Source of the DNA: Octopus sinensis
Lineage: Eukaryota
Direction of reading: 5' to 3'
Assembly (NCBI RefSeq): GCF_006345805.1
Contig: NC_042998.1
Span: 122,884,001-122,948,000, forward strand
Length of the DNA stretch: 64,000 bases
Part shown: positions 1-64,000 of the stretch, piece by piece
Layout: every line of letters starts with the position of its first letter
Position numbering within the stretch: the first letter of the stretch is position 1
The notes under the pieces: model-generated
The model's database searches: none
Told to the model about the DNA's origin: nothing
What the model saw: the letters and a program-made list of their open reading frames with translations, nothing else
Made by a program: the position numbers and the translations under genes

Positions 1-514
1 AATTAACTAAACACCGCGAGGCAGTTTGTACGCGCGAATACGTGTAAGATATAAATATTTTATTATCGGCACATCCTCTCAAAATATGAAGTTATGATTC
101 CTTGTCACTCCGCTTTCTTTCACATATGGTAATAGCATAATTCAAGAAAATGATGGAATTAATTGGCATATTTTATACCATTTTCTGCTTCTTCAGAATT
201 TAAGCCAATATATTTTAGCCTGTTTAAGATGACATGCGTGTATTTTTATGTTTTCTACAATATTTTGATACTGCAATGCTCAGCAATAGTCATGAACCAC
301 AGCTTTTTCAGATGCACGCCTGAAATAATCTCAGCTGAGTACTGTATAGAATAGTAACAAGCCTCGATCATACATAGTTGCAATCAGCATTGATGTTTCA
401 ATTGTTCCTACACAAGCATACATACAAATATATATGCGTGTATATCTGTGTGTGAGTTTCTGTGTTTGTGAGTGTATGTATGTACGTGAGTGTGTGTGTA
501 TGTGCGTCTGAGTA

Positions 515-940
515 TGTGTGTGTGTGTGTGTGTGTGCGTGTGTGTGTTTTAGTGTGTGTGTGTCTATACACGTGTGCTTCCGTCTCTGAATGAATATTCA
601 CATCCATTTGTGTATTTGGATGTATTTGCAGTAGGTGAAAACAATGTTGATTGTCAGTATATGAATGCATACGAATATAAGTAAACATTCGACACGGTAA
701 ACGCTCACATTCTATTTCACTTCTTAAAAGATTAACTTTTAAATATGTGTACAAAATTACGTGATATTCAAAGAAATGTTTACAATATTCTATCGGTGTA
801 CATCTCTGTGAGTATTTTCATCTAAGTTTTAAGTTAAAATCTGTTTTGGCACGAAACACTGTGGCCATAAGTAACTCCTCTAGTATAATTTAAATACTAT
901 TTATGCGTGTATTGTTTGTGTATGTAAGTATGTATGCATG

Positions 941-971
<31 letters not shown>

Positions 972-1396
972 GTGTGTGTGTGTGTGTGTGTGCGTGTGTG
1001 TGTTTTAGTGTGTGTGTGTCTATACACGTGTGCTTCCGTCTCTGAATGAATATTCACATCCATTTGTGTATTTGGATGTATTTGCAGTAGGTGAAAACAA
1101 TGTTGATTGTCAGTATATGAATGCATACGAATATAAGTAAACATTCGACACGGTAAACGCTCACATTCTATTTCACTTCTTAAAAGATTAACTTTTAAAT
1201 ATGTGTACAAAATTACGTGATATTCAAAGAAATGTTTACAATATTCTATCGGTGTACATCTCTGTGAGTATTTTCATCTAAGTTTTAAGTTAAAATCTGT
1301 TTTGGCACGAAACACTGTGGCCATAAGTAACTCCTCTAGTATAATTTAAATACTATTTATGCGTGTATTGTTTGTGTATGTAAGTATGTATGCATG

Positions 1397-1429
<33 letters not shown>

Positions 1430-1440
1430 GTGTGTGTGTG
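515..1440. repeat. Tandem duplication, ~456-bp unit x2, breakpoints in (TG)n/(TA)n
   Basis: The unique text TTTTAGTGTG...CTATACACGTGTGCTTCCGTC...TACTATTTATGCGTG occurs twice. ORFs 398..754 and 890..1210 start identically, offset by 456. Confidence 0.95.
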
Positions 1441-1492
1441 TGTGTGTGTCTGTGTGTGTATACAGACACGCACTCACATACATACACACACA

Positions 1493-1735
1493 TACCGGAA
1501 AAAATGATGCTGCAGAAAATAATTTACTGCAGTGGACTTTGCCGGTTAGAGAACGTATTAATTTAAATTTAAATTTATATATAAATTTAAATATATAAAT
1601 TTAATTTAATATATATGATAGAAAGCTTCGAATGACTTCTTGTTTTTTTTTTGTATCGTCTATCTGGGTGCTTTGTTGTCCCTTTTTGTATCAGTTGTCC
1701 AGATGTTTTCCGTTCTTGTCCCATTTTGTATAATA
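1493..1735 (+). mobile_element. Short foldback plus PLE-type tail remnant
   Basis: Imperfect hairpin ACCGGAAAA..CTGCAGAAAAT / ATTTACTGCAG..TTTGCCGGT (1493-1547). The downstream GATAGAAAGCTTCGAATGAC...TGTATCGTCTA resembles 24238-24350. Flanked by microsatellites. Confidence 0.4.
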
Positions 1736-1754
1736 TATATACATATATATATGT

Positions 1755-1855
1755 AGAATAAGCGCCAGGCTTACAAAGTATACGTTCAAGGTTCGATTCC
1801 TTTGACTACAAGGCAGTGCTTCAGCAATGCTGCAGTCAAATGACTGAAACAATCG
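1755..1855 (+). mobile_element. SINE family A, 3' fragment
   Basis: GCAGTCAAATGACTGAAACAA end; inverted match to 2327-2425. Confidence 0.85.
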
Positions 1856-1860
1856 TAACT

Positions 1861-1891
<31 letters not shown>

Positions 1892-2257
1892 GTTCCGTTA
1901 AGGTTGCATCAATGAAAAAGTACGCCATCCGGTGAGATAAATATCATCTAATGTACATTGTGCTTAAAATAAAAGCTACAAATAGTTTCTTGCCATAAAG
2001 GGACTGGGATTGGTCATATTTATGTAATGTGCCTTGTGTCTCACTCTTTGTCTTCTCATTCTACTTTTTGCAAACTTCTCGACTTTTCTTGTGATTTCTC
2101 ATGTACCACTGTCTTGATTTTCAAATAAATCTAACCATGCGCTCTGAGCCTATAGGCTGCGTGGAGGTGCAAAGCCTGTTATATAAATCTGCTTAATCTT
2201 AGTGTCTCCATGGCAAGAATCTATTAGTCGATCTTATTTAAAATATTGTGTACACAC

Positions 2258-2311
<54 letters not shown>

Positions 2312-2313
<2 letters not shown>

Positions 2314-2660
2314 TTTATTCTTTTAGTTGTTTTAGTCATTTGACTGCAGCATTGCTGGAGCACTGCCTTTTAGTCGAAGGAATCGAACCTTGAACTTATT
2401 CTTTGTAAGCCTGGCGCTTATTCTATCGGTCACTTTTTTGCTGAACATCAAAGTTACGGGGACGTAAACACACCAACATCGGTTGTCAAGCGATGGTGGG
2501 ATGGAGAAACACAGACAAAAACACGCACACAAATACACACATACGACGGGTTTCCTTCCGTTTCCGTCTACCACATCTACTCACAAGGCTTTGGTCAGCC
2601 CGAGGCTATAGTAGAAAGCATTTGTCCAAGGTGCCACGCAGCGGGACTGAACCCGCAACC
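2312..2660 (-). mobile_element. SINE family A (tRNA-derived), 5'-truncated
   Basis: Colinear with the full copy at 12100-12505. Confidence 0.9.
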
Positions 2661-2704
2661 ATATACACACTTACAACTTTTTCCTTTCCTTATACTTCAT
2701 TTAT

Positions 2705-2742
<38 letters not shown>

Positions 2743-2824
2743 GGGGATTTTTATTCTTTTTCTGGTTTCAGTCAGCGATTTGTGCTATGCTGGAGCACCG
2801 ACTTTCAGTATTTTGAGATCTTCT

Positions 2825-4330
2825 TTCGATTCTGTTTATAATGAAGAAGCGAGTTGGACGAAGCTGCTCTACTTTGAGCCCATGGTCCGGATGTGGGCTC
2901 ATCGGGTATTTCAGTTAGAAACTTGTCCAGGTGCCTTTTGAACGTTTCCGGACTTGCATCTTGCAGATCTCTTAGGTTCCTTGGCAGGATGTTAAACACT
3001 TGTGGTCCTTTGAAACCCAAGCTGTTGCAATACTGGGTTCTTATCTGAGATGAAGAAGACGGTATCTTTGGCATTATACAGTACCATCCAGTTCAGTTAT
3101 TGGTATAGCTCTTAATCCCAAAGTTGGGAGCTAGACCTTCCAGGATCTTCTATATGTATATTACTGCATACCATTGTCACCTTCTCTCCACGGAGTAGAA
3201 TTTCAGTTCTTGTAGCATCTTCTAATAGCTCATCTGTTTCACCGAGTCAGTTTTCTTTGTGTAGTGGTGCTGGATTGCCTCAAGTTCTGTCACCAATCTA
3301 ACACTCTGTGGTGTCGACAGGTTGGAGCAGTAATCCAGACGACTGAGGACGAATGTCCTCCATAGGAGTAGCTATGTATCCTTATTTCTGGCTCTGGTTG
3401 ATCTAAGGATCCATCCGATTATTCGCCTGCACAGCGTTGCCATCCTGGCAATAGGCAATTGGAATATTGTATCACTACTCATGTGAATTCCCAGGTCACG
3501 CACCGATTCTAACTCTGTGATTGCACCGCCTCCTGTGTATTCCGATTGTAGTCTGTTTGTTGACCGATAGCTGAGTGCTTTTAACTTATTGAAACTGCAT
3601 TTTGTGTTCATCAGCCTATTTATATATTGCATGTAGTTCATTTTGCAGTTTTACTATGTCGTCAGGGTCTTTGACTGCCTGAGATACGTTTGTATCATCG
3701 GCATAGCTGATGAGAATGGATGACCGCACGACTAAGGGCATATCTGCGTGAGCCACTACAAAGAGTTGTGATCCCAGAACAGTTCCCGGAGTAACACCTC
3801 TGCGGATTGACGTCACATAGAGAGAGTACCATTGGCTGCAACTGCCTTACTTCTGTCCTTTAAAACGTTGTGCAGCCACTCTCCTAGTTTTCCAGTGATA
3901 CCAAAGTCGCCTTGTTTCTGACATAATCCCATGATTAACTATGTCAAAGGCTTTGGCAAAGTCGAAATATATCACATCCACATTTGCGTAGTTGAGTTGC
4001 TCTCTCAGTAGCCAATCGTAATGCTGTTGCAGCTGTGTGAGGCAGCTCCTCCTTGGGCAGAAAATATGTTGTGTGTCTGTGAGCAAGTTATTCTCTTCCA
4101 GGAACGTGAACAGTCTCCTTCTGACAATACGTACCATGACCTACTAACATGCGAAGTCAGAGAGATAGGGCTTTAACTTTTAGAATCGGCTCTGCTTCCT
4201 CCTTTATGAATAAGACATATGATGCCCTATTTTAAGAGTTTGGAAAGTTTTCACATGCAAAGAAACCCTGAAAAAGTATTTGCAACAGATTTGGAAGTGC
4301 TTTCTTGCATGTGTTTAGGAGGATAGTCGG
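2825..4330 (-). pseudogene. Decayed non-LTR retrotransposon RT and 3' end (CR1/L2/Jockey-group-like)
   Basis: Frameshifted RT motifs in the expected order: SCLTQL, YFDFAKAFDIVNHG, GVTPGTVLGSQLF, YADDT, SVRDLGIHMS, then C-terminal FKGPQVFNILP..FKRHLDKFL. Confidence 0.9.
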
Positions 4331-5759
4331 TCAGAGTTTTTGCCACTTAATCACAGGCACTTTATACTTGGTCTTTAATTCACCTTTATTATTATTCTTA
4401 TTTTAGTCCTTTGTCTGAAATCTTTCGTCATACACACTGTGACTCTCCATCCATATGTCTCTTCTTGTTCTCTTTAGTCCATCCCATCTTTCTGTCTAAG
4501 TATATAGATGTCTTTGTATGTGTATGAATATAAATATATATATAAACCTAGATTTGGACATGCGCACACATAGATGTGCTTTTGTGTATGTGTGTACGTG
4601 TACGCGTGGGTGGTGTAATCTAATAAACGAGACAAAAACAGATGCATCTAATTTGGGAAATGGATATTTTAATTTAGACAAGTGAATACTACTTAAAAGC
4701 AGTTTCAAAATTTCAGTATTTCCGTTGTAGTTACTTTATAAGATACTCATTTATTGATGTTTGAATTTCACGTGACTCTCATCGGGCAATGTTTTAGTTA
4801 AAGAAAATCTAGCTGAACCATCTTTCTAAATTTTCTATGCATCTTACGACTACTTTATTCCTCATATTCCTTGTTTTTGAAGACATTATTGTACAAGTTA
4901 AACGACTACGTGTAATCATTTTGTATCTATCTTGTTCTTGGCGTTGTCCTTGTACTGGATGTTACTCTTTACTTTAGATTAATGAATCTGTTATTGATAT
5001 TGTAGTTGTTTGCTTCGATTTTTTTATTTTGTTGTTGTTTTTATAGTATTTAATGTCACGACACAACTATGATTAGCGATGTTAAAATTATTCAATTGAC
5101 TTTAGTGGAGCAGTTCAATTTGTTGCCCATCACAGCATCTATACCACTGGGACTTTAACTCGAAAACAAGTGAGGCAGCAGTGCATACATTAGAGCATTA
5201 TATTGGCAACGTCGCTTTAAAGCGTTTTAATTCATTATTTTGACACCAGCACAACACAATTTGTCAAAGTGATTTGGCGGAAGGCCATAAAGAGAAGGTT
5301 TATAGCAGATATAACTGAAACCTGTATAAGAGTTTCGTATTTTGTCAATAGAAAATAGTTGAAAAGTAAAAGAAAATTCTGAAGAAATTAACTTCATAAC
5401 AGAAAAAGGTTATTCTTTTAATACTAAATGGTTAAGTGATGCTTGGCACTTTAGGTCCCTTCGTAGTAGTAATAATAATTTTAAGGCAAACATTCTACAG
5501 TTAACAATAAAATGGTAATGATTTTGTACAAAAATGGATATAAATACGGCAAAACATTTTATTCGAAGCTCTGTTGATCTGACACTCATAACTGCAATAC
5601 CGCTGCAGCTGCTTTTGCTGCTGCTGCTGATGATGATTATGGTGTCGATGCGAACGACGAACATAATGTCAACAACAACAACAACAACAACAATACTACT
5701 AATCATAATTACAAGGTAAGCCCTTACAGGTCCAATACTTAAAACGCGCTGAAGAAACT

Positions 5760-6470
5760 GATGCTGACTAATTTACTAAGCTCAGCCGTATTTATCTGGA
5801 CATTCCTCAATTGGTGGTAAGAAAGTATAAGAAGAGCAGAAAAACAAGGTGGCCGTGAACATTTGCATAAACGAAGATCGCTAGATCATCTTCAGATGGA
5901 GCCTTGCCAAGCAACATTGTTTCCTTTAACAACAGAACACACAATCACTATCACTAATCATATAAAAAAAAGAGTCCTACCACACTTCTCAAATCATATG
6001 AGACGCTCACTCAGAGCCCATGCACTCGTACGAAATGCTGGGACTTACTGTTACTGAGAATATTCTTCTGATGAAAATAAATCATTAGCATAGTTAAGAC
6101 TGCATCCTAAATGCCAGCCATTCTCTCTAGTGTTAAAATAGGTTCCTGACACTCGAGGAGGCTCAAGTGGTACGTGATCTCAAGTGATCTTTTGATCCTA
6201 GAAGTTTTTCGGTCTCGAAATTCCACCATTTAGATACCCAAACTTTGTGTGCTTCCGCTTTTCACCACCCTTGTCTTAGAGATCTCCGGCCGCACACTAA
6301 TTACTATACCTAGATCTTTCCTCTCAGAACAGTGGCCTTTTGGAATCTCCTCTGGTCATGCTTTCCCGCAGATGTTGAACCGCAACATTTAAATGGAACA
6401 TTGACGGTATTAATCTCACAGGTGTCCGAGAACCTTCAAAGATTATAGGCGCTGCTTGTTCAGCTTCAGC
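5760..6470 (+). pseudogene. Highly decayed LINE 3' fragment (CR1/Jockey-like)
   Basis: 6285-6430 reads RPHTNYYT*IFPLRTVAFWNLL..CFPADVEPQH. It is homologous to FPEGVDLERFKRNI on the minus strand at ~18150-18260. Confidence 0.5.
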
Positions 6471-6777
6471 GTGTAAAAGAAATGCAAAAGAATGTACACA
6501 GTAATACTAAGTACGTCATATTTTATGCATGGTTACATGTTGAATTTCACACACACACACACACACACGGACTCACACACAGACACACACACGCAAATAC
6601 ACACACACACTCATACACAAACGCACACACGCGCGCACATACACATACACACACACATATATACAACGCATTCGTTAAAATTTGCACGTCTTGAGTTTTT
6701 GTTCCTTGTGCTTATTCAGCATATATATTTGTGTGTGTGCCTGCATCGGTGTGTATGTGTGTGCACGCGTGTGCCTG

Positions 6778-6862
<85 letters not shown>

Positions 6863-6943
6863 CTCTCTCTCTCTCTATCTATCTACATTCATTCATACAT
6901 ACATACATACGTACGTACATATACATACATACATACATATATA

Positions 6944-7002
<59 letters not shown>

Positions 7003-7088
7003 CATACACACATACACATATGTATAAGTGTACAAATATGCATACATATGAATACAGACATATCTATACACGTATATACATACATACA

Positions 7089-7119
<31 letters not shown>

Positions 7120-7569
7120 TCAAGCTTACAACGTGCAAATATATAACGCAATACTAATTATTGAATAAACGAATGGATATTGGGTTTCTTAAACTTTTAA
7201 GCCCTCTTGACACAGATTTCATTTCGGTATGTTCGTAAACAATTAATAGAAAAAAAAAAAACATGTTAAATATTCATTTTCATTCGAGAACTATGGGAAG
7301 TCACAAGAGAATAACGCTTAGGGGTCAAATGTAAGTTATTTCATCTTACCTTTACGTAAAGAATAACTGAAGTAAAAGCGTTAAGAAAAAAAATTCAATA
7401 AAGTATAAGATAAAATATCTGAGAGGCAACTATAGAAGGGAGGGGAAACGAAATAAGTAAAAAGCTAACGAATAGGTAATGATGTTATGAAGATAAAAGC
7501 ATAAGTAAACAAATCAAAATCTATTAGGAGAGCATATACATACATAGATACACACACACGCACACACAC

Positions 7570-7643
7570 ATGAATGCACGCGCACACATATACATATATA
7601 TCTATATGTATGTATATGTATATGTTTCTTTATGCATACCTAC

Positions 7644-7678
<35 letters not shown>

Positions 7679-7782
7679 TATATATATATATGTTATACAT
7701 ACACATAGATATAATATGTGAATGCACGCACACACATATACATATATATCTATATGTATGTATATGTTTCTTTATGCATACC

Positions 7783-7828
<46 letters not shown>

Positions 7829-8055
7829 CACACACACATATATATATATATATGTTATACATACACATAGATATAATATGTGTGTGAGTGTGTGCGTGCG
7901 TGCGTGCGTGCGTGCGTGTGGGTGTGTGTGAACTGTGTATGTATTCTTTTATTAAACTCTAAATGAAGGGAAATAAAGCGCATAAGTTGCGTATCCCTAA
8001 TTTTAGATGATCCAGGAATTTTCTCCAATACCAACACAGACAGAGTTGCATGTAC

Positions 8056-8119
<64 letters not shown>

Positions 8120-8334
8120 TATATATATATATGTTATACATACACATAGATATAATATGTGTGTGAGTGTGTGCGTGCGTGCGTGCGTGCGTGCGTGTGG
8201 GTGTGTGTGAACTGTGTATGTATTCTTTTATTAAACTCTAAATGAAGGGAAATAAAGCGCATAAGTTGCGTATCCCTAATTTTAGATGATCCAGGAATTT
8301 TCTCCAATACCAACACAGACAGAGTTGCATGTAC

Positions 8335-8390
<56 letters not shown>
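7570..8390. repeat. Adjacent tandem duplications (~150-bp x2 and ~279-bp x2) within microsatellites
   Basis: GAACTGTGTATGTATTC...ACAGAGTTGCATG at ~7930 and ~8209; TGAATGCACGC...GATATAATATG at ~7570 and ~7720. Confidence 0.9.
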
Positions 8391-8403
<13 letters not shown>

Positions 8404-9236
8404 ATTTGTACATATATACATACATACAACTCACTCACACATAAAATGTGCTAACACACATAATTCAAGTGGGTCAATGACACGAATCTGAATAAGATAA
8501 TTCCAGTATTATCAAAATAGGTTTCACAAAGACGGTACGTCGATAATGATGTTTAATAATATTGAAGTAATTCCACTTGCCCACTAAGATAGATCATATT
8601 TCCGCCTAATCATAATACTAAGATTTGCAGTAAAATTACTGCTATATGATATTCTTGAAAATACGGGCATCTTTACTTTTAAGACTAGTAATAATTGCCC
8701 ATAGCTTATTAATTTGATTTTCTTCCAAAGAGGAGGAACATTTCAATATAGTATGTCATTCAAAGTATCGCTGCCTTCGTGAAATATATATGCATGCATG
8801 TATGTATGTATGTATGTATGTATGTATGTATGTATGTATGTATGTATGTATGTATGTATGTATGTATATATGTATGTATAGATAGATAGAGAGATAAACA
8901 TGCGCACACACACATGCGTGGAGGGTGTGCATGCAGATATATTATATATGTATATATGTGTATATACATATATGTCGATATACGTATTCGTGTATGTATA
9001 TGCTGTGTTTGCACGGATAAATGACTTTAAGTAAAATCAGTAGAAATTCTCCTACGTTTACTCACACGCAAACACACACACACACACAGGCACACGCATA
9101 CACACAAACATCCCCACGCGTGTATTTATATGATACATGTACATATATATACCTACGTGAATGTATAAATTTGTAAGGATATACACACACGCATATATTC
9201 ATATATGTACATATATACATACATGCATACATGCAT

Positions 9237-9308
<72 letters not shown>

Positions 9309-9991
9309 ATGTATGTGTGTGTGCGTGTAGTATATATCTGTGTCTGTGGTTGTGTATGTAGATGTGTGTATACGTGCGCATATTTGTATATGAGAGCTCG
9401 GAACAGAAATAGAAATTGCACTTCAGAGAAGAAAATGTGCAACACGAACATATTGTCTCTGACATGGCAATAACAGTAATGACCCATATTTTTTGCCACA
9501 TGTGAATATACCAGATCATGCTTTGCACCGCGGGTAGCATTGTTGAAACAATTGAAGCAATTCTTTACAGAAGTACAAACGCATACATGCATGCACTCCA
9601 CCACACCTATGAATATATTACATATGTCTGTGTGTAAGAATGTGTGCGCATATCTATGTGTATGCATATACTCACATACACATAGACCACAAATAAACAC
9701 ACGCTCATATTGACATATATTGTTCCATAGTTGAAATGACAGCAGCTACAAACGATGTTTAGCAGTGGTAGTAGCGAGTGAGCCACCTCGTCGTATACTG
9801 GACCTGCCTAAAACAGACGCCAAATCTCAGTCAGATCACACACTACTTGCTTGAATTTTTCCGTAACACAATAGATTTAGTGAACATTATAACTCTCCTG
9901 AAAGAGACAGGTAGGGTTGTCATAGCTGCAATGACATTGATTGGAGGTTCACATAATCGGCATTGACCTGGGGTTAAATAATAACAATGAC

Positions 9992-10049
<58 letters not shown>

Positions 10050-10479
10050 TTCTATGACTCAACAAAATATCTGAAAAACGTAGAAGCAGCGCTATGAGCA
10101 AGAACAAGCTCAACATCAATAGGAACCAAAAAAAAATTATGAACAAATAAAAAAATAAATGAAAACTATTTCTTTGAAGTAAAGATAAATGTTAAGAACA
10201 CAATAGATGTTAAGAATACAATGCAATGAAAATGAGAGAATGAAATGCATTTGCTGATATATTATTTTGCTTACACACACACACACATACACACACACAC
10301 ACACACATACACACATATATTCTTCAAGTAATTTAGTCATTATTAGTGTTTATTATTTTTGGTCTGTATTTGTTAAGTTTATCTCTCTCTCTCTTTCTCT
10401 CTTTCTCTCTCTCTATCAATCTCTTTCTCTCCCTTTCTCTTTCTATATTTTTAGCTATACGCACACACACACACACGCA

Positions 10480-10650
10480 CATGATATTATACAATATAAT
10501 ATAATATGATATAATATAGTATAATATAATACAATTTAAATATAATACAATATATAATATAATATAATATAACATAATATAATATAATATACCATGCAAT
10601 GTGATAAAATAGAATATAAAGATAATATAAAATATAATATAATATAATAT
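10480..10650. repeat. Degenerate (ATATA)n pentanucleotide repeat
   Basis: Direct reading. Confidence 0.9.
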
Positions 10651-11192
10651 ATCGTCAGCAGAATGGTTTTTGTTTCCTTTATGCAACTTTGATGGAAATT
10701 TCAACGAATTAAGAATTCTTAACGTATGCCATTCAGTGCATAACTCTTTAAATTAATTATCCAATTTCGTCTTATTTTCTCCTTATAATTAAGATTCATT
10801 TACCAACCTCAATGGCATATTTAAGGCCCCTCTTTTAGCTGCTTCTTCAAACCATGTAGGTGAGTAAAGCGATCCTAAAAAGGGTTGCTCAGACCACCAA
10901 GGTGCCGCCGATTGACATTACTGTTTCGTTCGAGTGCGGGGTCACCTGTGTGTAGGGTTGTGACTATACCTTTCAGAGCATCCATACCTGCTGAGCTGTC
11001 ATATACCCACCGCCAAACGGTTTCTGGGATGATGTGATATCCTGACTTGTGCATGACATGGATTAAAACAAGAGGGGGTTGTGCAACATCATCTGTCCCA
11101 CAATCGCGTTCCTCCCTATGCTTTCAGACAGACAGTCAGACAGACACACACACACACAGAAGTGTTAGTGTGTGTGTGTGTATGTGTATATA

Positions 11193-11264
<72 letters not shown>

Positions 11265-11269
11265 TATAT

Positions 11270-11575
11270 TGATAAAAATGTTAAGACAACAAAACAATGA
11301 AAGACACCACGATATTATGTAAATAGAGGAATTTATCTGTAAATATAATATGTGAAAATTATTCGGTAGCCATGATAAAACTCCGAGTTTCGGATGCCGG
11401 AGTGGAAATCCACACCGTCACCACTTCAGTTATCCGGCCATCGGAAGAAAACTATGAAAAATTTATAGTAATATTCCGATGGCCGGATAACTGAAAAGAT
11501 GGCGCCGTGGATTTCCACCCCGGCATCGGAAACTCGGAGTTTTATCGTAGCTACCGAATAATTGTCACATATTAC

Positions 11576-11581
<6 letters not shown>
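11270..11581 (-). mobile_element. Foldback PLE-terminus element (~118-bp imperfect arms) with hammerhead-like core
   Basis: 11339-11459 is inverted against 11462-11581. + arm: GATAA-CTGAAAA-GATG..CATC-G-GAAACTCGGAGTT-TTATC (11486-11546). One-sided tail at 11270-11338. Lies between (TA)n and (CA)n. Confidence 0.75.
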
Positions 11582-11651
<70 letters not shown>

Positions 11652-11950
11652 TAAAGGCGCATGTCATAGTGGTTAGAGTGTTGCCCTTATGATTGCGAGA
11701 TCGTGGGTTCGATTCCCAGACCGGGCGTTGTGTTGTGCTCTTGAAGAAAGCACTTCATTTCACGTTGCTCTGCGATCGTTTCGTCATCTGACATATGATA
11801 CACGGTGCACCTGCACAGGTACTGTCGATTTGATGAAGGGAATGAGCTTATGTGTACACAAACATTTGATCACTATAATAAAATCATCTGTGTCGTTGTT
11901 CGGCAATTACCGAACCCTCATACGTCGTCTAACGACGGGAGAGTCCATGT
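11652..11950 (+). mobile_element. SINE family C (tRNA-derived)
   Basis: Box A-like TAGTGGTTAGAGTG and box B GGGTTCGATTCCC; second copy at 19870-20160 (-). Confidence 0.8.
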
Positions 11951-12099
11951 TATATATATGTATATATATACATGTGCGTGTGTGTATGTGTGTGTGTGTG
12001 TGTGTGTGCGTGTGTGTGTGTGTATATATATATATAGGTATGTATAACGTATTTCGGTTAATCTAGTAAAAACTGATTGTTATACTCTCTTTTACTCTC

Positions 12100-12505
12100 T
12101 TTTACTCTTTTACTTGTTTCAGTCATTTGACTGCGGCCATGCTGGAGCACCGCCTTTAATCGAACAAATCTACCCCAGGACTTATTCTTTGTAAGCCCAG
12201 TACTTATTCTATCGGTCTCTTTTGCCGAACCGCTAAGTGACGGGGACGTAAACACACCAGCATCGGTTGTCAAGCAATGCTAGGGGGACAAACACAGACA
12301 CACAAATACACACACACATACATATATATATATACATATATACGACAGGCTTCTTTCAGTTTCCGTCTACCAAATCCACTCACAAGGCATTGGTCAGCCC
12401 GGGGCTATAGCAGAAGACACTTGCCCAAGATGCCACGCAGTGGGACTGAACCCGGAACCATGTGGTTGGTTAGCAAGCTACTTACCACACAGCCACTCCT
12501 GCGCC
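12100..12505 (-). mobile_element. SINE family A, full-length, internal (TA)n/(TG)n
   Basis: Minus strand starts GGCGCAGGAGTGGCTGTGTGGTAAG (box A) ... GGTTCAGTCCC (box B). At least 8 related copies in the window. Confidence 0.92.
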
Positions 12506-12797
12506 TTCTGAATTTTTTTCTTTTTTTTTGGCGGGCATGATGTTAGCTTGACTATTACTCCACAGTAACAGCCAAATTGCTTAGCGGAAATAATTACTAT
12601 ACTCTACCATGGTGTCGTGTCCTTTTTGTTCTTTTCTGTGATAGAAGTACATATAAATGTTTGTAAATGACAACTTCATTTCTACCGCATCCTTTCAAAA
12701 GTTCATTTTGTGTGTGGTTACGATATAGCATAGAGTTCTTTCATTGCATACATTGGCCCAGTCAGGTACACAGACTTGTAGGTGCATTTACTTCTAA

Positions 12798-12828
<31 letters not shown>

Positions 12829-12870
12829 TGTATGTATGTATGTATGTATGTATGTATGTATGTATGTATG

Positions 12871-12906
<36 letters not shown>

Positions 12907-12954
12907 CCTCTATTTAATCACATGCACACACACACATACACACATACCACACAA

Positions 12955-12986
<32 letters not shown>

Positions 12987-13403
12987 ATGTATTCTCTAAT
13001 ACAAAGGATATATTTATTCCTTAACACACTTTCACACACTGTGAACATGTCTAAAAGCGAAACTCGTGAGTTACTGGTCTATATTTCAGTCGAAATGAAT
13101 ATATTATACTCTACTTTGTAGTGAATTCTTTGAAGTTGATGTAATTTGTTTCAAAAGAGCCACCAATATCAACCACCACCACTGAACACCACCCCCCATC
13201 GCCACCACCGCCACTAACAGCACAGTCACACAAACACCAACACTACCAGCATCATTGTCATGATCATCGTCATCGATATCTATGATCATTGTCGTTGTCG
13301 CCATCGTCGTCAGGACCGCCTCCAACCACCTCACAACCACCACCATCATCATTATCATCGCTATCATCATAACATTTTATATGGATATATGTAAATTTGT
13401 ATG

Positions 13404-13470
<67 letters not shown>

Positions 13471-13642
13471 CTGTGTGTGTGAGTGTGCATATGTGTGTAA
13501 TTTTGTATCTACTCACATATATATGTATGTATATATGTACGTATTAATTATCCGTTTTAATATATTTCCATATTTTTGTTTTGATGTTGCCAAAACTATG
13601 ACTGAGATATTTTTATCAACCTTTCGTCAGTTTATATTTCAT

Positions 13643-13846
13643 CTATATGTCATCAGAGAAGGTAATGCTATGACCCTTTACAAGGCCTCTGAGACTCAAG
13701 AAAACTGGAGAGGAGGCTGTACTGACTCTGGAAACTTGACCCCGGTTGCTTACAATTGACTGCACTTTACTAAAATCATCCAAGGTGCCAAATTGTCGTA
13801 TTAAACTGGGCGACGGATTAAGTCTGCAACCCGGCAGACTTTTGAT
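13643..13846 (-). CDS. Candidate terminal coding exon of an unidentified gene (67 aa, IKSLPGCRLNPS...GHSITFSDDI*)
   Basis: Polypyrimidine acceptor TTGCCTTCTTTTATTGCAG|ATC; only the phase-0 frame stays open; non-repetitive and more GC-rich than its flanks. No homolog recognised. Confidence 0.35.
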   Translation of the reverse strand: MKSLPGCRLNPSPSLIRQFGTLDDFSKVQSIVSNRGQVSRVSTASSPVFLSLRGLVKGHSITFSDDI

Positions 13847-13984
13847 CTGCAATAAAAGAAGGCAATTTATGGATGGCAATGAAATGAAAAACGATATGAA
13901 ATGATAAATATTAAAGTAAGAATAGCTGAAGAAGAAAGAAGGTATTTCATACATTTGATGTTCTAGGTTCTTAATGTTGGTTGT

Positions 13985-14207
13985 AATATTAGTTCCAAAT
14001 TTTGGCACAAGGCCCAAAATTTTGGTGGAGGGGCTAAGTTGATTACATCCATCCTAGTGATTGATTATTGATACTTATTTTATCGATTCAGAAAAAGATG
14101 ATAGGTAAAGTTGGCGTCTACGGAATTTGAACTCAGAACGTAGAGACGGGCGAAATACCGCAAACATTTTTCTCGGTGTGCTACCGATTCTGTCAGCTCG
14201 CTACCTT
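13985..14207 (-). mobile_element. SINE family B
   Basis: Reverse complement of the GGCGGCGAGCTGGCAGAATCG...GAGTTCAAATT...AATAAGTACCAG family. Confidence 0.8.
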
Positions 14208-14344
14208 AATTTTGGTTGTTATGTTGAGTTTGTTAGAGAAGAATGGTGTGGAAATGGGGAAATGTAGGAGACATAGTTTGATATTTAACTTAATATTATA
14301 CTAATGTTTGACAAAATATTCTATAAATAGCTGGCTATAGATGC

Positions 14345-14880
14345 CAGTTTCGCCGAGTGGTAAGAAGCTTACTTCCCCACACATGGTTTCGGATTCGGTC
14401 CCACTGCGTGGCACTTGAGAAACTATTTTCTACCATTGCCTCGGGCCTATCTTGTGAATGGATTTGATAGACGAAAACTGAAAGAAGCCCATCGTATATA
14501 TGTTTGCACACACACACACTACGACCGCTAGTCACTAAAGTTTTTCTCTCTCTCTCTCCCTCTCTGTTTATTTTCTCGTGTTCCTTTCTGTTGAAGAGCG
14601 TAGGCTCGAAACGTAAAAGACTTTCTCACCTTCCTGAGTGTTAAACTAATACACCTTTTGTTGTTTAGACACCTGTCTTAATCGTTTTTTAAATATAAAT
14701 TCCAACTATATATATATTTACGTATGTGTGTGTGTGTTTATGTCTGTGCTTATCTCCTGCACTGCTTAACAACCAATGTTGGTGCGTTTATGTCCCCCTA
14801 GCTTAGCGGTTCAGCAAAAAATCTGGTAGAATAAGTTCCAGATTTGAAAAACTAAAATAATTACTGGGATCGATTCTACA
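14345..14880 (+). mobile_element. SINE family A split by a PLE-terminus insertion (14530-14710)
   Basis: SINE head at 14345-14500 and SINE 3' part at 14720-14880. The intervening piece has CTGTTGA-AGAGCGTAGGCTC-GAAACGTA-AAAG (14583-14620). Confidence 0.75.
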
Positions 14881-15073
14881 AAAACTTCCTGACTAAAATC
14901 ATTCAATGGTAGAAACAAATAAAATATAAACTGTTCTTAATAATAATCAGTATCAATAAATGTTGAATCAATTTGAAAGTAAGATCCCGGCTAGGAGGAT
15001 AGATACATGTCTGTATGACAGGATATGTAGAATACTTTATACATACAAACACCACACACACACACACACACAT

Positions 15074-15113
<40 letters not shown>

Positions 15114-15122
15114 TTATATATA

Positions 15123-15157
<35 letters not shown>

Positions 15158-15158
15158 C

Positions 15159-15532
15159 ACTCATCGGGCTAAAGAGACCTTGCTTTTGATTAAGGTGTTT
15201 TTGGCCCGATGAGTAGCTAGAGGATTGCCCTTCGTTTAGATAATTACTACTTCTGAAGTTCTGCTAGCTATGAAACATATGTAGCCAGGATTTTGTCTAC
15301 TCCATTCCCTAATTTTGGGTTTCTATTCGCATACACAGCAACCTCTACTTCTAACCGTAAGCTACAAATCATTTTTTTTTCAGCTTATTGAACTACGATT
15401 CGGGAAAAAACCAACCTTCTAAGTCAATAAACCACTATTGTTCCTGAAAGATGTTTTTTTTAAAACTTCAACGGACTGCTCGATGCTTAATATCTTCCTA
15501 CACCTTGATCGTTGGGTCTTACCTTTACACAC
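15159..15532 (+). mobile_element. PLE terminus with short foldback, hammerhead motif and ORF N-terminal tail
   Basis: Hairpin 15159-15181 / 15192-15214. Motif TTTTGGC-CCGATGA-GTAGCTAG..CTAGCTAT-GAAACATATGTA-GCCAGGA. Colinear with 27760-28090. Confidence 0.75.
15199..15290 (+). ncRNA. Type I hammerhead-like ribozyme (variant core CCGAUGA)
   Basis: Stem I 7 bp, stem II 8 bp, GAAAC-AUAU-GUA with the palindrome ACAUAUGU. Confidence 0.6.
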
Positions 15533-15561
15533 ATAATTACATGTGTACATACATATATATT

Positions 15562-15940
15562 GTTGGCATCCTTTTGTCTCGGGAGACAATGGAGTTGGGC
15601 ATAAACTAATCCAGTTTAGTTCTTACATTTCATGTCCTCTCCAGTTTTGTGCAGGCTTGGGCTAGATGTAAGAAAATTCTGCTGACGTAGTCGAAAGGAG
15701 TGCAGAGCATTACATTTAGCACTAGCTTGGTTGCAGGAGCTGCCGGAAGAGTGTCGAGTTGAACACTAAACCGCCTACGGGGCGCCACTCCGGATTTCTT
15801 TGAAGGTTGTCTCCTTTCAATAATCCTGGATAGGGACCCATACCGGGTACTGTCAGCCGGGGCCGGCTGAGCTCTGGACTCATGTCAGACAGGGTCGTCA
15901 CTCCCTGAAGTAGTGAAGAAAATCGCTACCCACTACCTAT
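15562..15940 (-). mobile_element. Short RTE-derived non-autonomous element (5'UTR-like part plus 3' end)
   Basis: Minus strand has AAATCCGGAGTGGCGCCCCGTAGGCGG..GGCAGCTCCTGCAACCAAGCT (resembles RTE 5' UTRs from memory) and ends CCATTGTCTCCCGAGACAAAAGGATGCCAAC. Confidence 0.5.
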
Positions 15941-16020
15941 ATATATATATATATATTTATATTTGTTGTGCAAGATTTAGTAAGGAGAGACCACACAATA
16001 AGAAAGAAGAAAGCAAAGGA

Positions 16021-16060
16021 CCACTGATGTGGTCACCTGAGTGTGACGAAAAAACTCTGG
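16021..16060 (+). ncRNA. Degenerate hammerhead-like motif in a PLE-terminus remnant (15960-16180)
   Basis: CCA-CTGATGTG-GTCAC(CTGAGT)GTGAC-GAAAAAACTC-TGG. Confidence 0.45.
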
Positions 16061-16175
16061 CCGAAATAAGATTAAGTTTAATGTAAAAAAATAAATAACA
16101 CTGAAGCAAAGTAACACCAAATATATAGTGCGTGTCTTTTTATTGGCTAAACTGGCAAAATTACCATTCCGAAAT

Positions 16176-16240
<65 letters not shown>

Positions 16241-16245
<5 letters not shown>

Positions 16246-16420
16246 ATATAGAAGGAGCTTCTACAGGACTAGAACTGTTTCATTCAAGAGAAAAGATTTC
16301 TCTTGAATGAAACAGTTCTAGTCCTGTAGAAGCTCCTTCTATATAATAAATTAATTTTACTCTACTATGTATTGAGTACCTTATTTACTGTGGTTAACCC
16401 CGAATCAACCCGGGACCTAC
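16241..16420 (+). mobile_element. Perfect 53-bp-arm palindrome plus 71-bp tail, inserted in (TA)n
   Basis: 16241-16293 is the exact reverse complement of 16297-16349; 3-nt loop AGA. Confidence 0.85.
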
Positions 16421-16664
16421 ATATATATATATATATATATATAGATAGATAGATAGATATATACATATATATATATGCATACATATATATACATATATAT
16501 ATACATATATATACATATATATATACATATATATACATATATATATACGTATATATACATACATATATATACATATATATACATATATATATGCACGTAT
16601 ATATACATCCATATATATACATATATATATATTTGTACATACACACACATACACATACACACAC

Positions 16665-17160
16665 GCGTATATAAAGTAGTCTTTAGTAAATGTGGAGCAT
16701 CGTATTTAGAGAAAAATCTCTAGGGAATAATGCCTATGCAAATAATGCACTCAGACACTGCAATAATACAAAGAAACACTGAAGGAAATGTCAGACCCAG
16801 GATTTTAAAGTATTCATCAGGACTAGTGAACGCCACTGAGCAATCTTAGAATCATGGACGTCTTACTTATGAACAAATTGAGACCAGCCATTAACAACAG
16901 AGAGGAACTACATGAGACAGACTGGTTACTATAGCAACATCAGTTTGCCCATATCATCTTCCTCCTTCCTCCCCACACAAACCTGCGCTACAAATTTTCG
17001 ATGCCTCGCTTCAAATCTCCTGAAGATGTGTTATAACCCGTAAATATAGAAAGTAAAAGAGCAAAGTTGATTTTTGTCTTCCTTTTCCTTTTGTAGTTCA
17101 CTTTGTACCTACTCGTATTGTTACGGCCTTACACAACAAATCTCTTTAAAGTTATACCAC
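16665..17160 (+). pseudogene. PLE 3' fragment: decayed GIY-YIG plus hammerhead-like motif
   Basis: [14 protein letters not shown] ... NLRIMDVLLMNKLRPAINNREE; CTGAAGA (17020) ... GAAAGTA (17049). Confidence 0.65.
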
Positions 17161-17265
17161 ACAATGCTTTTCCCAAACTACTCCATTTTAATGTATACAT
17201 ACATACCTACATGCATACAAACATACATACATATACATACATATATATGTATGCATGTATATATG

Positions 17266-17305
<40 letters not shown>

Positions 17306-17314
17306 CACATACAT

Positions 17315-17345
<31 letters not shown>

Positions 17346-18129
17346 AACATAAATATATCAACTTACAAATCTCTATGTTTCTGTATATCCATCTATATCT
17401 CGTTATGTGTGTGTTGTCGTGGACAAGTATTAGAATGAATAAAGTGATAGATGAGTTCAATTGAATGAATAAGTGGATAGAAAAATAGGTAGATAAACAG
17501 ATAGACAAATTCATGAGTGTTTTGAGGGGGAGATACGAGGTAAAACAATAAGACAATGTTCTTATCCAGATGGATAAATAGATTAAGTAAATTGAATAAA
17601 TAAAGTTGTATTTGATAGTCTAGGTAATCTAATACTTACGAGTCAAGATGTAGGAATCAAGACATCGATTGAAATATACGGTGTAATTACCAATAGATTT
17701 CTTTTAAAGGTTACATGTCACAAATCTTAATAGAAACCAAGCTATATATATTTTAGTGTCTAACCGTCACACGTGATTATCTAGTCTAATTGAATCCTGT
17801 GATGGTTAAATTTCTGTGAAATATAGCTCTTTTTGTTTCAAAGATGTCGGGCTAATATCTATTATAGCTATATTCAACCCTCGCCATTTAAAAATCCAGG
17901 AATGTTTAGTGTGTAATTCTGGCATTGCTGTTGTATTTAAGTATCCTACAATATTTCAGGTTTGTATCTTTATTTAACAGATGTGGTTATGTTCTAAAGC
18001 TCCTCAAATGTGCAGGAGATTAAATACAGCAAAATTTTAGCATTTTGAAATTGGCACTAAATATGTAGTTACATACAGAATAATATTTCTTGATTCTTGC
18101 ACGATTTTATTTTACTTCGTTGTTCTGGG

Positions 18130-18330
18130 GAAGGGGTAGTATTCATGCTCCTGGACGTCGAAGGTTCTCCAAGACCAGTGAGAATGATGTCATAAATATT
18201 TCTCTTGAACCTCTCTAAGTCAACACCTTCAGGAAATACACGAAGAGTGGAAAAATCTGTCAACACAATTATGTCTCTTTACATATTCAGATTTGGCAAG
18301 GGCTGCGCAATGGGGTCAACGTTCTCACTG
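18130..18330 (-). pseudogene. LINE 3'-end fragment (same family as 5760-6470)
   Basis: RVFPEGVDLERFKRNIYDIILTG. Confidence 0.5.
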
Positions 18331-19801
18331 TGGTGGTTGAAAATTCTGCTTTTAGTCCAAAGATCTATCTACATTATTCTGTTCTAATATGTGCTTGCAG
18401 TCAGATCTTGCATCGCTAGAATCAGTCCTCCTGTTTTCGCTTTTAGTTTGGTGCTTTTATGCTGTCGTTATTTTCCCCTTCGTCTCACTTCTTGGTTATG
18501 CCTTCCGTGCTATTGACCGTGGAATGGTTTCTCTCGTCTTTGGTATGTTTTCTAATTTTGTTTTCATATTGATTTTGACTTTTTAACCATTTTTCTTTTG
18601 CGTTTTAATCTAAAATTGCTGTTTTATCTTAGTTTGTGTCTGGTTTGTAATTTATCGCTCACTTATGTATAGAGCTAATGTCTTTGCTTTTATTGTGTTT
18701 TTTATTACATTTATCAATCTTCGAATATTGTCTCTAAGTATTTTTCCAGTACGGTTCTTATTTTATAGTATTTTTCTATTTGTTTCAGGTTATGTCTCAC
18801 ATGTGTGCGAATATATTCTGTTTATATCTGCTCTGAGGTGCTGGTTTCGGTAGACTGTCAGCAGCTGTCTGGTTTTACACAATTACTATTTTCTAAAGCC
18901 AATCCTCCTCCTCTACCACGGCCACCACCACCAGCACCACCACCTCCATCTCCTCCTGCTCCTGCTCCTCCTTCTCCACCAACACCACCATCACCACCAC
19001 CATCTCCTCCTCCTTCACCACCATCACCACTACCAACACTCCTCCTCCTTCTGCTCCCACCACTAATTCTTTAAGAAAATCCTTTCAGAATTATGTATGA
19101 TTCATTAGAAATGATGATTACAGAAACAATTTTTTCCTATTTTTGCTCATCCACACCCATTTTCCTCTGTCTCGGAATAAGCAACTTGTTTACGTTTATA
19201 GCTTTGACGGTTTAGGGCTTAAGCTTTAGGGTTAAATGTAAGAGGATTTAATAGTAAATAAAGGATAACAGATCGCCGGATATTATCATTTATCTGTTTT
19301 AAAACAACATATTTTATAAGCCGCATAATTCCCTTTCGCGATATATCACTTGTGTACAACGCATTCATATTTTTTTTCTGAGTCTTTTGTAAGAGTATAT
19401 TAAAAAATCAGAAGGAAAATTCAGAAATTACGTTATCACTGTCGTATCAAGATAAGCAATATTTTCACTGTAATTACCACCCAACGCAAGTTCATTAGTG
19501 TACAAAAATTGAATCATTTAAATAACAGATTGTAAATGACATCGATTTTTTTTAGGTAATCTTCATTCACCATTGAAAATACATTTAGACTAGTTGACTT
19601 TTGTTTCTGCTATAACTTCCATTGCATTTTTATGTACGGTGTAGTTGTCACGACTGCTAAAACGTTTGCTGGCTGACAAAGTATTCTGCTATTTAGGATA
19701 TTCTTGAATATTAAAACGATTACCAGAAATTCTGAATTGTATAAAAGCGACTGCAACAAAAGCAGAAAGCGGCTTTGGACTGGACTAAATCTCTCTCTCT
19801 C

Positions 19802-19866
<65 letters not shown>

Positions 19867-19869
19867 AAC

Positions 19870-20160
19870 ACTTGTCGAAGGCGACGTTTGAGTGATCACG
19901 TTTTTTGCTGAACGACCTACAGAAATGATTTGTTTATAGTAATCAAATGTTCGTGCAGCTTATTAGCTCACGTCAGCCATTAAATCAACGTTGTTTGAAG
20001 ACGTGCACCGTGTACTACGTGTCAAGTGTCGAAGTGATCGTAGAGCGACCTGAGATGAAGGGTTTTGCTCAAGAATACAACGCACCACCAGCTCTAGGAA
20101 TTGAAACCACGATCCTACGATCCCACATTCGTGGGTGTAACACTCAGACAACTATGTCCT
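19870..20160 (-). mobile_element. SINE family C
   Basis: Reverse complement matches 11652-11950 (ACACGGTGCAC, ACATTTGAT.ACTATAA). Confidence 0.75.
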
Positions 20161-20198
20161 CTGTGTGTGTGTATATATATATATATAAAATATATACA

Positions 20199-20249
<51 letters not shown>

Positions 20250-20599
20250 GTATGTATATATATATATATTTATAACTACAACTAAGGGTTTAGCAAGAAG
20301 TTGCTCCGCCACATACCGAAAATTTAGAAATAGCAGCCAAAAGACCGTTATGTCTCCACAGATAATATTTGTAACTCACGTAGGTCAAAAGAAGGAAAAT
20401 AATGAAATCAAACAGTCTTCGACAAATTATGTACGTGCGAGAATTATAAATTTGAAAATACTAGGAAAACTTACCCATTGCATTTCCGATCAAGCGTCAT
20501 TAATTAATTATTAAATTAATAGTCATTTACCTTATATCTATGATGATTATATATATATATATATATATATATATGCATATAATATATATATGTATACAT

Positions 20600-21080
20600 G
20601 CATATAAAGGTACAGGAGGTCACCAACAGGAAACAGCATGAAATACGAAAAAAATGAGTTCAAGATGTAAACAACGAAAGGAACCAATGGAAAATAGGAC
20701 AAGTAACAAAGACAACGACCCTTCATCAGTTGTCGGCTGTCTATCTTTTCCTCATTTCGAGCATTGAACGACAATATGAGTCTTCGAAGGCAGTTGCTCC
20801 CATAGGTACCAAAATAAAATTTAGGATCTATGGAGGGTCAAAGTTAGGAACAAAAACAGGACAGTGGAAACATACAAAGAAACCGAACGAAAATAAATAT
20901 GGAGGGTCGTTAGAACGAGGGTAAAATAGTGAACACTGGAGAAATATTATCTTTGACAAGAGAAAAGATAGAACAGAGAAGATAGGATACGTCCAGTCCT
21001 TAGAAAAGTCCCGAAAAAAAACAAAGATGATCACGTGAGAAAAAGAAAGATGGACAATGGCCACGTGTGAGCAACGAGAG
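20600..21080 (-). mobile_element. Probable PLE 3'-terminal remnant
   Basis: Minus strand ACAACTGATGAAGGG followed by a pyrimidine-rich tail running into (TA)n. No coding support. Confidence 0.35.
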
Positions 21081-21099
21081 GGATAGGATATCTCGAAGC

Positions 21100-22690
21100 T
21101 AAAAAGAAGTCAGACCGAACATTTATTCTGCATCGAATTAACAAATCGGTTTAACGGATTCGAAGTCCTTCAATCTGCTTCCTCAGATGAAGTCTGGCAA
21201 ACGGTCAAACACAATCTTCAATCCGTGATGTCCACAACACTCGGTACTACTAAGCGAAAAGACAAAGACTGGATCTCGGGCCGAACAATCAAAATTGCTG
21301 AAAAGGCGAAACAAGCTCGATGCAACCAATCCGATACCTTCAGACAACTGCGCCGTGAAGCAGCCCGTTCTGCCCGTGCTGATCGAAATAAATTCTGGTG
21401 GACGGTGGCTGAAGACATGGAACGCGCCGCATCTGCTAGGGACTCCGGTAAGCTCTACAGCCTCCTTCGATCGAGCACAAAGACAGGCTCGAGTGGTAAC
21501 GAAGCCATTTTGGACCGGAATGGTGATCCCATCACCAATCTTACTGAGCGCATCATCCGCTGGGGAGACCATTTCGCCAATCTGCTGAACCACGACCACC
21601 TTGTCTGCTTTTGCGAGCGACGCGATCCCAACCTTGTATAATTGCCAAACAACTCCCCCCACGCTTCAAGATATCCTTGCTGTTATCAGAAAGCTCAAAA
21701 ATAACAAAGCTGCCGGCGAAGGTAACATTCCTGCTGAGATCCTCAAGCATAGTGCATATATACTGGGGCCCGCGATTCATCAAGTTATCACCCGGGTTTA
21801 GGATACGGAAGCCCTCCCCCAAGACTGGAGCGACGCAATACTGGTACCTCTCTTTAAGAAAGGGGATAAACGTTGCTGCAGCAACTACCGTGGCATCTGT
21901 CTGATTGATGTTTCTACCAAAATATTTGCATGTATTCTTCTGAGATGATTCCACTCAGAACATGACTCTAGAACAAAACCAAATCAGTCTGGTTTCGAGG
22001 CTGCATCGATCAAATCTTCATCCTAAGACGAATCATCTGCTTTGTTGCGTTTGTTGCTTTTTCGTCAAGGATATATACTACGCAGATGACATTGCGATAC
22101 TTGGCGAAACATTTGCTGACGTCCAGTTTGCTATCAATGAACTCCAGCTTGTTGCAGCGCAGATTGGAATGAAAGTATGCCTCGAAGACCAAAATTCTCA
22201 CAGCCGACTTCGCCCCACCAGACAAAACACCCATTGTCCTCAATGGTGATACTCTTGAAGAGGTTGAGAGTTTCAAATACATTCGCGCCATCATTACAGC
22301 TACAGGTCAAGGTGAGGCTGACATTAAAACACGATTCGACCTTGCTCGTCAAGCCTTCAAACGACTCAATGCACAACTCCCGTCAATATCTGAGATCCGA
22401 CGCACCACCAAAGTACGGATCTACCAAGCAATAGTGCGAACGATTCTCTTTTAGGGCAGCGAGTCATGGCCGATGAGGGTGGAAGATATTAAGAGATCCT
22501 TCCATCACCTCTGTCTACGCCGCATCCTTCGTGTCTGATGGCATCACTTTGTCTCCAACAATTCGGTGCGACACCAGTGCAAAATCACCTCCCTCCGACA
22601 ATTCATCTTAACGAGACAGCTGCGTTGGCTGGGTCATGTCCTCCGACGTCAACCAGGAGAATTCATCTACGAAGCAATTGCTCCGTTAAA
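21100..22690 (+). pseudogene. RTE-clade LINE ORF2 fragment with an internal RT deletion
   Basis: WISGRTIK..ARADRNKFW, LKNNKAAGEGNIPAEILK, DWSDAILVPLFKKGDKRCCSNYRGICL, YADDI, RIYQAIVRTIL. The segment between the Q.GF motif and YADD is missing. Confidence 0.9.
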
Positions 22691-23278
22691 ACGTAGTATA
22701 AATAAAACTAGAATAAATAGATATAAATATTTATCTTATCCATGAAAATGTATTTTAGCTTATAGAAGAAAAAATAACAAACTAGAGTATAACATTACTG
22801 GAAAATTCAGATACAAGTAATTAAAAGAAAATATTTAAAACTATATATATATATATATATACACACATAATATACATTAAGTGAAGCTAAAATACTATAA
22901 TTTAATCTATGTGCATAAATTATTTATTTATTTAATAAATATCTAAGATAAATCTTATTCTAATTAAGTAATATATACTTATTCTAATTAAGTAATACAT
23001 ATATATGCTAACTTACATAATACTAATATACATAATACTACTACAATCTATGACTACAAGAAATTAAAAAAAGTAAAATATATACACATTATATACACAC
23101 AAATTAGTTAAACTTACTATATAATTAATTTATATATTGATTTAATATTACACTCATAGAATTAACCAAACTATCAATTAATATCAAAATATTTACTTAA
23201 ATGAAATACTACATAACAATAAAATTCCTACCTATTAGATAAGATTATGTATATATATATATATATGTATATATATTC

Positions 23279-23352
<74 letters not shown>

Positions 23353-23359
23353 TCAATAT

Positions 23360-23570
23360 GTGACCGCGTGTGTATCGTTGGCGTTTTCATTCTCAGTTTA
23401 CCCTTCCTTGGACCTTTCCTTTTTCTATGTTTCTGACGAAGAGCTCCGCTCGAAACGTTTAATCCTCCTTCTTTCTTTTTTTTCCTGAGCGTCCAATAAC
23501 ACTATACTTATTCCACATCCTTGGGTTGTTGTGTTTTTTTGCCTTTTCATATTTGGATTAACTATATATA
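23360..23570 (+). mobile_element. PLE terminus remnant with hammerhead-like core
   Basis: CTGACGA-AGAGCTCCGCTC-GAAACGTT (23433-23459); same layout as 14583-14620. Confidence 0.6.
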
Positions 23571-23575
23571 TATAT

Positions 23576-23830
23576 ATACATATAAGATGGATGACCACCA
23601 AGTGGGCATCCAATATGCTAGATGTAGACCCCATATGATCTGACCACTAAGAAAGTGGTCAGACCATATGGGTCTACATCTAGGATATAGGATATCCACT
23701 TAGTGTTCAGCCCTCTTATATGTATGTCATATAATTTTTCTGAATTTTCAGATTCTTTCAATATGCTAGGCCACTGGTTTTAAATTGATATTAATATTCA
23801 ATGTTTCACCCTTATTATTTAAATTTTATA
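23576..23830 (+). mobile_element. Foldback element (~73-bp imperfect arms) plus tail
   Basis: Arms centred on ACCACT-AAGAA-AGTGGT (23576-23726). The tail ACTGGTTTTAAATTGATATT..ATTATTTAAAT recurs reversed at 39250-39315. Confidence 0.7.
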
Positions 23831-24349
23831 TATACATATTTAATCTTAACGAAATCTTGGGCTGATGTCAGGAATATTGATACAGGTATGTATTTCTAGC
23901 ATCTCTATATCTGATGGCGAAATATCGACATCTACCTTTCAATTGGATCCTTGGCTAGTTGCCGACCTGGTGTATGATTTTTCGGGTGTTTTAACACCCA
24001 GTGTTATTAGGGAGTCTCTCTAAACCCTATCCCACAGTAAATTCGGCAAATGTACAAACCACATAGATGTGTATGTACAATCGATAATGTTTATATATAT
24101 ATGTCTTCATATAATTCGGTTGCTTTCTTCCAAGGAATCTAGTGCTCTTAGCTTAGATTTTCTTGGGGCTACCCACATTGGAGCAGTCTCGAATTAACCA
24201 GCTGAAACCACTTAGATAATCTGGAAGTCGACTGAGGATAGAAAACTTCGAATGACCCGTCCTTGTTTTTTCCTATCCTTTTCTGTATCGTCTAACTGTC
24301 CGGATATTTTCTTGTCGCCTGTTACATTCTTCCATTTTTTGTTGTCTTA

Positions 24350-24438
<89 letters not shown>

Positions 24439-24653
24439 TATATATATATATATTTGAGTAATTGAATGAATTATCTTATTAAGGATAATTCGAAAGATAA
24501 CTGATACCTGGGTAGCAAATTCACATCAGAAAGAACACGGTTGAAGCTGCGTCCCTAGGGCATAGACTACGTGTCTTCGTGCGGAAATTTGTATGTTTAT
24601 TTTAAAATTATAACTATATGAAAGAATGGATTTGAACGACTAGTTAACAAATA

Positions 24654-24750
24654 TCCTTTATTCTCGACATATGTTTCGAAGGCTGCATATTCCTAATTCC
24701 GAAGGAATAAGGAGTACATTATGCAGATTTCTCATCAGGAAAATCAAGGA
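24654..24750 (-). ncRNA. Minimal type I hammerhead ribozyme (PLE pLTR)
   Basis: UCCUUGAUUUUC-CUGAUGA-GAA..CUGCAUA/UAUGCAG..UUC-GAAAC-AUAU-GUC-GAGAAUAAAGGA. 12-bp stem I with one mismatch; predicted cleavage between 24666 and 24665. Confidence 0.85.
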
Positions 24751-25305
24751 ACTTATGTCGACATCAAAATGCACAAAGACTTTTAGCTGACCGCTCTCAA
24801 GGAGCCCATGGCGATAATGAGTGTCTCTTTATAATGAGTGATGTCAGAGTGGCTGAATGTAGAAGAATCTAGAAGTTTCTAAAGGTTCAAGAGTTCAAAC
24901 GAAGTAGGAGGATGGAGGCATAAGAATAGTAAGGTGAGAGAGTGCAGGTCAAAAGAATGGCGGGTTTAAATGATTTCTTTTGTGAATGAGTGCCTGTGTG
25001 TGTGACTGTATATAACTGTCTTAATGTGTGTATGTGTGTGTCTGAATGCGTGATTGAGTTTGTGGATGGGTAGATGTCAGAAAACTGACAGCTTTGAGTT
25101 GAAAGGTCTGTATCTGTGTGTTCGATTATGTTTACTGTAGGGAACGGAAAGTAGATAGCGAAAGGGAGAAAGAATCGGGCGAGGTTAGAGGCAACGCAAG
25201 AATGGATAGTAGTAATTGGGAATATAAGAAAATCTTCTTTGACTATTGGGGTGAAATATAGCAAAACATTTTTTTTGGAAATCGAGGGCTTATCTATATT
25301 AGTTA

Positions 25306-25797
25306 CTATTTATATGAATGAAAAGCGTGTCTTTTCCAGTGTAAGCACCTGTAGGATCTTTCGACGATTGTGTTTATTAAAGGGCCTTTGGCGAACAAAA
25401 TATGAAAAAGTTCGGAATTACAGATGCCACAAAATTTTCTGCCTTTATCAAACGGGAAGGACACCGACAAAATGGACCATTCGAGCTTGAACGTAGTGTT
25501 ATTGTTCTTCAGACGCCAGACTAATTTGCTTAGCCCCGTGCTGTGTTGCTTTCTCTTACCTCTGAAAGTGGAATAATGGTTGGAGATCCTTTGGGATAAT
25601 TTAGAAGAGGTTGCACCAATATAGAAGTAAACATCGGTTCCAGAAGAGATTTTGCATTGGTAAGTGGTGTTTCTAATTTTGGAATTTTTGGATAAGAACT
25701 TTAATCTGTTGGGGTTGGTTACCGATACTAAGACAGAGTTTTTATTGCTGTGATAGGTGTAAAAATTGTTGCTGGCTTCGGCCACGATACTATTCAT
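25306..25797 (-). CDS. PLE GIY-YIG endonuclease domain (Naiad-like)
   Basis: TYQCKIS..FYIGAT..LSQRISNH..F..STGLSKLVWRLK..WSIL..CGICNSE..LIN..RCLH. Confidence 0.85.
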   Translation of the reverse strand: MNSIVAEASNNFYTYHSNKNSVLVSVTNPNRLKFLSKNSKIRNTTYQCKISSGTDVYFYIGATSSKLSQRISNHYSTFRGKRKQHSTGLSKLVWRLKNNNTTFKLEWSILSVSFPFDKGRKFCGICNSELFHILFAKGPLINTIVERSYRCLHWKRHAFHSYK

Positions 25798-25817
25798 CTT
25801 ATTATCATTACTATTAG

Positions 25818-26642
25818 TTATAATATCGTCGGCAAATTCCTGGCTATAGGAATGCTGCGATTGTTATCATCAATAATATAACTGTTATTAAGAATGCTGG
25901 TACTATTACCATTAACACCACCACTGTTAATAATCTGGTTAATGTTATTATCATTATTACTATTGCTCACGCTAATGCTGCTATGAATGTTGCTAATATC
26001 CATACTACTTCTATTATTATTATTATTGTATGTTACGTTGGAATGGGTAAGGGCGGTGTCGCTACTCATGGGTGGAGTGACCCTATTGAGCAGCTTATTA
26101 TTGTGGGAAGCTATTATCTGCGAAAGATTTTTAGTATTTGAGAATGCTATTCTTACTTTATGCGAATTTATAGTGGAGTAGTATCTAGAATTCCTAGGAA
26201 AATTCTTAGTAACGGCTTCACGGAAGTGTAAAGGGAGATTAGACCTGATTTGTCTCCCGAAAGGAATCACAAACCAAATATATTTTTTTTTGTTCTTGGA
26301 ATGGCTGAGAGTGTTGACATTTACATTAAAGGGTATATTTCTGTGTTGTAGAATGGGTTTAGGTTTACGCTGGCCTCCCCTGCTCCGTAAGTTATTATTG
26401 TAAAATATATTTGTGTCGACGTTGCTAGAGCTGAAATCACTATTTATGTTATTTATATTATTATTAGAAGTTATCTTATCTTGATGGGCAGATATTAGTT
26501 TAGGATGAGCCGGATCGATATATGATACATTATCCCTATAACCGGCCTTTGACAAGGCGGCATTATAAAATTCTGCTTTCTGTTTAAAAATGTCGACATT
26601 TGCTGATAACTTAGATAGTCTTAAGGATATATTTTTAACCAA
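25818..26642 (-). CDS. PLE RT C-terminal (thumb) region and Asn-rich linker; 5'-truncated, one frameshift before GIY-YIG
   Basis: KNISLRLSKLSANVDIF..FYNAALSKAGY; YIWFVIPF..KNFP..YYSTINSHKVRIAFSNTKNLSQIIASHNNKLL. Confidence 0.8.
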   Translation of the reverse strand: MVKNISLRLSKLSANVDIFKQKAEFYNAALSKAGYRDNVSYIDPAHPKLISAHQDKITSNNNINNINSDFSSSNVDTNIFYNNNLRSRGGQRKPKPILQHRNIPFNVNVNTLSHSKNKKKYIWFVIPFGRQIRSNLPLHFREAVTKNFPRNSRYYSTINSHKVRIAFSNTKNLSQIIASHNNKLLNRVTPPMSSDTALTHSNVTYNNNNNRSSMDISNIHSSISVSNSNNDNNINQIINSGGVNGNSTSILNNSYIIDDNNRSIPIARNLPTIL

Positions 26643-26665
26643 ATTATTTTGATGTCGACATAAGT

Positions 26666-26762
26666 TCCTTGATTTTCCTGATGAGAAATCTGCATAATGT
26701 ACTCCTTATTCCTTCGGAATTAGGAATATGCAGCCTTCGAAACATATTTCGAGAATAAAGGA
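26666..26762 (+). ncRNA. Hammerhead copy in the inverted pLTR, with GUC>UUC change
   Basis: CTGATGA at 26678; GAAACATATTTC at 26739-26750. Confidence 0.7.
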
Positions 26763-26829
26763 TATTTGTTAACTAGTCCTTCAACTCCATTCTTTCATAT
26801 ACTTATATATATATATATATATATATATA

Positions 26830-27545
26830 TTGGGTCAACCCATAAATAATGTGGTTTTTTTATGCTTCTTTTATTTTAAGATAAACAAAGTTCTTTTTTA
26901 ATCTAAAATATACTCTTCTCCATTTTCTACAATGGTCTTCCATCTAGCTGGTAAACTTGCAAGGCCCCTACTTGACGAAAAATACTCCTCAAGTGCTGTT
27001 CTGATTACAAAATTCATATTTTTTCCGTACAAATGATTTTGAAACTACAGAATAAATAGTAATCAAATAGGGCAATGTCCGGTGAATATGGTGGGTGAGG
27101 CATCGTCTCCAGCCTTTGTAATGTCATCCTCACTGTATGTGGCCGAAGATGGTCGATTTTCTTCTAGCGCTGACTCAAGCCGCTCACGTTGCTCGCTGTC
27201 GATCTCCTTTGTTATCGTTTGGTGTGGGTTTAAAAGTTCAGAGTGGACGAAACATTTCATATCCCACCAAACAGATAACAACACCTTATGTGGGTGAAGA
27301 CCTTATTTAGCCTGGGGTGCCGGTACTTCTCCTTTCCCAACACAATAATTTTGGCACTTGACATTTTTATAGATAATCTATATCTATCCAAAAAGGGTTC
27401 ATTCATGAGACGTGACAGCAAAGAAGAGCACAATTCGCTCTCTGTGCACGATTGGACTACGAAAGTTTGTGAGGAAACCACTGACCCAATCTGCCGACTT
27501 TTCCGATGGAACGCAGGTGCCGATGAATGGTTGAATGACCAAATC
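26830..27545 (-). mobile_element. Mariner (DD34D-type) transposase fragment with one TIR
   Basis: LLSVWWDMK..ELLNPHQTIT..EQRERL, then a HSPDIA/DY motif; TA|TTGGGTCAACCCATAAATAATG end. Confidence 0.85.
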
Positions 27546-27557
27546 CATGTATATGGG

Positions 27558-28088
27558 ATACATATGTTTCATAGCAGACGAAACATCAGAAGTAGTAAAA
27601 ATCCAAGCGAGGAGTATACCACCGTGTACACTTCAGGCCAAAGATATCTCATACTCTCTACATACATCTCTGTTCACTCTACACATTCTGATTGAATCAC
27701 CCATGCGTGAACATGTACTTCCTTGCGACAATGTAACTTTTAATTTAATCAAGATATCATTGGCCTGAAGCGTAGCCTGCGGTATATACCTCACTTGGAT
27801 TTTTACCACTTCTGAGGTTCTGCTCGCTATGAAACATATGTAGCCCGGATCTTTACAACTGCATTCCGTAACTCTTGTATTCTTATTCGCACACCCGGCA
27901 ATCCTGGTCACTTACCGTGGAATATAAAAGAATTTTTTCCAGCTTATCGTTCTTCGATACAAAAAAAAAACTATCCTCAACCTTCCATCTCAAGAAAGCA
28001 CTATTGTCCCTGAAAGTTGCTCTTTTTATATTTACTACGGATTGCTTGAAGCTAATTTTCTTCCTACACCTCGATCCTTGGATCTTAC

Positions 28089-28092
<4 letters not shown>
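27558..28092 (+). mobile_element. PLE foldback: ~90-bp inverted arms, ~100-bp spacer, hammerhead motif, ORF N-terminal tail
   Basis: 27558-27649 inverted against 27752-27845; GGC-CTGAAGC-GTAGC..GCTAT-GAAACATATGTA-GCC. The tail reads (frameshifted) FQLIVLRY..HLKKALLSLKVAL..DCLKL and ends at (CA)n. Confidence 0.75.
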
Positions 28093-28178
<86 letters not shown>

Positions 28179-28979
28179 GGGTTAGAGAGAGATACACATA
28201 CACACACTGCTTCCGATTTTATCCACAAAAACACACTCATAAAACAAAACACGCACACACATATATACACGCGCACATACACACACACACACACGCACAG
28301 AATGTTGTTTACTATTTCGTTTGTAGAGGATTATTGGTCTTTAGTATATTCTCCCTGAGGGGCTGTAGCTGATCAACTAAAGTGCCCAGGGAAATAAATT
28401 GGAGACTGTAATCCCGTACTGGGCGAAAATAAAAACGAGATCTTCTGTATATGTGGATGTGTGTCTGTGGTCTCTGAGGATGTATGGATAATACTAAAAG
28501 CAGCACTGATGAAATGTAAAGATATACATATGTGCTTATTTATATATTTATGTGTACATATGTGTTTATGTCTATAAATATATATACATTTCATCAGCAT
28601 TGGTTTTGGTTTATTTTTTGCTGTCGATGCCAATGTTGTTATTGATGTCGTAGTGGGTGCTACTTTCCTCGTCGTTCAGTGTCACTTCTTTTGTTTTACT
28701 ATTATTTCCCACGCGTATTTCTTGACTAGTCTCCTTGGATCGCTTTTTCATATATTATACTATGATTAATTTTTGTCCTTTGATCTGGTTTTCAAAAGAA
28801 TAATAAAAATCAAAGACTACAAAAATGTATTTTAGTAATTCTTTTAAAAACTGTATTTTCTAAAATAGAGATTATAAATCTAAAGGAAAATAAGGAAGCA
28901 GTACTTACCACCCCTTGGCGACGGGCTCGAAGATGACATGTTCCATTGCAAAGTTATTCTTCTCAATATTACACACACT

Positions 28980-29080
28980 AAAGGCGGCGAGCTGGCGAAA
29001 TGTTTGGCACTCTGGGCAAAACGCTTAGTAGAAATACCGTGTTTAAATTCTGAGTTCAAATTCTGCCAAGGTCGACTCTA
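28980..29080 (+). mobile_element. SINE family B, 5' part
   Basis: AAGGCGGCGAGCTGGCG..TTCTGAGTTCAAATTCTGCCAAGGTCGACT. Confidence 0.75.
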
Positions 29081-29099
29081 CGTGCCTGCTCTTCTTTCC

Positions 29100-29540
29100 G
29101 CCTTCTTTTGGTATATTTTTCCAGTTACTCTAATACTTTATCAACGACTATTGTATCAAACAGGCGAGCAATGGCCTTTTCCTCTTTCATGAATTTCCAT
29201 AATGCCCTGGCATGAATGATTTTTGTGCTTATCTGTTCGAATTTTCATGTTCCACAGCAGCTTCACGTAGTCGGCTTCAAAGATGCTATTTCGTTCATGC
29301 TCCTTCTATTTTTCCACTTTGGGATCCTATGTTTTTCCCTTTTTATAAATTCGCCAATATATGATTGCAGTAAATTTGTCGTATCTCCAATGAATATAAA
29401 GCTTCTGAGCAAATTTGTAATCTGAGACTGCAGGCGCAGCAGTCTCCCCTCTTTCGCTACAACATGACATATCTTCTCCTGTTTACTTGATCTTCCACCT
29501 GAAGACTTTCTACTAAAGTCCTCGTGTGATCCTTGAAAGA
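29100..29540 (-). pseudogene. Decayed R4/Dong LINE C-terminal fragment
   Basis: ..FEADYVKLLWNMKIRTDK.. resembles the KILWDF.IQTD motif. Confidence 0.45.
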
Positions 29541-29710
29541 GAAAGTTTTAGGAGTTAGTTGTTCACTTTGGACCTATGCATATAGCACAGACTTTTCGCC
29601 AGGAGTAACCCGTTACCGATACTATGTCTGGTGTCCTTTAAATAAGTAATATTTATCTTTAACTATATGGAATACTTTTTAGTTGATTTTTCTATCACGG
29701 AACAGTACAT

Positions 29711-29741
<31 letters not shown>

Positions 29742-29767
29742 TTATATATATATATATGTGTGTGTGT

Positions 29768-29810
<43 letters not shown>

Positions 29811-29863
29811 TGTGTGTATATATATATGTATATATATATATGTATATATATATATGTATATAT

Positions 29864-30205
29864 CTACTGTTGAGTCTGCTGAGAGTCATTTTCTTTTTAT
29901 GTCTTATAATTTAGTTTAACACTCTGACCGGTAAAATCTCTACTTATTTCTTATTTTCATTTTCCTAAAATTTTCGTTGCGGCATGGAACCTTTTCAATA
30001 GTTTTGATAGTCAAGACTATTGAAAAGGTTGCAAGGGGAAACAACTATTTTAGGAAAATAAAAATAAGAAATAGGTGGAAATTTTACCGGTGAGTGTGTT
30101 ATATTATAAGGCACAAAAGAAAATAACTCTCCTCAGACACAACAGAATATGCTTCAACACACGAACTCACATAAAGAATCTTGCAAACTAAATCCAAAAA
30201 CGAAA
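29864..30205 (+). mobile_element. Foldback element (~140-bp imperfect arms) plus tail, in (TA)n
   Basis: Centre AATAGTTTTGA-TAG-TCAAGACTATT; arms pair out to 29865/30145 (e.g. ACCGGTAAAAT / ATTTTACCGGT). Confidence 0.8.
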
Positions 30206-30260
30206 TATATATATACACATACATACACCCACACACACGTACCCCCCATATATATATATA

Positions 30261-30663
30261 TCTATATATATAAAACTGAAGTTGTGTGGTGTCTGTCTCC
30301 TACGAATTAGATTCCTAACTACTCCCACATTTTGCGGTGCAGTTTAACCAAAAGCGGGTATCTTATAGTCGTGATTCATATCGAGCCCTCCTGGGTATTA
30401 GCGCGCGTCTACAATGAGTCTACGATTTAAAAAAAATTACCATCATTTTTTTTCCATTTTTAATGCATTTTTTTTGCTATTATATAAGGGAAGTAGGTCT
30501 CTAAAATGTCTACGATGAGTCTACAATTTAAAAAAAAAATTTACCATGATTTTTTTCCATTTTTAATGCATTTTTTGCTATTATATAAGGGAAGTAACTC
30601 TCTAAAAATGCTTATATAGTTATTTCCCTTACAAACCCGAGCAACGCCGGGCGATACTGCTAG
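30261..30663 (+). mobile_element. Non-autonomous Helitron
   Basis: 5' TCTATATATATAAAA; 3' hairpin CCCG-AGCAACGC-CGGG followed by CTAG; inserted at A|T; internal ~100-bp tandem duplication. Confidence 0.85.
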
Positions 30664-30720
30664 TATATAATATATATATATATATACATACATGCATATA
30701 TACATACATACATACATATA

Positions 30721-31574
30721 CAAGGTGCGGTGAATAAATTACGCAAAACTTAAAATAACACTGACATCTCATTTTAACATATATATTTGCCAAAATTGTA
30801 TAAAAAGATTTTGAAATACTAAAGATTAAATTTATTCAATAAAATCGCTATTGGCTTCAACTACGGCCTCCAGACGACTTTGGAATATACAGCTACTCTT
30901 CTGGACGGCCTCCTTGTTTAAGTTGGTGAACGCCGCCAAAATCCTTGCTTTCAGTTCAGTTATGGTGTAACAAGGAGTTTTGTTTGTCTCTCGCTCAACT
31001 GCGCCCCAAACATAATAATCAATGTGGTTGCAGTTGAGAAGTTAGGTAGCTAGATGCTAGGGGTGATGTGGTCGCAGAAATTGTCTGACAGTCATGAACT
31101 GGGTTCTCCTACTTGTGTGACAAAGTGCAGAGGCTTGTTTGTTGACAGAAGGTCTTCCGTCAGCCATCCATTTGACCCAGTGCAGCACTACCTCCTCCAA
31201 GCCTTTGATGTAGGCTTCCGTGTTGAGTGTGAGGCCGTGTGGGAAGATGAATGGAGGCATAACGTCGATATCATTAGTAATCACCCCAAACACCATGTTG
31301 TTAACTAGATGTTTGACTTTTAATACCCTCGGCACACGCCCTCAGATTGCACTATCCTCAGTTTGACACTCGAACACTCCGAAGTGGTTATATTGGCGCT
31401 TTCGGAGCAAATACCACGCAGTACAGTAATATCGTTTCCGAATTTCTGGCAGAGTGAATTGCAATATGATGCTGTTTATCTCACAAACGGTGCCCAACTG
31501 ACCCTATTATAATGTGTAGTCGACAAAACCAGAAACAAACAATAAAATGGCGACAATTTACCCATCGCACCCTG
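30721..31574 (-). mobile_element. Internally deleted Tc1/mariner (maT/DD37D-like) element
   Basis: TA-flanked TIRs CAAGGTGCGGTGAATAAATT / AATTTACCCATCGCACCCTG. Transposase: MVFGVIT..PPFIFPHGL..KQASALCHTS, then a decayed P.SP..N..DYYVWG motif. Confidence 0.9.
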
Positions 31575-32619
31575 TAATATATATGTGTGTGTGTGTATGC
31601 ATATTATATATGCATATATATGTATATGTGCGTGCGCGTGTATATATACATATGCTCACACACACACACACGCACACACACACATACACACACACACACC
31701 ACACACACACACACACACGCACACGCACACACACACATACACACACACACACCACACACACACACACACATACACACATGGAGAGAAAGGGGAGAGAACG
31801 GGAGCCCTATATATAATATCTGACAACCAAAGAATACATACTATAAATTCTACATTGAAAGAAATAATTCAGTATATTTTGAGAAAATTCCTCTAACCGT
31901 TGTTGGACAATTTCCAACTTACTCAGCAAATCGCGCGGAAACCTAATTAAGAGTATGGTTTACGGCTTCATAACACACCGTCTTCCCATCGAACTGATCA
32001 GTAATGAAAAATAATGTTTTGATACTCCAGCGAAAACCTTATTTCTCTGCCAAAAATTTTCCTTGCCTGAAAATCTACCTTCGAATAGATGGTGAAGAAA
32101 GAATACGAGTAAGAATACAAATACAAAAAGGAATACAGATAATATTTAGCATGATACAACATGAAAGGCAATAATGATAGCATTTGGTTAGATGCAATAT
32201 GCTTAATATGTGTGACTTTCATATTTCACCGACATTGTACCTGAGAAATATAAGTGTTATTTCAAGAAGTGAAGGTGGGTTAGAAAGTAAGATATGTGAT
32301 TATAAAAGGTCAGAAATAAAGAGAAAGAGCATGATTTAATGGATGTTCGGAAAATTTTGCCCGTTCTAAAGAGAAGCGTTACTGACAAAACCATGATTTG
32401 AACGAAGTAAGAAAAACAAAACAATGAAAATCTACTGTCTCTTCGACCGGGGCTCAACCTTTACTGCTAACTTGTATCTATCTACTTAATGATTTCAAAT
32501 GTGGATAACAGACTATATTCTTTGGTAGATTAAATTGACGCACCTGATATGTTTGATATGTATGTTATTTGCTACATATTACAGGAAATAGACAATTACC
32601 TAGTGGTTTCAAGTTTTGA

Positions 32620-33330
32620 CACCAGTGCTCAACTGGTATTTATGTTGTATACTTCGAAATCATGAAAAGCAAAATCGACCTTCGCAGAATTTGAACTCAA
32701 GATGTAAAATCGGAGGAAATGCCGCTAAGCATTTCGTCCGGCTTGCTAAAGATTCTACCAGCTCGCTGTCTTAATAAATAATGACAAAAACAATTAACTC
32801 TTAGAGTTAGAGGATTTTTATTGAGAATGTCTAATGAGAGAAAAAAATACCGGAAGACTTTTAATTTAGTATTGTGTTCATATCAATAGGACAAAACATT
32901 AGGTGGCGAGCTGGCAGAATCGTCTACACACCGGGCGAAATACTTAGCGGTACTTTGTCCATCTTCACATTCGAGTTCAAATTTCACCAAAGTCGACTTT
33001 GCCTTTCATGCTTTCCGGGTCGATAAAATAAGTACCAGTCGAACATTGGGGTCGACGTAACCGACGTACACCTCCAACGAAATTGCTGGCCTTATACCAA
33101 AATTTGAAACCAATATAATGATAATAACAGAAGATAAACTGGTGAGCTGGCAGAATCGCTAACATATCCTACAAAATGCTTAGCAGCATATTGTTTATCC
33201 TTACGTTCTGAGTTCCAGTTTCGCAGAGGTCAATATTGTTTTTCATTCTTTCGGGGTCAATAAAATAAGTACGAGGTCGATGTAATCAAGTTGACCCCTT
33301 CCTCGAGATTGCTGGCCTTGTGCCAACATT
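32620..33330. mobile_element. Cluster of three SINE family B copies (32620-32772 -, 32900-33112 +, 33140-33330 +)
   Basis: Repeated GAGCTGGCAGAATCG / GAGTTCAAATT / AATAAGTAC motifs. Confidence 0.85.
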
Positions 33331-33884
33331 TATAATGTATATAATTACACTTCTATTACTATGTCACAGTTAAAAGAGCAATGTAATTTGGCTACAGTTG
33401 TCTCTCCTCAAATATTTACTAGCGACACATTCCTATGGTTTGATGTCGTTTGGTATTGTGTAAACAGCAGATAGTATAAATATTATAACACTCATTTTAC
33501 TGCAAGCTCTTATGTTGTAAATTTTAATAAAAGGAAATTGATAATTGATTCTATTTGAAACCGTAAGTAATATTCGCGAACAAATAGTCAGTTGATTACT
33601 TTGATTTCCTTTCAATTAAAAAAACTGAGACACACATTCAAGATATTTACAAATCAATTTGTCTAATGTTTTCTATTATATTCAGCTCTTCAAATTCATT
33701 TTACTTTTCTTCCTACCGTTTTAGATTCCAATTAAGAGAAAATACTTTCTTTTTTACCATTTGAATCCAGAGGAAAATGATAAATTCATGAAACTTTAAT
33801 GATGTCTAGAGTGTTGCATTATGGGAGAAATGAAGCATTCATTTTGCGAGGTTCGTAAGTTTACAAACAAGTCATAAATACACT

Positions 33885-34240
33885 CCCCTCCTCCTCCTCT
33901 CCTCCCCTCCTCTTCCTCCTCCCATCTTTTTCCTCCTCCTCCCGTCGTTTTCCTCCTCCTCCCGTCTTCTTCTTCTTCCTCCTCCTCCCCTCTTCTTCCT
34001 CCTCCTCCCTTCATCTTCCTCCTCCTCCGCTCCTCTTTCTCCTCCTCCGCTCCTTTTCCTCTCCACCTCCTTCTCCTATTCCTCTCCTCTTCATCTCCCT
34101 CCCCTCTTCCTCTCCTCCTCCTCCCCTCCTCTTCATCTCCCCTCGCCCTCCTCCTCCCCTGCCGTCTACATCGATATCGCCGTCGTCGTCGTTATCATCA
34201 TCTCCCTCCTCCTCCTCCTCCTCACCATCATCATCATTTG
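33885..34240. repeat. Polypyrimidine (CCT/CTT)n tract
   Basis: Direct reading. Confidence 0.9.
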
Positions 34241-34377
34241 TAAGTTTTCTGGTTTCGTCCTTGCCTTTCCTTTTTCTGTATCGATGATTATTAATCGAGA
34301 AACGGAATCAATGAAACCGACTAAGATTATCCGACTAAATATATTCCTTTTTTGTTATTATTATTACTAATTCTTTC

Positions 34378-34591
34378 TACTTTCACACAAGGCCATCAGT
34401 TTTGATGGGAGGGGGCAACTCGATTACATCAACACCAGTACTTAGCTGGTTCTTTATATTTCCGATGATTCCAAAGGGATAAAATCCAGCGTTGGCTTCA
34501 GTATGGTTTTGAACTCAGATCGTAAAAAGCCAGTAGAAATGTCACTTAGCGATTTGTTTAACGGCGCACGATTTTGCCAGCTCACCGCCTT
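34378..34591 (-). mobile_element. SINE family B, followed by (CAG/CAA)n at 34600-34740
   Basis: GATTTTGCCAGCTCACCGCCTT end. Confidence 0.75.
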
Positions 34592-34675
34592 GATAACCAT
34601 GGCAGCAACAGCAGAAGCAGCAACAGCAGCAGCAGCAGCAGCAACAGCAACAGCAGCAGCAACAGCAGCAACAGT

Positions 34676-34718
<43 letters not shown>

Positions 34719-34956
34719 AAAGCAATAACAACAGTAATAATCCCACTTTAACCTCTCTTGCTCACACTGTCTCCCTCGCTTTTACACATTTTCTCTTTCA
34801 CGCTTTCCCTCTCTTTTACTCTTTCTCTCTTTCATTCCCACTTACTAAAGTAAATATAATTCTATAGTCTTCGTTATAATCATTTAACTTCAGCTAAATT
34901 CCTTTATCTAAATCCCATTACGAAACATCTAGAATCTTCATTTCAATGGGGGCGCC

Positions 34957-34987
<31 letters not shown>

Positions 34988-35179
34988 CGATGTTGTAGCA
35001 GCAGCAGTAGCAGTAGTAAAAGTGGTAGTAGTGGTAGTAGTGCTAGTAGTAGTAGTGCTAGTAGTAGTAGTAGTAGTGGTAGTATAGAACAATAATAAAA
35101 CCCCTCTCTCATCTATCTTCCTCCTTTCTCTCTCTGACTTCCTCAGTGGTTGATAGACAGTCGGTAACTTAAAGCGAGT

Positions 35180-35815
35180 CAGAAACGCTAATTATAGCTG
35201 TTCAAGAACAAGCCAGTAGAACAAACCTGATAAAGACAAAGATTGACAAAACTCAGACAGACGGCAAACATAAGATCTGCAGGAAAGATGACGAAAGTAT
35301 CAAACTTTTGTGTGAGTGTAGTACAAAAGGAGTATAAAGCAAGCATGATTGTGTAGGTAAAAGTGTGCACTGGGATGTTAACCGAATGTGAGGCTTAAAA
35401 ACAATAAAAAAAGTTGTATGGAGACGAACCAGTGTCTGTGATAGAAAATGAGAATTACAAGATTTTGTGGGATTTCCCCATACAGACTAACCATACTATT
35501 GAAGCTAAAAGACCGTATGCGATCATTGAGGACAAAATAAACAATCACTATAAGATCACAGATTTTTTCGATACCCCATGATAGCAAAGTCGATGCCTAA
35601 AAAATTGAAAAATTTGCGAAATATCGGTGTCTAGTCTGTGAGGAAACCGTGCAAGACCAAGGCAACAATTACGCCTTTAGTAATTGCTGCACTTGGAGCA
35701 ACACCCAAAATACTACCTAAAAGATTGAAAGAGATTGGAATTGAAATTCATATTGTCGACCTGTAAAAAAGTACCATCCTGCAAGAATCCTAAGGAAAAT
35801 TCTTGAGATTTGAGG
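35180..35815 (+). pseudogene. R4/Dong LINE C-terminal (RLE endonuclease) fragment
   Basis: VHWD..VIENENYKILWDFPIQTNHTIEAKRP..KKIEK..KY..P.VIAALGATPK..ARILRKILEI. Confidence 0.8.
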
Positions 35816-35825
35816 AGATTGTTGC

Positions 35826-35998
35826 ATATCGGGCAAAATGCTTAGCGGCATTTCGTCCGACTTTATGGTATGAGTTCAAATTCCGCTGAGATCGACTTTG
35901 CTTTCATCCCTTTGGGGTCGATAAAATAAGTACCAACTGAGTATTGGGGTCAATTTAATCGACTTAACCCCTCTCCGAAGTGTACAAAAATTTGAAAC

Positions 35999-36000
<2 letters not shown>
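35826..36000 (+). mobile_element. SINE family B with (ATT)n tail
   Basis: Matches 32900-33112. Confidence 0.8.
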
Positions 36001-36036
<36 letters not shown>

Positions 36037-36062
36037 TTCTTGTTGTTGTTGTTGTTGTTTTG

Positions 36063-36096
<34 letters not shown>

Positions 36097-36570
36097 GTGA
36101 GAAAGTGACACGGAGGTACAAATGTACGAAACCTAATACACCCATCATGACTACCCGTCCAATAAGGGTACACTAGGCACATGCATCACATATGCGCGTG
36201 ACATAGTGATCTCAATTGAAGATAGGGACCAGTTAGAATTTTCTTCTGGTCGAGTAGCCCATCCCATTGAAAAAGGTCCCTGAATAAGTTTTGTTTAAGG
36301 ATGATGAACGAAATATACATGCTTCCAGATGTGAATTATTCAAACCCCAAAGATTTCCTCTCAACACATAGCTATGATGCTTCCCCCATTACTTCTGCTC
36401 GTGATCAGAGATGCACATATCGTCAGTCTTTAAGGAACATGGTCAACTAGTTCAGGTCAAGAAACTGACACACAAATCTGTGGCACTGAGCAGAATATTT
36501 GCTGTAGCCCATCTTTTGTAACAAGACAAAATAGGCACATGACAGGTTAATATCAAAAGCCATGAGAGTT
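36097..36570 (-). mobile_element. Unclassified repeat 'X' between (TAA)n tracts
   Basis: Reverse complement matches 63260-63795. Confidence 0.8.
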
Positions 36571-36601
36571 ATTATTATCATTATTATTATTATTATTATT
36601 A

Positions 36602-36660
<59 letters not shown>

Positions 36661-36661
36661 G

Positions 36662-36850
36662 GTCAGTAGCTTTATTTTTATAGCGTGCTTTCACTTCACT
36701 ACCGAGTGCAGCTCTGTGTGCCTTGGGGATGTGCTGTGATTTGTTGTGATGCTCTGGTGGTTACTGTATTGAAGGTGTTTTGCGTTAGATGTGTGCAGTG
36801 CCCAGTAGTGCAATTTTCTGTGTTATATGTGTTTGTAAGTCCTGCTGTTT
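36662..36850 (-). mobile_element. R4/Dong LINE 3' end within (TAA)n
   Basis: Matches 62710-62895 (..GTGAAAGCACG.TATAAAAATAAA.CTAC). Confidence 0.85.
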
Positions 36851-36861
36851 TTATTATTATA

Positions 36862-36935
<74 letters not shown>

Positions 36936-37007
36936 CATTATTATTGCAGTAGTAGTTGTTGTTGTTGTTGTTATTTTTTATTATTATTGAAGTTGTTGTT
37001 CTTGTTG

Positions 37008-37066
<59 letters not shown>

Positions 37067-37099
37067 GTAGTTGTTCTTTTCGTTGTTGCTGATTTGTCT

Positions 37100-38070
37100 C
37101 AGGTTAGTTTTTATTCTTGATAGAATAAGAATGATCCATATATTGTTAGCAACTTTCTAGTTTCTGTCAAGTTTCTGTATGGTGTTTTTAGTCCAATCTG
37201 ATTACCGGTACTGCTCTCGCTTGTATTGCTTCAATAACATTTTAAAAATTCAACTTTGACTCTAATATTTTCCTACTCTCTTCGTATACTTCCTGCTGGC
37301 AATTTGTTCATGTTTCATATCGTCTGCTGCCCGTATCTCCAAACACTTAACCACTGTCCTTTCTCAACCACCTTCATTGTTTGCCCATTTAGCGTTTCAC
37401 TTCCGTGGTTTCTTTCAAATCTTAATAGTTTCCTTTTCAAAATAGCGCACTTTTCAGTCCCCAATTCCATATCTACATCATTTGAGAAAATACGAACAGT
37501 ATGTACAAGACTTTTAAGCTGCTTCTCATTTTTGGCATGAAACTTTATATCATGCACAAAAAGATAATTTACCCGACCATATACTTTTCTCAAATTGCTA
37601 GCTGTTTTAACTTTTCGCAATATCAAACTCAGCGGTATTATGGCCAATACAAACTGTAATGGAGATAAGCTTTCACCTTGAAATATTCCACGTCTGATGT
37701 TCATTTTCCCATGCTCATTGTTTTACTTATCCAACTGTGCGGTACCATATCATATGCTTTCTGTAATCTAACCATGCTACATTCAGTCCTGTCAATCTGC
37801 GTCTACAATTTCTAATTGTCATTTTATCAATTAACAAGTGGTCTTTTGTTTTCGTACTTTGTCTCCTGCATTCTTTTTGTTCTTCTGGAAGTAGTTTGTT
37901 ACTTTCCTGATGATTCTATAACATTTTCGCGAAGACAGGTCATTAGCTTCAGCATAATTGATAAACAGGTTATAGGTCGAAAATTTGATGCCGAGTTACC
38001 TTCGAAGAACTCCTTGAGACATAACAACGTTGGTGTTCTACTAGCTTCAGGAGCATAGATGAAGGTAACA
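37100..38070 (-). pseudogene. R4/Dong LINE RT fragment
   Basis: ASNFRPITCLSIM; RRGIFQGESLSPLQF; YLFVHDIKF; MELGTEKCA. Confidence 0.85.
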
Positions 38071-38381
38071 TCACAATGACATACAACAGTTTGGGTGGAT
38101 GTAGAGGAAAATGGAAGAAAAGGTGAAATGAGATAAAAGTATACATAGTATACAAAGTATGTGATATATAAAAGATTCAGTTCTCTTGACACAGGAGAAA
38201 CCTCAGCATTGGCAAATCAAGAAACTAGACAAGCAAAGTCAATGATGATGATGATGATTACAAAGTAAGTCGTCTTACGACTTTACTTTTCATCCTTTAG
38301 GTGAAAATAAGTACTGCTTGCCCTCGAAATTACAGGCCTAACGCAAACATTTGAAACAGATTATTATTATTATTATTATTA

Positions 38382-38448
<67 letters not shown>

Positions 38449-39178
38449 CATTATTGATATTATTATTATTATTGTTGTTGTTGTTGTTGTTATTATTATT
38501 ATTATTAGTAGTAGTAGATGTAACAATAGCAATAGGAGAAGTTTAGCACTTTATAGAACATTTCCTTTCAACACTGGTAATGGGTTAAGCTAAAAATGCC
38601 GATAGCCAAATTAAGGTCAGGAGGAAATGAAGAAGCCAAATACCCATAAAATGACCATCAGATATTAATAAAGATGTCAACCGAGAAACAAAGAAGCAAT
38701 GGAATTTCTTCGCTGTACAAGTATCGATCAGCTTATAACATAAAGTGAAGATGACCATATTTCTTTTTGTATGGAGTTATTGTCTACCTACAATCGATCA
38801 TGTGTACCTCGCTATTTGAATTTGCTTTCCTGTATATACTTCCTCAGAGATACATGTACATACATATGTACACATACATACAAGCATCTGTATGTATGTA
38901 GGCCTAACAGATACATACAGATATATATGTGTACGTAAACATCTGTTCGTCTGTCTGTCCGTCTGTCTCTATCTATCTAATTACTTACGTATGCAATTTT
39001 CATACAAAAATATATCCCCTGGAATTCAGAACTCCTTTGCTTTACCCACTGTTGCTCCACACACACACACACACACTCACACACACACACACACATATAT
39101 ATATCTATAATGTTACCACCTCATATCTATCTATATATATACTAACATCTCTATCTATTATACATACATATATCTATG

Positions 39179-39246
<68 letters not shown>

Positions 39247-39354
39247 CATAAACATTTAAATAATGAGGGAGATAAATTGAATATTAATTTAATTAATATC
39301 AATTTAAAACCAGTACTCTGATTTCTCTGATTTTTCAGATATATATATATATAT

Positions 39355-39415
<61 letters not shown>

Positions 39416-39419
39416 GCTA

Positions 39420-39860
39420 AAAGAATCGAATCTTTCCCTCTGATTGGATTAAACATTCTTCCCCAAAACCGAAGACATACACAACGGATAAAAAATATCA
39501 ACTTAAAAAACAATTACAAAAAGAAACAAGCGCAATCCAGAACAACAAATGTACAAAATCGATACAAAAGAGGACACGTTAACAGAGAAAATGTCCTCGG
39601 ATATATAAATAGTAATAAAAGAAAAAAACATTGAAAGATCATTTTTGTAGATCCAACCGACAGAGTTCTCGACACCAGATGATAAAAACCGATGTGAAAC
39701 CGGAGATAATTAGCCTATCCCCCCCCCCCCCCAAAAAAAAGAAAAAACTCTCTCAGTAGAAGAAAATAGTATCTTGTCAGATGGCCTAAAAGTTATCCAG
39801 ACACCACAGCACCCGAACTCCAATAAAATAGAGAACGATATTTGACAGGTCTATAGAAAA
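39420..39860 (+). pseudogene. Decayed PLE N-terminal ORF fragment
   Basis: KTLSVEENSILSDGLKVIQTP resembles the PLE LS..E..LL.KGL.F.PTP motif. Confidence 0.45.
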
Positions 39861-40267
39861 TTTGGAGTGCCTTGATTATAACTAAACATGGTCACTTATC
39901 TAAGTCGGTCTTCTTTTTAGGCGCAAAATATACTGTCACGTGACACTGACGCATGGATGGAGCGTAGGACGTACAAAAGGTTGTAAACTTAATTATGTGT
40001 TCATTCTCTACGAACACTTCACAGAAAGCCTTCAGAGCATTGATTGTTTGGACTGGTTCAGTCAACCGTATCAGCATTAACTTACGACGCTAGTTAGAAG
40101 CAAACAGTTGCCATATAAGTCACGTCTTTCTCTATGAACTTTTTGAAAATTAGTGTAAACTGTGAAACCAGTTTTCAACTTCTATTTCCCTATATTTCTT
40201 CCGTGTGGAATAAAATAACTTTGTTATGTATACATATGGTTTCTCTGGAGACTGTCAGAATGATGTG

Positions 40268-40316
40268 AACCCCTCTGATGAAGACCCAATAAAGTTCGAA
40301 AATCGATTAAGGTTGT
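40268..40316 (+). ncRNA. Hammerhead-like motif
   Basis: CCT-CTGATGA-AGAC..GTTC-GAAAATCGATTA-AGG with the palindrome AATCGATT. Confidence 0.5.
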
Positions 40317-41859
40317 TTATCGTTTTTCAGTCTGCGCAAAAATATATGCACGTATGCGCGTGTATACGTACACATACATGCATACAAATATACAATCATA
40401 CACACATATGAACGTACGTTTATATGTATATGCGTATGTACGTACTCGAGCGTAAAAAAAAACACTCAAAGAAGGTGAATCACTATAGTTATTTGGTTGA
40501 TACAATGTAGAAACAAAAAGTTCCTTGATATTTCGAGCTCACGTACTTCGTCGGAATAACAGAAAAGTAGAGGGTGAGAAAAACGGAAAAAAAAAAAAAT
40601 GGACAAGATAGAATACGGATTGTTTACGTGAAGCTATTGTGCCAGAGGTTTTAGGCGCTGAATAACGGCAAGAGTAGTTTTGTGAGTGTGAATATATATT
40701 TTGAGAGTAAGTGTACGTTATTTAAGTATATGTTTTCATTAGATGTTAACTTTGTATCTGTCGGTAGTTCTTTAGCTCGTGAGTGTACTTCCGTATGGTA
40801 ATGTATGTCGAAGCTACTTGTATATTTGTTAAAGATTAGTGTTTTGGTTGAGCCTCCTATGCATGATTTTATGGGTGTATATCCATCTTATTACATGAAT
40901 TTTAAGTATATTTATGTCTGCTAAATATGATGTTATGTATATGAGCATTTAGCCATGTTCATTGTTTGCTTGAGCAACTGAGTTAAACTTATCTGTGTGT
41001 CCTTGTGATTTTCTTTATGACTGCTTGGGGATGTCTTTCTAGCATTCAATTATGTATTCTGAATGTGTTTCTCAATATCTGTAAAATATGCTGGCATACA
41101 TTTCATGGTTGTTGATTTTTGCTTTAGGATAATATGTATGATTGTATATATGTGCATATAAAGTGAGTGTATATATGCATGTATGTGTGTGTGTGTGTGT
41201 GCCCGCTCGCTCGCTAGATACGTGTTGTTTACTTAAAGGTACGATAACAAACACCGGCGGTCAGATGGAGTGAGGAAGGTTTTCATACACAGGAAGAATT
41301 AACATTATGACAAGTGTTTGTGACTGTATTTGCGTGTATTTATGTCTGTGTGCATGTGTGTGCGTGTGTGTGTGAGTGTGTGAGTGTGTGAGTGTGTGTC
41401 TGTATCTGTTTTCCCATTATGTGCACGTGAATCTCCTCTAGTTTTCATCTATGTGGTGTGAGTGTATACGTGTACATGATTTTTTTGAGAAAGATGAAAG
41501 TAAATATTTGATGTCGTACTGTGCTGCATGAGCTAAACAGATACATATTTAAGCGCGTGTAACTTAATTCTATTCTGTGTGTGCTTGTGTATTTCATTGG
41601 AAAAGTCTGCATATTTTGATGAAGATCGGTTTAAAAATTTTATGCAAAATGTGTGCGTGCGTGCCTGTGTATGGATGTGTTTCTGTGTGTGTCTGTGTGT
41701 GAGTGCTGATGTATATCACACCGCGAAATCGTGAATAAGAGTGTTTCTTTAGTGTGTCCATGCGTTTTGTGTGTTGACTTCTTGAGTATATGTGTGTGTG
41801 CGCGAGTGGTTCTCATACAGGTTGTGCGAGCGTGTTTTGATAAATCTACCTTTTCTATA

Positions 41860-42007
41860 TTTGTTTCAGTCATTTGACTGTGGCCATGCTGGGGCATCAC
41901 CGGTCGCAGGAATTATTTTTAAAGTTTATTACTTTAAGTCCATTTTGCCGAATCGCTAGGTTACGGGGACGTAAACACACCATTACCGGTTGATAAGTGC
42001 TGGGGCA

Positions 42008-42043
<36 letters not shown>

Positions 42044-43380
42044 GCTTCTTTCAATTTCCTTCTATCAAATCCACTCATAAGGCTTTTGTTGGCCCTAACC
42101 TATAGTAGAAGACATTTGCCCAAAGTGCCTCGAAGTGGGACTGATCCCGGAACTATGTATGCTTTTGATGAATATGTCTTCCTGATGTGTCTGTATGTGT
42201 ATGCTTGTGCCGTAAATGTGTAAGAAGGGTCCTTTAACAAGCGTATGTTTTATTGTAGAAAGTATTTGTGTTTCTTCAATGATGTACGAGTCTGGTTGTA
42301 TATGTATATCTAAGTATGAATATGGAAGTGGAGAGGGGATGTTAAACTGGGGGAAGTGTTTGATACTCATTCTTGCTGAATACGACAGTAGAGACCGCTG
42401 AGCAGGGCCTTAGCACAAACACACACAACATTGGTGGACAGGCTAGATAGAGTGATTTGTCGAGCAGAAAGGATGCAAGACGAAGTGCTGTTGAAGAGAC
42501 GGATAATCGATATAGAGAGAGACAGAGAGGGAGAAAGGTGAGCGAGAGAGATGAGTAACAGAGAAGGATGGAGGGAGAGAGGGTGTGTGATGCAGTGGGA
42601 GGGAGAGTGAGACAGACAGACAGTGAGAGAGGCACAAAGAGAGCATTTTAAAATGTGGATATCATTAAAAGGCATGTTAAGTAATCAGTTAAGTGAGAAG
42701 CATGTTGTATTATACTAGTGAGGAAGGTGGTTGCATAGGAGAGTGTGGAGGAAGGAAAATCTTTCGATAGTGTAAGTTACGGACGTGTTTAAAGGAAGGG
42801 ATAGTGGATTAAGGATAATGTGAGTAACTCAGAGTGAAGGATTCCGAAAGCGCGTAGTAAAAGCATGATGATGAACAGTTAATAAGCAAGGTTGGTTGGG
42901 AGAAGGAAAGAAAAGCGTTGGAATTTGGAAAGACGCAAAGAGACAGAATGGTATAGAAAGAGAATAAATGTAATCGCCTAAATAGATGAGAGCAATGACG
43001 GCTGATATATGTGCATACATTTCAATACGTGAGTACCAATATACATACACGCATATATACATACGTATGTATGTGAGTATATATACATGCATACATACAT
43101 AGATACATACATATATATATATATATATATAATTCTATTATTCTTTTATTCTTTCACTTGTCGCAGTCATTTGAGTGCGGTCATGCTGGATCACCACCTG
43201 AAAGGGTGTTAGTTGAAGAAATCGACCTCAGGACTTATTCTTTCTAAGCCTAGTACTTATTATAACGGTCTATTTTGTCGAGTCACTAAATTAGGGGACA
43301 TAAGCACACCTGCATCGGTTGTCGAGCGATGGCGATGGGTTACAAACACAGACACAGATACAGAAATATATATATATATA

Positions 43381-43430
<50 letters not shown>

Positions 43431-44925
43431 GCTTCTTTCAATTTCCTTCTATCAAATCCACTCATAAGGCTTTTGTTGGCCCTAACCTATAGTAGAAGAC
43501 ATTTGCCCAAAGTGCCTCGAAGTGGGACTGATCCCGGAACTATGTATGCTTTTGATGAATATGTCTTCCTGATGTGTCTGTATGTGTATGCTTGTGCCGT
43601 AAATGTGTAAGAAGGGTCCTTTAACAAGCGTATGTTTTATTGTAGAAAGTATTTGTGTTTCTTCAATGATGTACGAGTCTGGTTGTATATGTATATCTAA
43701 GTATGAATATGGAAGTGGAGAGGGGATGTTAAACTGGGGGAAGTGTTTGATACTCATTCTTGCTGAATACGACAGTAGAGACCGCTGAGCAGGGCCTTAG
43801 CACAAACACACACAACATTGGTGGACAGGCTAGATAGAGTGATTTGTCGAGCAGAAAGGATGCAAGACGAAGTGCTGTTGAAGAGACGGATAATCGATAT
43901 AGAGAGAGACAGAGAGGGAGAAAGGTGAGCGAGAGAGATGAGTAACAGAGAAGGATGGAGGGAGAGAGGGTGTGTGATGCAGTGGGAGGGAGAGTGAGAC
44001 AGACAGACAGTGAGAGAGGCACAAGAGAGCATTTTAAAATGTGGATATCATTAAAAGGCATGTTAAGTAATCAGTTAAGTGAGAAGCATGTTGTATTATA
44101 CTAGTGAGGAAGGTGGTTGCATAGGAGAGTGTGGAGGAAGGAAAATCTTTCGATAGTGTAAGTTACGGACGTGTTTAAAGGAAGGGATAGTGGATTAAGG
44201 ATAATGTGAGTAACTCAGAGTGAAGGATTCCGAAAGCGCGTAGTAAAAGCATGATGATGAACAGTTAATAAGCAAGGTTGGTTGGGAGAAGGAAAGAAAA
44301 GCGTTGGAATTTGGAAAGACGCAAAGAGACAGAATGGTATAGAAAGAGAATAAATGTAATCGCCTAAATAGATGAGAGCAATGACGGCTGATATATGTGC
44401 ATACATTTCAATACGTGAGTACCAATATACATACACGCATATATACATACGTATGTATGTGAGTATATATACATGCATACATACATAGATACATACATAT
44501 ATATATATATATATATAATTCTATTATTCTTTTATTCTTTCACTTGTCGCAGTCATTTGAGTGCGGTCATGCTGGATCACCACCTGAAAGGGTGTTAGTT
44601 GAAGAAATCGACCTCAGGACTTATTCTTTCTAAGCCTAGTACTTATTATAACGGTCTATTTTGTCGAGTCACTAAATTAGGGGACATAAGCACACCTGCA
44701 TCGGTTGTCGAGCGATGGCGATGGGTTACAAACACAGACACAGATACAGAAATATATATATATATATGCATATATATATATATATATATACGACGGGCTT
44801 CCCATTTCCGTCTAAGTCTTTGGTCGGCCCAAAGCTCTAGTAGAAGACATTTACCCATGATGTCACACAGTGGGGCTGAACCCGGAACCACGTTGTTGGG
44901 AAGCAAGCTTCTTACCACACGGCTA
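41860..44925. repeat. ~1387-bp tandem duplication bounded by SINE A copies (41860-42155, 43140-43545, 44520-44925; all minus strand)
   Basis: Identical ORFs 42095..42370 and 43482..43757. Apart from microsatellite length, only a 1-nt indel was seen. Confidence 0.95.
42330..42960 (-). pseudogene. Very decayed PLE linker/GIY-YIG (duplicated at ~43717-44346)
   Basis: PSFKHVRNL (cf. SFKR.RNL) and HCITH..SLYIDYPSLQQHFVLH (cf. YCI.C..LYIG.T..L..RF..H). Confidence 0.4.
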
Positions 44926-45979
44926 CAGGAAATGACGTTGTGACTGGATGACTGAGATAGTTTAGCATTTAAAAATTAACCTATTTTACATTTAATAAAC
45001 GTATCAAATGTAACCTATATTCATAAATGTGCATATAAATATTGTTCTACTACGGGATGGTGTATTTTTACTTGATAAACATAAGCACTATATATTCGTT
45101 CTTCACTTCATATTTAATATTGTTCTTATTCTATAAATGTAAATATGAATATAAACATATCTTTCCATACACACCTGGGTATATCTATATAGATATATAT
45201 ATACACAGGATGCACATACTACTTCTAAGTACATAAACTAATTTTGAAAATCTAATGCGAATTTCTTGTAATTATATGGTGTCTTTGTTGAGAGTCAGTT
45301 ACAATTAGTGATAGGTTTCTTACTCTTTTCTCGAGCTACGATTGAATTTTCAATATAAATTAGAAATATTTTGCTCACGACATGTAGAATTTCCCCCCCC
45401 CCATTAGCTCATTTTACTTTATATTAACCAAATATTCTAAACAAAAATAAACTGTTGGAAAGTGTTTTTTGTTTTTTTGTTTTCTAATAGAAGAATTATA
45501 TCGATAGTTTCCTTTTACTTGCTAAGTAATATTGAATATGTCCCCCCATAAGCAGGTGAAATAACTTTGAAAATGTTTTACTCTAAAATACTAAAAATTA
45601 CCTGCTTTTTCCTTTCGGAGTGGCAAACGTTTGCCACGGGTGTTTTGTTTACTTTCATCAATTGAAAGGGGAATTTCAATTAATTAAGGATTAATTGTTT
45701 ACACCACTTAGTACATAACCCCTCAACTTCATTAAGTGGCATTAACTAAGTTAATGTCAGTTAAATTTTATTTATAATTTCTAATATTTATGCCATTTCG
45801 ATATGTCTATATACACATACATGTATATATGTATCTTTGTGTGTATGTGTAGGTGTACACACACACACTCATACACACACACGCACACACGCACACACGC
45901 ACACACACAAATATGTATACATATATACATGCACACACATTTATATATGTACATATATCCAAACTAATACATATGTATG

Positions 45980-46010
<31 letters not shown>

Positions 46011-46778
46011 GCATGTATGTATAAATGAATGCATGCATGTGTGTATGCATGCGTCTATGTATGTATATATGTATGTATGTGTAAGTGTATTTACATTGCG
46101 AGAGAGAGAGAGCACGAGAGATGGATAGAGAGGAAGAAATATTTATATCGTATTTTGTTATATGTAATTTGCTTGTTATATTAAATGTAAGAATAGTTAT
46201 TACAATTCAAAAGACAAAACAAGACTGGTAATGAAATTAAATGATTGTACTCGATATACCAGCAACAAAAGATTCCAATTAGGAATACAATACTGTAGGG
46301 GAAACACGCTTTATTAATCGATAACACAAAATGCTCTTACGCTATAGGTCCAGCTGTAAACGTTGAGTTCAAATTAGTGAACGAATGCCATGCATTACGG
46401 ACATTGTTGAACTTTGGTATAAGGCTTTTGAAGAAAATTGCCTCTTTAATACTAAGACCGTCCTCCATTCGCGAAACGCAGTAATTCCGCTAAATAAAAT
46501 TTGTCGCACACGAAAGTTGCTACAATTACAGATGTTACTGTACATTTTTAGTAGCCTCCTCCGTGCCTAAGGTCTCCGCTAGCCCTCAGATTCTCAGAAA
46601 CCATGTGCACTGGGATGATAGACATCTCTTTTTAGCAAATGCTTACCGATTACCGGAGGAAAATATATTTCCAACGAAGGAATTCAAGGGGGCTTACTAA
46701 GGTGGAGATTATGGGCATAACTGAACCCGGAACCATGTGTTTGGGAAGCAAGCATCTTACTACACAACTACGTCTGCG

Positions 46779-46826
<48 letters not shown>

Positions 46827-46830
46827 GAAG

Positions 46831-46888
<58 letters not shown>

Positions 46889-47699
46889 GGGGAATGAATA
46901 TAGTGAAAACAATAAATACAAAACAACGAAATTGAGAAGTTGATAAAATGAAAGAATCAGTAATCCAAAGAATAGGTGTAAACCTTGCAGTACATTTACA
47001 AAGCGATAGAAAGCATACCAAAGTTGGATTTTTAGTTCCTTGAGCAAATTATTTTACGCTAAAGTGTTTAGAAAACGGAACTTTTACATCATCTCTTAAC
47101 GAATAAAATTTCCCATTAGTTCGTTGATTGTGTTGACGAATAGTTCAAACTAATTCAATTGGAAACCCTTATCATATTCCTATTGTTTGGTATGTTATTT
47201 GTACATTGTACTAGTTTTCACCGAAAGAGAATTTATTGAATATAGTTTACTAAATTCCATCTTACTTTAGCAAATATCAAGTAATATAGATTCTTGTGTT
47301 GAAAAGAAACTCGCTCGAGTCTACTTCATTTCGGTACAATTTTAATTACACTTGTTACTGCCGTGGGTTAGATAAGTACGTGAATATCAATAGGTTTTTG
47401 ACTGTGTTAGCAATGCGTCAGAGCAGGTGTTTCTAATTTTGGTTATGTATCTTTTAGAAAGAAAAAAAAATTTAACAGCGTAAAATGGTTCGTCGTAATC
47501 TGGAGTATCAAGACAGCTGCGCTTAAATTACTTTTCTATTTTTCTTTAAAAAAGAAATAACAATGGTGGCCATCATCATCATCATCATCACAGCAACCAT
47601 ATTCTCAATAATTTTATACGAGTTCTTACTGCATCACAAAGTGGAACCCTGTATTCTTTAAGCTTGTGTAACATTTTCTGGGGATTTAGAATGCGTTTG

Positions 47700-48900
47700 T
47701 ATAGTACACCAGTTTCGCTTTCTTGTTAGGTATTGTTTGTTGTTTCTAGTGCCGATATGCCGATAACGGTCATATAGGAATGTGTGATATTTTATTGGAT
47801 CCTAATTCTGTACAACATGTTCTGAGAGGGCTGCAGTATTTTATTAAGTGCTGATTGTTCAGAGTTTGTGTTGTGTGCGGTGACTGCACTATTTCACTGT
47901 GCTATTGCACTGTACTACCTTATACAGTGAGTTCACTCAATGTGATATTGCTATCATATATAAAGTAACTTGTGCCATCTGTGTCTAACAATGCTATTTT
48001 CTAGACTTAATGTAACGTTGCGAACATCGGTATGACTCACATGTCTTAATCTTTTATTACCTAATGTTTCACCTATTTTTGGCACTATTTTCTTAATCAT
48101 GCCACAAACGCATGCAGTTTCCTTCAAATTCAAGGTCTCTATATTTTGAGTTCCTCAACTCCTTTCGCTTAGAGTTTTGGTTATTTAAAAACTAATGCCA
48201 GTAGTCCTTTTTATATCCGAACTATTTCCATCGATCACTTTCTCCGTTAAAACCGACAGGTCCCAGAAGTAGGTTCTTAGTGTTATAATGTCGCGTATCG
48301 GTTATGTAGCAGTATGTATTGTGTTATTTTATTGTATGATGATCAGGCATAGATTGTGTTATATAAGCTGTGATATTTTATTAGGTATTTCTAACGTAGG
48401 ATATCTGTTGTGTGCTGTTTGCGTGATGTTACAAAATTGAAAGTGTCATGCTCAGGATGAGTTGTGCCTAATAAAACTAATTTTGCTGCAGTTTGAAACA
48501 TGTAAGACTTTGTATAACTCTTATGTCTTTGCACATATTTTATAAAGATTGTAATTAGTGACTCAATTATTATTGGTGTTGTGTTCATTTTTTTTGTCAG
48601 GTCCGAGATCCTTGTATTTGGAGACGCTGTCCACTTTGTTTTGTGCAAAATATTATAGGCTTATATCGCCTGTCAGCTTGGATCCATTATCCTTTTGTCG
48701 ATTATGGCATCTAGGCGTTTTATTAATCTTCCTGTTAGTCTTCCTCCATGTGGAGACTTCCGGGACATTGACGATGGAGTACTGTTTGTTATTCGATATG
48801 ATTTGAAAATCCTTTTTGATTTTGTAATATTTTTTGCAAACTATTCAGTTGTTTTTCCTTATATGTTATTTCGGTGTAATTTGTTTCTCGTTTGTAGCCT
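47700..48900 (-). pseudogene. Highly decayed R4/Dong LINE
   Basis: KELRNSKYRDLEFE near 48130-48170 (cf. KE.EKLSKYKDLEIE). Confidence 0.45.
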
Positions 48901-49340
48901 GTCGTTGCCAGTTTTATATAACTTATAATATTGTGAGCTGAACCCATCCCGTCAGGTATTTAAAGGGACGACGAGATACATTCGTCCAACAAGCACACGA
49001 AACTTTGAGTCGTATGAGACTGAGTGAAAATATGAGCAAATACATATAACTTCTAAGTTAAAATTCAGCCGAGGTGGACTTAACCTGTCATCGTTTTGGG
49101 GTTGGATAAAATAAGCACCAGGAGAAGACTGGAGTCAATCTAATCAACTTACACACTCCCCCAAAATGGTTGACCTTGTGCCAAAATTTGAAAACAATAT
49201 ATGCACCTTTAACCAATTGCATTGAGTGCCACTTTCTTTCGTTTGTCCACTCACTCGTTTATGTATACATATACATAATTCATACATGTATGTATGTATG
49301 TATGTATTATGTATATATATATCACAAACACATACATATA

Positions 49341-50183
49341 CAAAGTCTGGTCAATAAGTATCCGGACTGTTGCTATATTAACGAAGCTAAAGCACACAGA
49401 GTGAAGCCGCTTGACATAGACTGACTTTAAAAATCTGCTGTACATGCGCACAAAGTTTTAAGCGTCTATCTCGCTTTCGCTGTTTACAGCAATGCTTCGA
49501 AGGAACGGATGTAGCGTGTGATCGTCGCATTGACCGTGAGGCCTACTCAAAGTTGCAGAAAGTGTATGAAGAGGAGTGTAGCAGCCGCACAGAATTGTAT
49601 GAGTGGGCCAGACGTTTCTAAGGTGGCCGAAAAAATGTCGATATTGATGAACCTTCTGTGAGACCCGCAACCAGCAAAACTGAGGAATACATCGCAAATG
49701 TGCGTGTAGCTGTGAGGGGAAATCGTAGAATCACCATCCATGAGTTATCAGAGGATTTGCAGATTAGTTCAGAGATTAATCACTGAAAATTTGGATATAA
49801 GATGCGTGTCTGCCAAGTTTGTGCCAAATCTGCTTTCAGCTGACCAAATGGACACTCGGGTTTCAGTTGCACAAGATCTCAGTTATGTCGGGAACGATGG
49901 AAATTTTTTGAAAACATCGCATAGGCCTCTGAGCAGGTATCACCTAATTTGTGCAAAATTTTATGCAAATTCTCTGCTCGTTGTTCCTTGTCATGGTCAA
50001 GGCGATAATCACACGCTACACACCTTCCTTCGAAGCACTGCTGTAGACAGAGAAACTGAGCTAGAAGGTTAAAACTTAGTACACATGCACAGCAAAGTTC
50101 AAGGTCAATTTGTTTCAAGCTGTTTTACTCTGCGTGCTTTAGCTTCATTACTACAGCAAAAATCCGGTTACTTCTTCATCAGA
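49341..50183. mobile_element. Foldback mariner derivative built from two 5' ends (~200-bp inverted arms)
   Basis: 49341-49540 inverted against 49990-50183. + strand N-terminal HTH: YEWARRF..GR..RRITIHEL..VSAKFVPNLLS. - strand start: KLGDTCSEAY. Confidence 0.85.
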
Positions 50184-50295
50184 AGAGACTTACGGTCGTA
50201 ATTTTCCAATAGATTACTTTTTCCGTTAATATTTTAACCCATTTAACTCCTTGTTTATTTTCCTGAAGCTCTGTTTTATAACTAGAATAGCTACT

Positions 50296-50491
50296 GATTT
50301 TCTTCTTCTTCTTCTTCTTCTTCTTCTTCTTCTTCTTCTTCTTCTTCTTCTTCTTCTTCTTCTTCTTCTTCTTCTTCTTCTTCTTCTTCTTCTTCTTCTT
50401 CTTCTTCTTCTTCTTCTTCTTCTTCTTCTTCTTCTTTTTCTTCTTCTTCTCTTCTTCTTCTTCTTCTTCTTCTACTACTACTACTACTACT

Positions 50492-50538
<47 letters not shown>

Positions 50539-50600
50539 TTACTACTATTTCTTCTTTTTCTTCTTCATCATCATCATCATCATCATCATCACCATCATTG
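50296..50600. repeat. Compound (TTC)n(TAC)n(CAT)n microsatellite, followed by a SINE B fragment (50601-50712)
   Basis: Direct reading. Confidence 0.95.
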
Positions 50601-50889
50601 TAAAGGCGGCGTGATGGCAGAATCGTTAGCATACCGGGCAAGATAAATAGCGGCATTTTGTCCGTCTTTACATTCTGAGTTCTGAGTTCAGACCATTTGA
50701 GGGTCGATAAATTATATAAAATTGTTAGATTACATAAACCCTGGGGTCTAAATATTCTCCTTTGTAAATATTTTACAAACACAGTACTTCAAAACATTTA
50801 GGCCTGTATTCAACCAGTTTCAGGAGTTGAGAACCAACGAAAAGCTCCTCAACATGAGCCAATTAAAGAGTAAGTAGGTGGTCACATAT

Positions 50890-51120
50890 ACTCAAAGTAT
50901 TGTGATAGACTGTCTTATTGTTAAGGAATACACTCAGGAGCAGGAAAGGAGGAAGGTTATATAGCTCTTTTCAAATAACAGGAAGGATTTCCAAATGACT
51001 CTGAAAACAGTCCTGGAAGGAGCTATTGCATGCACTCACATATACTTGCTATTTCTGGCCAAGAATGAAACAAAATACAGAGAAAACTCGCGCACAAAAT
51101 GCCTGCCAAAGAGTGATGGC
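50890..51120 (+). pseudogene. Possible Gypsy integrase Zn-binding remnant
   Basis: ALTYTCYFWPRMKQNTEKTRAQNACQ resembles A..R...WWP.M..DI......C..C. Confidence 0.3.
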
Positions 51121-53443
51121 CATTCTATACAAGATAGTGGGGATATTAGTATTAACATGAATATTAGCTTGTCAAATATATTTTATGGTACAGCGAGGTA
51201 ACGGGAGGGGAGAATGCTGCATCACTATGTCATCGGTTTGAATTTGTAGGAAGACACAGGTCTTGATGACACGAAATTCACAAATCTATATGTTCGTTAA
51301 AGTTCACTCCGAAAGAGATTGTTGACAAATGGACAATAATACTCAAGCTACAGTAAGAAAGTCTTGTCGTTCCACGAGAAAGCAAGCCACTACAGGAGAA
51401 AAGTAAATAGAAAAAAACCCAACAAAAACAAAACAAAACAAAAAAACCAAAACAAAGACAAAAGAAAGCGGGATATATGCCCATTCTGTTAATTTCTGTT
51501 TAGGAAATACTGCTAGTTACAGATTTGAATCAGGTAATCTTTAGTGTGGTAAGTATCAAGGGACAATAAAGTGGGACACAGAAATTATAGTATCTCATCT
51601 TCTAGCACGTGACCACAGTCTCTAAATAGCAGTGCCGTCCATCCCATCGTCGTGCTGCAATGGAGGGGAGAGGGATCCTTGAAAAAAATGGAAACTATAA
51701 GGGAAATTTTTTAAAAGTATCTTTTAAAAAAAGTGGTTTTGCTTCTGATATATTATATTATAGCAAAACCTATGATCTTACGTATTTCTGTCTTTTCTTC
51801 CTCATGGTCACACAGTATTCGTGCATTCATTACACGGCCAGTATATACAGAATAATTTGATAAGCTCTTGCAATACTTATTATTTATTTAGATGATCTGG
51901 ATCATGTATTTATTTATCGTATACTTTTGAATCCCCAGTAATTCCTAACTTCTATTATTTTCACTTTACGACCATGTTATATTTTGTATTGTTTTCCTAT
52001 CTTATTAGTGTCACTCACAAAAACTGGTTATCACATTCGTCTACACTACTACATATCAAACACTAACTATATTTCCAGATAAGTTCTATGAATTTATGAA
52101 TAAATAGCGCTTTAACGGTATTTATTCTGATTGGTTGTTCTATATTATATGTGTTCTATTACTTGCCTTCGTATTCAACATTGTAACTAATTCCGCAATT
52201 CTTCCTTTAATATAGCATGTCTTGTATATATAGCATCTGCTTGTTCTTTTTTTTTTCAGCATCTTTCCGCCCTTCTCTTTCTTCTATTTTATTGTATCAT
52301 TTACTTTTATCTTTTTCATTCAAATTCAGTTACTGTACTGAACGTATAATATTTCTTTTACTAATATAGTTCTTTCGGCCTCTAAGTGCAAAGTCATGTG
52401 TGTATGTTGCATAGAGATGTACTCTGTTTTTCTATTTCATACTAACATCGCTTCGTACGTGCAACCAATTGTGCGTTACTTCTAGCTTTCTTGTATAGCC
52501 ATCAATTTCATGAACTTCGATTTTCGTCTACTGAATGAAAGTTAGAAAATATTTGAAGATTGTTATTGCCCATGTGTTGATTACCTATATTATGTTCGTT
52601 TCATGTAATTTTCTTTCTCGAATCTTCTGACCTGCCTCCATTATTCCGTTCCATCTCTATATCTCATTTACTTCTGTTTCACCTAATCAACTTTCAGCAC
52701 ATTCACATACTTATATCATTGGCATTGCTTTAGCGATCTTATTGCTTTGTTGTTCAGAAGAGTAATTCCCTCATATTTTACCCATTTCCTTTCTTTACTC
52801 GTTCGCCAAAATACATCGCAATGTAGCCGGTGAAATATCTAACAGATTCTATCAAAGACAGAAACTAATCCTCACTTTAGTAGAAAACTTTCAAATCGTC
52901 CATGAAAATGAGATGATCTATTCGTTTATTAGTTATTAGTATGTAGGTATTTTAGTGTGCTCAGTAGTAATATATAAAAGAGTAAAAATCAAAGGAATGA
53001 CAACCAAAAGTTAAGATGATGAATTTTCTTTCAAAATTTTCGTTTCAAATTCTTCTAACGACGTACGCAATATTTATCATCTCACCTCGCCCAACTCTTA
53101 TACTTAACTGGATAAAGTTTTTCTCTTCCTGTTTGCGATATAGAATGTAAATTTGAGCAATCATGTCATATCATTTAGGTGGAGGATATATCGAAAAGAT
53201 TGGTGCACTTCTTGCTTTACAAATTAAAATACAGCTATACACTAAGTCACAATAAGCCTGTAACAGGTTTTATTTGAGGTTTGCAATATCAATTTATTTT
53301 CTTTCAAAACACATCATGCGCCGGAGGTCTCCCGTTAAACCGGACTCACTGCCATCCTTAATTAGCAGTGTTTTAAACACTATTTATTCTGATTGTGTTA
53401 TTTGAGCAACTCGCGCCTACCAAACATGATAAATCCATCAGTC

Positions 53444-53489
53444 AATGATATAATACAGGGTGATAATGATCACCCTGTATTATATCATT
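53444..53489. repeat. Perfect 21-bp-arm hairpin with mariner-type TACAGGGTG ends
   Basis: AATGATATAATACAGGGTGAT-AATG-ATCACCCTGTATTATATCATT. Confidence 0.85.
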
Positions 53490-53729
53490 TTTCTGTTCCT
53501 GGCTATGAAATATTTTGGCAATTGCTTTACAGCAAGTTGTATCGTAGTATAGTTGTGGACAGATTGTAGATAATGCGCGAAAGAAATACAGGAACGAAGG
53601 AGAACGCTATTTCACCTGTGTTCATCTTATTTCTTATTCACTTTTACACACCTATCAAAAATAAACCTTATTTCTATACCCAACACTTAACTAATTATTC
53701 GATAATCCCATATAATATAAATTGTCTCA

Positions 53730-54130
53730 CACAACCCCTCCCGTTGATGATGAAAGTGGAAAATCTGGATTCTTGACGATACCATTGTAGACCCATGGAA
53801 TCTCTTCGCATATGTTCGCCAGAATCCTGATTCAGCTCTTCCCGATATTTCAGTTGTTAGTTTCCTTTATAGTATCAGTTGTTTCCATGCTGTTCTTGAT
53901 GTCTGTATATTTTTTTTGCTATGTAATAGCTTCGTTTCGGAATTCACGTAGATCTTCCGCTGTTTTTTCTATTTTTCTTCTTCCAAATGTTACTCCTGAA
54001 TTCCTCGACTTCAATGATAGCATTGTGACGGTGTTGATGGGCAACTACCTTTTTGCTCAGCTCATCGAAGAACTTTTTGACATTTATTCATGAAAAACTG
54101 GTTCCCCTTTTGGAATCTTCTGATTCTTTA
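53730..54130 (-). pseudogene. Decayed R4/Dong LINE fragment upstream of RT
   Basis: NQFF..NVKKFFDELSKK..EVEEFRSNIW. Confidence 0.5.
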
Positions 54131-54580
54131 TGTCAGTAATTAAATCTGTGGTTTCAGTATTGCTGGATTTGTGTCTGATCCGATTTTTAAAAATTGGGCT
54201 GCTCCGTTCAATGTGGTATATACTTCATGTTTTACGGCTAAGAGAGGTGTTTCGTTTTTCCAAGGTGGATTAAACAAAGTACCAACCAAAATACTAATAT
54301 CGATATAATCGACTTTAACCTCCACTTTAAATTTCTGGCCCTGTGCATATATTACAAGTAATTATTGCTACTATAAGAAACCTCATAATCTTCATAAATT
54401 CTCCTCATTTATTCTACTTACCAACAGTAATTATAAACTTCAAAGGATATATACAGACATAAGAAGGAAATATCACTCCTCTCAACGAACAGATATCAAA
54501 TTAATGCATAGTTTAATGTATAATTTAATTTAATGCGCAGCTAGATCGTGGAAGAACCACAATTGCCATTTATGATCACA

Positions 54581-54640
<60 letters not shown>

Positions 54641-56952
54641 TACACACAATATGCAATATTTGCGTTTAGCATATTTCTTGAGGTGTCAAATTTTTTGTCA
54701 TCTGTCTGCGTCACATTTCCACTGCATTAGAATTACGTCAGTGAAAAAGTCTCAGCAGACACTATGAAACACATAAATAAATAAATGAATGTAATATTGG
54801 CTCTTCAACAACGCAGTTGTTTCAGCCTAAGTGTAATCTCAGACTAAGACACCCTCCAAATAAGTACAAGTATGAAATTCTTTTAACGAATAATTAGATT
54901 ATCGTATATTTTCGCCTTATTAGAACTACTATTAAAATGAACAAAGAAAATATTACCGTAACAACAATCGATCGCATTGGGATTTGAACTGAGAATATAA
55001 ACTTACTCTGTCGTTATTGAAACGAATTCTGACTGATACTCTTCTACTTCTGCCATTCTAAAATAATAACATTAATATTGAATTCTGACATAGACACAAT
55101 GTCCTAATATTTCTATAATTTATTTAGTCTTCTGAAGACACATAGTTGGACTTATATCACTAATAATAATGATAATCAGTTCCCACTTCTAACACCAGCA
55201 ACAAGCCAGAAATTTCAATTATTTAAATTTTGTTTTGTTTTCAAATTTGGTGTACTGATGTAGTTTTGTGTGCTAGTTATGGAAATGGAATTCATTTTTG
55301 CCATAAATAAATATAGGAATAAAAAGTTAATAGCTATTAAAGTTGACAGATTTTTGGGTAATTTTAGTCAATCGAAAATTACCCAGGGACATATTCATGC
55401 CTGCTTCCATAATAACAAGCCAAGGTATAGCTTGTATAAAAATTCAAGCACGTTTATTGTCTTTGCCAGTCTATTTCTTTTGACAAGTGCCTGTCTTAGG
55501 AACGTTTTTACTCCATTTTGCCACTTAAAAAAAAAAACGGAAATTTTCTGTTGCTGTGCTATCTCATTATCATAATTTTGAACTGTGTTTCTTGAGAAAG
55601 GAACGGAGGTTTTCGGTTGATGCCCACAGCGTTGAGTTCGTTAATTCGAGAGAAGGTACTCAAACGCAGTAAGTGGTGGGCGCATAGGCCTGTGTAAAAC
55701 GAGAGATTATACGACACAGTGGGACACACCGTTCTATGGTTGATTCGTATGTGTGCAAGTTTATGTGGTGCAGGAAATAAAAAAAAAACGTAATTTGTTT
55801 GATGAACAAGTGTATCTCAAGTTTTCATCTTTGAATTTTCACTACAAAATATTTATTGTTTACATGAACTGAACTAGTTTTTTTTGCTGTAATTTAACCT
55901 TCTGTTTGGTTTTTCGTAATTTAACGTTCAGCTGCTTGTGTTTTGTAATGTTCCACCAAAAAAGTCATTGAGAATTTTTCCTTTTTATATTGTTTACAAG
56001 CCTGTTCTAACATTTCACGTGATTTTATTCATTGAAACTTATTAAAACTTCCGTCGTTGTAATGTTTTAGCTTAGCCAAAACGTTACGACGACATTATAG
56101 ACAGCTATCACGCACAAACTGAGAGCTTCCAAATCTTGCTTTCTGATTGGGTAAAAATAATCAAATTTGAAACCGCTGTGACATTTTTCTAAACTTTTGT
56201 GAAACAAGTAAATAACAAAATGATATTCAGCATGAAAATTACACCCATATACCAAATTTTTATAATTTTCACAAATTTTCAAAAACTGTGAGGGAGATAC
56301 GAAAGATCCATTAGTGGGGCTAGTTTTTTTTTTAATAAAAAGCAATACTTTGTTGACCTAGCTATGAACGAAAAGAACCAGAATAAATACTATAATGTAT
56401 TTGCATGACGCTCAACCGTTTCTGCTACACCTCATAAAAAATAAACAATTGTACTAATCGATTTGATATTACAGTCAAGGCCTAGAAGAATACAATCAAA
56501 CATCAAACAGGAGGGGCTTTCAAAGACGTTTGGAACAGGGCGGACAGGTTATACCTAGACGCGTGGAGAGGTGAAAAACAGTGTACAAAATATAAATAAT
56601 TAAATTGATTAAATTTTATGAAGCATATATTTACACAGAATAAATAAAAAATACAATAAAGCAATAATTGAAGCGAGTTATTTGAATAAGAATTAAACGT
56701 CTACTTACATTGATAAGCGTATCTTTATTACGGATTTAGTTAATAGCTTGCTTCATGCCTTTATTGTTCACAGCTGGAGATCCCCAAATCGTCCGGTGGG
56801 AACGTTTATGGCTATAGTTGATTTGTGAGAGGTATTTCCTCAGGATCATTTAATTATAATACTTCATAAAGGATTTTGTACAAGGATTTTGTCCTTGTTT
56901 GCTGTTTAAAATGTCACTTTGTTTCCCACCCAAAACGTACTTCTGGAGATTC

Positions 56953-57480
56953 CTTATTCTTTTACTCTTTTACGTGTTTCAGCCATTTGACTGTGGCCAA
57001 GCTGGAGCACCGCCTTTAGTCGAGCCGAAGACTTATTCTTTGTAAGTCTAGTACTTATTCTAACGGTCTCATTTGCAGAACCTAAGTTACGGGGACATAA
57101 ATATACCAGCATCGGTTGTCATGCGATGCTGGGGGGACAAACACAGACGCACACATACGCACACACACACGGACATACACACACACATACACACATATAT
57201 ATATACATATAAGAGGGGCTATATACACGACGGTATATATATGTGTGTGTATATATATATACCTATAAACACACACACACACACATACACACACACACAT
57301 TTATATATATATATATATATATACATATATACGACGGGTTTCTTCCAGTATCCGTCTTCCAAATCCACTCGCAATGCTTTGGTCGGCCCTAGGCTATAAA
57401 AGAAGACACTTGCCCAAGGTGCCACGCAGTGGGACTGAACCCGGAACCATGTGGTTTGTGAGCAAGCTACTTACCACACA
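56953..57480 (-). mobile_element. SINE family A with expanded internal microsatellite
   Basis: Colinear with 12100-12505; internal repeat ~200 bp. Confidence 0.9.
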
Positions 57481-58339
57481 AATGTTTTTACTAGATCTTT
57501 ATTATTCTTGCGATAGACTATGATTATTCAAGTAAGAAACTGCTTTCTCATTACAGAATATTAATGATTCTTTATAAGCTATGAGTTCTTCATCATTGGA
57601 GAGTGTCTCCTCTTGAGATGAAGTTTATCCTGCCTTGAACTTTTATAGCATTCTTCGTTTCTTCTTGTTAAAATTTTTTTTTGTATCAGAAAATCTGCTT
57701 ATCTTCTTCGGCCTCTGAATTATTCTCTTTCTCATTAGTAAATAAGTTGGCACTATTATCTTGGGTACTTCCTGATTGTTAACTAGCTGTTATTGTGACT
57801 GTTAGTTACTTTCTCTTGTGGTAGGGTGGAGCCTGTTTCGGCCACAAAATGTTTCCAGTTTTCGTTCTTTCAACAAAATATTTTATGGCAAGGTGGTTTC
57901 TTCAGTTTGCGAAAGTGCTACATTTTTCATAATTATGTTTTTCAGTATGTTTGAAGGTGCACTGTTGTTTCTGTTACTGATGCTGTTGTTGACAATATTT
58001 CACACTCGGGGAGCTATATTCGACGTTAAAATGTGTTTTCCTTTTCTTCGTGGTTTTATTGTGCTGCAATGAAAATAGTATTCTATTTTGGTTATTTGCT
58101 CCATGGGAAATAGTATCTTGTACATTCCGAATTTAGTTTTTTTGTCGATGTGGCGTGAAATATTCTTAGCCACTGTTTGTAAGTCGGTGACGTGAAAAAA
58201 CTTATTTTGCTCCAAAATAAAACACAGATCCTGTAGTTTATTTGTTTAGCACTGTAAAAGGATAAGTGAATATTCTTTTTCGTTAAAACTTTAAAATGAT
58301 TTTCCCGGTGCACGTTGTAAGCAAGTCTGTTATGAAAAA

Positions 58340-59710
58340 AAGAAAACAAAGGAAGAAAAATATTACAGAAATACAGATTAACAAAATACGATTCACTTGA
58401 GACATAAGGCCAATTAAAACAAGATATCCTCGCCACAGCCCAAAGAAACTATCAGTATTATAAACATCAACGATTCTTTGAATAAAGCAAGCAGCTTAAC
58501 TCCAATCCAAAACAACTCTACCAAGAACTTGATAAAAATAAAACAGAGATCTATGCAGCACCAACAAAAGAAGTGGAAGGATTTTGGAAAGAAGAATGGA
58601 CGGCGAAGGAACTGCTTCAGAAAAGATCAATTAAAGCAACAAACACAGCGCCTGAACAACTCTGGACACCTATAACAACAGACCCAGGCACTACAAAAAC
58701 TAAACAACTAGAAGGCACCAGAGGACAAGACACCCAATTTCTGGCAAAAATAGTGAACAGAGATACATGAGGCTCTGGCGGAAAAGTTGAATGAGATGCT
58801 AATAGATCTAGAGAGGACACCTGAAGGTGTCTAGAGAGGCTCACTGAAGGGTAAACCATCCTAGTTCTCATTCTCACATTACTGGAATAACAAATCCGCA
58901 AAATGAACTAATCAAAGTAGATAGGAGAACAAGAAAAATAATGAGAGAATTCAGAATACACCACCCAAAATCTAACATAGAAAGGTTAGATATATAACAA
59001 ATTCAAGGCGATGAAGGTCTTTTACAATAGGAAAAACTACTATAAAATATATACCATGGGATTAACGAACTATCTCAGAACCCAGGAAAGATGGTACAAA
59101 TATTAACAAAGCATGAGCAAAGCACGAAATTCTTTTCTGTCTTTAAGGAAGCCGAAAACTACAAGAAAGCGGTCATAATACCTGACTGCTTTGAATAAAA
59201 GGAACAAAGAACAAAACCACCTAAAATCTAGGGTAAAACTGAAAATACAAAATATTATGACAAACGATTACAAAAAAAAAAGCCTTTATATGGCAAATAC
59301 TAGAATAAACTCAACAGAAAAGACAAAGTAAAATCCAACAATTGTTCAAGAGACCAAAATTCAAAGTAAAAACTGAAGGATTATTAATTGCAGCACAAGA
59401 TCAAAGCCTGCCCACCAGAAACTACCAAGAGCACAGAATGAAGGAAAACACAAAAAGTAATTGCAAAACATGGGATGATAAAGAAGAAACAATAAATCAT
59501 ATAGTCTCTGGTTACTCAGTCTAGGCTAAGAAGGAATATATCCACAGACATGACGGAGGTGGAATCTATAAATATTGGAAGCTATGCCAGCAACAACAAA
59601 TAAACAGTTATGGAGTGACAACAAGTAAACAGTGGTAATGGTATAACCCAGTAAAGGTCTCAGAAAATGGCAAAGCGACCATAATCTAGGATATGCACAG
59701 ATAGAGAATA
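58340..59710 (+). pseudogene. R4/Dong LINE fragment (RT deleted, decayed CCHC region)
   Basis: HHPKSNIERL; KTEGLLIAAQDQSLPTRNY..C...EETINHIVSG. Confidence 0.85.
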
Positions 59711-59729
59711 GACTCCATAGTCACAGTGG

Positions 59730-61395
59730 TATCTAACGTCACTATGCGAATGAACCCCTAATCGGGACTTCGGCGTAATATTTGGATGAAGATACGGAAC
59801 CACCTGACGTTCACCTGTCGCTTAGTGAGAATCGGGATGTTGGTCCCCTAAACACAGAAATGCGAAGGGAAAAGGCCCAACGTATGGGTTCTAAGACCTC
59901 TACAGTCTTGGTTGACACTCTTACTAGAGATAGTGGCTCGATAAAAATACTGGTTAGTGCCTAACCTTAGAAAACATGCCTCAATATTGAGTGAAAATGC
60001 CTAAGACAAATGTATTAAATAATGGCGTTAATGAGGCTGGAACGAAAGATGAAAGTCTTTCGTCCGGCAGCTGCCCTGTGGTTGAGTAGCACAGGCCAGG
60101 TCGTCATCCAGAGACCGCTTGTACACAAAGCCAGAGGCAGAGAAGAAAGTGGGATAAGGAGAGAAAACGAACGGTAATTTAATGCTCGATCAGGAATGAA
60201 CCAGCTGAAGGGGATTCCAACAACGAATGAAAGCAAAATAGAATGAGATAGGACTCTTTGAAACTAGTGAGCAACGATTAGCCGACCTGGCAAGAGCAAT
60301 AAGAACGAAAGGGTAGTAAACAGACATGGAAATAGAAGAGATAAAAAGTAAAGTAGCAGATAGAAATAATACTTTACCAACTGATAACGTTCCCAGTAAC
60401 AACAGAAAAATGAAGACGTAGAGCAGAGTGTAAATGTAGAGTGTAATAGAGAAGACCAGGATCATACATCCACCAACCTGAGGTACATTGATGGACGCAA
60501 GCTCAAAGTTGAAACCGAAAAGATAGATTCAGTTCTCGGGCTACTTCAGACGAGAAATGTAACTGAAACTAACAAGAGTATTTAGGCTGCAGCTGTGGTT
60601 GCTGCAGATAGAGCTGGATACAAAAGAAAAGAAGAAAAAGGACGTAAAGAACCATACTGGCGTAGACGTATTTCTGAGACATCTTGGAAAAGTTGATAGA
60701 TTGCGAAGAGGGGAAATGCAGAACGAAAGCATAAGAATAATGCTAGAAAGAACATATAGAATAAGAGATGAAGGTTATGATGTGATATTGGAATAATTGA
60801 AACAAAGAGTAGTAACGATTAAAGCAAAACTGGAAAAGTATGACAATAGCAAAAGACAGTTCGGCCGAAACAGACTGTTTGAAGCAAATCAGAAGAAACT
60901 TGATGGGCAAATACACGTAACAATGATATCAGATGCAGAGGAAAGCAAGGCATTCTGTAGAAGAATCTGGATCAAATTGTAGAGCATAATGAAGAAGCAG
61001 TGTAGCTGCATGATATCCAAGGTAGGTTAAGAAATATAGAAGTCCAAGAAGACGTAAAAGATAAGTACAGACATAATATAAAAGCAATTAAGGAAATTCC
61101 CAAATTGGAAGAGCCCAGGACCTGATGGAGTCCAGGGTTATTGAATGAAGAAGCTGCGGAGACTCTATGAAAGGATAGCAAAACGGCTAGATGAGTGCCT
61201 GCAGGAAGACACTGTACCCAGCTGGATCGCAAAGGGAAAGACATTGTTATGTGCCAAGAATCCTGAAAAGGGGAATGAAGCATCCAACTTTAGACCAATT
61301 ACATGCCTTCCGCTAATGTGGAAAATAACGTCAGGTGCTTTGGTCGGTCAACTGTACAGATAATTGGAAAAAAATGGGTTGCTAATCTCTGAACA
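59730..61395 (+). pseudogene. R4/Dong LINE 5' part (N-terminus to RT start), second subfamily
   Basis: TSEQRLADLARAIR; PYWRRRI; LKQRVV..RNRLFEANQKK; PNWKSPGPDGVQG; GKTLL..ASNFRPITCLPLMWK. Confidence 0.88.
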
Positions 61396-61857
61396 GAAAC
61401 TAGATACAATACAACACACAAATAAAAAAGAAAATAAAGAAAGAATACTACACACGAGTTAGATCAATACTGAAAACAGAGCTCAATGCTAAAAACAAGA
61501 TAATAGGTATTAACACTACAGCCGTCCCAGTTATAAGTTACAGCTACAATATCCTTAAAGGGACACTAGATGAACTAACCAAAGTAGAGAGGAAATCAAG
61601 AAAAATAATGACAGGATTTAGGATGCACCACCCAAAATCCGACATAGAAAGGCTGTATATACAACGTAGATGAAAACTATTATAAGGACTGCAAAAATAC
61701 CTACTTCTGAAGCAAGGAAAACTAATACAAATAGTCACAAAACACGAGCAAAACGAAAAAACTGTTTTCAGTATATAAGGAAGCTGGCAAATACAAACAA
61801 GAAGTTATATTACCTAACATATATGAAGAAGAAGAAGAAGAAGAAGAAGAAGAAGAA

Positions 61858-61889
<32 letters not shown>

Positions 61890-62902
61890 GAAGTAGAAGA
61901 AGAAAAGAAGAAGTGGAAGAATAAAAGAAGAAGAAGAAGAAGAAGGAGAAGAAAAAGGAGAAGAAGAAGAAGAAAAAAGAAGAAGAAGAGAAGAAGAAGA
62001 AGAAGAAGAAGAAGAAGAAGAAGAAGAAGAAGAGGAAGAACAACAACATCAACAACAACAAGAAGAAACAAAAGCTATAAAACAATCTAAACTAAAACTA
62101 GAACTGCAACGGACCGTGATAAAACGATGGCAAGAAAAAACCTCTTCATGGCAATTATTGGGCTAAACTAAATGTAAAAGAAATAGAAGCTCAGGACTCA
62201 AAGCAAAGACTGAAAGATTTTTAACTGCAGCATAAGACCAAAGCCTCCCCACCAGAATTTACCAAAAACATATAATGAAAAGAAACATAAGTAACTGCAG
62301 AATATGTGGAGATGGACAAGAAACAATAAGTCATATTATCTGTGGCAGCCCAGTGCTGGCTAAGAAGAAATATATTCTCAGACACGACAGAGTTGGGACC
62401 TACATACATTGGAAGCTATACCAGCACTATGGAATAACAACAGAAAAAAGATGGTATAGGCACACGCCAGAAAAGGTCACAGAAAACGAGAAAGCAACCA
62501 TACTCTGGGATATGCCAATACACACAGAGAAGGCCAATATGCCAGATATAGTTGTCAGATATAGTTTCTCTAAAGGAAATGGAGAATCTTTCAAAATACA
62601 AAGACCTGGAAATAGAGGTAACTCGAATGGGGAATCTAAAAACAGAAACAATTCCTTTCATAGTGGGCGAATTAGGTATGATAAAAAATATTCAGACAAA
62701 TACGTAACAAAAACACAAGGGCTTACAAATATATATACAACATACAGAAAATAGCGCTACTTGGCACTGCACGCAGAACACTTTCAATACGGTAACCATC
62801 AGAGCACCACAGCAAACCACAGCACATACTCAAGCCACACAGAGCTGCGCTTAGTAATGTAGTGAAAGCACGTTATAAAAATAAAACTACCGAATAATAG
62901 TG

Positions 62903-62960
<58 letters not shown>

Positions 62961-63135
62961 TAATAATAATAATAATAATAATAGCTACTTGGCACTGCAC
63001 GCAGAACACTTTCAATACGGTAACCATCAGAGCACCACAGCAAACCACAGCACATACTCAAGCCACACAGAGCTGCGCTTAGTAATGTAGTGAAAGCACG
63101 TTATAAAAAAAAAAAAAAAAAATTAAACTACCGAA
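61396..63135 (+). pseudogene. R4/Dong LINE 3' part (thumb, CCHC, RLE) with (GAA)n expansion and duplicated 3' end
   Basis: KKEYYTRVRSILKTELNAKNK; HHPKSDIERLY; CRICGDGQETISHIICG; RHDRVG; ILWDMPI; PDIVV. The 3' end is repeated at 62755-62895 and 62982-63135, each followed by (TAA)n. Confidence 0.92.
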
Positions 63136-63143
63136 TAATAGTG

Positions 63144-63237
<94 letters not shown>

Positions 63238-63239
<2 letters not shown>

Positions 63240-63793
63240 GCCCTGATGCAGTACCAGGCAGTGGCTCTCATGGCTTCTGATCTTAACTGATTGGAAGTGT
63301 TATCATGTACATTGTTTTGTCTTGGTATAAAAGATGGGCTACAGCAAATATTCTGCTCAATACCACAGATTTGCTTGTCAGTTGTTTGACCTTAACCAGT
63401 TGAGCATGTCCCTTAGTGGCTGACGATATGTGCATCTCTGATCACGAGCAGAAGTAGTGGGGGAGCATCATGGCTATGTGTTGAGAGGGATTCTTTGGAG
63501 TTTGAATGGTTCACCTCTGGAAACATAGGTGTTTCGTTCAACATCCTAAAGCAACCCTTATTCAGGGACCGTTTGAGCAGGATGGGCTACTCAACCTGAA
63601 GAAAATTCTAACTGGGCCCCACCTGCAAGGTCATGTGCTCTTTATCTTGATATGAGATCACCATGTCGCGCACATATGGTTGTGATGCATGTGCCTGGTG
63701 TACCTTTATCAGACGGGTAGTCATGATGGGTATATTGGGCTTCGTATATTTTACCCCAGTGTCACTTTGATGGCATGAACTGCTCTCTCACTC

Positions 63794-63795
<2 letters not shown>
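63238..63795 (+). mobile_element. Unclassified ~555-bp repeat 'X' between (TAA)n tracts
   Basis: Matches 36097-36570 reversed. Confidence 0.8.
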
Positions 63796-63844
<49 letters not shown>

Positions 63845-64000
63845 TAATAATAATAATAATGATACTATATAATGCGGCTGGAGGGGTTCCTAGCTTCTCA
63901 GACCTGTCAGCAGCTGAAGACAGAGAAATTCTAATACAACCCAGCAGGACAACTGAAAAATAACTCTTAAAGACTGGAGTATCTACAATTTCCTGTGAGT

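Follow-up and report, generated by a model that had tools for sequence, protein, structure and literature searches.

We found that the short foldback elements in a 64,000-nt stretch of Octopus sinensis DNA (the window), together with a 2.3-kb element of the same layout, are insertions of six families of Penelope-like elements (PLEs), called here F1, F2, F3, F4, F6 and FP. The foldbacks are probably insertions of a pseudo-LTR and its tail in which the hairpin formed anew, from two cDNAs that each ran off the 5' end of a capped sense RNA and were joined head to head. What is established is the PLE identity, the two fixed 3' ends (one per arm), the pile-up of arm ends at a base that differs from family to family, the non-genomic G found there in F3, and the variety of the junctions. 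The copies in the window are themselves ordinary PLE debris.

Foldback elements in the window and their link to PLEs

Every one of the six short foldbacks described in the earlier note on this DNA proved to be real, and so did the 2.3-kb element; they have inverted arms, one-sided tails and microsatellite flanks. The flanks and tails are visible directly in the window sequence, and self-BLAST of the microsatellite-masked window recovered six inverted-arm pairs (all but that at 15159) with E values from 1e-19 to 1e-73. The assignment of the six small elements to five families was also right, with the elements at 15159 and 27558 belonging together (72% alike). The features are:

11270..11582, minus strand: F1 foldback; tail 11270-11337, direct arm 11338-11458 (sense minus), inverted arm 11462-11582; arms 87% identical, 3-nt gap; apex at the F1 pile-up, some 33 nt upstream of the core
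15159..15532, plus strand: F2 copy with a long tail; local hairpin 15159-15181/15192-15214, hammerhead core degenerate (15206); atypical, with an arm of only 23 nt (87%)
16241..16421, plus strand: F3 foldback of a young, presumably Neptune-type PLE; inverted arm 16241-16293, direct arm 16297-16349, tail 16350-16421; arms 100% identical, 3-nt gap, (TA)n on both sides; begins 3 nt into the hammerhead core
23576..23830, plus strand: F4 foldback; arms 23576-23648/23654-23725, tail to 23830; arms 86-95% identical, 5-nt gap
24458..24770, minus strand: FP tail (24458-24614) and 3' pseudo-LTR (24615-24770); the type I hammerhead is intact, its core lying at 24738
25306..26645, minus strand: 5'-truncated FP PLE ORF encoding an Asn-rich linker and, at the C terminus, GIY-YIG (frame 25306-25863); the reading frame is interrupted near 25820-25860
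26646..26801, plus strand: FP inverted arm without tail, helix III changed; 98% identical to 24615-24770 across a 1875-nt gap
27555..28092, plus strand: F2 insertion; inverted arm 27555-27649, 102-nt 3' UTR spacer (the gap between the arms), direct arm 27752-27846, tail to 28092; arms 82% identical
29862..30205, plus strand: F6 foldback with a U3-A8 minimal hammerhead; arms 29862-30007/30011-30150, tail to 30205; arms about 82% identical, 3-nt gap

These elements had been proposed to be either ultra-truncated PLE insertions or a retrozyme-like class, and each proposal holds for a part of them. Judged by sequence similarity, the short foldbacks are PLE termini, five families (F1, F2, F3, F6 and FP) being traceable to GIY-YIG coding sequence, and F4 is a tandem unit that bears a hammerhead and is non-autonomous. 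In F3 and FP the tail is followed by RT and linker, and GIY-YIG lies upstream of F1, F2, F3, F6 and FP, passing the Pfam cut-off in F6 only and supported by tblastn in the other four. Specifically, the F3 tail continues into an ORF with RT and linker at locus L153 (a pseudo-LTR-to-ORF junction); the F1 3' UTR shares about 70 nt with the end of a linker and GIY-YIG piece, at an inversion (L145); GIY-YIG (E 4.4e-6) lies 0.5-1 kb upstream of F6 in L332 and L333; a degenerate GIY-YIG lies about 900 nt upstream of F2 in L335; and a whole FP unit (pseudo-LTR, RT, linker, GIY, pseudo-LTR) is found at L336, the FP ORF in the window itself matching Pfam GIY-YIG at E 8e-4, below the curated cut-off. We take F1, F3 and FP to be Neptune-type, a label drawn from motifs and the descriptions in papers.

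Pseudo-LTRs arising from a partial tandem arrangement were seen at L153 (F3), at L336 (FP) and in F4, an ORF-less head-to-tail unit of ~540 nt in which the tail end lies directly before the unit start in 17 of 20 loci. There was no ORF match in 45 F4 loci, and within the 3-kb loci examined the tandems were only partial (about 1.1-1.8 units). F4 was the only family found to be a non-coding head-to-tail unit with a type I hammerhead; F1, F2, F3, F6 and FP are not. An inverted 5' arm and a one-sided tail were present in 21/21 F3 foldbacks, and the same layout was seen in F1, F4, F6 and FP.

Arm ends, the extra G and hammerheads

A check of whether the apex is fixed or variable gave a divided answer. 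Junctions vary; in F1, F2, F3 and F6 the 5' ends of the arms pile up a short way 5' of the hammerhead, at one base specific to each family, which in all four is an A that follows a pyrimidine. In a tail-only sample of 39 independent F3 places, 18 arms ended in a single 24-nt window (+17 to -6 of the core), 4 at +46 to +61, 1 in the next 144 nt (-7 to -150) and 16 farther upstream; none of 200,000 constant-hazard simulations matched the pile-up of 18. Thus, the smooth truncation gradient that the earlier note had drawn from 1.9 kb through 100 bp to 3 nt does not hold, since that series mixes families and the F3 sizes are bimodal. Similar pile-ups occur at about -33 (F1), about -80 (F2) and about -13 (F6), in samples that, like all those used here, consist of top-scoring matches, the F1, F2 and F6 queries under-sampling shorter copies. 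FP and F4 had no sharp pile-up of arm ends, and in FP the candidate start base is passed by 30 of the 32 arms. The two arms of a copy agree, both lying near the pile-up in 24 cases and both beyond it in 9, with no mixed cases (p 2.6e-8). A downstream promoter motif at +28, scored by eye against a consensus, was present in only two of five families.

We observed an extra base at exactly this position. Of 15 F3 arms that end at -6, 12 carry a G in place of the genomic T; among arms that end elsewhere the figure is 7 of 34 (Fisher p 2.4e-4). Genome-wide, the extra G was counted by eye in 77 of 100 listed rows out of 179 F3 pattern matches (a script check of the first 30 listed rows gave 24), compared to 0 in the control. 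The effect was weaker outside F3 (F1 6/13, with 5 more having a genomic C; F2 4/14; F6 4/9), and an F1 pattern search returned 3 rows only, one each of three bases. The first F3 base is itself non-A in 31 of 63 loci, 20 of these 31 with G before it. Passages in PMC3287187 ascribe the untemplated G at full-length 5' ends of L1 and SVA to cap copying, and parts of PMC2377424 and PMC8557442 place the Penelope transcription start inside the pseudo-LTR. Judging from genomic copies, the F3 apex base and its extra G likely mark the capped start of the element RNA, although some of the Gs can come from CAG/CTG-rich templated fillers, and a base added by RT without a template would look like a copied cap. 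A foldback artefact of assembly is ruled out by the diverged arms, the target duplications and the fixed inner ends, and the same G before the pile-up base in contigs under another organism label (X16) also counts against it. A 3' splice site at the F3 pile-up is disfavoured, there being one shared extra base only and no exon; in D. virilis, according to a portion of PMC4209133, an intron ends at helix I. A literature search over titles and the starts of abstracts of freely available papers returned no report of a fixed, capped PLE apex.

The claim that three of the small elements carry clear hammerhead-like cores is borne out for the families, in which the cores are intact, but not for the copies in the window, where nearly all are mutated or missing. 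The element at 11270 (F1) retains a remnant, with position 9 altered in one arm and position 8 in the other; core position 4 is altered at 15159 and position 9 in both arms at 27558 (both F2); the F3 element at 16241 lacks the first three core bases; the F4 element at 23576 begins beyond its family hammerhead, about 150 nt farther downstream; and the U3-A8 variant core of the F6 element at 29864 keeps its GAAA in the inverted arm only. A stricter first scan had passed nothing, the intact site included; the relaxed motif scan used instead (background 0-1 per shuffle, 8 shuffles) passed one site in the window, at 24738 on the minus strand, which belongs to the 2.3-kb element's 3' arm. Among the best 150 of 331 Rfam matches there was no hammerhead family, almost all being microRNA-model matches below gathering scores, mostly on microsatellites. 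The canonical type I core was present in 21/30 copies (F1), 8/30 (F2), 24/30 (F3), 28/30 (FP) and 13/14 matched copies (F4), and the U3-A8 core in 10 of 25 F6 copies. Hammerhead helices were judged by eye, and free folding gave a clear hammerhead-like fold only for FP (z -2.7) and F4. The F3 arm ends had no second pile-up at the hammerhead cut site, and in F6 about 3 arms out of 60 stop no more than 1 nt from where the cut is predicted.

The junctions between arms differed widely. In F3 we found 45 kinds in 63 loci (13/13 different in the first sample); 18 of the 63 loci repeat an earlier junction, and the commonest single junction occurs in 6. Since the junctions vary, we infer that hairpins arise anew at each insertion. 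F3 tail ends lie in (TA)n in 66 of 70 cases, as do those of other families except F6. By eye, about 16 of 23 F6 rows have a 10-12-nt target duplication of varied sequence around the whole hairpin, as insertion in a single event would leave, the rest lying in TA runs (3) or being ambiguous (4). After a first test of arm homogenisation that was confounded by palindromes, a clean test gave own-arm versus other-copy identities of 0.904 vs 0.912 in F1 (n=6), 0.942 vs 0.933 in F6 (n=12), 0.990 vs 0.989 in FP (n=8) and 0.909 vs 0.898 in F4 (n=9). Arm-to-arm divergence is thus close to copy-to-copy divergence, so there is no sign that the hairpins are maintained.

How the hairpins may form

The following sequence of steps would account for these structures. 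Transcription would begin in the pseudo-LTR at the pile-up base, and the PLE protein would nick both target strands, one nick priming at the tail end and the other at the inner site, both on one sense RNA. At the priming sites nearest the RNA 5' end, both cDNAs would reach the cap after 60-200 nt, the cap would be copied as an extra C, and the cDNA ends would be joined via microhomology with short templated fillers. Use of the downstream pseudo-LTR instead would give long arms with random stops, and unequal arm lengths would leave a spacer, of which the 2.3-kb element is an example. On this view the hammerhead would be a passenger, its cut site not being the apex. In the parts of PMC11167929 that describe the in vitro reaction of Anolis Poseidon (PAc), the tail is bounded by two neighbouring internal start sites of RT, both strands are cut and extended, and hammerhead cleavage is dispensable. 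In each of the 21 F3 foldbacks one arm is tailed and the other short, as expected from two adjacent RT start sites and both-strand priming. We give roughly even chances to the fuller proposal of a strong-stop-like PLE product, in which both nicks prime on the upstream pseudo-LTR of capped sense RNA, so that an ORF-less hairpin results, its apex is a base-exact record of the start, the template is sense, and the change of the first base may reflect a misread modified cap-adjacent A.

We considered that a single cDNA might instead run off the RNA 5' end and snap back, the second arm being DNA-templated and stopping at the inner site. This would explain the shared length class of the arms and the short templated fillers and can also build the commonest F3 junction; the F3 inner site is TA-like and could anneal to the (TA)n target, and self-priming has been proposed for palindromic junctions (in passages of PMC3846280). 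However, long spacers between unequal arms (FP, F3) are hard to obtain by this route, the fixed inner end of F6 persists at non-microsatellite targets with target duplications, and both-strand priming with two start sites has been demonstrated in vitro (PMC11167929); we consider the snap-back unlikely. Little credence attaches to random 5' truncation with an inverted pseudo-LTR, in which the short forms would be the smallest members of a graded series, captured at palindromes. Such truncation is standard for PLEs, fits F4 and, in part, FP, and a few F3 apices do lie at upstream palindromes (3/63 loci), but the sharp F3 pile-up and the empty interval beside it already contradict it for F3, where the non-genomic G falls at exactly the pile-up base and a longer palindrome 8 nt upstream is seldom used.

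Recombination between direct pseudo-LTRs of full-length copies that start with an inverted arm would leave a solo pseudo-LTR of identical appearance, extra G retained, and full-length PLEs with inverted and direct pseudo-LTRs at the 5' end are described in part of PMC3846280. We nevertheless hold it highly improbable: the repeats are only about 130 nt, the ORF continues from 1 of 70 F3 tail ends (a count not reduced to unique loci), and the F3 copies are nearly identical (40/40 scored 100% over 90 nt), so little time has elapsed. A self-propagating hairpin family or MITE class, which fixed outer ends, high copy number and some recurring junctions might suggest, is refuted as a general explanation and left with a negligible probability: junctions differ between loci, the elements are continuous with PLE ORFs, the TIR/TSD check revealed no common internal sequence and 10-12-nt duplications of varied sequence in F6, and the tail is one-sided in all six, so that the two termini do not form an inverted repeat.

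For head-to-head PLE repeats, the relevant passages of PMC3846280 favour self-priming on an antisense template and leave a sense template unresolved, and those of PMC8557442 call tandem and inverted PLE structures unexplained. If the capped-start reading is true, our results would show how head-to-head repeats form. The fixed apex and the cap-like G on sense-strand arms connect the two start sites seen in vitro with real insertions and make apex analysis a cheap, genome-only route to mapping PLE start sites. They also explain many short hairpins in such genomes, which annotation could mistake for MITEs or microRNA precursors.

Comparison with known systems

In L1 twin priming, two target nicks prime on one RNA. 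The inverted L1 piece does not overlap the direct piece, whereas the arms here overlap almost wholly. The route proposed here would share with L1 the two nicks priming one RNA and, according to part of PMC3287187, a G at the full-length 5' end. The PAc reaction, in the portion of PMC11167929 that covers it, is silent on 5' junctions and inverted products, and the genome here shows the predicted integrated form.

The layout itself (inverted arm, direct arm, one-sided tail, TA targets, hammerhead) is known from published PLEs, and the architecture of these elements, which the earlier note suggested may be under-described, is already present in passages of PMC8557442, PMC3846280 and PMC4209133. 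EN+ PLEs, as sections of the first two describe them, share the C-terminal GIY-YIG, the type I hammerhead in the pseudo-LTR, the head-to-head inverted arm, the one-sided tail, the microsatellite target bias and, in FP, the Asn-rich linker. In contrast to those accounts, the ORF-less hairpin in F3 and F6 is a major product with a fixed apex and an extra G, and tails are about 55 to about 200 nt long compared to 30-40 in published EN+ PLEs. The opposite-strand hammerhead pairs 100-700 bp apart that PMC4209133 takes as truncated PLEs are the same class of object, with short inserts, a hammerhead in each arm and the U3-A8 core variant seen in F6; the pertinent part of that paper has no apex mapping, no tie to the RNA 5' end and no extra G. 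Non-LTR retrozymes (bioRxiv 10.64898/2026.07.22.740005) resemble F4 in being ORF-less, hammerhead-bearing head-to-tail units with PLE-type ends, but F4 was seen as partial tandems rather than as arrays with two whole hammerheads, and the other five families differ from them in being the ends of coding elements.

Families of foldbacks and other repeats

Masked-window self-BLAST and a repeat finder recovered every inverted arm that the earlier note had claimed, with a tail on one side of each element; these structures are thus real. The elements at 15159 and 27558 were the same family (72% alike in the self-BLAST), and the arm of the former is only 23 nt. The source assembly is that of an animal, perhaps a cephalopod to judge by its repeat features.

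Repeats of the window, with first-look candidates (not copy numbers) in the microsatellite-rich, 2.72-Gb source assembly
11270: family F1; 2074 candidates
15159 and 27558: family F2; 1704 candidates
16241: family F3; 286 candidates
23576: family F4; 936 candidates
29864: family F6; 2114 candidates
24458-26801: family FP; 1395 candidates
39248-39314, minus strand: short fragment of the F4 tail end within (TA)n
49346-50183: element with symmetric inverted ends (194 nt, 79%) and a broken frame
53444-53489: near-perfect palindrome (46 nt, 96%) without an assigned tail
42039-44751, 515-1459 and 7777-8391: tandem duplications, 97-100% identical, 0.3-1.8 kb, microsatellite-bounded
1754-1852/2327-2425, 12098-12496, 14357-14836 and others: numerous copies of common short interspersed repeats, not all in the same orientation

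The symmetric ends of the element at 49346-50183 contrast with the one-sided hairpins of Penelope-like elements (PLEs); its frame, which we take to be mariner-like in appearance, had no Pfam match at E 0.01. Since some interspersed repeats lie in opposite orientation, the window contains chance inverted pairs. Tandem duplications with the same identity, size range and microsatellite borders occur at other loci (L156, L157 and L350/L351), and all of these, in the window too, are either real recent events or assembly artefacts.

Links to PLE coding sequence

We scored 40 of the first-look candidates per family search. Terminal repeats were tied to PLE coding sequence for F1, F2, F3, F6 and FP, which bears out the proposal that these are PLE insertions, and the foldbacks are almost certainly ordinary PLE end fragments. 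On the minus strand of the window's FP element, one frame is Asn-rich and another is a GIY-YIG frame, and one FP locus (L336) contains a pLTR-ORF-pLTR unit. At one locus (L153) the F3 tail leads without a break to an ORF that encodes RT and linker, and at another (L144) a microsatellite-rich 3' UTR separates the F3 repeat from a GIY-YIG ~3.4 kb upstream. The F1 3' UTR overlaps the end of an inverted linker and GIY-YIG piece by ~70 nt (L145), and a degenerate GIY-YIG (tblastn 5e-7, Pfam 0.0035) is found ~900 nt upstream of F2 (L335). For F6, the linked locus L333 has a GIY-YIG (E 4.4e-6) and itself lacks the F6 repeat; L332 has the repeat together with a copy, 84% identical, of the L333 GIY-YIG region.

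In contrast, F4 had no ORF matches among 45 loci examined, and the start of a ~540-nt unit directly follows the tail end in 17/20 loci, which together mark F4 as a non-autonomous, retrozyme-like derivative. Thus, the retrozyme-like class proposed earlier fits F4, with its ORF-less tandem unit, but not the other families, which are linked to ORFs.

We also note several individual arrangements. In an F1 copy (L018:1200-1700), the 167-nt spacer between inverted and direct arms encodes the N-terminus of a PLE ORF. At L151:950-3600, a tail-less F2 arm and a long PLE ORF meet head to head at the N-terminal end of the ORF, and the 3' repeat belonging to that ORF bears a different hammerhead; the F2 arm possibly caps another family's element, or is a chance neighbour. 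The ~3.4-kb F3 3' UTR (L141-L144) is largely mixed TA/TG microsatellite that copies share at 92-95%, and therefore the element itself spreads microsatellite-like DNA. The F6 UTR is CA-rich.

Hammerheads, 3' ends and insertion

The repeats of all six families bear a sense-strand type I hammerhead, that of F6 being the U3-A8 variant reported in PMC4209133. The hammerhead cores claimed for the small elements therefore exist at the family level, but in the small window copies the core bases are altered or absent, except in the F6 inverted arm, where the core survives with one mismatch in helix II. Only the FP 3' arm passes a hammerhead motif scan of the window.

Two 3' ends are fixed in every family. 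In 21/21 F3 foldbacks, one arm stops at an inner site (+55 to +65, relative to the first hammerhead core base), while its partner extends to the tail end (+130); counted as rows, not reduced to unique loci, 66/70 F3 tail ends adjoin (AT)n and 1/70 continues into an ORF. F6 targets are AT-rich, non-repeat sites, and a 10-12-nt duplication flanks the whole hairpin in ~16/23 rows. Since the 3' ends are fixed and asymmetric, with the tail on one arm, and the F6 duplication surrounds the whole hairpin, we conclude that one hairpin is a single insertion event and reject a MITE identity. The arms of one copy have diverged from each other about as much as from other copies, which suggests that hairpins decay freely.

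A fixed apex and its probable origin

We sampled F3 5' ends with a tail-only query, blind to the 5' end. Among 39 ends (40 places, a tandem duplicate being counted once), 18 fell at +17 to -6, 4 at +46 to +61, 1 at -54 and 16 beyond -150, with an internal-deletion copy and a copy merged as identical to long ones both classed as long. None of 200,000 constant-hazard simulations gave 18 ends in a 24-nt window. Ends also piled up at -26 to -47 in F1 (~20/30 direct ends), at about -80 in F2 (11/30 direct arms) and at about -13 in F6, by queries that under-sample shorter copies. FP has only broad clusters, and F4 ends are evenly spread. Where both F3 arms were visible, both ended near the pile-up at 24 loci, both beyond it at 9, and none was mixed (leaving aside three loci with a very short arm and long copies with no arm in the fetched flank).

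F3 arms ending exactly at -6 were preceded by G, where the genomic base is T, in 12/15 cases (other ends, 7/34). A genome-wide search for F3 apices, the points where the two arms meet, required one arm to reach -6 and its partner to reach -5 or further; it found 179 strand matches (control, 0). Among the 100 listed, the preceding base, by eye, was G in 77; it was that of the genome in 6 and some other base in 17. A script found 24 G in the first 30. These 100 come from 63 independent loci and 3 tandem duplicates, and the 63 loci have 45 different kinds of junction, the commonest recurring 6 times. Both arms reach -6 at 32 of the 63, with G on both in 20/32; at the remaining 31, one arm's first base is non-A (T 17, G 13, C 1), with G before it in 20/31. 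The extra G was weaker in other families (F1, 6/13; F2, 4/14; F6, 4/9; FP, 0/2), and an apex search in F1 was uninformative on this point.

We think it probable that the fixed apex lies at the RNA 5' end, a reading that has good support in F3 and is plausible for F1, F2 and F6. Penelope transcription is reported to start within the pseudo-LTR (PMC2377424; PMC8557442), the Anolis PLE protein cuts and extends both strands, with two adjacent internal start sites delimiting the tail (PMC11167929), and untemplated G at full-length 5' ends of L1 and SVA is ascribed to cap copying (PMC3287187). RNA from a partial tandem would contain both RT start sites twice. If those near its 5' end were used, a pair of short run-off cDNAs would result, and microhomology, with templated fillers, would join them as a mini hairpin. 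If the downstream sites were used instead, the arms would be long and of random, unequal lengths, the difference being the spacer.

The G might alternatively reflect non-templated addition by RT rather than cap copying; this too would mean that the cDNA had run to the RNA's physical end. The main rival to two joined cDNAs is snap-back of a single cDNA, because this too can build short junctions. Pure random truncation and solo-pLTR recombination both fit poorly.

Some of these features were known: PLEs had already been described as having an inverted arm, a tail and a bias towards TA (PMC8557442; PMC3846280), 5' truncation is standard for them (PMC8557442; PMC8969392), opposite-strand hammerhead pairs 100-700 bp apart were noted (PMC4209133), and retrozymes were considered PLE derivatives (bioRxiv 10.64898/2026.07.22.740005). 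We found no report of a fixed, G-marked PLE apex in the literature searched, chiefly open-access articles. Palindromic junctions were read as self-priming on an antisense template, with a sense template left open, in PMC3846280; the fixed apex bears on this open mechanistic question and is easily tested.

Follow-up and report, generated by a model that had tools for sequence, protein, structure and literature searches.

The Hydra clade of Penelope-like elements (PLEs) comprises C-terminal EN+ elements such as Penelope-13_HM and Hydra-1_Obim (Craig et al., 2021, PMC8557442). An inverted 5'-truncated copy is described there as frequent, with a tail of 30-40 bp at one end, and the supplement to that study records for Penelope-13_HM a 5'-truncated inverted copy in which the same hammerhead stands on both strands. 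A zinc finger in the linker was suggested by these authors to direct microsatellite targeting, and Chlamys elements are reported in the same work to target microsatellites without this motif.

The hammerheads of metazoan PLEs have a short palindromic helix III, a proposed mode of action as dimers, and low activity in vitro (Cervera and De la Pena, 2014, PMC4209133); dual hammerheads on opposite strands, about 100-700 bp apart, are part of the same account. For the Poseidon element PAc of the green anole, two internal RT start sites downstream of the ribozyme define the tail (Frangieh et al., 2024, PMC11167929). In vitro, both target strands were extended, and unprocessed RNA was the main template (PMC11167929).

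Structure of the locus

The window analyzed here is a stretch of 64,000 nucleotides from Octopus sinensis (contig NC_042998.1, positions 122,884,001 to 122,948,000), and all positions are counted from its first letter. It contains, inside a (TA)n tract, a copy of a Hydra-like Penelope-like element that is truncated at the 5' end and frameshifted (Table 1). The full-length unit measures about 3.5 kb (copies L093, L100, L101, and L104), of which the truncation at 26645 leaves about 1.35 kb missing; at the junction 26645/26646, the inverted arm and the truncated ORF meet back-to-back, sharing about 2 nt of microhomology. The frame of the endonuclease part shifts against the upstream part near 25820-25860, and the Pfam GIY-YIG match in the window (E=8e-4) falls under the curated cut-off. 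In the partial tandems L093, L101, and L104, the stretch 24608-24455 leads into the 5' leader; about 50 nt separate the long end from the ATG, and the ribozyme lies about 260 nt upstream of this codon. The copy had been called young in the preliminary description, which is correct only in a relative sense: it departs from the family majority at 43 of 2180 sites (1.97%), and its ORF is both truncated and frameshifted.

Table 1. Features of the locus, in window coordinates, with the evidence or remarks for each.
Feature	Position	Strand	Evidence or remark
Left (TA)n target tract	24349..24454	.	sequence
Tail of about 140-160 nt, this arm only	24455..24608	-	long 3' end near 24455
Pseudo-LTR part duplicated in the inverted arm	24609..24770	-	private changes 24614, 24631
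Hammerhead, intact core	24654..24750	-	type I; stem I 11/12 pairs, 54-nt stem II region; covariation
3' untranslated region	24771..25305	-	between ORF stop (25306) and repeat; 95-97% identity with other copies
Likely internal promoter	24816..24846	-	pile-up of arm 5' ends, junction sequences; putative role
GIY-YIG endonuclease end of ORF	25306..25863	-	CxxC..E..N..CxH; Pfam, alignment of relatives, frames
Asn-rich RT-endonuclease linker	25640..26075	-	CxCx5C zinc-finger motif absent
RT thumb and C-terminal region	26076..26645	-	compared with full-length copies L093, L100, L101, L104
Inverted short arm	26646..26807	+	terminates at the short 3' end of the family; changes private to it at 26748, 26779
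Type I hammerhead, second copy	26666..26762	+	G>T at 26748
Right (TA)n target tract	26808..26829	.	sequence

The inverted repeat and its two hammerheads

The arms had been described as 156 bp long with three differences, and this was borne out exactly: 24615-24770 aligns with 26646-26801, and the mismatches fall at 24631/26785, 24637/26779, and 24668/26748. The full inverted repeat is 162 bp long (24609-24770/26646-26807) and includes a fourth mismatch at 24614/26802, each arm carrying two changes that are private to it. The minus-strand core is complete, as had been claimed, with CUGAUGA at 24738-24732, the series GAAAC-AUAU-GUC, C17 at 24666, and cleavage predicted at 24666/24665. The reported T at 26748 is likewise present in the plus copy; it corresponds to G16.2>U in hammerhead numbering, turns GUC into UUC, and breaks both the C-G pair of stem III and the palindrome.

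Other details of the earlier account had to be amended. Stem I, given as 12 bp, does span 12 positions, but a G.A mismatch leaves 11 pairs, one of them G.U, and the term minimal does not suit a ribozyme with 54 nt between CUGAUGA and GAAA. Stem III has 2 bp with a palindromic loop of 4 nt, stem I has 11 pairs, and stem II is long and branched. The 105-nt form represented here occurred most often in the fetched set, in which loci overlap and many were chosen for an intact core.

The core motifs, the stems, and the covariation identify a type I hammerhead, and the earlier reading of a Penelope-like element with a dimer-type hammerhead and a palindromic stem III is supported. Rfam at the gathering score returned no match across the whole window. 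Compared with shuffled sequences, the two strands folded with z-scores of -2.75 and -2.86. Eight pairs of stems I-III were changed on both sides in eight hand-picked related copies, compared with a shuffle mean of 2.8 (0 of 500 shuffles as high) and 0-3 in slid controls; because the aligned copies are related, and related sequences can exceed shuffles without any structure, the fold is supported and not proven by this count. In a diverged relative, the double change from ACAUAUGU to ACACGUGU preserves the stem III palindrome.

Frequency of the two-armed layout and the change at 26748

The intact 30-mer around stem III had 635 exact matches in the 2.72-Gb genome, and the T form had 2, namely this locus and an unrelated single-armed copy on contig C2. 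A sample of 78 loci, one per insertion, was drawn from the first 100 of the 635 matches, which lie on contigs C1 and C2 and on a part of C3; this locus was left out, and the sample is biased to intact copies because one exact 30-mer was required. The back-to-back arrangement of two arms was found at 52 of the 78 loci. Two whole ribozymes were present at 16 sampled loci, both intact at 11, with one broken core at four and two at one, and a decay of 1.2-2% over 13 core bases gives an expectation of 25-36% for pairs with exactly one broken member. In two differently chosen sets, the change rates of core and neighboring positions were 4/500 versus 41/5079 and 2/221 versus 45/2208 (p=0.31), a comparison that includes only six core changes and has little power.

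The locus had been put forward as a natural active/inactive pair, a view that these counts do not sustain, since the layout is routine and one broken copy is met at four of 16 other loci. An ordinary Penelope-like insertion, followed by an ordinary mutation, likely accounts for the inverted ribozyme pair. T is absent from the family majority at 26748, and the G>T change there is likely neutral and likely arose after insertion.

Predicted cleavage by the two ribozymes

Mismatches near the hammerhead core impair cleavage, and UUC is listed as an allowed triplet when paired (PMC3138052). The predicted energy of the stem III duplex was -7.0 kcal/mol for the wild type, -3.3 kcal/mol for the mixed pair, and +0.4 kcal/mol for mutant with mutant. 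Predicted dimer folds amounted to -58.0 kcal/mol for the wild type, near the value of two monomer minimum-energy folds (2 x -28.5), to -51.8 kcal/mol for the mixed dimer, and to -45.6 kcal/mol for the mutant. The G>T change is predicted to weaken cleavage of the plus copy. Since the mutant retains CUGAUGA and GAAAC, it should still supply the core for cutting a GUC partner in a mixed dimer, and in the corresponding model the mutant strand offers CUGAUGA, GAAAC, and six stem III pairs beside the GUC of its partner. The mutant copy would be a poor substrate and not a dead enzyme strand.

Because the two copies lie on opposite strands, no dimer can form within one RNA, and each RNA carries one sense ribozyme. 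In the predicted ensemble of the monomer, the active-like fold has a probability of 4e-6. When the antisense arm is paired with the intact copy, a duplex of 153 pairs is predicted at -260 kcal/mol, versus about -33 kcal/mol for each arm alone. The earlier proposal that a transcript crossing the locus on the minus strand could be cut was not supported, as the antisense arm lies upstream and would engage in this duplex; cleavage of such a transcript appears unlikely.

A functional pair would require that the minus ribozyme cut a crossing host transcript and that the plus copy had been inactivated by selection to spare the transcript of the other strand. The intact minus-strand core fits this idea, as does the position of the change, which affects a pair of stem III that is conserved (all 115 aligned arms of the young family have G). 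We consider it scarcely credible in view of the four other loci at which exactly one core is broken, the similar rates of change within and outside the core, and the predictions for monomer folding and antisense pairing. In addition, no host exon was found among the 112 of 141 candidate open frames of the window that were scanned with Pfam, a scan that would miss short exons and that matched only a transposase piece, an RT piece, and DUF485 below threshold. It is also very improbable that T at 26748 is an assembly error and that both ribozymes are intact. No contig joins 26748 to the unique junction or flank, and the T form was not among the pieces listed for runs X8 and X12, two of the four runs, both of which observations would suit such an error. 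It is opposed by contigs of 31-45 nt from runs X3 and X6 (depths 29-272) that match the T form exactly across 26748, although these may stem from the other T copy on C2.

The family protein and its classification

Copy L097 encodes a protein of 787 aa that extends from the RT (PMGS, YRDD) through the endonuclease with no stop. The search for protein relatives yielded 39 sequences with E-values from 8e-103 to 4e-45, and those with a named source were from Argonauta only. Pfam did not recognize the RT of copies L094 and L097. The organization is that of an EN+ Penelope-like element, with a single ORF joining a PLE-type RT to a C-terminal GIY-YIG domain (copy L097 and its relatives), pseudo-LTRs in partial tandem (L093, L101, L104) or inverted (the 52 two-armed loci of the sample), and a type I hammerhead within the pseudo-LTR, recognized by its core motifs, three stems, and covariation. 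In the sample, TA-type repeats follow the long 3' end in 54 of 57 cases and the short end in 58 of 70 matches; of the 12 short-end matches without them, several belong to long arms that continue past the site.

The DKG to DKT replacement of the Hydra clade is present as SDKTRN in L094 and L097, and at the N-terminal RWK position RW is aligned and followed by L or V (L094, L099, L104). The GIY-YIG core lacks CCHH, and has a single Cys in the YQC..YIG stretch, and CxxC and CxH surround the conserved E and N (CGICNSE..N..RCLH). The CxCx5C linker motif was absent in all three frames from 50 of 50 family alignments, in which some copies are repeated, and it was present in 27 of 27 relatives with a recognizable endonuclease; the linker of L097 has 140 aa, 22% Asn, and no Cys. 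Because the CxCx5C linker motif is absent, the family is filed as Hydra-like and not as a full member of the Hydra clade.

In a quick unrooted tree of 29 rows, which contained two family copies and the 27 of 39 relatives with at least 600 aa but no named Hydra element and no outgroup, the family grouped with two Argonauta proteins and one other (P0001, P0002, P0003; SH-aLRT 100), in a context of DKT/RWK/CxC relatives. CxCx5C is kept in P0001 and P0002, and P0003 is partial. By eye, the family appears distinct from Hydra-1_Obim in protein start, length, and ribozyme. A non-LTR retrozyme, that is, non-coding tandem repeats with one hammerhead per unit (bioRxiv 10.64898/2026.07.22.740005), was ruled out, as the copies are inverted and flank coding sequence. 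The family is set apart by the loss of the linker motif and by the long tail. No description of the family, of a tail of 140-160 nt, or of a Hydra element without the linker motif was found in literature searches that covered few subscription journals; the family may already be catalogued, for instance in Repbase or Dfam.

Arm ends and a model of insertion

The 3' ends of the arms fall into a long class near 24455 and a short class near 24609-24619 or 24586-24603, and both run into TA-type repeats. Among the 52 two-armed sampled loci, 43 combined a long with a short end, one had two long ends, one had two short ends, and seven were unclassed, so that long-plus-short pairing was found at 43 of 45 classifiable loci (binomial p=3e-11 versus an even split). 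The two arms overlapped in template in 29 of the 43 long/short insertions; in the other 14, the long arm stopped within the tail or barely past it, leaving little or no shared template.

Of 117 sampled arms with 5' ends below 24900, a set that includes a few tandem duplicates, 34 had this end at 24810-24823, with 10 exactly at 24818; the predicted cut, 24665, was the end of none. A genome-wide search for junctions within the 9 nt that end at the cut site returned 11 matches, representing 10 events, of which four lay within 2 nt of the cut; a control site had six events, none of them so close. Rare use of cut RNA is therefore possible. The apparent end of one arm at this site (L154) was rejected, the arm being a short-end one with an internal deletion. 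As judged from these ends, template RNAs are mostly uncut.

Position 24818 is the A of TCATT and lies 21-28 nt downstream of the octamer TGACGTCA in most copies; at this locus the octamer, at 24846-24839, reads TGACATCA. We take TCATT to be initiator-like and the octamer to be CRE-like. The 5' ends at 24818 likely reflect run-off of the RT from transcripts that start there, within the upstream pseudo-LTR, and a pause site of the RT would be an alternative cause of the pile-up. An extra G before the 24818 end was considered as a copied cap; some junctions have it, and microhomology can explain most of these cases. A motif shared by the long and short start sites was rejected, as 210 of 500 shuffles attained the local alignment score of 24 and the two sites differ in register. 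Nor was a doubled hairpin seen at both start sites, where the predicted hairpins are a long bulged one just 3' of the short site and one of 8 bp just 5' of the long site.

These end positions suggest a two-primer step in insertion. Within a (TA)n tract, the endonuclease would nick the two target strands, and at each nick a cDNA would be primed on element RNA. The distal AU-rich site near 24455 would have been the start of one cDNA, which proceeded for 2.2 kb into the RT region; the other would have started at the proximal site near 24609 and stopped after 162 nt, and the two unfinished ends would then have been joined back-to-back via microhomology. The ribozyme sits upstream of either start, so that it is included in every arm of more than 150-300 nt. 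In active source copies, selection would maintain its fold, and it likely acts there as a dimer or with the assistance of protein; in this inserted copy, both ribozymes would be in decay.

The inverted arm could instead have been made by self-priming, or fold-back, on the antisense template, with no second target-primed cDNA. Such a route was proposed from palindromes at inverted junctions (PMC3846280), and within this family it would agree with the palindromic junctions of L111 and of one event on contig C8300 as well as with the template overlap of the arms in 29 of the 43 insertions. At this locus, the junction leads from RT coding sequence (26645) to the pseudo-LTR (the equivalent of 24770) and is not a mirror junction. 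The 14 insertions with little or no shared template fit two primers and do not fit fold-back, which also leaves the long-plus-short rule unexplained. For an element of another clade, two internal start sites have been shown in vitro, with both strands of the target being extended (PMC11167929). Taking both sides together, we judge fold-back to be unlikely as the source of the inverted arm.

Discussion

With good confidence, we interpret the locus as a dead 5'-truncated copy of a high-copy Hydra-like element, whose inverted hammerhead likely came from the insertion itself and whose G>T change likely followed as a neutral mutation. The paired ribozymes as such matter little, as the layout has been published and the mutation is of the kind that decay gives; as an active/inactive test pair, many other loci or a designed mutant would serve equally well. 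The family is more informative on other points. With respect to the formation of inverted ends, the long-plus-short rule and the non-overlapping arms favor two target-primed cDNAs over fold-back. With respect to template cutting by the hammerhead, the copies mostly run through to a fixed upstream 5' end. As for the linker zinc finger as a guide to microsatellites, a family without the motif is still found in (TA)n; since Chlamys elements already target microsatellites without it (PMC8557442), this is a modest addition. The chances seem evenly balanced that the copies of this family record insertion as it takes place in the cell, with two primers on opposite strands of (TA)n that almost always use different start sites 140-160 nt apart, an uncut hammerhead that is read through, run-off at the element's own transcription start, and no linker zinc finger.

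The elements of the Hydra clade, as described by Craig et al. (PMC8557442), share with this family DKT, a C-terminal GIY-YIG domain with CxxC..E..N..CxH, (TA)n targets, and a type I hammerhead with a palindromic stem III. The family differs from them in a unit of about 3.5 kb versus usually less than 3 kb, in about 140 Asn-rich residues in place of the CxCx5C linker, and in RW(L/V) instead of RWK; its stem II region has 54 nt, whereas the Hydra ribozymes listed in that source have roughly 12-25 nt. Helix III is palindromic as in the metazoan PLE hammerheads, for which the original study proposed dimer action and reported low activity, also of dimers (PMC4209133), but the long branched stem II and the 11-pair stem I found here are not those of a minimal ribozyme.

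Two start sites downstream of the ribozyme and a mostly uncut template are also features of PAc (PMC11167929), the evidence here being purely genomic. The tail is about 140-160 nt long in this family versus 30-40 in PAc, and the ribozyme, which overlaps the ATG in PAc, lies well upstream of it here. The Penelope elements of Adineta vaga (Arkhipova et al., 2013, PMC3846280) similarly have head-to-head inverted pLTRs with a tail on one of them and Asn-rich ORF inserts, one of which stands between RT and EN. Those inserts comprise several hundred residues, and the elements are low in copy number and have target-site duplications, whereas the family described here has hundreds of copies in (TA)n, where target-site duplications are unreadable.

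Additional hammerhead-like motifs

Near copies of the Hydra-like Penelope-like family, hammerhead-like motifs unrelated to the family's own were observed at eight loci. Their stem II regions were long (30-66 nt), and in most of them the stem III loop was palindromic or near-palindromic. The presence of these motifs beside family copies suggests that ribozyme families with a long stem may be common in the O. sinensis genome and may have been overlooked by short descriptors. Two further hammerhead-like motifs were located in the window itself. The short core adjoins a (TA)n tract and is from a family other than the Hydra-like Penelope-like one. The remnant is possibly a decayed element next door.

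Features in the window and at loci around family copies
Feature	Position	Strand	Details
Hammerhead-like core	23433-23460	plus	CTGACGA, short stem II, GAAAC
Hammerhead-like remnant	24230-24260		CTGAGGA ... CGAA; immediately left of (TA)n tract
Mariner/Tc1-type transposon fragment	26830-27310		starts directly past right-hand (TA)n
Transposase_1 (Pfam), inside this fragment	27066-27302	minus	E=2e-12
LINE-like piece	21087-22454
LINE-like piece	37318-37722		RVT_1 (Pfam), E=6.5e-6
Inverted pair	36382-36531 / 63315-63464		150 nt each
Unrelated hammerhead-like motifs	L024:981-1085, L029:2971-3055, L060:1766-1872, L096:254-341, L114:4857-4972, L115:1275-1384, L145:260-363, L163:3423-3530

Neighbouring repeats

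Two pieces of the window resembled LINE-type retrotransposons; for the left-hand one, a Pfam scan gave no match and the likeness was judged by eye. The members of the inverted pair are 89% complementary, lie 27 kb apart, and are adjoined by (ATT)n arrays.

Duplicated insertions and an older subfamily

Entire two-armed insertions, together with their flanks, were present as tandem duplicates at L022/L051 (contig C1), L111, and L150; L111 was also the only long/long palindromic case within the sample of 78 loci. An older subfamily, approximately 85% identical to the family, was represented by L038, L062, L094, L139, and others. It has the long and short arm ends of the family and also the end at 24818, where cDNA 5' ends cluster, and the base of its stem II is more completely paired.
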